A stretch of 32,000 nt of DNA. Source: Planctopirus limnophila DSM 3776 (GTDB taxonomy: Bacteria; Planctomycetota; Planctomycetia; Planctomycetales; Planctomycetaceae). The translations under genes and the position numbers were made by a program. This document shows, piece after piece, positions 1 to 32,000 of this stretch (its first letter is position 1; each line of letters opens with the position of its first letter). Under the pieces are notes generated by a model. It saw only the letters and a program-made list of their open reading frames with translations. It ran no database searches and was not told where the DNA came from. The stretch is from positions 4,740,001-4,772,000 of the forward strand of contig NC_014148.1 in the NCBI RefSeq assembly GCF_000092105.1, written 5' to 3'.

Positions 1-1772
1 ATTCGTTCTACCATCTCGAAGAACTGATGGCTGTCGTCTTTCGTTCGGTTCTTGAGCGACCTGCAGAACTCAAGGCGTTCGACGCTTTGCGAGAATCGGA
101 TAAAGACTGGTATCTGGCACCACGACTCATGGGAGCCATGTGCTATGTCGATCTCTTCGCGGGAACGCTGCGAAATCTTGAAGCCAAAATTCCCTATCTG
201 ATTGAACTGGGAATTACCTATCTTCACTTAATGCCTATTTATAAAGTTCATTCGACCGATTGCGATGGAGGGTATGCCGTCAGCGATTATCGCACGATCA
301 ATCCCAGGTTCGGGACAATGGAAGATCTGGAGCATCTGGCAACGCAACTGCGCCGCCATGGGATTTCTCTCGTGCTTGATTTCGTGTTCAACCATACTTC
401 CGATGAGCATCAATGGGCCCAACGAGCATTGAATGGCGAACGCGACTATCAGGATTATTATCTCTTCTTCAAAGATCGGGTTTTACCCGATCAATACGAA
501 CGGACTTTAGTTGAAGTCTTTCCCGAGGAGCATCCCGGTGCATTCACATATCAGACAGCACTCGGCCAATGGGTCTGGACAACGTTTTATACTTCTCAAT
601 GGGATCTCAATTATCGCAACCCCGAAGTGCTGGTGCGAATGCTGGACGAACTCCTGTTCCTTGCCAATCGAGGCGTCGAAATCGTTCGTCTGGATGCCAT
701 TGCATTTATCTGGAAGGAATTAGGAACCAACTGCCAGAATCTCCCTCAGGCGCATACGATCGTCAGTGTGCTCAATGCTGCCACGCAAATTGCAGCACCT
801 GCTGTGGTCTTCAAGTCCGAAGCGATTGTGCATCCTGATGAAGTCCGTACTTATATTCATCGTGCGGAATGCGTTCTCAGTTACAATCCGGAACTGATGG
901 CACTTCTTTGGGAATCGTTGGCGACCCGAAATATCCGCACGTTACTCGCTTCTGTCAGAAAAAGATTTCCTCTCCCGGACGGTTGTGTCTGGGTGAACTA
1001 TATAAGAAGCCATGATGATATTGGCTGGTCGATCACCGACGAAGAAATCCGCGAGGCAGGCTATGACCCGGTTGCCCATCGACGATTTCTCACGCAGTTT
1101 TATACAGGTCGGGTCGAAGGTAGTTTTGCTGAAGGTGTCCCCTTTCAGGAGAATTCGAGTACAGGTGATGCCCGTGTTTCCGGGACATGTGCCTCATTAG
1201 CCGGTCTGGGAAAAGCCATTCGCAATCAGGATCCTGTCGAAATCGATCTCGCAATTGGCAGAGTGTTGCTGCTATATGGTGTCGTCATGACCATTGGTGG
1301 TATTCCGCTGATCTATTTAGGAGACGAGATCGGTTCGTTGAATGATGAAAGGTATTTAGACGATCCATTAAGAAAAGCGGATTCGCGTTGGATTCACAGG
1401 CCGCAATTCCCGTGGGAGCAGATGCAGGAGGTGGCCGATCATGATACTCCGGCTGCCCGCATTCATGACGGCATTCTGAAACTGGGGATCATCAGGCGAC
1501 AGAATCTGGCCCTGCGCCCCGGGAAAACGGAGTTTGTAGGGACAGGCAACGATCATGTTCTCGGTTACTTCCGCACGCATGCACAGGCCAGCGTACTGAT
1601 ACTTGCGAACTTCACAGAGCAGGTTGAAGCGGTGGAAGGCCGTATTCTTCGCGGATTAGGCTTACGGCGGACAGTCATCGATCAGGTTTCAGGGATGACA
1701 ATCTCTTCAGGAACGACGTTGGAACTCCAGCCGTATCAGTTCATGATTCTTGACCGTCAAGGAAGTCGATAA
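1..1772 (+). CDS. Amylosucrase-type GH13 glucosyl hydrolase/transferase; the 5' end probably runs off the window
   Basis: The frame is open from nt 3 to the stop at 1770-1772, with no stop upstream of the first Met at 27. GH13 conserved regions are present: DFVFNHTS (I), VRLDAIAFIWK (II), FKSEAIVHP (III), NYIRSHDDIGW (IV). Regions II-IV are the amylosucrase-subfamily versions as I remember them. Confidence 0.85.
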   Translation, partial: SFYHLEELMAVVFRSVLERPAELKAFDALRESDKDWYLAPRLMGAMCYVDLFAGTLRNLEAKIPYLIELGITYLHLMPIYKVHSTDCDGGYAVSDYRTINPRFGTMEDLEHLATQLRRHGISLVLDFVFNHTSDEHQWAQRALNGERDYQDYYLFFKDRVLPDQYERTLVEVFPEEHPGAFTYQTALGQWVWTTFYTSQWDLNYRNPEVLVRMLDELLFLANRGVEIVRLDAIAFIWKELGTNCQNLPQAHTIVSVLNAATQIAAPAVVFKSEAIVHPDEVRTYIHRAECVLSYNPELMALLWESLATRNIRTLLASVRKRFPLPDGCVWVNYIRSHDDIGWSITDEEIREAGYDPVAHRRFLTQFYTGRVEGSFAEGVPFQENSSTGDARVSGTCASLAGLGKAIRNQDPVEIDLAIGRVLLLYGVVMTIGGIPLIYLGDEIGSLNDERYLDDPLRKADSRWIHRPQFPWEQMQEVADHDTPAARIHDGILKLGIIRRQNLALRPGKTEFVGTGNDHVLGYFRTHAQASVLILANFTEQVEAVEGRILRGLGLRRTVIDQVSGMTISSGTTLELQPYQFMILDRQGSR

Positions 1773-1793
1773 ACTTGTTCTGGGGAAGACCAT

Positions 1794-2339
1794 TTGACTG
1801 CCAGTAGGAGTGAGAAAGTGTTTGCGGGGAGGAACTGCAATCACATCGAGTTTCGTCCGTGTCAGGGCGATGAAATCAATCTGCTGCGTGAGTTGTTCGT
1901 GGCGGCTGTCATGGAGTTGACAGGTGGCGAATACTCGCTGGAGCAGCGAAGGGCCTGGGTATCGAGTGCAGCCGACAAAGTGGAATTCTGTGCCCGGATG
2001 GAAGCCCAGCAACCGTTTGTGGCCATGCTGCAAGACAGGATCGCGGGGTATGCTGACTTACAGCCCGATGGCCTGATCGATCACTTTTATGTAGCCCCCT
2101 GGGCCAAAGGACAAAGAGTCGCCAGTGGCATGTTGCAGCACATTGAAAAGCTCGCTCATTCTCAAGGGATGACCACAATTCACGCTCTCGTGAGTCTGAC
2201 GGCTGAACCATTCTTCTTGCGGAAAAACTTCGTCGTTGTTGAACGACGAATCGCCACGCGAGCCGGTGTCACGTTACCCCATGCCCTCTTGCAAAAAGAT
2301 CTCACGCTTAAGAGTACGCGAGAATCTCTACCGGGATGA
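1794..2339 (+). CDS. GNAT-family N-acetyltransferase
   Basis: 181-aa ORF with a TTG start in the track; the exact start is uncertain. It has GNAT size and layout, with a motif-A-like acetyl-CoA loop HFYVAPWAKGQRVASGMLQHIEKLA. Confidence 0.7.
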   Translation: MTASRSEKVFAGRNCNHIEFRPCQGDEINLLRELFVAAVMELTGGEYSLEQRRAWVSSAADKVEFCARMEAQQPFVAMLQDRIAGYADLQPDGLIDHFYVAPWAKGQRVASGMLQHIEKLAHSQGMTTIHALVSLTAEPFFLRKNFVVVERRIATRAGVTLPHALLQKDLTLKSTRESLPG

Positions 2340-2423
2340 CTCATTGTCAGGTTTTGCAAGTAGATCATCTTAGGATTTCACATCGAATTGAACCACAACG
2401 TCTGTCTGATTCGTGACATTCAA

Positions 2424-3185
2424 TTAATGGCCGGTTGTCGTTGCTTCTGAGGATGGTTTGGTGGTGTGATGGGCTTTGCGCACGTTTGATTCCTGCCACA
2501 TCTGCAGCAGTTCGATCCCGAGTGAGAAGGCCATGGCGAAGTAGACGTAGCCTTTGGGGATCTTGTGATGGAAGCCTTCGCCTACGAGCAGCACACCGAT
2601 CAGCAGCAGGAAGGAGAGAGCGAGCAACTTAATCGCAGGGTGCTCATCAACAAAGCGCACAATCGCTCCGGAAAAGATCAGCATCACAATTACACTCACA
2701 ATCACAGCCGCCACAATGACGGGGATGTTGTCGGTAATACCCACAGCCGTAATGACCGAATCGAGACTGAAGACGACGTCGATCGCAATCACCTGGGCCA
2801 GCATCCAGAAGAGCGAAGCGGGAGCTTTCCCATCTTTATGCGCTTCGTGCACCACGGTCACTTTGTGATGAATTTCGTAAGTCGCTTTACCAATCAGGAA
2901 CAAGCCACCAGTAATCAGCACGAGGTCTTTTCCCGAAATACTGGTTTCGAGAATGGTGAAAAGCGGCTCTTTGAGCTTCAAAACCCAACTGAGTGAAAAG
3001 AGCAGGCCAATCCGCGAAACAACCGCCAGACTGATCCCCAGTTGACGGGCAAAATTCTGCTTATCTTTAGGGAGCTTCCCCGCCAGAATCGCGATGAAGA
3101 TAATGTTGTCGATCCCGAGCACAATCTCGAGCAGAGTCAACGTGAAGAAGGCGATGATCAGTTCGGTCGAGAACATCCTTGGCAA
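2424..3185 (-). CDS. TerC-family integral membrane protein
   Basis: 253 aa and multi-pass hydrophobic. It has the paired TerC signatures LEIVLGIDNIIFIAILAGKLP and IAIDVVFSLDSVITAVG. Confidence 0.85.
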   Translation of the reverse strand: MPRMFSTELIIAFFTLTLLEIVLGIDNIIFIAILAGKLPKDKQNFARQLGISLAVVSRIGLLFSLSWVLKLKEPLFTILETSISGKDLVLITGGLFLIGKATYEIHHKVTVVHEAHKDGKAPASLFWMLAQVIAIDVVFSLDSVITAVGITDNIPVIVAAVIVSVIVMLIFSGAIVRFVDEHPAIKLLALSFLLLIGVLLVGEGFHHKIPKGYVYFAMAFSLGIELLQMWQESNVRKAHHTTKPSSEATTTGH

Positions 3186-3444
3186 ACCCCTGACTTAAGA
3201 CCGTTGTTTCGATCTGGCTGTCCTTCAAGAACAGTTACCAGTCGCCAGATCTTTCGGCTATCGGGATCGTGATGGCAACTGGAATGAGACTTGGCCAGAT
3301 GCTGACATTTCTGAAGAAGAGTTGCCAGTGAATCATTCATACCGCAATCTTAAAGACCTGAATCAGGTCCATCATGAGACAGATCGAATAGCAAGATGAA
3401 TCTGCATCTATGAATATCTGGAATTCAGCATTATCTGATGCATG

Positions 3445-4473
3445 TCAATCGGCCAGAGGATGAGGGCGCTCTCCTGCGGGTGCATCCGCCAGTGGGTGGA
3501 TTGTCTCGTGGTAGACAGCATGGTTCACGCCAGTTGGCTCAACCGCCGATTCTTCGAAGCTGACATGGGCGATGCCACTGTCGCTGGTAAGTGCTGACTG
3601 TGCCGCGTTGGCTGCTGCCGGTCGTATTCTTCGAGAAGGGGCTGTCGTGACAGCATTCGTAGAGGTCTGCTGCGGGATTGGACGCTCCGTTGTTGTAGAC
3701 GGGGCATAGGGCGCTGTTGATGTTGCCACATTCTGCTGAGCGGCCAGTTGCCGGGTGATCGACTCGCGAGAGGCCTGCTGCTGCAGCGTTTCAATTGGGA
3801 TGGTCGTCGCTCGCATGGCTCCCTTGCCCGATTCCGAAGCCGGACCACTCGCATTGTCTTGGGCAACCATCGAACCTTGAGTCAGCATTTGCCGCGACTT
3901 GTCGTTGGCAACTCCCGCTGGGCCCACAAAGCGTTCGACATTCATGGCTGCCGAAGCCATCGCGGGCTGACTCCCTTCCATCCGCACGGAAATCATGTCC
4001 GAAAAGAGTGGCGCATTGCCACCTTCGGGAATGTATCGCAATCTCACACTGCAGACGGCGGCATGATTGCCTTTACGCATGTACGGGATAAAGACATTGT
4101 ATGCCGGGCCCAACGTGTTGGACTGGCGATGCATGTTCCAGACATCGGCGTCGAAATCAAACTGATGAACGGGCTTCATCTGCTCTTCGGTCGTGCCAAT
4201 ATTGTCGAAGACATAGACGCGAATCTCTCCGCGAACTGCCAGGGGGACGGCCGACCGCGCTTCCATGAACATCACCTGGCCGGCAAAGCCCCGGCACGGT
4301 TTTCCTTCCGGGTCACGGCCTTCCGCAGGGTTCCACAGGCACACAATCTGGCCAATGGGCCGCTTGGAACTGGAGAATTCGACCTTTTCAGCCTGTTGTG
4401 GCCAGCCAGTTGTCAGCAAAGTGGCACACCCCGAGAGCGAATGCGTCAGCAGGATCACTGCCAGCAATCTCAT
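3445..4473 (-). CDS. Hypothetical lipoprotein with a folded N-terminal half and a S/T/A/Q-rich disordered tail
   Basis: Lipobox LLTHSLSG-C follows the Met at 4473; the track ORF starts 8 codons earlier at 4497. No family recognised. It lies less than 80 nt downstream of the secretin on the same strand. Confidence 0.65.
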   Translation of the reverse strand: MRLLAVILLTHSLSGCATLLTTGWPQQAEKVEFSSSKRPIGQIVCLWNPAEGRDPEGKPCRGFAGQVMFMEARSAVPLAVRGEIRVYVFDNIGTTEEQMKPVHQFDFDADVWNMHRQSNTLGPAYNVFIPYMRKGNHAAVCSVRLRYIPEGGNAPLFSDMISVRMEGSQPAMASAAMNVERFVGPAGVANDKSRQMLTQGSMVAQDNASGPASESGKGAMRATTIPIETLQQQASRESITRQLAAQQNVATSTAPYAPSTTTERPIPQQTSTNAVTTAPSRRIRPAAANAAQSALTSDSGIAHVSFEESAVEPTGVNHAVYHETIHPLADAPAGERPHPLAD

Positions 4474-4551
4474 GCAGATATCAGAGTGAACAAACATTTG
4501 TTGGCATCCGGGCTAGGCAAAGGGGAAAAGATCGAGCCAGCGAGACAGGGC

Positions 4552-7500
4552 TCATCGACGGAATGAATACCACTTTTTGGGAGGTGTGGCCGACTTATCC
4601 TGGGCCTTGGTGGGCTCACCTTTTTTGGAAGGAGATGAACCTTTGGATGATTCAGCCACTGAAGGTTGAGTGATCTGGATGACGCCTGTGTCTGGGAGAT
4701 GGCCATAAGGATCGGGCTGCATCTCATCCGTCGCACTCGCCTGTTGGATCGACGGGTCTTTCAACTGTTTTCTGGTCTGCCCGGGAACATCCGGGATCGG
4801 TGGTTGCGGCAAGAGTTGTGGGGCCGGACCTGATTGTGGATTTTGGATGCCTGGCGATGGTGGCATCGGGTCGACTGATGGCACACTCGGCGAGAGCTGG
4901 TTCGTCCAGTCGGGATCGCCCATCACAGGAGCATTGATCGCTCGCAAGGGTCCGTGGATTTCTTCGGCTTCGCACTCAATAAAGTGCAGTCGGCCCATTT
5001 CGACATCCTTGATGAACTCCGAATCCGCATCTGAAGAAATCACACGCGGTGTCAGGAAAATCAGCAGTTCCGTACGAACATGACTCTTGCTGTCATATCG
5101 GAACAGATGCCCCACGATGGGAATATCGCCAATAAAGGGGACTTTGCGTTCGCTGGTTTCATCCGTTGCGGTAATCATGCCCCCCATGACAACGGTCTGG
5201 CCATTGGGAACGCTGATCGCAGTTCGAGCAGCACTGATATCCTTGATGGGCGATTCGATCACGTTGCCGTTGGTGGCGTCGGTAAAGATGGGGACACCGT
5301 TCCCACGGAACTGGCTCTTTTCGGCGATGAGTTCCATCACGATGGTCCCATCAGGTGAAATTCGTGGTGTGACCGTGAGAATAATCCCTGCCTGATCCTG
5401 ACGAATCTGAGGGTTTGCCAATCCAGTGGCACCAATCTGCACACCGTCGACAATTGGCACCTGCTGGCCCACCTGAATCTGGGCCTGCTGGTTGTCCAGT
5501 GTGCGAATCTGTGGTCGCGAGAGTACCTGTAATCGGCGGCGTGAAGCCAGGGCACGAATCAGCACGTTGACCGATTCCGAACCTGCGGAAAGAACCAGAC
5601 CACCATAACCCAGGTCGTTATTCACACGTCCCAGCGAGAAGCTAGACAAACCCTGTGAACCCACACTGGAGGGATTAATCGTCGTATTATTCCCGAGAGG
5701 TGTATTCGGGTTATTGAACAGAAAGCCGGGAGCTGCCGTTTGCGACACGACACGCTGTGTGGTGGTTTGTGTACCGTTCGGCGAAGTGGTGGTTTCGGTC
5801 AAAGTCACCAGGTCATCGACGACGCTGCGGTCGAAGAGCACCGAATCCTGCAGGCCCAGTTCGACACCAAACTCATCGACGTTATCGAGTGTCACTTCCA
5901 CAATCAGAGCCTGAATGATCACCTGACGTGGTGCCTGATCAAGTTCCATGACCAGTCGAGTGATCTCATCGTAGTACCTCGGTGTGGCACTGATGAGGAG
6001 GCTGTTGGTGCCAGTTTCGGGAACCACAACAACTTCGCGTTCGAGCTGTTCGACCGTGCTGATCAAGTTCGGGTTCTGCTGGGAGAGCTGCAACTGCGAA
6101 TTAACGAACTGTGTCACTGCTGTGGAAACAGCGAGTGCCGGGCTGTTCTTGAGCTTGAAGACGACGTTCTTGCGTTCGCGCAGATCGGATTCATCGAGCC
6201 TGAGCAGGATGGCTTCCACGACACGTAAGGCTTCCGCCCCGCCAATCGCAGTAATACTGTTGGTACGCGTATCAACACTGAACCGCAGTGGGATCAGATT
6301 GCTCGAAGCGTCGTCAGCTCCCGCCACCGCCAGCCCCAGTTGCTGTCGTAACGCGTTGTTCCCGCCCCCCTGCTGGTTTCCACCGGGTGAGAAGAGTTGC
6401 TGCAACTGTGTCACCAGTTGTGAGGCATCAGCATTTGTCAGCGTAAACACCTTGATCTCAGCCACTGCTGCTGTGGGTTGATCGAGCTGACGAATCAGTT
6501 CTTCCAGCAGCGGAATACTTTGCTCAGGAGCTGAAAGAATCAGACTGTTCATGCGCGTATCGGGCGTAATGCGAATGTCGGCCAGCATCCCGGAACGCAG
6601 GGCTTTTTTATCACCCGCCAGGAAGGACAGAATTGCGGGTCTGACCTGTCGGAAATCTTCTGCCACCTGGTTGCCACCCAAACCACTGTTGGCACCACCC
6701 TGGTTCGCCGCCTGATTCGATGGAGGCGAAAGCACACTTTGAATGGCCGCATTGATCACAGCCGAGAGTTCGACAGCGACGGCGTTCTTCAAAGGAATGA
6801 TCTTGACCTGGTTGACAGCGGCCATTTCGTCGCGATCGACCTTGGCAATCAACGCCTTCACCTGATCCAGATCACGTGGACGAGCCCGCACAATCACCGA
6901 GTTTGAACGAGGATCGGCAATCGCGAGCACGCGGGCGCCTAAACCAACTCTGGTGGCATAGAAAGCCGTGATATTCGTCACCACCTGTGAAGCGACTGCG
7001 GTCTTCAGACTGAAGACTTCAAATTCCGATTCCGGATCTGTCGGCTGATCGAGTTCTTCTGCCAGTTCCAGAATCGAATCGAGATCGGTCTTTGGTGCCA
7101 CAATGATCAACGCATTTGGGGTATCGACAGGGATAATCGCCACATTCTGGCGGGGTTGTGTCGCCCGGCCAGGGAACTTCGCCAAGCTGTCGAACACCAG
7201 CGTGAGCAGTTCACTCATCGCGGGTGAATCGGTGTGACTCAGGTAGAGCACATGCAACTGAGGAGCGGTATTCTCACTGAGAGCTTCGAGCTCTCGAATG
7301 ACTTTCATGACCTGCTCCACGTCGGCTTCATTACCACGCAGAATCAGCACACCCAGATCCCCAATCGCTTCGATGTTCACATCACCTTTGAGATTGGTCA
7401 CGACATCAGAAATCGCCGAGTTGCCACGAGGTGGCTGTGCTGCCTCGGGTTTGGCCTGTGCAGGCGCCGGGGCAAAAGGATCATCATTTTCCCGCTGCGG

Positions 7501-8961
7501 ATTGGCAGCGGGAGTATTGCCTGCTTGGGCGACAGTCAGTCGATTCTGCCGGCGCATCTTTTCCAGATCGGGCTGATACTGGGCCAGCATGATCGCTGCC
7601 TGAGGAGTCGTTGGAACGATCTTCGCATCGCTTGGCCAATCGCCCTTAGTATCAAGCGAAGTCAACAGATCGACCACTCCGCGGGCGACGGCTTCGGAAC
7701 CATCGACGTAGAGCTGATCGCGCTCATCATCGATCGAAACCATGAATTCAATCGCCGTTGTACTCTTACCGGGAAGCCTCGAGACAGAGAACGCCGGCTT
7801 GCCCGCGCGACCGGCATCAACCAGCCGGGCATTTTCCTTGTGCGAGCGATACAGCACTTTCGCCAGCTCAGCCGCTTTGTGCTGTCGGGGTTTGAAGGCA
7901 ATCGCTACCGGTGGTTTGGCCACTGGCTGTGGGACAGGCTTGATCTCACTGGCTGCGAGGGGATGCCCCGCAGCTGGTGCCACAGGTTGTAACAACGGAT
8001 GGGTATTGGCCGCAGCGGGTACTTCATGTCCCAGTGTCATGACGTTCTGGGTTACGACGTTCTGGGGCATGAAGTTTTGTGGTGTCTTAGCAACGGGAAG
8101 AGGGGCCACAGGTGACTGGCTTGGCAGACCGGCAATTTGCTGACCACTGATCTGCTGAATCTGTCCCGGATGTAATGTGGGAGCCGTTTCATAGGGTGCA
8201 GACAATGGATGCTGCGCACTCATCCCGGGAGGAACTTGAGCATAAGGGCCAGTTGGTAATGGCTGGACAGGCCGGGCTGGTTGCATGCCCGGTGTCTGTA
8301 ATGGTGGCCCGTAAGCACTCTGGCTTTGCTGCGCCTGGAGCTGCTGGGCCGGCGTATAAGGCGATGTATGCAATTCGACAGGCTGATACTTGGGGCGAAT
8401 GCTGGGCAAATCCATCAGGACGATGAACTTCCCTTTTTCAATCAGTCGAAAGCCGAGAGGTTCGATCTCTTTGTTGAGAATGCGAATGGCATCAGCCCGC
8501 GAGTATTCCTGCTTATCAATGCGTGTAAAGCGGCCCGTGGGGACACGTTCCATAATCAACTCAGACTGCGACTCTTCGGCAAGCTGCTCGAAGACTTTCT
8601 GCCAGTTCGAGCCCCAGTGATTGAGCTTCACGCGAGGTCCCGCATCCTGCTGATCGCCGACAGCAGGAGCGTTCACTCCAAAACCAGAGTTGGTATGGTG
8701 CGGCGAAACCTTCTGCTGGCCATTCGTCAGTGGCACAATCGGCTCGCGGCCATAGACCATCTCGCTCGGACTGAGCAGTGTGCAGGCCGTTCCCAGCAGC
8801 AACTGAGCACAACCCCACCAGACACTATTCTGAGTCTGTGGAAATAATGTTCTTACAGCCCGCAATCCGGGAGGGATTGATGTCAGCATGTGACTACCAT
8901 AGGAAAGGAGGTGTGGCAGGTATTGCCGGTGGGAAGATGCACGATCAGAGATGGCGTACAT
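4552..8961 (-). CDS. Giant secretin (GspD/PilQ superfamily) with P/Q-rich low-complexity spacers
   Basis: C-terminal secretin core includes VPFIGDIPIVGHLFRYDSKSHVRTELLIFLTPRVI. There are several N-domain-like repeats (e.g. NVAIIPVDTPNALIIVAPKTDLDSILELAEELD, MNSLILSAPEQSIPLLEELIRQLD). The start is uncertain; the Met at 8889 gives a more signal-peptide-like N-terminus. Confidence 0.85.
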   Translation of the reverse strand: MYAISDRASSHRQYLPHLLSYGSHMLTSIPPGLRAVRTLFPQTQNSVWWGCAQLLLGTACTLLSPSEMVYGREPIVPLTNGQQKVSPHHTNSGFGVNAPAVGDQQDAGPRVKLNHWGSNWQKVFEQLAEESQSELIMERVPTGRFTRIDKQEYSRADAIRILNKEIEPLGFRLIEKGKFIVLMDLPSIRPKYQPVELHTSPYTPAQQLQAQQSQSAYGPPLQTPGMQPARPVQPLPTGPYAQVPPGMSAQHPLSAPYETAPTLHPGQIQQISGQQIAGLPSQSPVAPLPVAKTPQNFMPQNVVTQNVMTLGHEVPAAANTHPLLQPVAPAAGHPLAASEIKPVPQPVAKPPVAIAFKPRQHKAAELAKVLYRSHKENARLVDAGRAGKPAFSVSRLPGKSTTAIEFMVSIDDERDQLYVDGSEAVARGVVDLLTSLDTKGDWPSDAKIVPTTPQAAIMLAQYQPDLEKMRRQNRLTVAQAGNTPAANPQRENDDPFAPAPAQAKPEAAQPPRGNSAISDVVTNLKGDVNIEAIGDLGVLILRGNEADVEQVMKVIRELEALSENTAPQLHVLYLSHTDSPAMSELLTLVFDSLAKFPGRATQPRQNVAIIPVDTPNALIIVAPKTDLDSILELAEELDQPTDPESEFEVFSLKTAVASQVVTNITAFYATRVGLGARVLAIADPRSNSVIVRARPRDLDQVKALIAKVDRDEMAAVNQVKIIPLKNAVAVELSAVINAAIQSVLSPPSNQAANQGGANSGLGGNQVAEDFRQVRPAILSFLAGDKKALRSGMLADIRITPDTRMNSLILSAPEQSIPLLEELIRQLDQPTAAVAEIKVFTLTNADASQLVTQLQQLFSPGGNQQGGGNNALRQQLGLAVAGADDASSNLIPLRFSVDTRTNSITAIGGAEALRVVEAILLRLDESDLRERKNVVFKLKNSPALAVSTAVTQFVNSQLQLSQQNPNLISTVEQLEREVVVVPETGTNSLLISATPRYYDEITRLVMELDQAPRQVIIQALIVEVTLDNVDEFGVELGLQDSVLFDRSVVDDLVTLTETTTSPNGTQTTTQRVVSQTAAPGFLFNNPNTPLGNNTTINPSSVGSQGLSSFSLGRVNNDLGYGGLVLSAGSESVNVLIRALASRRRLQVLSRPQIRTLDNQQAQIQVGQQVPIVDGVQIGATGLANPQIRQDQAGIILTVTPRISPDGTIVMELIAEKSQFRGNGVPIFTDATNGNVIESPIKDISAARTAISVPNGQTVVMGGMITATDETSERKVPFIGDIPIVGHLFRYDSKSHVRTELLIFLTPRVISSDADSEFIKDVEMGRLHFIECEAEEIHGPLRAINAPVMGDPDWTNQLSPSVPSVDPMPPSPGIQNPQSGPAPQLLPQPPIPDVPGQTRKQLKDPSIQQASATDEMQPDPYGHLPDTGVIQITQPSVAESSKGSSPSKKGEPTKAQDKSATPPKKWYSFRR

Positions 8962-9295
8962 CCAATGAAGTATTCGGAAGAATAAACCATCAGGTATGAA
9001 GGAAAGGTCGCTGAGTTTCGCCGGAATTCAGGTTGGTAAGATGTCTGAGCGAACGATTTCGCCACTCTTCGGCAACTCCTGCCGCCAGGCATTCCCAGAG
9101 AGAGGTGAATGACGAAATTTCCAACATTTTGACTACCGAATCGGCATCGGCAAAATCTGCCACTCGATTCCGATCAGGACTTGTCAAGCACCCTGCTGCT
9201 GTTGAAGTCACTCCCCGCATGAGACACTTGTCACCCGGCGTGTTAAGCTGAAAAATCGAAGCACATAACAAATAAAAAACCATCCATAGGTTTTG

Positions 9296-11395
9296 ATGGA
9301 GATTGGCCCCATGGCGGAACTTCTCGACAACCCTCTCCTGGTAACCAGCGGGTTACCAGATTTTGCCCGGATCGAAGCCTCACATGTCGTCCCGGCTGTG
9401 CGTGCGACTGTCGAGACCGCTCTCAAAAAACTCGATGCCATCGAATCCCATCTGCAGCCAACATGGGCTGGCATTATGTCCCCCATCGAAGAGATGGAAC
9501 GCCCCTTCACCTGGAGTTGGGGCCCCGTGGGTCATCTCCTGGGTGTTCGCAACAGTCCCGAACTGCGAGCTGCCTATGAAGAGGTCAATCCTGAAGTCGT
9601 ACGCTATAGCCTGCGCGTCAGGCAAAGCGAACCGATCTATAAAGCCCTGGTGACTCTGGCCGAGTCGCCGGAGTGGGAGAGGCTTTCGCCGGCCCAGAAG
9701 CGGATCATTAAAGATCGCATCAAGGATGCCGAACTGGCCGGGATTGGTCTGCAAGGCGACGCGCGAAAGCGATTTGGCGAGATTGAAGAAAGGCTGGCTG
9801 TCCTTTCCACACAGTTCATGAACAACTGCCTCGATGAAATCAAAGCTTTCTCACTCGATCTTACCACGGAAGAGGAAATCGCCGGGTTCACTCCCACACT
9901 CAGGCATCTGACGGCCCAATCGTGGAATCGTGCTCACCCGGAAAGTGAAACCAAAGCGACCGCGGAGCATGGTCCCTGGCGCATCACGCTCGATTTCCCG
10001 GTGTATGGCCCTTTCATGGAGCACGCGAAAAGGCGCGACTTACGCGAGAAGCTCTATCGGGCATTCATCACTCTCGCTTCCCAGGGTGAACACAACAATG
10101 AACCCATCATGCGGGAACTGCTGAGCTTGCGCAAAGAGAAGGCGCACCTGCTGGGTAAGAACTCGTTTGCGGAAGTCAGCCTGATGCGCAAGATGGCTCC
10201 CGGTGTGGATGCCATTCGCCACATGCTGCATGAACTTCGCGATACAAGCTGGGGAGCAGCACAACAGGATCTCGCCGATCTGAAGGCGTTCAAAGTCTCC
10301 AGCGGCGATACCGATGACATCAAACCCTGGGATGTTCCCTTTTGGGCCGAACGGCTGCGCGAAAGCCGGTATTCGTTCACCGACGAACAGATTCGCCCCT
10401 ACTTCCCATTTGAACGTGTGCTTGAAGGATTGTTCGGTCTGATTCATCGGCTCTTTGGTGTCACGATTGAACAGGCGCAAGAACCCGTCTCGGTCTGGTG
10501 CAGCGATGTCCGCTTTTATCATGTCCTCGATGAGTCGGGCCAGAAGATGGCCGCCTTCTTTCTGGACCCTTACTCGCGACCCGAAAACAAACGGGCTGGT
10601 GCCTGGATGGATACCTGCCTTTTGAGGCAGAAGGTTGGCGATGAACTTCAGCTTCCCGTCGCGTATCTCGTTTGTAATCAAACCCCACCTGTGGGTGAGC
10701 GGCCCGCCCTCATGACCTTTCGCGAAGTGGAAACGCTATTCCACGAGTTTGGTCACGGTCTCCAGCACATGCTGACCATCATCGATCATCCCGATGCCTC
10801 GGGAATCAACGGCGTCGAATGGGATGCTGTCGAACTCCCCAGTCAGTTTATGGAGAACTGGTGCTATCACAAGCCGGTGCTGATGGGGATGACTCGTCAC
10901 TACGAGACCGGGGCACCATTGCCAGAAGATCTGTTCAACAAGATCGTCGCAGCTCGCACTTATCGCGCCGGGTCGATGATGCTCAGGCAGCTTCTCTTTG
11001 GTCTGACGGATCTCGAGTTGCACCACGATTACGATCCTGCGGGAAGCGAGTCCCCTTTTGATGTACAGCGCCGCATCAGCCAGACGTGCGCGGTCATTCC
11101 GCTCATCCCGGAAGATCGCTCGCTGTGCTCATTCCAGCATATTTTTTCGGGCGGCTACGCAGCGGGATACTACAGCTACAAGTGGGCCGAAGTTCTCTCA
11201 GCCGATGCCTTCAGTGCTTTTGAAGAGGCGGGTCTTGATGATGACAAGGCCATTGAACAGGTGGGCCGCCGCTTCCGCAATACAGTGCTGTCGATGGGCG
11301 GCAGCCGACATCCGATGGAAGTCTTCCGCGATTTCCGTGGTCGCGAACCGAGCCCTGAAGCACTTCTCAGACACATGGGTCTGACAAAAGTGTGA
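9296..11395 (+). CDS. prlC: Oligopeptidase A (M3 family zinc metallopeptidase)
   Basis: About 700 aa with the HEFGHGLQH zinc motif. The N-terminus NPLLVTSGLPDFARIEASHVVPAV resembles E. coli PrlC. The start could be 9293 (TTG), 9296 or 9311 (ATG). Confidence 0.9.
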   Translation: MEIGPMAELLDNPLLVTSGLPDFARIEASHVVPAVRATVETALKKLDAIESHLQPTWAGIMSPIEEMERPFTWSWGPVGHLLGVRNSPELRAAYEEVNPEVVRYSLRVRQSEPIYKALVTLAESPEWERLSPAQKRIIKDRIKDAELAGIGLQGDARKRFGEIEERLAVLSTQFMNNCLDEIKAFSLDLTTEEEIAGFTPTLRHLTAQSWNRAHPESETKATAEHGPWRITLDFPVYGPFMEHAKRRDLREKLYRAFITLASQGEHNNEPIMRELLSLRKEKAHLLGKNSFAEVSLMRKMAPGVDAIRHMLHELRDTSWGAAQQDLADLKAFKVSSGDTDDIKPWDVPFWAERLRESRYSFTDEQIRPYFPFERVLEGLFGLIHRLFGVTIEQAQEPVSVWCSDVRFYHVLDESGQKMAAFFLDPYSRPENKRAGAWMDTCLLRQKVGDELQLPVAYLVCNQTPPVGERPALMTFREVETLFHEFGHGLQHMLTIIDHPDASGINGVEWDAVELPSQFMENWCYHKPVLMGMTRHYETGAPLPEDLFNKIVAARTYRAGSMMLRQLLFGLTDLELHHDYDPAGSESPFDVQRRISQTCAVIPLIPEDRSLCSFQHIFSGGYAAGYYSYKWAEVLSADAFSAFEEAGLDDDKAIEQVGRRFRNTVLSMGGSRHPMEVFRDFRGREPSPEALLRHMGLTKV

Positions 11396-11412
11396 TGGTT
11401 CGAAAACCCTCG

Positions 11413-11428
11413 CCCGCGTCTGCGCGGG
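11413..11428. terminator. GC-rich hairpin CCCGCG-tctg-CGCGGG just after the prlC stop
   Basis: Perfect 6-bp stem 18 nt after the stop, in a convergent intergenic region. No U-tract. Confidence 0.35.
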
Positions 11429-11448
11429 AGAAAGAGTAATTAAGTTGA

Positions 11449-11470
11449 GGCCAAACGAGGGCGTTTGGCC
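11449..11470. terminator. Hairpin GGCCAAACG-aggg-CGTTTGGCC between the convergent genes prlC and yceI-like
   Basis: Perfect 9-bp stem with a 4-nt loop. It could act bidirectionally. No clear U-tract. Confidence 0.4.
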
Positions 11471-11550
11471 CCAACTGTGTGCCCTGCTTGCAGCTCTGGG
11501 CAAGCATGTCTTCGCGACCAACAACGCGATGTAGTTTCCTGGGAAGCGTG

Positions 11551-12123
11551 TTACTTGGCTTTGACAGCCAGGCTCATCTGGACGTTCTCGTCGATCTTGC
11601 CAGCACCGTAGGTAATACCCCACTGGCTGCGAGGCAGGTTGAACTTGCTGGTTAATTCCACACCACTTCCGGTCGACTTGATCTGGGCAGGGAAGGTGAT
11701 GCTGTTGGTCTTGCCATGCAGCGTCAGGTCGCCTGTAACGCTGTAACCTTCGGCTGTTTTAGCAATCGCCGTCGAGACAAACTTGGCTTCGGGGTAGCGC
11801 TTGACTTCAAAGAAATCCGGAGCTTTCAGGTGGCCAGTCAGCTTTTCATCATCTGACCAGACCGAATCCATCACGATGGTGACCGAGATCTTCCCTTTGG
11901 TCAGGTCTTCGGGAGCGGAGAACGTCCCTGAAACCTGCTTGAAACCACCGGCATGTGAGCCTTCCTTTTTGGTGCCGACGAAGCCAATGGTGGTGTTCTC
12001 ACCTGTGAGCTTGTAGTCGGCGGCCACAATCTCGGAACCGGGAGACATGACCAGGGCAGTCATGACGAGAGTGGCAGCAATGGTTGCAGCCGACGACTTA
12101 ATGGCATTGAGAAGCGAAATCAT
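11551..12123 (-). CDS. YceI-family periplasmic (polyisoprenoid-binding-like) protein
   Basis: 190 aa with a signal peptide. YceI-type strings are present: YKLTGENTTIGFVGTKK...GGFKQVSGTF and VTGDLTLHGKTNSITFPA. Confidence 0.8.
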   Translation of the reverse strand: MISLLNAIKSSAATIAATLVMTALVMSPGSEIVAADYKLTGENTTIGFVGTKKEGSHAGGFKQVSGTFSAPEDLTKGKISVTIVMDSVWSDDEKLTGHLKAPDFFEVKRYPEAKFVSTAIAKTAEGYSVTGDLTLHGKTNSITFPAQIKSTGSGVELTSKFNLPRSQWGITYGAGKIDENVQMSLAVKAK

Positions 12124-12441
12124 CCGTTCAATCTCCTGAGGAATTGGTCAAACATCCCTGACGTGGATCTGCCGATATTCGACGGGAATCCGGGCCGTCA
12201 AGGCAACCTGCACAAAAGTGAGTCATCAGAATGCTATATCAGGCATTCAGATCACACCGTGGATTACCTCAGGCTGGCGCGAACCTTACAACAGGCACAG
12301 ATTTTTGTTTCCACAGGCCGATCACCAGAAAGTCTAAGGCGTGCAACGAATAGTCCGCCCTTGAGGGAAACCGCACAGAATCGCTCTTCGGTAGACGAAT
12401 TTACTGACAGCAAACGTGTGTGGCGGTGATCGGAGAACGCG

Positions 12442-12708
12442 ATGTCGATTGGTGAAGGCTGGCGAAATCTGTTTGAGAACTGGCCGGAAACCATTCCCCG
12501 TACAGGAATTCTGGTCACCAACTACAACGAAACCGTCCCCTTCAAGGCCTTTATGATTTCGGGTAGCATTCTGCTTGTCGAGCGGGAAACCCCCGACAGC
12601 CAGGGGGCTCGCAAAGTCCTGATTGCTTATGACTGCATTTCCGCCGTCAAGCTGACGACGCCACTCGATCTGCCTCGATTTCTCGTCATGGGCTTTCAGG
12701 CCCCGTGA
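12442..12708 (+). CDS. Small hypothetical protein (88 aa)
   Basis: ATG preceded by GGAG at 12432-12435. The composition looks protein-like. No family recognised. Confidence 0.5.
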   Translation: MSIGEGWRNLFENWPETIPRTGILVTNYNETVPFKAFMISGSILLVERETPDSQGARKVLIAYDCISAVKLTTPLDLPRFLVMGFQAP

Positions 12709-12755
12709 ACGAATTTGTCTGCCGTTTCCAGTGAAAGTTGGGTCGCACGGGCTGC

Positions 12756-14144
12756 TTAACTTTCCGATTCTCCCAGTCCCAGTTGCTCCATGCGCCGGTA
12801 GAGCCTGGGCCTGGGGATTTCAAGGAGATCGGCTGCTTTCGAGCGATTGCCGCGAGCCGCCTCGAGGGCCTGTTTGATCTGTTCCTTTTCAAAGGCTTCG
12901 AGGGCCGCATCGAGAGGCATGATCTGCACAGGTCGGGGTGGTGGCACACTTTGAGCATCACGACCGACCTGCCAGAAGTGAGGCAGATCGTGGACCTGAA
13001 TGATCGAGCCCTGGGCGCGCTCACGCGATTCGGTGACAAACCGTTTGAGCTCGGCGATGTTGCCGGGCCAATTGTATTCACCGATCAATCGCTGCACTTC
13101 CGGCGACCAGCCTGCTAGTTGTCGAGGGGCCTGGCGGTTTTGCTCTTCCAGCAGATGTTGAGCGATCAATAAGGCATCTCGACCTCGTTCACGCAGGGGT
13201 GGCAATTCGATTTCGATGGTCGAAATTCCCACCAGAGCCTGTTGATCACAGATCTCTCGCTTGAGCAACTGCCGGGAATTGAGCCGGGATGTGGCCATCC
13301 AGCGGATGGGGATTTCGGTACGGTGCATCGATGTATTCCGGAACTGTTCGAGCTGTTGCCAGAAAGACCTTGGAGCCGCATCGATCGATTTGAGGAGGAT
13401 GGTTCCCGGCCCGAGTGTCGCGGTCCCTGTTGTTGACGGTACTGATTCGAGGGCATGCTGAATCACTTCGTGGAGCATGGCTTCTGTCAGAATCTGACAA
13501 TCCAGTGGCACGAAGGCATTGCGTTGCACCGAGCTGCGCTGATGAATGCTTCTGGCGAAATGTTCCTTACCGGTACCGTTTTCACCGACAATCAGAATGG
13601 GCGCCAGGTTCCGTGCGGCAAGCTCGGCCTGATGAATCGCCTTGCGGAAAAGTGGTGCGTGACCGACCAGTGAGTCATCTGTCGTTTCGTGTCGCCATTT
13701 GAGCCGGGCAGCTGCCAACTCGGCATGGAGTGTCTGCGCCAGCCCTGGCTTGATCACCGGTGGTTGAGGAATTCGTCCAACCACTCCCAGTATCACGGGA
13801 TTGTTTTCTGGTTGGTTGCCGAGATTCCAGAACGTGATGCGTGTGGCCAGAGGAGGCATGCCGACGCGAGGGAGATAGACTGCCGAAACGACTGTTTCGC
13901 CCGGGGCGGGAAGATCGGGCGGTGGTGCCAGCGTAGCGAGAAGCGCTGCGGGTGAGCTGGTATCGCCCGTGCTGACATAATCGAGCGATTCTCCAAGGAG
14001 TTGTTCTTTCGCAAAGCCAGCGAGATGGAGCAGAGCCTGATTGAGATAGATCAGCCGACGATCGGAACTGACCATGAAGACAGGCTCGTGAGCTTCATTG
14101 AGGAGAGTATCTGCCGACAAAGGCTTGAAAGATCGGCGGGCCAT
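12756..14144 (-). CDS. PAS - AAA+ - Fis-HTH regulator of the NtrC/bacterial-enhancer-binding-protein family, with degenerate catalytic and sigma-54-contact motifs
   Basis: Walker A ILIVGENGTGKE, LPPLRERGRD and NWPGNIAEL are present, as is the C-terminal Fis-type HTH GNRSKAADLLEIPRPRLYRRM. There is no GAFTGA, and Walker B reads TILLKSID instead of hhhhDE. Confidence 0.8.
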   Translation of the reverse strand: MARRSFKPLSADTLLNEAHEPVFMVSSDRRLIYLNQALLHLAGFAKEQLLGESLDYVSTGDTSSPAALLATLAPPPDLPAPGETVVSAVYLPRVGMPPLATRITFWNLGNQPENNPVILGVVGRIPQPPVIKPGLAQTLHAELAAARLKWRHETTDDSLVGHAPLFRKAIHQAELAARNLAPILIVGENGTGKEHFARSIHQRSSVQRNAFVPLDCQILTEAMLHEVIQHALESVPSTTGTATLGPGTILLKSIDAAPRSFWQQLEQFRNTSMHRTEIPIRWMATSRLNSRQLLKREICDQQALVGISTIEIELPPLRERGRDALLIAQHLLEEQNRQAPRQLAGWSPEVQRLIGEYNWPGNIAELKRFVTESRERAQGSIIQVHDLPHFWQVGRDAQSVPPPRPVQIMPLDAALEAFEKEQIKQALEAARGNRSKAADLLEIPRPRLYRRMEQLGLGESES

Positions 14145-14194
14145 GAACTCTTTCTCTCGATGGGACTGGCAAATCAGCAGCTCAAAATTGAGGA

Positions 14195-14680
14195 TCAGGC
14201 TTTGTCGTCACCGGGATCCAGACTGAGCAGATCGAGTAACTCTCCAATCGTGTGATGCTTCTCGAGGGGATGCCTCAACTGCAGACTGGCATTGACGGTG
14301 TAGCGGTTGCAGCGGCCCTGTTTGGTGATCATGAGGTAGTTGGCCTCGACGAGTTCTGCCACCACGCGCTGCACCATGCGCTCGGTAATTCCGACCGCCA
14401 CCGCGACATCGCGCAGCCTTTGATCGGGTTGCCGATAGAGCGACAGCAGGACGTGGGTGTGATTGGTCATGAACGTCCAGTTCGCCGAAGCAACCGTTCT
14501 GGATTCTTCGCCCACAACTTTGGCTGTTGAAGATTTCGCTCCAGCCAGTTTGGTCATGCTCGTCTTTTCTTGACCTGGATTTCTGGCAGAGCTTGCTGCC
14601 CGCACTTTTCGCCCTGATGCCGAGGGAGAGGGCGAAGGGGTGGAAGCAGATTGTTTGGGTGCCATAAGCCGGCCCATCAA
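14195..14680 (-). CDS. Winged-helix (MarR/ArsR-like) DNA-binding protein with a low-complexity S/P/A-rich N-terminus
   Basis: HTH-like segment LRDVAVAVGITERMVQRVVAELVEANYLMITKQGRCNRY. Alternative starts exist at 14557 and 14470. It is divergent from sbtA. Confidence 0.6.
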   Translation of the reverse strand: MMGRLMAPKQSASTPSPSPSASGRKVRAASSARNPGQEKTSMTKLAGAKSSTAKVVGEESRTVASANWTFMTNHTHVLLSLYRQPDQRLRDVAVAVGITERMVQRVVAELVEANYLMITKQGRCNRYTVNASLQLRHPLEKHHTIGELLDLLSLDPGDDKA

Positions 14681-14707
14681 AAGGTGGTGGTAAAAAAATC
14701 GAGAAAA

Positions 14708-14727
14708 CTTGCACGAGATCTTGCAAG
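14708..14727. promoter_or_regulatory. Imperfect palindrome cTTGCAcGAgaTCtTGCAAg in the divergent promoter region
   Basis: 7 of 9 symmetric base pairs around a central AGATCT. It lies about 90 nt upstream of the sbtA ATG and about 30 nt upstream of the wHTH gene. Confidence 0.35.
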
Positions 14728-14750
14728 AACTTAATTACGCGACTAAAAAT

Positions 14751-14770
14751 ACACGAAACTTACTTCGTGT
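14751..14770. promoter_or_regulatory. Perfect inverted repeat ACACGAA-acttac-TTCGTGT in the sbtA leader
   Basis: 7-bp arms with a 6-nt spacer, 45 nt upstream of the ATG at 14815. Confidence 0.35.
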
Positions 14771-14814
14771 TTATATCTCTCTTCCTGACTCTTCTCGAAA
14801 GGAATGGCAGTTTC

Positions 14815-15822
14815 ATGCTGGAAGTGTTGAGAATCAACCTGTGTTCTCCGATCTCGCTGGCATTCGTGCTGGGTTTGTTCGCCCGGATCATCCGCAGCGA
14901 ACTGTCGTTGCCCCGCGAATTATACGCCTCGCTTTCGATTTATCTGCTGCTCGCACTGGGATTAAAAGGGGGCGTTGAACTTTCTCATGCGTCGATGGCC
15001 GAACTCGCCTGGCCGGCAGTCGTCACACTTTTACTCGGGGTGATCACTCCCTGCACAGCGTACCTCGTTCTTCGTCGGATCGGCAGGTTCAGTATTGCGG
15101 ATTCGGCAGGGATTGCTGCTCACTACGGTTCGGTCTCTGCCGTCACGTTTATTGCTGCCCAGCAGTTCGTCCAAACGCTTGGTTTTCCCGCAGAAGGCTT
15201 CATGCCCACGTTGCTGACATTGCTCGAAAGCCCCGGGATTCATGTCGCTTTAGGGATTGGAGCGGTCCAGACAGCACGCCTGGCCAGCCAGCCTCGGGCC
15301 GATGGTTCTCCACCCGTTGAACGCCGACCACTCAAAGAAGTCTTGCACGAAGTGTTGACGGCCCGCTCGATGATTCTGCTGGTGGGAGGGCTCGCTTGCG
15401 GCTTCGTGATGGGCGAAAAAGGCTACGAACCTGTCAAACCGTTCTTTGAAGGGATGTTCAAAGGGGCCCTGACGTTATTTTTGCTCGAAATGGGATTGGC
15501 GGCTGGTGCCCGGCTGGGCGATCTCAAATCGACAGGATTGTTCCTCCTGGCCTTCGGCATGATCATGCCCATACTGCATGGAAGCCTGGGTGTCTTTCTC
15601 GGACATTGGGCGGGCCTGTCGATTGGTGGTGCCACAGTGCTTGGTGCGATGGCGGCTAGTGCCTCGTACATTGCCGCCCCACCGGCTGTCCGTATGACAC
15701 TTCCTGAGGCGAACCCCACGTTGTATCTCACGGCTGCTCTGGCCATCACGTTCCCCTTTAACATCGTGCTGGGGATCCCGATTTACTTCCAACTGGCGCG
15801 GATGCTTGCCGGGGGAAGTTGA
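14815..15822 (+). CDS. sbtA: SbtA-family (DUF897) sodium-dependent bicarbonate transporter/permease
   Basis: Multi-pass membrane protein. The N-terminus LCSPISLAFVLGLFARII...SIYLLLALGLKGGVEL resembles SbtA. A PII-like gene follows it. The track ORF starts at GTG 14767; I prefer ATG 14815, which is preceded by AAGGAA. Confidence 0.8.
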   Translation: MLEVLRINLCSPISLAFVLGLFARIIRSELSLPRELYASLSIYLLLALGLKGGVELSHASMAELAWPAVVTLLLGVITPCTAYLVLRRIGRFSIADSAGIAAHYGSVSAVTFIAAQQFVQTLGFPAEGFMPTLLTLLESPGIHVALGIGAVQTARLASQPRADGSPPVERRPLKEVLHEVLTARSMILLVGGLACGFVMGEKGYEPVKPFFEGMFKGALTLFLLEMGLAAGARLGDLKSTGLFLLAFGMIMPILHGSLGVFLGHWAGLSIGGATVLGAMAASASYIAAPPAVRMTLPEANPTLYLTAALAITFPFNIVLGIPIYFQLARMLAGGS

Positions 15823-15998
15823 AGAGACATCTTTGTTGCACAGGCTGCCAGGAAGATGTGTGCCAGAGTCTGAAGTCTATGGAAAAGAAACATTGTCGAG
15901 TCGATCCAGAAAGTTGAGCATCAGTAAGGCACGATCAAAGCCTCTTGATCCAGCCGATGTTCTTCAGTCCTCAGACACGACAAACCAGGAGTTTCATT

Positions 15999-16301
15999 GT
16001 GCATACTGTCCCTCTGACTTTGCTGACAATTATTGGTGAAGGATTGCTCCGCGAGCGTTTGATTACCGAGATCGAACGGGCTGGTGCGAAAGGATACACC
16101 ATCACGGAGTGCTCGGGCTCGGGTTCACGTCACCGGCGTGTGGGTGAGCTCCTGGGTGAAAACATGAAGCTCGAATGCGTAGTCTCGCCCGAAGTGGCCG
16201 ACAAGCTGCTCGGCATCCTCTCTGACGAATACTTCCCGCACTTTGCGGTCATTGCGTATCTCAGTCCCGTCTCTGTGATCCGAGGAGATAAATATGTCTG
16301 A
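15999..16301 (+). CDS. sbtB: SbtB, a PII-like signalling protein partnering SbtA
   Basis: LLTIIGEGLLRERLITEIERAGAKGYTITECSGSGSRHRR parallels cyanobacterial SbtB (..[33 protein letters not shown]). GTG 15999 has AGGAG 8 nt upstream. ATG 15957 and TTG 15945 are alternative starts. Confidence 0.75.
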   Translation: MHTVPLTLLTIIGEGLLRERLITEIERAGAKGYTITECSGSGSRHRRVGELLGENMKLECVVSPEVADKLLGILSDEYFPHFAVIAYLSPVSVIRGDKYV

Positions 16302-17049
16302 AAAGTTCTCTCGGCACGCCGCCAATGAAGCGGCTATGACAAGCCCCCGAACATCTTCCCGGCGCATGTGGCTTAAGCAAATGACGGCCACGGCCTGCGG
16401 CTGTGGTATGGTAGGATCTGGTCTCATGAATGCGAATACCCTATTGGGAGAAGAGCCAATGCAAGTCCCTATGCCCACGACGCCACAAGAAGCACTCGAT
16501 CTTCTTTATCACGGCAACGAACGTTTCAGTCGCGGGCAATCGATGGCAGCCCATCGAGATCTGGATCGAGTCAAGGCTGTCGCTCGCAAGCAGAGCCCGT
16601 TTGCCGCTTTCCTGGGATGTGCCGACTCTCGAGTTCCTATTGAGATTGTGTTTGATCAGGGATTCGGCGATTTGTTCGTGACTCGAATTGCCGGGAATAT
16701 TGCTTCGAGTGAGAACATCGGCAGCCTGGAATTCGGAGCACAGATCCTGGGCTCGAAAGTGATCTATGTGCTGGGGCATTCAGCATGTGGTGCTGTAACA
16801 GCCACGATGGAGGGTCGGGAAGTTCCCGGGCAGATCAGCGGCTTGTTCCAGTACATTCGGCCAGCCGTCAAAGCTGCCAAAGGAGATGTGGAAGTGGCCG
16901 TTCGGGAGAACGTGAAGAATCAGGCGATGCTGATTGCGGAATCGTCCCCGGTCATTTCACGACTCGTGCAGAAGAAAGAACTGATTGTCGCCGGCGGCGT
17001 TTACGACCTGCAATCGGGCGTCGTCACACCTGTGGAGATGAGTTTTTGA
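16294..17049 (+). CDS. Beta-class carbonic anhydrase with a twin-arginine (Tat) signal
   Basis: Zinc-ligand motifs CADSRVP and LGHSACGAV are present. The N-terminal TSSRRMWLKQ plus a hydrophobic stretch fits a Tat signal. The ATG overlaps the sbtB stop (ATGTCTGA). Confidence 0.9.
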   Translation: MSEKFSRHAANEAAMTSPRTSSRRMWLKQMTATACGCGMVGSGLMNANTLLGEEPMQVPMPTTPQEALDLLYHGNERFSRGQSMAAHRDLDRVKAVARKQSPFAAFLGCADSRVPIEIVFDQGFGDLFVTRIAGNIASSENIGSLEFGAQILGSKVIYVLGHSACGAVTATMEGREVPGQISGLFQYIRPAVKAAKGDVEVAVRENVKNQAMLIAESSPVISRLVQKKELIVAGGVYDLQSGVVTPVEMSF

Positions 17050-17326
17050 GAGTGTGGTTTGGAAGTTGAGTGGCCGCGCTGAAGTGGGAAGCTTCGCGAT
17101 TTTGTTAGCTGGTTGAGAATGTCGAAGATGATGTACACCACGAAGTTCGGGAGATTAGAGAAGAAAAGGGGCATGGGAGAAGCTCGCTCACAACGATGAA
17201 GGTGTGAGCTCCGTATGGTGAAGGAGCAAAAGCCCCCCTCTAACATCATTGACTCAGCATGGCAACAAGATCACTGTATGACTTGAGCAGATATCTATGA
17301 GAATCAAGTCTTTCTGGTGACAACTC

Positions 17327-17731
17327 ATGAAGCCCTTACGGGTCATCATAGCGGCATACATGGTCGTCATTACTGTCGCTTTCGTATGGACGAAAGCTGC
17401 GTCCGTCTGGATATCGATTCAGATTTCGTTCGCCAATGAGCAGACGATGATCTTTTCTTCGATGGTTGATCAGGCCTCAGAAGCCAGCCAGCAGATGCCT
17501 CCGAACGTTCCAGCGATCATCAGTTGCCTGGATTACACCCGCAGTTACTACCCTCCAGGAACCAAACAAACTGTTGGGTCACCGTCGAGTCAGGTTGTTG
17601 AACGAACACGATCCTTGGCTGAGCGGCAGATGATTGGCATGCTGCGACAGGCGACGAATAAAGATTTCGGTGATGATGCGGAGGACTGGATTATCGAATA
17701 CACGCAAACTCAGCCCTCTGTATCGAACTGA
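17327..17731 (+). CDS. Hypothetical membrane-anchored protein (134 aa)
   Basis: N-terminal TM helix VIIAAYMVVITVAFVW. No family recognised. The stretch is somewhat AT-richer than its neighbours. Confidence 0.5.
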   Translation: MKPLRVIIAAYMVVITVAFVWTKAASVWISIQISFANEQTMIFSSMVDQASEASQQMPPNVPAIISCLDYTRSYYPPGTKQTVGSPSSQVVERTRSLAERQMIGMLRQATNKDFGDDAEDWIIEYTQTQPSVSN

Positions 17732-17770
17732 TGGTCACAGAAATCCCGTAGTGGCAAACAGGAGTGTTTA

Positions 17771-18178
17771 ATGCACTTATTGGCAAGACACTTTGACGGG
17801 AGGACGACTCATCTTCTCGGCTGGGTTCTAGTGGCTGCAAACGGCACAGCGATTATAGAGGCTTCTTGGCGCGATCAAGGAGTCGACAGAGAACAGTCGT
17901 TTGAAATTGATTTTCCTGATGCGAGAATTCGAGAATGCCAAGAAGTACTGGCTCTATTAAAGCCTGTCTACAATGGGTGTGTTGACGGCTTTCCGATCTA
18001 TGAATTATCGGTGTCCGACAACGATCGTGTATTGACAACCAGAGTCTATGAGGGAATCCAATGGCCCAATGCGATCAAGCCAGAAATCGATTCCTTTAGG
18101 CGGATCTGGGAACCCATTGATAAAGAAGTTGAAAAACACCTCGCGATTCCCGGTCGATCTACAAAACGCAAAAAATAA
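17771..18178 (+). CDS. Hypothetical soluble protein (135 aa)
   Basis: ATG preceded by AGGAG (17760-17764) with a 6-nt spacer. No family recognised. Confidence 0.55.
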   Translation: MHLLARHFDGRTTHLLGWVLVAANGTAIIEASWRDQGVDREQSFEIDFPDARIRECQEVLALLKPVYNGCVDGFPIYELSVSDNDRVLTTRVYEGIQWPNAIKPEIDSFRRIWEPIDKEVEKHLAIPGRSTKRKK

Positions 18179-18280
18179 TGGTGGAGTTCTTTTATTGCTA
18201 CAAGAGTTTCTTAAAGGTAGCACTAAACGTGACTATTCCTGGCACGGCGAAACTGTACTTGGGGTCGATAGAGCAGAAGA

Positions 18281-18314
18281 TGGTGCAATCCGTCGGAACT
18301 CCTTGCACCCTACA
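18281..18314. repeat. Copy 1 of a conserved hairpin element, TGGTGCAA-tccgtcggaactcc-TTGCACCCTACA
   Basis: 7-bp stem GGTGCAA/TTGCACC. A near-identical element lies at 29779-29810. It sits 29 nt downstream of the rluD stop on the minus strand. Confidence 0.6.
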
Positions 18315-18342
18315 GGGCTCACAAGAGCTCTGTAAACACACC

Positions 18343-19380
18343 TTAGCGAAGCTTCGACGAGGGTGATTTTTTGGGCTTGATCGCGTGGGTTTTGAGTGTG
18401 TCGAGAGTCTTCTGGAAGTCGGCCGGTAAGGGGGCTTCGAAGACCATACGCTTTTTGGTCACCGGATGATTGAAGGCCAGGCGGCGGGCATGCAGGGCTT
18501 GTCGGTCGATCAAGGTTTCATCGGCTTCTTCAGGAGTTTCCGGAAGTATGTCCGACAGCTTGACGCAGGTTTTCCCTTCATACAGACGGTCGGCAATAAT
18601 CGGATGACCCAGGTGGTGCATGTGGACGCGCAACTGATGCGTGCGCCCCGTCTGCGGCTGAAGTTTCACATACGTAAAGCCGCGAAATCGCTGCTGGACT
18701 TCGTAAAAAGTAGCGGCCTGCCTCGCGTTATCGCCCGGTGGGCAGACCATCATCCGCTCTCGATTGCGGAAGCTGACCCGCACATACGTTTCGACATAAT
18801 CGGCGTCGAACTGCATCTCACCCCAGACAATGGCGTGATACTCTTTCTCGACAGAACGCTCTTCAAACTGGCGGCTGAGATGCTGGTGCACCGTGTTGTC
18901 TTTGGCGACGACAAGCACACCACTCGTATCGCGGTCGAGTCGATGGACAATCCCCGCACGGTACTGGCCGGCCACATCGCTCAAGCTGTCAAAGTGAAAC
19001 TGCAAAGCACCCGCTAACGTGCCGCGATAGTTTCCGCGGCCGGGATGGACAATCATGTTGGCAGTTTTGTTGATCACACACAGATATTCGTCGTCGTAAA
19101 GAATATCGAGCGGAATATCTTCGGGCTGAACGCGCTGATCGGGTTCAGCAGGGAGCGAGAACTCAATCACGTCGTTGACGCGCAGGCGGCGTGAAATCTT
19201 AACGGGCAAGCCATTGACGAGGACTTTGCCCTCCTCGATGGTGCGCTGAAATGCCACCCGGCTAAAGTTGGGATACAGGCGGCTGAGATAATGGTCAATT
19301 CGCCAGCCGTGAGCACGAGCTTCGACGGTGAGCACCAGAGCGGGATTGTCATCGAGACCGAAAATCGAAGGCTCGTTCAT
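18343..19380 (-). CDS. rluD: RluA/RluD-family 23S rRNA pseudouridine synthase with an N-terminal S4 domain
   Basis: Catalytic motif HRLDRDTSGVLVVAK. The N-terminus is S4-like (RIDHYLSRLYPNFSRVAFQRTIEEGKVLVNG), and the C-terminus has HQLRVHM. Confidence 0.9.
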   Translation of the reverse strand: MNEPSIFGLDDNPALVLTVEARAHGWRIDHYLSRLYPNFSRVAFQRTIEEGKVLVNGLPVKISRRLRVNDVIEFSLPAEPDQRVQPEDIPLDILYDDEYLCVINKTANMIVHPGRGNYRGTLAGALQFHFDSLSDVAGQYRAGIVHRLDRDTSGVLVVAKDNTVHQHLSRQFEERSVEKEYHAIVWGEMQFDADYVETYVRVSFRNRERMMVCPPGDNARQAATFYEVQQRFRGFTYVKLQPQTGRTHQLRVHMHHLGHPIIADRLYEGKTCVKLSDILPETPEEADETLIDRQALHARRLAFNHPVTKKRMVFEAPLPADFQKTLDTLKTHAIKPKKSPSSKLR

Positions 19381-19411
19381 GGCAATCTCGTGGGTGGCCA
19401 GTGGGCCGAAA

Positions 19412-19436
19412 AAGAACGATCAGAAAAGAACGATCA
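19412..19436. repeat. Direct repeat AAGAACGATCA x2 (14-nt period) upstream of rluD
   Basis: Two identical 11-mers at 19412-19422 and 19426-19436, 30-55 nt upstream of the rluD start. Confidence 0.5.
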
Positions 19437-19447
19437 AACAAATAGAA

Positions 19448-19468
19448 CAGGCCCGTCAGCCGGGCCTG
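19448..19468 (-). terminator. Probable intrinsic terminator of the gene at 19589-20575
   Basis: CAGGCCCG-tcagc-CGGGCCTG is a perfect 8-bp GC-rich stem. On the minus strand it is followed by T-rich TTCTATTTGTTTGATCGTTCTTTTCTG. Confidence 0.55.
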
Positions 19469-19588
19469 AGATCACACACCAGAATACCACATGCTGAGAC
19501 CAGGGTGTAGCACCTGAAGATCAGCAGCCCAGGTCTTGAACCAGAGACCATCAATCAACCAGCCTGGCGATATGCAGCAACTGGAAAA

Positions 19589-20575
19589 TTATGGCTGTGG
19601 CGGAATCGCGGGGCTGTCTGCTGGCTTGGTGGAAGCCTCGGGAGTGGCGGGCTTTTCAGCCGCTGGAGTTTCGGGCTTGGCTGGTGCCGCTTCGGGCTTC
19701 GATGGTGCGGGAGGAAGTGCAGGATCTGGAGTACCGGCATCCTTGGGAGTCGCGGGCTCTTTGGGAGTATCGGTTGTGGCAGGTGCAGCGGCGGGCGGAA
19801 TATCGCCTTCGGTCGATTTAACGGGTGAATCCGTCGACTTGACAGGCGATGAATTGCCACCCGCTGGCGAAGCAGGAGGAGTCATGCCAGGCAGGTCGAG
19901 CCCGGGAAGACCGAGTGCACCACCTAAGCCATCACGAGGACGGGCCGGTGATTCGGGCTTGGGGTTCTGCTGGCTGTACCATTCGTAGAAGCTCTTGGTT
20001 TCGGGAGTCGCCAGGGCCTTGATCCGTTCATCGGCAATCGGCTTAAAGATCGATTGAGGGAATTCGCTCACCAGTTCTTCGTACTTGGAAATGGCAGGCT
20101 TGGTGTCGGCATTGGAAGTGGCTTCGAGCACGCGGGCCAGACCAAAAAGAGCGCGCTCACGCAGGATATTGGCCGATTTGTTTTCTGCCAGCACCTTCTC
20201 GAACCCCACCTGAGACTCCTTGAACTCGCTGTTCGCGGCAGCGCGATTGCGGTTCACCTGCAGCATCCCTTCGTCAAAGCGAAGTTCAGCGGCGCGCAAG
20301 CGGGCCCATTCACCGGGCGGTGTGCCGGCATAACGCTCGGCCAATGCTTCCATATCGGCAGGAAGTGTCGTCCCTTCCACGTCAGACCAGGCGGCTGCGA
20401 GCCGGGCGGTTTGATTGGTCGAATAGACAATGTAGCCAATCGACCCGATCACGATGGCAACCAGAACAGCCACGAGTGTCAGGCCAAAGCGTTCGAAAAA
20501 GCCACTCGACTTGAGAAGGAGCTTTCCGAGTTCACGTTCCTGCAGTTGAGATTCAATCGATGGTTCAGAATTCAT
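19589..20575 (-). CDS. Membrane-anchored helical-repeat (YfgM/TPR-like) protein with a long P/A/T-rich C-terminal tail
   Basis: One N-terminal TM helix (LTLVAVLVAIVIGSIGYIVY), then about 170 aa of helical-repeat-like sequence, then about 120 aa of P/A/T/E low complexity. The family assignment is tentative. Confidence 0.55.
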   Translation of the reverse strand: MNSEPSIESQLQERELGKLLLKSSGFFERFGLTLVAVLVAIVIGSIGYIVYSTNQTARLAAAWSDVEGTTLPADMEALAERYAGTPPGEWARLRAAELRFDEGMLQVNRNRAAANSEFKESQVGFEKVLAENKSANILRERALFGLARVLEATSNADTKPAISKYEELVSEFPQSIFKPIADERIKALATPETKSFYEWYSQQNPKPESPARPRDGLGGALGLPGLDLPGMTPPASPAGGNSSPVKSTDSPVKSTEGDIPPAAAPATTDTPKEPATPKDAGTPDPALPPAPSKPEAAPAKPETPAAEKPATPEASTKPADSPAIPPQP

Positions 20576-20834
20576 GGAGCTTAATTCATCGCTGAAGAGA
20601 ATGCTGTCTCAATACGACAGCGCACTCGTGGCGCACATGCCCACAAGATCGGTAAAAGCATAAAACTCTGATAGGGCAAGCGTCAAGCCAAGCGAGCGGG
20701 CCATTTCGCCGCAACTCCAAGTGAAATCGGGAGTTGCCAGCAGAAACAGCCTGAATCACTTTCGCCGATCGCCACTTTCTCAGGTCTTCATCATCCCTGC
20801 GAGCAAAAGACTTTAGTTCCAGTGCCATCGACTG

Positions 20835-21899
20835 TTACGTCAACGACTTACCAAAATCTCCCCGCACATCCCGCCACATCGAATGAATGTGGTTAGCACC
20901 ATCCTGGGTGTTGTTGTATTCGATGATGAACGTCGGCCCCTGAACGCGATAATGGTGCGGCTGATACTGCTTGATCCCACCCCACCAGGCAAAGTGAACC
21001 TGATCCCAGCCCGAACGCTCAATCTCGGCGAGTCGTCGCTGAGCCACTTCTTCCGGCATGTTCGCCAGATACTCGCCCACGAGAGCTCGCACTTTTTCGA
21101 CGGATTCCGTCCCCAGTTCGGGGAGAAGCACTCCGATCGGAGCTTCGACCACAGGTTGAGGGGCTCCCGGCCCGGCAACATCTTTGGGAGCTTCCTGCGA
21201 AATCGTGGCTTTCGCACGCCCGGATTCACTGGCCAGAGTGATCGCCTGACGGGCAAAGTCTTCTTCGTTGCCCAGCACCCTCAAAACGCGCCCCGGAACA
21301 GATTCCATGGTAGCCGGGTTACAGCCATAGAACTCGGGTGTGGTGGCCACAATCCGGTCGCCATCGAGTGTGTAGTTGAGCGAGAGATGATGACCTTCGA
21401 TGCGATAACCCCATGCTCCCATGCCGGGGGTACCGAAGATGCTGAAGTGGTATTGTTCTGGATCGCGACGTTCGCGGCGTTTTTCGCGATCACCAGCCTC
21501 GTACAAAAAGAGAACTTCTTCGAGACTCATGATCTTGATGGCCTGATCGTAGCCCGTCTCGGTGAGGCCGCTTTTCAGCAACGCAAAGGCGGCCTTGCGG
21601 GCAGGCCCTGTTAACGCGCGCAACTTGATCCCTTTGCGAGGCTTGGGGATAAAGTGCCAGTTAAGACGCTCCGGGTCATCGTAAGCGAACTGTACGAGAG
21701 CCCGTTGTTCGTCCGTGAGGGATTGCAAGAACTTGCTGGCGGCAGTCACCATCCGCGGGCCCGCCACTGAGGGTTGTGCAGCGGCAGTTTCGTTTGCCAG
21801 ATTGGCATTGCTCGCCAAAGCCGTGCTCGAAGAAGCCAATCGCAGCGCACCATAACCGGCTGCTAATGTTCCCAGAAACAATCGTCGGTTGAATTCCAT
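20835..21899 (-). CDS. DUF3500-domain protein with a Tat-type signal
   Basis: YHFSIFGTPGMGAWGYRIEGHHLSLNYT is the hallmark DUF3500 string. I prefer the start at MEFNRRLFLGTLAAG (21899) over the track start at 22001. Confidence 0.8.
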   Translation of the reverse strand: MEFNRRLFLGTLAAGYGALRLASSSTALASNANLANETAAAQPSVAGPRMVTAASKFLQSLTDEQRALVQFAYDDPERLNWHFIPKPRKGIKLRALTGPARKAAFALLKSGLTETGYDQAIKIMSLEEVLFLYEAGDREKRRERRDPEQYHFSIFGTPGMGAWGYRIEGHHLSLNYTLDGDRIVATTPEFYGCNPATMESVPGRVLRVLGNEEDFARQAITLASESGRAKATISQEAPKDVAGPGAPQPVVEAPIGVLLPELGTESVEKVRALVGEYLANMPEEVAQRRLAEIERSGWDQVHFAWWGGIKQYQPHHYRVQGPTFIIEYNNTQDGANHIHSMWRDVRGDFGKSLT

Positions 21900-22300
21900 G
21901 GTGCGATTCCTTGGTGTTAACGAAAAGGCTTGATAGTTATCGGGAGAGATTCGTCGGCGTGAAGTTTCGTGGAGTGTGTGAGTGTTCCAGGCTGGGGCCA
22001 ATTCTCAATCATCGATGTCAGGCAATAGACTCTGCCAGTCACAGATCCAGCGAATAACAGACTCATCTGGTGACAGTGTTATTGGGAACCGTGTTATTGG
22101 TGACAAAATCGGCAGGGAGTACATGCGACCAGTTTTCAGAGGTGAAAATCGGTCGGTGAAGCTTTATCGTTTAAATCAATGATTTTCGATGCGTCATGAC
22201 GTTACTCCATCGAGCAGGTCATGACAACCACTTCCTGGCCAACTCCCTCAGGGCCGACAAATAATGCCCGACGGAATTCCTGATTGCAGACGATTTAACC

Positions 22301-23242
22301 ATGCTCAAACGACGTGAATTCATTGCGACCACAACGCTGGGTGCCGGACTATCCGCTGCAACCGCACTCTCCTGCCAGCCTGCCCAGGCGGCGATCGAGC
22401 AGGGGCGACCGTTTCGCTATTGTCTCAATACGAGCACGATACGTGGCCAGAAGCTGCCCATCGTCGAAGAGATCAAGCTCGTTGGCGATGCGGGATACGA
22501 TGGGATCGAGCCCTGGATTAACGAAATCGATGCTTACCAGCAGCAGGGTGGCTCACTCCCTGATCTTTCGAAGCGCATTGCAGATGCAGGCCTGACGGTC
22601 GAGAGTGCCATTGGGTTTGCCGCCTTTTTAGTCGACGACCCGGCTCAGCGGCAGAAGGGGCTGGATGAAGCCCGCCGGTGCATGAGGCTGGTGAAGGCGT
22701 TGGGGGGATCGAGAATTGCCGCCCCTCCTGTGGGTGTGACCGATCGAACCGATATGAATCTGGATGTGCTGGCCGAGCGGTTTGCCGCACTTGTGCAAGT
22801 AGGGCGCGAAGAAGGCGTGTGGCCACAACTCGAACTTTGGGGCTTCTCGAAAACGTTGCATAAGCTGGGCGAAGTCGCTTATCTGCTGGCCCAGTGCGGC
22901 GATGTCAATGCCCTGGCTCTCTTGGATGCCTATCACATTTACAAAGGTGGCTCCGAATTCGGTGGCCTGGGAGCCTTTGCAGGGAACCGCATGCAGTGCT
23001 TCCACATCAATGATTATCCGGCCGAACCACCACGCTCGGAAATCAAAGACGAACATCGTGTTTATCCCGGCGATGGCATCTGCCCGCTGACTGAAGTTCT
23101 CACGATTCTCAAAAACAGCGGGTTTCGGGGTGCGATATCGCTCGAACTTTTTAATCGCAGCTATTGGCAGTTGCCAGCCGATCAGGTGGTGAAGACCGGT
23201 CTGGAAAAGATGAAGGCCGTTGTGGCCAAAGCCGGTTTGTAG
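22301..23242 (+). CDS. Sugar-phosphate isomerase/epimerase (xylose-isomerase-like TIM barrel) with a Tat signal
   Basis: The N-terminus MLKRREFIATTTLGAGLSAA...AQA fits a Tat signal. The body has typical AP-endonuclease-2/xylose-isomerase-like segments (GYDGIEPW, HINDYP, ISLELFN). Confidence 0.8.
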   Translation: MLKRREFIATTTLGAGLSAATALSCQPAQAAIEQGRPFRYCLNTSTIRGQKLPIVEEIKLVGDAGYDGIEPWINEIDAYQQQGGSLPDLSKRIADAGLTVESAIGFAAFLVDDPAQRQKGLDEARRCMRLVKALGGSRIAAPPVGVTDRTDMNLDVLAERFAALVQVGREEGVWPQLELWGFSKTLHKLGEVAYLLAQCGDVNALALLDAYHIYKGGSEFGGLGAFAGNRMQCFHINDYPAEPPRSEIKDEHRVYPGDGICPLTEVLTILKNSGFRGAISLELFNRSYWQLPADQVVKTGLEKMKAVVAKAGL

Positions 23243-23482
23243 CCACAATTTCCCTTCAGCCGGCGGCTGCTTCCGATACGAAGCGACTGACTCGTGATGT
23301 GTGGCTGTTGCCCGTCGTGCTGTCGGAAAGATGAATTGTCGTTGAAGGTTTGACGTCTTCCTATCGACCGCATGGCCCGCATGGCATATCGTTTCCAGAC
23401 CAAGTGCCAGACACGCCTGCTGCTGTGGCCTGCAGGCAGATCGACCACGACCACCTGGATCATCAACTCGGGAATCTTCACT

Positions 23483-24394
23483 ATGCAACGGGTTGTTCTT
23501 CTGGAACACAATCTGGCAGAAGCCAGCCGCATGGCCCGATTGCTGGCCGAACAGGGTTTTGAAGTCGAGATCACGAAAACCCCTGTCGAAGCGATTCAGG
23601 CCTGCCAGAAGTCACCACCTGATCTCGTGGTGACCGATATGCCCGAAAAGCGGACTGATGCCGACGACATGTCATTCATCAAATGGCTGCATCAGCATCA
23701 GCGGCAGGTTCCGATTGTCCTCTCGCTTTCGCGCAATGAAGAAATCTGTGCCCTACAGGCTTTAGAGACCGGAGCAGTCAGCTACATCCGTAAACGATTA
23801 CTCGAACAGGATCTGCCGCAGACACTTAAGAATACTTACGGCTTACTGCAACGCATGACGGGGCAGAAGCGCATTCGCAAAGCCCTCGTGCGGGCTCATT
23901 TTCAGTATCAACTGGAGAATGATCCCACGCTGACGCCTGCAGTTCTGGCAGGGGTGGAAGACGAACTCAAGCTGACGAGTCTGTTCGAACGGGCCGACAT
24001 TACCCGCATGATCATCGGCCTGCATGAAGCGATTGATAATGCGATCTTTCATGGCAATCTCGAAGTGAGTTCGGCTCTGCGCGATGCCGGTGCCACGAAG
24101 AGCTATTTTGAACTGGCCGAAAGCCGCCGGCATTTATCCCCTTATCACGAGCGGCATGTCGATTTTGAGATGCAGTTATCCCGCGAAGGGGCGGAGTTCC
24201 TGATTCGCGATGAAGGGCCGGGCTTCAATCCACAGGCCCTGCCCAATCCGACAGCGGCTGCCAATTTGGAACGCCCATCAGGCCGGGGCTTACTGCTGAT
24301 CCGCAGCTTTTTCGATGAAGTCGAATACAGCCCTACGGGAAGCGAACTCCGCCTTAAGAAAAAAGCCACCCGCAGCGCAAGCGAGGTGAAGTGA
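23483..24394 (+). CDS. Response-regulator receiver fused to an RsbW/SpoIIAB-like HATPase (serine kinase/anti-sigma-like) domain
   Basis: Receiver: VVLLEHN...DLVVTDMP...PIVLSLS...YIRK. C-terminal N-box HEAIDNAIFHGN, G1 IRDEGPGFNP, G2 SGRGLLLIRSFFDEV. I prefer the start at ATG 23483; the track ORF begins at 23372. Confidence 0.75.
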   Translation: MQRVVLLEHNLAEASRMARLLAEQGFEVEITKTPVEAIQACQKSPPDLVVTDMPEKRTDADDMSFIKWLHQHQRQVPIVLSLSRNEEICALQALETGAVSYIRKRLLEQDLPQTLKNTYGLLQRMTGQKRIRKALVRAHFQYQLENDPTLTPAVLAGVEDELKLTSLFERADITRMIIGLHEAIDNAIFHGNLEVSSALRDAGATKSYFELAESRRHLSPYHERHVDFEMQLSREGAEFLIRDEGPGFNPQALPNPTAAANLERPSGRGLLLIRSFFDEVEYSPTGSELRLKKKATRSASEVK

Positions 24395-24549
24395 TGGATC
24401 GCCAGAATCCCTCGGTTTGTAACTGTCCATAAATCAGTTCACTAAGATTTTTGTTGACATAGGATGGAGTTCTGGCCAAGTTAGTAAGTGCGCTCTCGAC
24501 TGCACGTATTCTTCGGCAGCGGGAAACTCTCATGCTTGCGTCCTCTGTT

Positions 24550-24583
24550 CCAGACTCCAGACTCCAGACTCCAGACTCCAGAC
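24550..24583 (+). repeat. Heptanucleotide microsatellite (CCAGACT) x4 plus CCAGAC
   Basis: Read directly: ccagact ccagact ccagact ccagact ccagac. It ends 40 nt upstream of the GTG start of the DUF1573 gene. Confidence 0.95.
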
Positions 24584-24623
24584 CGTCACCAGGCACCGCT
24601 CCCTGTGGGCAGGATCCATCTGG

Positions 24624-25049
24624 GTGTGGGTGGTGCCACCCGCCATCATCCCGTCGTTGGCCATCGTCACCGCCTGGCGGACAGGTGGCGTGACGGCGGC
24701 CCGCATGTGGCTGCATGGTCAGGCAGTGCAACTGGAGCCGACAGTTCTCGTGGTGCCGGTGGAAATACTTGCCCCCGACCAGACAGGCCCGATGAACGTG
24801 GTCGATTATCCCGCTCCCTTCGTGACGTTGCGAAATCTGCAAGGGAAGCCTTTGCAGGTGCTGGGTGCCAAAGAGTCGTGCGCCTGTGCGACCGCCACGT
24901 CACTACCGGCAACGATTGAGCCCTTCGGCACGTTGCGCATCCCCTTGCGGCTGAGTGAAACAGCCCGGGGGACACAGACACTGACATTCTTCACCGATGC
25001 CCCTACCACGCCGCGCCTGACGTGCCGGGTCGAGTTTCGGGGCGAGTGA
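24624..25049 (+). CDS. DUF1573-like membrane-anchored beta-sandwich protein
   Basis: N-terminal TM VVPPAIIPSLAIVTAW. The core FVTLRNLQGKPLQVLGAKESCACATATSLPATIEPFGTLRIPLRL matches the DUF1573 pattern (..N.G..PL.I..v..SCGCT....i.PG....i.v.f). GTG is the first canonical start in this frame after the stop at 24420. Confidence 0.7.
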   Translation: MWVVPPAIIPSLAIVTAWRTGGVTAARMWLHGQAVQLEPTVLVVPVEILAPDQTGPMNVVDYPAPFVTLRNLQGKPLQVLGAKESCACATATSLPATIEPFGTLRIPLRLSETARGTQTLTFFTDAPTTPRLTCRVEFRGE

Positions 25050-25080
25050 GACAGACCTTTCCCAATCCTCGATGCGAGGT

Positions 25081-25103
25081 CGGAGTGGTGTGTCACCACT
25101 CCG
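25081..25103 (+). terminator. Perfect hairpin CGGAGTGGTG-tgt-CACCACTCCG between the DUF1573 gene and the Cys-rich gene
   Basis: 10-bp perfect stem with a 3-nt loop, followed by cgatagTTTcccTggTT. It lies 30 nt before the ATG at 25134. Confidence 0.45.
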
Positions 25104-25133
25104 CGATAGTTTCCCTGGTTGAAGGAGTGCGCG

Positions 25134-25433
25134 ATGAATCTTTGTTTGCGTTTTGTGACAAGCACAGTGATGGGCCTTAATCTGGCAGCGATCCTGCTTG
25201 CCGCCATTCTGGCATTACCGGCTGCCTATGCGGATGAAGACCCCATCGATGAAGAGGGTGGGGATGAGGGAGGTACAATTGGTCTCGTTCCAGAATGTAC
25301 GCGAAATTGTGACTGCGTCACACTTCCAAACGAAAATGGCGAACCCTGCAATTCATTTGGTCCTGGCTATTGCCTGACGCAATGTTTCTGTGTGGGCTCC
25401 ATTCCCACGCGTCTTCAATGTCACAACCAGTAA
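25134..25433 (+). CDS. Small secreted cysteine-rich protein (99 aa precursor; 8 Cys in the last 45 residues)
   Basis: Strong SD GAAGGAG (25121-25127) lies 6 nt before the ATG. The Sec-type signal ends ALPAAYA|DED. An acidic stretch DEDPIDEEGGDEGG follows, then C-x3-C-x-C-x10-C-x7-C-x3-C-x-C-x9-C. Confidence 0.7.
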   Translation: MNLCLRFVTSTVMGLNLAAILLAAILALPAAYADEDPIDEEGGDEGGTIGLVPECTRNCDCVTLPNENGEPCNSFGPGYCLTQCFCVGSIPTRLQCHNQ

Positions 25434-25480
25434 ATGGTTCAGATAGCTTTTCTATGACCGAAAGATTCCAGAATGGTGGT

Positions 25481-25515
25481 ACAGGCGATGCGAGGTGTTA
25501 CCGAACATCGCCTGT
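25481..25515 (+). terminator. Hairpin ACAGGCGATG-(15 nt)-CATCGCCTGT downstream of the Cys-rich gene
   Basis: Perfect 10-bp stem 48 nt after the stop. No U-tract. Confidence 0.4.
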
Positions 25516-25630
25516 GCTGCCCAATTAACACATAGGCAGCAAAAGAGAATCTGCAAGGTAACTAGATGCTTTCAATCTATTCTCAGACTTGTGTCGTAAA
25601 ACCGATGATCACTTCTCGATTCTTTGGTGT

Positions 25631-26812
25631 ATGAAAACAACTATGCAAATGATACTCAGTCAGCTAATGACCAGGCAAATCTTCGTACTTGTTTTATCTT
25701 CATGCTGCCTAATGTCATTTACGCATTCCTCTAAATGTCATGGAGAAGATGGAATAACAGACGCCTATGTTCAAAAGATCGTGGAAGGCCATAAGAATAT
25801 TTGTGAGATTCGTAACAATAGTCTAATCAGTCTGCGATATATGAAGCGATCAAAAAGGTCGCCTGCAGTTCTAGCAACAAAGATATGGAATATCGACGAG
25901 AAGTTTAAAACTCATCAACTCGAAATACCTGGTGCCCCTTCTCCAGACATTATGATAGACGACACAAGATTGGAGAAAGATCCTGATGCAGTAAGGGTTG
26001 CCACAGAAGAATACGAATTTTCGTTTCACAAAAAGCCCACAATTGTTAACGGCCAACGCCAACCTGGACCGCTGATTCTATCGGCAACAACTATCGAGGC
26101 CCAACAATTGAATTATTGGCAGGAAAGAATGCAGGAAATGTTGGCGCAGCATGTATGGGGGGCAACTACGTTCTGTGGAAAGAATTCGCAGAATTTCTTT
26201 AATGAACCGTCAACGAGCTATATCTCTTACGATTGGAAAATGTTGTCTTTTGAATGCAAAACACTCCAGATTGATAAGCTGCCAACTGGGGTGTTGAGAA
26301 TGAATTTTTCAGTTCATGCCGAGATGTTGAATGGCCGCAAGGAAAAGCAGATCCTGGATGACGTACTAGCCAGCGTAGATTTCGATCCGATGAATTCTTA
26401 TCGCGTCATATCATCAGATATGACATCAACATGGAGGTGGGTACCACAGAAGGGAAATTTGGGAGACAGGTGGTGTCGATTCCGAGTGGAAAACGAATAT
26501 AGTGATTCATTTGGTCAGGGAATTATTCCGAAAAGAGTTTTAGCCCAGGAGTGGCAGGCAACAAGTCAGGATGGATTGAACACGACGCCATTCGCCATCT
26601 ATGAATACCTTATCGACAAGGTGGAGTTTGGCACTGTCACACCGGCCGATTTTCGCGGGGAACCGTACGGAGTGCCCGCTTCGCTCATTGAGCAGGACCC
26701 CCTAACTCCACCGGCCGCATGGTGGTGGCCCTGGCTCTGTGGGCTGTTGGGTGTCAATGCACTCCTGGGCCTCATGTGGTGGTTTAAACGTCGGCGAGAG
26801 TCGATGGCATGA
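25631..26812 (+). CDS. Unrecognised-family protein, paralogue 1: N-terminal signal/anchor, about 330-aa ectodomain, C-terminal TM helix plus WWFKRRRE tail
   Basis: Clear paralogy with 26856-28040 ([26 protein letters not shown]; [16 protein letters not shown]; IDKVEFG/IDRVEFG; EPYG). I prefer the start at MKTTMQM (25631); the track ORF starts at TTG 25589. It is AT-rich relative to its neighbours. Confidence 0.7.
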   Translation: MKTTMQMILSQLMTRQIFVLVLSSCCLMSFTHSSKCHGEDGITDAYVQKIVEGHKNICEIRNNSLISLRYMKRSKRSPAVLATKIWNIDEKFKTHQLEIPGAPSPDIMIDDTRLEKDPDAVRVATEEYEFSFHKKPTIVNGQRQPGPLILSATTIEAQQLNYWQERMQEMLAQHVWGATTFCGKNSQNFFNEPSTSYISYDWKMLSFECKTLQIDKLPTGVLRMNFSVHAEMLNGRKEKQILDDVLASVDFDPMNSYRVISSDMTSTWRWVPQKGNLGDRWCRFRVENEYSDSFGQGIIPKRVLAQEWQATSQDGLNTTPFAIYEYLIDKVEFGTVTPADFRGEPYGVPASLIEQDPLTPPAAWWWPWLCGLLGVNALLGLMWWFKRRRESMA

Positions 26813-26855
26813 GTACTCGCTATGTATCGCGTTAGGGAACGACGAGGTCTCTGCC

Positions 26856-28040
26856 ATGGAAAATACCTTCATGTTATTGAGTCGATGTGACCATCAATGC
26901 CTGTCTCGACGACTCGTACTTGTTCTGGTGGCTATGATCGTCATGGCCGCAGGGGAAGAGTCGCAATCGCTCTTTGCAGAAGAAGGAGTCGATTGGCAGG
27001 CTCGGGTTGTCGCAGGGCATGAACGCATTCGCCGGCAGCGGTCCAACAGCATTGTCTGGTTAAGGCAGGCGCGGCCGGGGTGGAAGCCGCCGTTCACCGA
27101 GATCACGAAGATCTGGCACCTCGATGGGAACTTCAAGTTTCACACGTTTGAGGTGCCCGACCTGACGACAACGGCCGATGTGGTCGACGACGTGAAACTG
27201 ATGAAAGATCCGTTCTCAGTGCGGATCGTGACACCACAATTTGAATTCGGACTCCGTCGGCTCTACAAAGAAGTCGACGGAGTGCGGGTGCTGGATCGCT
27301 TGCGTCGCACCACGCTGTCGATCGATGGCGAGAAGCTGGAGATGTGGCAACGGCGCATGAGCTGGACAATGTCCGAACATGCCTGGTCTTCGACGACGAT
27401 GTGCCACCTCGAATCGAGCGGCCTGTTCGCCCAACCTCCCAGGAACACCAATGCCTTCGGCTGGACAGTTGATAAGTTCACCGTCGGCCCGGTTGCGTTC
27501 GAGAAGCTTTCTTCGGGATTAGTGCGTATGTCAATTGCAACACACAGCGAAATGACAGATGTGCGAAAGAAACAGATCGTGTCGGATGTGGTCGAGGCCA
27601 CGGCTGATCTTGACCCCGCCCACAACTATCGCGTCGTCGAATCAGATTACATAGCGACAGGTAGCCAAAAGGTTCCCGGAAAAGAGGCGGCCCCTGCCTG
27701 GCATCGAGTCAGGATCGTTAACGAATACCGGGCGGGTTTTGGTCGTGATGTGTTCCCCACCCATGTTGTCACCCAGAATTGGAGCAGCAAGGAGCGTGAT
27801 AAGCTTTATGGGGAACCAAACTATAGCGACGAATACTTTATCGACAGGGTAGAGTTCGGCGAGGTGCGGGAATCCGACTTCAGGCCAGAACCTTACGGGA
27901 TCCGCCCCGAAACCCTGGAGATCGACCCTTTGCCACCGCCGACATCCTGGTCGGTCTATGGAATCTATGGCGGTGTCATCACCTGTGTGTTGATCGGGCT
28001 GGCATGGTGGTTCAAACGTCGGCGGGAGAGACTGGTATGA
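26856..28040 (+). CDS. Unrecognised-family protein, paralogue 2: same architecture as paralogue 1
   Basis: I prefer the start at MENTFMLLS (26856), because the track start at 26739 would overlap paralogue 1. Hydrophobic N-terminal anchor [14 protein letters not shown]. The C-terminus is [21 protein letters not shown]. Confidence 0.7.
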
Positions 28041-29014
28041 AGACTCTAAAAACGTGGAGCCGAAAGCGAGGAGACTCGGTGCGAGCCGGTTTCACACTCA
28101 TCGAACTGCTGGTCGTCATCTTCATCATTGCGTTACTGATAGCGTTGTTGATTCCTGCTGTGCAGATGGCCCGGGAAGCGGCCCGGCGAACGGCCTGCCG
28201 GTCGAATCTGAAGCAGTTGGCACTGGCTCTGCATACCTATCACGAGCGGCACCAGGTGCTGCCGCCGGGAACGCAGATTGATGATGTCAGGCCGCCGCGG
28301 GATGTTCCCGGCCGGGGGGCGATCCGCTTCACGAAGCACTTTCCGTGGACCGTGATGATCCTGCCGGATATCGATCAGGGGGTGATGTACGCGCAATTCA
28401 ATTTCGATCTCGATTGCCAGCACGACCATCGCCCGCTCACGAGCCAGCAACTGAAGATTCTGCAGTGTGTTTCCGATCCTGCTGCAGGGCAGCCTGTCTA
28501 TTGGGATCGACCTTATTATGAAGGGCCGTGGGGTAGCAATAACTACCTGGGAGTTTCCGGCACCAATATGGCGACTTCGAAAAATTATGCCTGGCAATGT
28601 GCCGAGTATGATCGAGAGGCGGGGAAGGCACCGATCCAAAGCGGATTACTCTACGAAAACAGCAATTGCCGATTGCGGGACGTGACCGATGGCACCAGCC
28701 AGACTCTGCTTTTGGGAGAGCGAGGTGTTGTGCAGCAATGGGGAAAATGGGGTGGCGCCGGTGTGGAGCAAAGGTGCCCCTTTGGTATTGGCGATACGGT
28801 CCTGCCGGGAACAATCGACGATCAGTTATATCCCGGTGGGTTGCGTGAGCGGCAGGAGACGATTTCGGATCGATTGTTCTGGTGGAGCTGGCATGGTGGA
28901 GTGGTCCATATGGCATTTGCCGATGGATCGGTGCGTGGAGTTTCTGTTTCGACAGATCGTGGTGTGTTGACGGCATGGAGCACGCGGGCAGGTGGTGAAG
29001 TGGGGATCGAGTGA
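28037..29014 (+). CDS. DUF1559-family prepilin-like (type II secretion pseudopilin-like) protein
   Basis: Prepilin cleavage/methylation N-terminus [52 protein letters not shown]-terminal [15 protein letters not shown]. The ATG at 28037 overlaps the upstream stop (ATGA). Confidence 0.9.
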
Positions 29015-29090
29015 GTGGTGTAAGTTAATAGAGTCGTTCCGTATCGGGGGTAGCATGACCCGGAAGGCCCAAAAAATCAAAACACAGCGG

Positions 29091-29135
29091 AAGGGCGTGG
29101 GCATTGGTCGTCACTTGATGGAAGGCCACGCCCTT
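29091..29135 (+). other. Long-loop hairpin AAGGGCGTGG-(25 nt)-CCACGCCCTT between the DUF1559 gene and the second DUF1573-like gene
   Basis: Perfect 10-bp stem followed by T. It lies about 55 nt upstream of the ATG at 29191. Confidence 0.35.
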
Positions 29136-29190
29136 TCGCAAAGCCTTCAGGGACGTGCCACACGGCAGTTTGTGATACAGAGGGAAGACG

Positions 29191-29661
29191 ATGTTTTTGC
29201 TATCCAAGATGAAGTTCGGGACTCTGCTGGTATGTCTGGCGGGGATCGACACTGCTGTGGCGATCTGTCTGTTCTGGCCGACAACGCCACCTGTGGTGAT
29301 CCAGTCTGTGCTGGATCTGGGAGAGGTTGTCGAAGGGACGGAGGTGCAGCCGGTCTTGACGATCAGAAACACCACTTCACAGCCCATCCGCTGCGTGGGT
29401 GCCGACGAGGCGTGCGGCCTGGGTTGCTTCCATGCCGAGGATCTACCGGCTGTGATCCCTCCTTATGGAGAGCTCAAGGTGACGTTATGGTTTGGTGCCC
29501 CTTCACTGAACTCGTTGCGAGAGCGGAAAGCGATTGGTGACCGGGCCGAGAATGAAATGACGTTCTATTTCGATGCCAAAGGCCACGCCCGAAAACCAGT
29601 CAAGCTGACCTGCAAGGTGATCCCCAAAAGTGAGCCGGGCATGATCCACAAGAATTCGTGA
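29191..29661 (+). CDS. DUF1573-like membrane-anchored protein (second copy, diverged)
   Basis: N-terminal hydrophobic anchor. LDLGEVVEGTEVQPVLTIRNTTSQPIRCVGADEACGLGCFHAEDLPAVIPPYGELKVTLWF follows the DUF1573 layout with a variant Cys motif. Confidence 0.6.
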   Translation: MFLLSKMKFGTLLVCLAGIDTAVAICLFWPTTPPVVIQSVLDLGEVVEGTEVQPVLTIRNTTSQPIRCVGADEACGLGCFHAEDLPAVIPPYGELKVTLWFGAPSLNSLRERKAIGDRAENEMTFYFDAKGHARKPVKLTCKVIPKSEPGMIHKNS

Positions 29662-29778
29662 GCACCGTAGTAGTAGTCGTAGGGTCAGCTATGTGGACCA
29701 TGTTCCGCCCACCACTACCTGCGATATCTTCAAAAGTAGGATACATGCCAATGCACCAATTGGACCATCCATTATAGC

Positions 29779-29810
29779 TGGTGCATTCCGTGGACTCCAT
29801 GCACCCTACA
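29779..29810. repeat. Copy 2 of the conserved hairpin element, TGGTGCAT-tccgtggactcc-ATGCACCCTACA
   Basis: 7-bp stem GGTGCAT/ATGCACC. It lies 34 nt downstream of the stop of the minus-strand gene at 29844-30308. Compare 18281-18314. Confidence 0.6.
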
Positions 29811-29843
29811 TAATACTTACCCGCGACACCAATCACAGGGACT

Positions 29844-30308
29844 TCACTCTTCGATGCGCCGCAATTTGACCGGCACCGTGAGCTGCGCGGTGGGATAGCC
29901 GCGTTCCGCCAGTTGCATGTATTCGGATTCGCTAAGAGTGGTTGCCGGCAGCGACTCAAACCCGTCGGCAGTGATTTGGAACCGCCACGAGGGCAGATGG
30001 ATGAACCAGGTGTTCTCCCAATGACTGCGAGAGCCGAAGGTGAGACACTGTGTGACGAGTTCCTCGGCGTGGCCGTTTCTGTCTGTCGTCAGTGTGAATT
30101 CACGGGCTTCACAATCGGCGCAAAGCCCACCCCGCTCCGCCCGGATATGAACCATCGCACCGGGGATCGGCTCACCGGTCGCCGCATCGACCACGGCGAA
30201 CCGCACTCTCAGATCAGCATGCCCCACCCATTTTGTACTGATGTAAAGAGGCGAACCAAGCACCACCGCCAGCCCGATCACAGGGAGCATCAGCGCCAAT
30301 CGACACAC
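29844..30308 (-). CDS. Membrane-anchored hypothetical protein with a carboxypeptidase-regulatory-like beta-sandwich signature
   Basis: N-terminal TM LALMLPVIGLAVVLG. RVRFAVVDAATGEPIPGAMVHIRAE...LTTDRNGHAE fits the V.D..G.PI.GA.V......TD.NG pattern. The assignment is tentative. Confidence 0.55.
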   Translation of the reverse strand: MCRLALMLPVIGLAVVLGSPLYISTKWVGHADLRVRFAVVDAATGEPIPGAMVHIRAERGGLCADCEAREFTLTTDRNGHAEELVTQCLTFGSRSHWENTWFIHLPSWRFQITADGFESLPATTLSESEYMQLAERGYPTAQLTVPVKLRRIEE

Positions 30309-30375
30309 CGCACCTCAACCGTTGGTTACCTACGGATCCTGCTTCTCTTCTGCGTACTCACCCTATTTCGTCTAT

Positions 30376-32000
30376 TCACAATTGTGTCAGAACTCGATCA
30401 ACGAATTGTGTACTCGACGCACGGACGAGCATTCGATCACAGAGTGTTGTCAAAACGCTAGAGACTTTTCCTGATTCACTAAGTTCCTCAAGAACTGCTG
30501 TAATCAACATGGTATTTTTCTGCCTAACCCCATCGATATACCCTCGCCTCTTACGTGCCTGCTTTTCCGCAGCCTCCCATACGCTTTCACCAAAATCACT
30601 CTTGACTGACTCAAAGATACATTTCGGCCAGCATACAAACTCATCCTTAAAAACAATATCTTTCGGAAACGACGGATGATCTGGAAATCCAAGCAGAGCA
30701 AAAAGACACTTGTTATCTCGCTCATGGCCTTTACGATTACTCTTGTCATCTCCATCAGTATCGAAAACAGCAAAATATGGAATACAAAGCTGTTGTGAAA
30801 TGACAATTGGCCTACTCAAGTTTGATTTACCTATCGCAACTACGAAGTGGCACCCATATTTGCGAAAGTCTCTCCATCGATTGGTAACTTTGAGGTGAGT
30901 CGCAATGAAGGCGACATCCTCAACTCCTTCAACAAGAACAGCAAATTTTGAAAAATACATCTCTCTAAGTGATGGTTGCATGATCTGTTCCAATGATGTC
31001 ATCACTACCGATGGGAGATCAGGCTTCGCCCCGAGTGCGCTAGCAATTGCATTCTCGTATTCAACAAAGCTTGTGCTCGCAACCAAAGAGCATTTGTCGT
31101 GTGAATGCTTTCGAACCACTCGCACATTCTCAAACCCCCTCGCGCTCACAAAATATGGACTATGCGTACTAATCATGACTTGTGAGTTTGTGCTGACACT
31201 CTCGGACAGTTCCTGAAGCACATCCGCAATATGCATAGCCTGAGACGGATGTTGATAGAGTTCCGGTTCCTCCATGCCTAGTATCAGCGTTGGTCCACTT
31301 TCTCCACCGCCCATCGCAAGTTCATGAAGGAGCGCAACGAGGAAAGCTCGTTGCATGCCATGCCCAAGTCTTGCAACTTCGCCAATAAAATTATCCTCTC
31401 CCAATGATGCTCTCGCTACTGGCTCCTGCACCACAACAGTTTTATTTGGGTCAAAGTACCAGGATAACTGTAGATTCGCATTGGGATTTGCCCATTCACG
31501 TAGTCGTTCTTGTATGTTCCCGCTGAGTTCGTCAAGAGCGGATTTTTCACTATCAAGCAGTTCCCTGTACTGCTTTTCCAATCCATTTCTTAACCGTGCA
31601 ATCGACTCCTTAAAACTAACCTTTGTTCGGATGGAACGCTGAAACAACTGACCGAGCGCTGTTTTACTTCCTTCCTCTTGTTCTGTTGATGCCTCTTTTA
31701 CAGCGGGAATATAAACCCATTGAATGTATTTGGAGAGAAGATTTGATCCTTTGGTGAACCCAAAAAATTGATGCGCCGATTCAATCAAGCTGCATAATTC
31801 TGGATGGGATTCTTCATATGCTCGAAGTGCGGCAACACGACTTGGTCCTGTCGTAGCATTTGGTAATTCTGAATAGGTCTTTTGAATGTCATCATAAATC
31901 TGTTTTAGCTCTGCGGCTTTTTTACCTTCTTCGTCGGCTTTAAAATATGGAGAAAAGTCTTCCATAACCATTCGCTGGCCGAATTGGCGAACTTCCGCAT
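30376..32000 (-). CDS. OLD-family ATP-dependent nuclease (ABC-type ATPase plus Toprim); the N-terminus lies outside the window
   Basis: Signature-like LGHGMQRAF, Walker B TLILGMEEPELYQHP, H-loop MISTHSPYF, Toprim glutamate AVLVEGVEDVAFI and DxD FAVFDTDGDD. The frame stays open to nt 32000, so Walker A is not visible. It is AT-richer than the flanking DNA. Confidence 0.8.
   Translation of the reverse strand, partial: AEVRQFGQRMVMEDFSPYFKADEEGKKAAELKQIYDDIQKTYSELPNATTGPSRVAALRAYEESHPELCSLIESAHQFFGFTKGSNLLSKYIQWVYIPAVKEASTEQEEGSKTALGQLFQRSIRTKVSFKESIARLRNGLEKQYRELLDSEKSALDELSGNIQERLREWANPNANLQLSWYFDPNKTVVVQEPVARASLGEDNFIGEVARLGHGMQRAFLVALLHELAMGGGESGPTLILGMEEPELYQHPSQAMHIADVLQELSESVSTNSQVMISTHSPYFVSARGFENVRVVRKHSHDKCSLVASTSFVEYENAIASALGAKPDLPSVVMTSLEQIMQPSLREMYFSKFAVLVEGVEDVAFIATHLKVTNRWRDFRKYGCHFVVAIGKSNLSRPIVISQQLCIPYFAVFDTDGDDKSNRKGHERDNKCLFALLGFPDHPSFPKDIVFKDEFVCWPKCIFESVKSDFGESVWEAAEKQARKRRGYIDGVRQKNTMLITAVLEELSESGKVSSVLTTLCDRMLVRASSTQFVDRVLTQL

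Follow-up and report, generated by a model that had tools for sequence, protein, structure and literature searches.

A hypervariable cassette of a Cys-rich miniprotein and a tail-anchored protein next to a DUF1559 prepilin-type gene in Planctopirus

Six consecutive genes of the freshwater bacterium Planctopirus limnophila DSM 3776, Plim_3704 to Plim_3709, raise the question of whether they form one fixed envelope system built around a pseudopilin, as a sequence-only reading of the window (the whole 32,000-nucleotide stretch of DNA analysed here) had proposed. Nearly all details of that reading were confirmed. All six ORFs were found on the plus strand at the coordinates it gave, Pfam search confirmed that none of the products has an enzyme domain, and the description of the locus as an uncharacterised envelope gene block was upheld. 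An N-terminal signal or anchor was generally present; Plim_3704, read from the GTG at 24624, has only a weakly hydrophobic N-terminus. The upstream neighbour, described earlier as a response regulator/RsbW-like kinase, matched Response_reg and HATPase_c_2 in Pfam. The limits of the conserved unit (Table 1) were set by comparison: homology with P. hydrillae (L001 and L005) begins at the left breakpoint, 24342, where the left-hand context differs, and homology with L001, L005, L007, and L008 stops at 29806-29817. The claim of a fixed arrangement failed, as loci carry one to three paralogues and the first DUF1573-like gene lacks its N-terminal half in P. hydrillae. The block is thus not a fixed six-gene unit. 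A three-part core can be recognised. It consists of an 8-Cys miniprotein exported by Sec, between one and three ~390-aa proteins that are tail-anchored and modelled as LolA/LolB-like open barrels, and a prepilin-type protein of the DUF1559 family; in every strain the ATG of this DUF1559 gene overlaps the stop of the final barrel gene.

Table 1. Features of the Plim_3704 to Plim_3709 block (window coordinates).
Feature	Position	Strand	Basis or detail
Whole conserved unit	24342..29817	+	Comparative breakpoints
Heptanucleotide microsatellite (TCCAGAC)x5	24549..24583	+	TRF, 5 perfect copies
Plim_3704, DUF1573-like Ig-fold protein, weak N-terminal anchor	24624..25049	+	Pfam, comparison with Plim_3709
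Hairpin 1, Plim_3704-miniprotein gap	25081..25103	+	Perfect 10-bp stem, 3-nt loop
Plim_3705, Sec-exported acidic-linker 8-Cys miniprotein	25134..25433	+	Signal peptide, Cys framework
Hypervariable low-GC allelic cassette: miniprotein mature part, gap, variable paralogue ectodomain	25189..26602	+	
Hairpin 2, miniprotein-paralogue gap	25475..25521	+	16-bp stem
Plim_3706, variable tail-anchored paralogue: signal peptide, LolA-like body, C-terminal anchor	25631..26812	+	
Conserved C-terminal module of variable paralogue (EYLIDKVEFG...DPLPPP-WW-TM-KRRRE)	26603..26812	+	Right-hand recombination anchor
Plim_3707, constant tail-anchored paralogue, modelled LolA/LolB-like open barrel	26856..28040	+	AF2, Foldseek
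Plim_3708, DUF1559 prepilin-type protein	28037..29014	+	Pfam DUF1559 E 2e-42
Hairpin 3, in 161-nt spacer (29022-29182) variably present between strains	29087..29139	+	
Plim_3709, DUF1573-like Ig-fold protein, N-terminal anchor	29191..29661	+	Pfam

The main feature of the locus, which the earlier reading had missed, is the allelic polymorphism of the miniprotein and the neighbouring barrel gene. Plim_3705 has the clear Sec signal (AYA/DE) and the eight Cys in the mature part that had been described, no Pfam match, and an AF2 model that was unusable (pLDDT 47). At least seven miniprotein alleles share one Cys frame (C-x3-C-x-C...C...C-x3-5-C-x-C...C); the leader is conserved and the frame fixed, the loops of the mature part are hypervariable, and leader types and mature types combine as a mosaic between alleles. 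The cassette does not align to P. ephydatiae, its boundaries are sharp (25189-25316 and 26587-26673), and the flanks are ~93% identical, which amounts to wholesale replacement between otherwise closely similar strains. Its G + C content is 0.443 vs 0.561 in the flanks, and low G + C is seen in every allele (43-50% vs 56%). Whereas the flanks showed a dS of ~0.2 with dN/dS of at most 0.23, dS within the cassette was saturated (1.5-3.0) with dN/dS of 0.11-0.38, indicating that the alleles are old and functional rather than decaying. Co-variation of the miniprotein with the first paralogue is suggestive in the sequences (Mantel r 0.50, p 0.07, six alleles) and inseparable from physical linkage.

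The two ~393-aa proteins, Plim_3706 and Plim_3707, proved to be diverged paralogues related over their full length (34% identity, E 3e-86), and searches placed them in no characterised sequence family, in keeping with the earlier label of an unrecognised family. The start codon of Plim_3706 is uncertain because its exact 393-aa form is absent from the protein collection. Two classes, variable and constant, were distinguished. Among variable paralogues such as Plim_3706 the bodies are 20-55% identical between strains and the C-terminal modules 77-94%; at the DNA level the module of Plim_3706 matches two different paralogues of L001 with ~91% identity. Homologues of the constant Plim_3707 are 93-97% identical between strains and are absent in L002 and L003. 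A b-type paralogue stands behind its own miniprotein in L009, whereas L001 and L005 carry it as a second, orphan copy. The family is tiny and, on these searches, confined to Planctopirus: it forms five clusters among 1.84 billion representatives, and of 185,579 species genomes 2 contain it, each of Planctopirus type. A published paralogue-group table counts none of the pair as essential, one as non-essential, and one as unclear; the pair was thus not scored essential.

The AF2 model of Plim_3707 (pLDDT 74, pTM 0.68) was matched by Foldseek first to 3bk5, a 'putative outer membrane lipoprotein-sorting protein' (E 9.5e-6, probability 1.0), and then to RseB, LolB, LolA, and LprG, with modest TM-scores of 0.37-0.44; ependymin-related proteins are also listed. 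The model is similar to these open barrels, but Plim_3707 has no sequence-level relationship to them, is ~390 aa long with a C-terminal membrane anchor, and belongs to a block without lipoprotein-sorting or sigma-E context. Because of the C-terminal membrane helix and the cytoplasmic basic tail, the barrels are expected to face the periplasm from the inner membrane, not the surface.

Plim_3708 is one of the 68 DUF1559 paralogues reported in P. limnophila (PMC10632474). Its earlier designation as prepilin-like was borne out by an N_methyl motif, H-X9-DG, and a prepilin-type N-terminus (G/FTLIE); it is 95-97% identical between strains, with dN/dS of 0.07-0.11. In N-terminus, domain, and tail it resembles DUF1559/H-X9-DG proteins (Pfam PF07596, TIGR04294) and the GspG-like pseudopilins of type II secretion and type IV filaments, but no ATPase, platform, prepilin peptidase, or secretin gene lies within the block. 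A giant secretin gene is located ~16 kb away, with unrelated genes intervening. To our knowledge, neither a LolA-like tail-anchored protein nor a Cys-rich miniprotein is a known pseudopilin accessory.

The ATGA overlap between the Plim_3707 stop and the Plim_3708 ATG is present at 28037-28040, as reported, and the 4-nt overlap is retained in L002 and L003, where another paralogue allele adjoins the DUF1559 gene. Outside the genus, the neighbourhoods compared were those of the closest DUF1559 relatives (42-48% identity, unrelated contexts). There an architecturally equivalent tail-anchored protein was adjacent in 4/4 contexts examined, and a Cys-rich miniprotein in 3/3 judgeable ones. These tail-anchored proteins have no significant homology to the Planctopirus barrels. 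One such triad carries a C39-like peptidase/rhodanese gene and MauE. Persistence of the overlap across allele replacement and the tail-anchored neighbours outside the genus support the functional link between paralogue and pseudopilin that had been proposed. They also bear on the view that there is no integrated system, only lineage-specific hypothetical envelope genes at a recombination hot spot whose synteny follows from relatedness. All full loci come from a single genus, in which ~93% DNA identity would lead one to expect synteny in any case, and the components have no assigned function; yet every gene is under purifying selection, the whole unit was relocated together in P. hydrillae, the coupling outlasts allele exchange, and equivalent triads recur in unrelated contexts. 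This view is considered distinctly improbable.

The bracketing genes, Plim_3704 and Plim_3709, are related to each other (33% identity over 90 aa, E 1e-12), and the UniRef name of both products is DUF1573. The Pfam matches are sub-threshold: against a DUF1573 cut-off of 26.1 bits the two genes score 16 and 22 bits (Plim_3704, E 0.012; Plim_3709, E 1.7e-4), and the HYDIN Ig-like match of Plim_3709 (E 2.6e-4) is likewise below cut-off. Their dN/dS values are 0.13 for Plim_3704 and 0.04-0.10 for Plim_3709. A Plim_3709 homologue was found in every Planctopirus locus; Plim_3704 is an accessory gene, not core. It is very unlikely that the six genes constitute a fixed binding or uptake system around the pseudopilin in which the bracketing DUF1573-like genes are integral, as first modelled. 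Such a system would suit the co-oriented genes with their export signals, the coupled pseudopilin, and the gene order shared with P. ephydatiae, but not the variable paralogue number, the half-deleted gene 1 of P. hydrillae, or the out-of-genus modules, which have no DUF1573-like genes. Moreover, nutrient uptake does not predict allelic hypervariability and leaves the recombination-swapped low-GC cassette unexplained.

We favour, with a probability of about 35%, the reading that the cassette encodes a strain-specific secreted peptide and its cognate binding or immunity barrel, coupled to a pseudopilin in a Planctopirus-restricted envelope operon. The mature domain of the miniprotein and the ectodomain of the neighbouring barrel move together as a low-GC allelic cassette. 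Strains swap it through recombination within a conserved anchor at either end: to the left the sequence encoding the leader, to the right the final ~65 codons of the barrel gene. The barrels would be periplasmic, held in the cytoplasmic membrane by the C-terminal helix and short basic tail, and the miniprotein and variable barrel may form an allele-specific ligand-binder pair. RseB is a protein-binding precedent for the LolA/RseB-like fold. The peptide would most likely be of bacteriocin or recognition type, with the barrel as its binding or immunity protein; additional barrel genes could be orphan binders, and the prepilin-type gene, translationally coupled to the last barrel gene, may supply export or display. 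The analysis establishes the anatomy of the genes, their polymorphism and selection regime, the fold, and the coupling, whereas binding, toxicity or recognition, and the part played by the pseudopilin are inferred. A miniprotein/barrel cassette beside a pilin-like gene would give the large and so far unstudied DUF1559 pilin-like family a first point of entry for experiments.

The cassette resembles polymorphic secreted-toxin/immunity and bacteriocin/immunity systems as generally known (for example CDI cdiA-CT/cdiI with its orphan modules), which likewise combine a conserved export part with a variable mature part, a co-varying adjacent gene, extra orphan copies downstream, and low G + C between conserved flanks. 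P. hydrillae JC280, where the miniprotein gene is frameshifted and the paralogues are intact, fits the same pattern of a broken secreted gene with intact partners. The block differs in several respects: domains typical of toxins, immunity proteins, or receptors could not be recognised, the secreted protein leaves by means of a Sec leader, and its partner is a large barrel protein with a constant C-terminus of its own. At 390 aa the barrel would be a large immunity protein, and the Cys-rich part of the miniprotein is not cationic; both points run counter to the peptide/immunity reading.

The cassette also resembles the agr pherotype loci of Staphylococcus (general knowledge), where a hypervariable segment with boundaries inside genes covers the mature peptide together with the extracytoplasmic portion of the membrane protein that follows. 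By analogy, the miniprotein could act outside the cell or in the periplasm as a signal particular to each strain, sensed by the ectodomain of the variable barrel; constant membrane partners would relay the output, possibly as far as the receiver/RsbW-like kinase encoded upstream. The hypervariable segment does cut genes at domain boundaries, leaving leader and membrane module constant, and the Response_reg + HATPase_c_2 gene lies upstream of the block in four loci. However, the cytoplasmic tail of the barrel has ~8 residues and no signalling domain, P. hydrillae has the block without the regulator gene, and orphan extra barrels suit immunity better than sensing. In contrast to agr, the variable protein has no kinase or signalling domain, an AgrB-like processing enzyme is lacking, and the peptide is a 4-disulfide miniprotein. 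A signalling role is accordingly held to be of distinctly low probability.

The 7-nt microsatellite lies upstream of the block in the window, as noted earlier; its location within the gene 1 coding region of other strains had been overlooked. L007 and L008 have four copies and L003 three (two perfect), all within an in-frame 5' extension of the Plim_3704 homologue. In the window the gene 1 frame is open from 24423, yet has no ATG/GTG/TTG before 24624. A copy number of 3 to 5, depending on the strain, and a location within the 5' coding region of Plim_3704 homologues suggest a possible phase-variation tract. Such a hint of a contingency locus, the exchanged low-GC hypervariable cassette, the coupled pseudopilin, and a defence gene that adjoins the block in DSM 3776 would agree with an envelope or surface structure associated with a pseudopilus (for instance an adhesin, or a target of phages or predators) whose exposed parts are diversified by frequency-dependent selection, miniprotein and barrel being structural subunits without peptide-binder specificity. 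We regard this as unlikely, as the barrels should face the periplasm and the pseudopilin, the would-be exposed part, is the most conserved component. The pilA allele groups of Pseudomonas aeruginosa with their group-specific accessory genes tfpO and tfpW-Z (general knowledge) similarly place a pilin-type gene beside alternative accessory cassettes in a conserved locus, but in Planctopirus it is the accessory genes that differ between strains, next to a constant pilin-type protein.

The perfect hairpins described in three gaps of the block were all found (25081-25103, 25481-25515, and 29091-29135). They are the only perfect hairpins of at least 10 bp in the window, against a chance expectation of 1.45 per 32 kb; their number is ordinary, and their placement in the gaps of the block is not. 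Stable hairpins behind the small genes probably fix transcript ratios. Hairpin 1 (dG -20 kcal/mol, folding z -3.2) is retained as an 8-bp stem in 6/6 other loci. In the gap of hairpin 2 (dG -31.6 kcal/mol, z -4.7), strong non-homologous hairpins occur in 5/7 alleles. The spacer carrying hairpin 3 (dG -36.7 kcal/mol, z -6.0) is missing from L001, L003, and L005; L006 has it at 96%, and L007 and L008 at 76% with a 7-bp stem core retained.

Analysis of the six plus-strand genes Plim_3704 to Plim_3709 of Planctopirus limnophila DSM 3776 confirmed that all of the open reading frames proposed from sequence inspection are present; they are annotated throughout as hypothetical or DUF proteins. Plim_3708 proved to be a DUF1559 prepilin-like protein, as had been suggested, with a PF07596 domain (E value, 2e-42; 146.6 bits against a cut-off of 23.3), a prepilin cleavage/methylation motif with the sequence RAG/FTLIELLVV and glutamate at +5 (PF07963 E value, 6.2e-7; TIGR02532 above cut-off), and a C-terminal H-X9-DG motif (TIGR04294, 26.6 bits against a cut-off of 19). 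The two proteins of approximately 393 aa, Plim_3706 and Plim_3707, matched each other over their full length with 34% identity, in agreement with their description as diverged paralogues, and the ATGA overlap between the Plim_3707 stop and the Plim_3708 start is real. The heptanucleotide repeat, in five copies, and the receiver/RsbW-like kinase gene were both found upstream as claimed. These results demonstrate that the envelope block is real. Nothing on the six genes was found in the searchable literature beyond one published paralogue-group table, in which the group of Plim_3706 and Plim_3707 is scored as zero essential, one non-essential and one unclear.

The block was compared with nine related Planctopirus-type loci (L001 to L009), and the comparative breakpoints set the limits of the unit. 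In P. ephydatiae (L007), all six genes are present at the corresponding genomic position. Two loci (L002 and L003) have a single paralogue, which directly overlaps the DUF1559 ATG, and the two P. hydrillae loci (L001 and L005) have three paralogues and a different left-hand context. In P. hydrillae, the block lies behind two Lectin_C genes and not behind the receiver/kinase gene, of which the last ~50 nt remain; the N-terminal half of gene 1, the Plim_3704 homologue, has been removed by a deletion of ~200 bp. The sequence-only reading had proposed a fixed six-gene module around the pseudopilin, with a possible role in binding or uptake. The conserved order in P. ephydatiae agrees with such a module and the paralogue number varies from one to three among the loci; overall, we consider a fixed uptake module quite improbable.

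The window and P. ephydatiae are collinear at ~93% identity on both sides of a segment in which no alignment was obtained, and the breakpoints in other strains fell at similar places. The left boundary of this cassette lies just past the signal peptide of the miniprotein Plim_3705, and the right boundary lies ~65 codons before the end of Plim_3706. The G + C content of the cassette is 43–50% in every allele, whereas that of the flanks is 56%. Its synonymous sites are saturated (dS 1.5–3.0, compared with ~0.2 in the flanks) at dN/dS values of 0.11–0.38, and purifying selection on the constant genes is clear (dN/dS 0.04–0.23). The cassette sequences are thus neither decaying nor newly hypermutated, and the alleles are old functional lineages that have been exchanged by recombination. 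The swapped cassette coincides exactly with the exported portions of two neighboring proteins. A diversity-generating retroelement is an unlikely source of this variation, as the divergence extends throughout the segment, dS is saturated, and no reverse-transcriptase match was found among the ORFs scanned against Pfam.

At least seven alleles of the miniprotein were distinguished, with a conserved leader, a fixed cysteine frame and hypervariable loops. The leaders are of two types, which assort independently of the mature type. A conserved export part joined to a variable mature part and followed by a co-varying gene is the arrangement of a polymorphic toxin/immunity or bacteriocin/immunity cassette; the co-variation between miniprotein and paralogue is suggestive but not significant (Mantel test, p 0.07). 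No recognizable toxin or immunity domain was found in the miniprotein or the paralogues with Pfam, NCBIfam, PADLOC or PHROGs. Modeling of the miniprotein with AF2 did not give a usable structure (pLDDT 47). The two exported variable parts would form an allele-specific ligand-binder pair. A rival reading, a pherotype signal-receptor pair, is considered unlikely. A barrel of the b type follows its own miniprotein in L009, and in P. hydrillae the b-type barrel is a second barrel without a miniprotein of its own. In P. hydrillae JC280, the miniprotein is frameshifted in a poly-G run that encodes a Gly-rich linker and the barrels are intact; with the frame corrected, the gene encodes an intact 8-Cys allele of the mature part. 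The frameshift could reflect a second slippage-prone tract, a real pseudogene or a homopolymer sequencing error.

Searches of the miniprotein and paralogue families against Pfam, NCBIfam, PDB sequences, PADLOC and PHROGs returned nothing at E values up to 10, and membership of Plim_3706 and Plim_3707 in the LolA clan was accordingly not detected by sequence profile. Only two relatives of Plim_3707 were returned by a word-index search. When 1.84 billion cluster representatives were searched exhaustively with a profile, five real clusters emerged, and of the 185,579 species genomes scanned, that of P. hydrillae and a "Planctomyces sp." MAG each carried one locus of the family. The AF2 model of Plim_3707 (pLDDT 74; pTM 0.68; built from an 8-sequence alignment) has a beta-rich body between an N-terminal signal helix and a C-terminal helix at residues 363–393. 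Foldseek identified an open beta-barrel with 3bk5 as the top match (E value, 9.5e-6), followed by RseB, LolB, LolA, LprG and ependymin-related proteins; the LolA, LolB, RseB and LprG matches had probabilities of 0.1–0.9 and TMt of 0.37–0.44. Because the TM-scores are modest, the LolA-like assignment is made at the level of fold and with moderate confidence. The paralogues are members of a new tail-anchored family that is restricted to the genus and has a probable LolA-like fold. They fall into a constant class (Plim_3707 type), with 93–97% identity between strains, and a variable class (Plim_3706 type), in which the bodies share 20–55% identity and the C-terminal modules 77–94%. The C-terminal module was found only in the barrel family in a local profile search of the 1.84 billion representatives, and a general sorting signal of the PEP-CTERM/sortase type was rejected. 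Two further candidates were discarded: the NCBI name "DUF4381" of the P. ephydatiae orthologue reflects a weak match to the membrane helix only (E value, 0.089), and a Phage_holin_2_1 match (E value, 0.0066) is confined to the C-terminal helix. A viral-structure search with Foldseek gave no match.

With 68 copies, DUF1559 outnumbers every other paralogous family of P. limnophila, and two of its members are essential (PMC10632474); the literature searched gives no function for it. No assembly ATPase, platform protein or secretin is encoded within the unit according to Pfam and NCBIfam, in contrast to a type II secretion or type IV filament cluster. Elsewhere in the window, a secretin is encoded that could serve pseudopili as an outer-membrane conduit; unrelated genes separate it from the block. 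A diversifying pseudopilus-associated structure is a reading that we regard as rather doubtful.

A search with the DUF1559 protein revealed a distinct subgroup at 42–48% identity, well above the generic level. Four independent contexts beside members of this subgroup outside the genus were compared. An adjacent protein of 360–390 aa with the same build (N-terminal signal, body of ~300 aa, proline-rich/tryptophan juxtamembrane motif, membrane helix and basic tail) was present in all four, and a Cys-rich miniprotein with a signal peptide in the three that could be judged. One context (L016) has the Planctopirus order of miniprotein, tail-anchored protein and DUF1559. In L011 and L013, DUF1559 comes first, then the miniprotein and the tail-anchored protein; a C39-like peptidase/rhodanese gene and MauE lie after them. 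The module of L011, L013 and L014 resembles a gene set for thiol/disulfide maturation of the miniprotein. The L013 and L014 modules adjoin a transposase or serine recombinase. The tail-anchored proteins ranked at the top of 786 ORFs by hmmsearch, yet with E values of 0.17–0.84, and hhalign probabilities were 4–8%; homology to Plim_3706 and Plim_3707 is not significant, and the parallel is therefore architectural. A metagenome scan with the out-of-genus family added one locus only. The coupling of the barrel gene to DUF1559 is conserved, and it is also unlikely that these genes form no integrated system.

Our favored reading is a strain-specific secreted peptide with a cognate binding or immunity protein, to which we assign a probability of roughly 0.35, as it best accounts for the orphan barrels, the strain with the broken peptide, the leader/mature mosaicism and the C39-type neighbor in the parallel module. 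If true, no kin-discrimination or bacteriocin-like system would have been described in Planctomycetota before it, and the LolA-like fold would have gained a new use. More broadly, and tentatively, the locus may belong to a planctomycetal envelope system of a class unrecognized so far, in which a DUF1559 subgroup and a tail-anchored LolA-like barrel bind, export or display a disulfide-rich miniprotein; in Planctopirus, this would have turned into a locus of strain identity, shuffled by recombination and in part phase-variable, that serves kin discrimination or peptide warfare. With such a system, a DUF1559 protein would for the first time be assigned a function. The locus offers a compact entry point to DUF1559 in a genetically tractable model, with defined pseudopilin partners and a paralogue pair not scored essential. 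Its natural allelic series (at least 7 miniprotein alleles, 6 barrel types and 1–3 copies) predicts strain-specific phenotypes.

The products of the bracketing genes Plim_3704 and Plim_3709 had been described as a DUF1573 protein and a DUF1573-like protein, respectively. They are related to each other (33% identity) and are both named DUF1573 in UniRef, but their PF07610 scores (16.0 and 22.0 bits) do not reach the gathering cut-off of 26.1, and on sequence they are best called DUF1573-like only. Weak matches to the OS_HP2 (seleno)protein family and the presence of SCAC and CGLGC motifs hint at possible thiol-redox activity of these Ig-like proteins. The (TCCAGAC)n tract lies at the 5' end of gene 1 and differs in copy number between strains. 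In L003, L007 and L008, it is inside an in-frame 5' extension with an upstream start (ATG in L003, GTG/TTG in L007 and L008); this extension places a basic n-region ahead of the hydrophobic segment. The window has an open frame from 24423, with no canonical in-frame start before the GTG at 24624. Start codon and frame differ from strain to strain. Each 7-nt copy gained or lost shifts the frame, the unit not being divisible by 3, so the tract resembles that of a contingency locus. It is a possible translational phase switch, which would be a rare phase-variation candidate in Planctomycetota.

The hairpins reported in three gaps of the block are the only perfect stems of at least 10 bp across the 32 kb of the window. 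All three are very stable, with folding z-scores of -3.2 for hairpin 1 (Plim_3704/miniprotein), -4.7 for hairpin 2 (miniprotein/Plim_3706) and -6.0 for hairpin 3 (Plim_3708/Plim_3709). An 8-bp stem of hairpin 1 is retained in all loci. Strong non-homologous hairpins recur in the miniprotein-barrel gap in five of seven alleles, which argues for a conserved role after the small gene, perhaps attenuation or transcript stabilization. None of the three hairpins has a T-tail, promoter and terminator consensus sites were no more numerous than in shuffled sequence, and Rfam gave nothing credible, with two sub-threshold and biologically implausible matches only. Hairpin 3 lies in a 161-nt spacer; no other copies were found in the window or the fetched loci, so the spacer represents an indel rather than a repeated mobile element such as a MITE.

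Coordinates of features in the window and in the compared loci
Feature	Sequence	Coordinates	Strand	Remark
Secretin gene	window	4552-8961	minus	1469 aa; five Secretin_N repeats and Secretin domain
Collinear with P. ephydatiae	window	14172-25188; 26603-29809
Low-GC insertion	window	17069-18343		1.27 kb
Unit	window	24342-29817
Region with (TCCAGAC)n tract	window	24423-24660		5 copies
Region with (TCCAGAC)n tract	L003	9036-9080		3 copies
Region with (TCCAGAC)n tract	L007	9362-9450		4 copies
Region with (TCCAGAC)n tract	L008	6403-6491		4 copies
Plim_3704	window	24624-25049	plus	OS_HP2 E 0.085
Left breakpoints, other strains	window	25188-25316
Right breakpoints, other strains	window	26587-26673
ATGA overlap	window	28037-28040	plus
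161-nt spacer	window	29022-29182		present in L006 (96%), L007 and L008 (76%); missing from L001, L003, L005
Plim_3709	window	29191-29661	plus	OS_HP2 E 0.0039
Strain-specific region	window	29810-32000
Small CarboxypepD_reg-like protein	window	29844-30308	minus	also in P. hydrillae and L006
OLD/AriA/GajA-like ATPase-TOPRIM defense gene	window	30376-31971	minus	may continue past window end
Left-hand context and gene 1 deletion	L001	3373-3700		P. hydrillae
Left-hand context and gene 1 deletion	L005	6530-6850		P. hydrillae
Frameshifted miniprotein	L005	7085-7400		P. hydrillae JC280
Cys-rich miniprotein, tail-anchored protein, Peptidase_C39-like/membrane/Rhodanese protein, MauE	L011	1961-5187
Same module	L013	7586-10828
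Same module	L014	1597-4834

Two other regions of the window differ between strains. The right-hand end, beyond the unit, is of lower G + C content and is absent from P. ephydatiae. To the left of the block, the low-GC insertion is absent from L003 and L007 and contains two small ORFs (134 and 135 aa).
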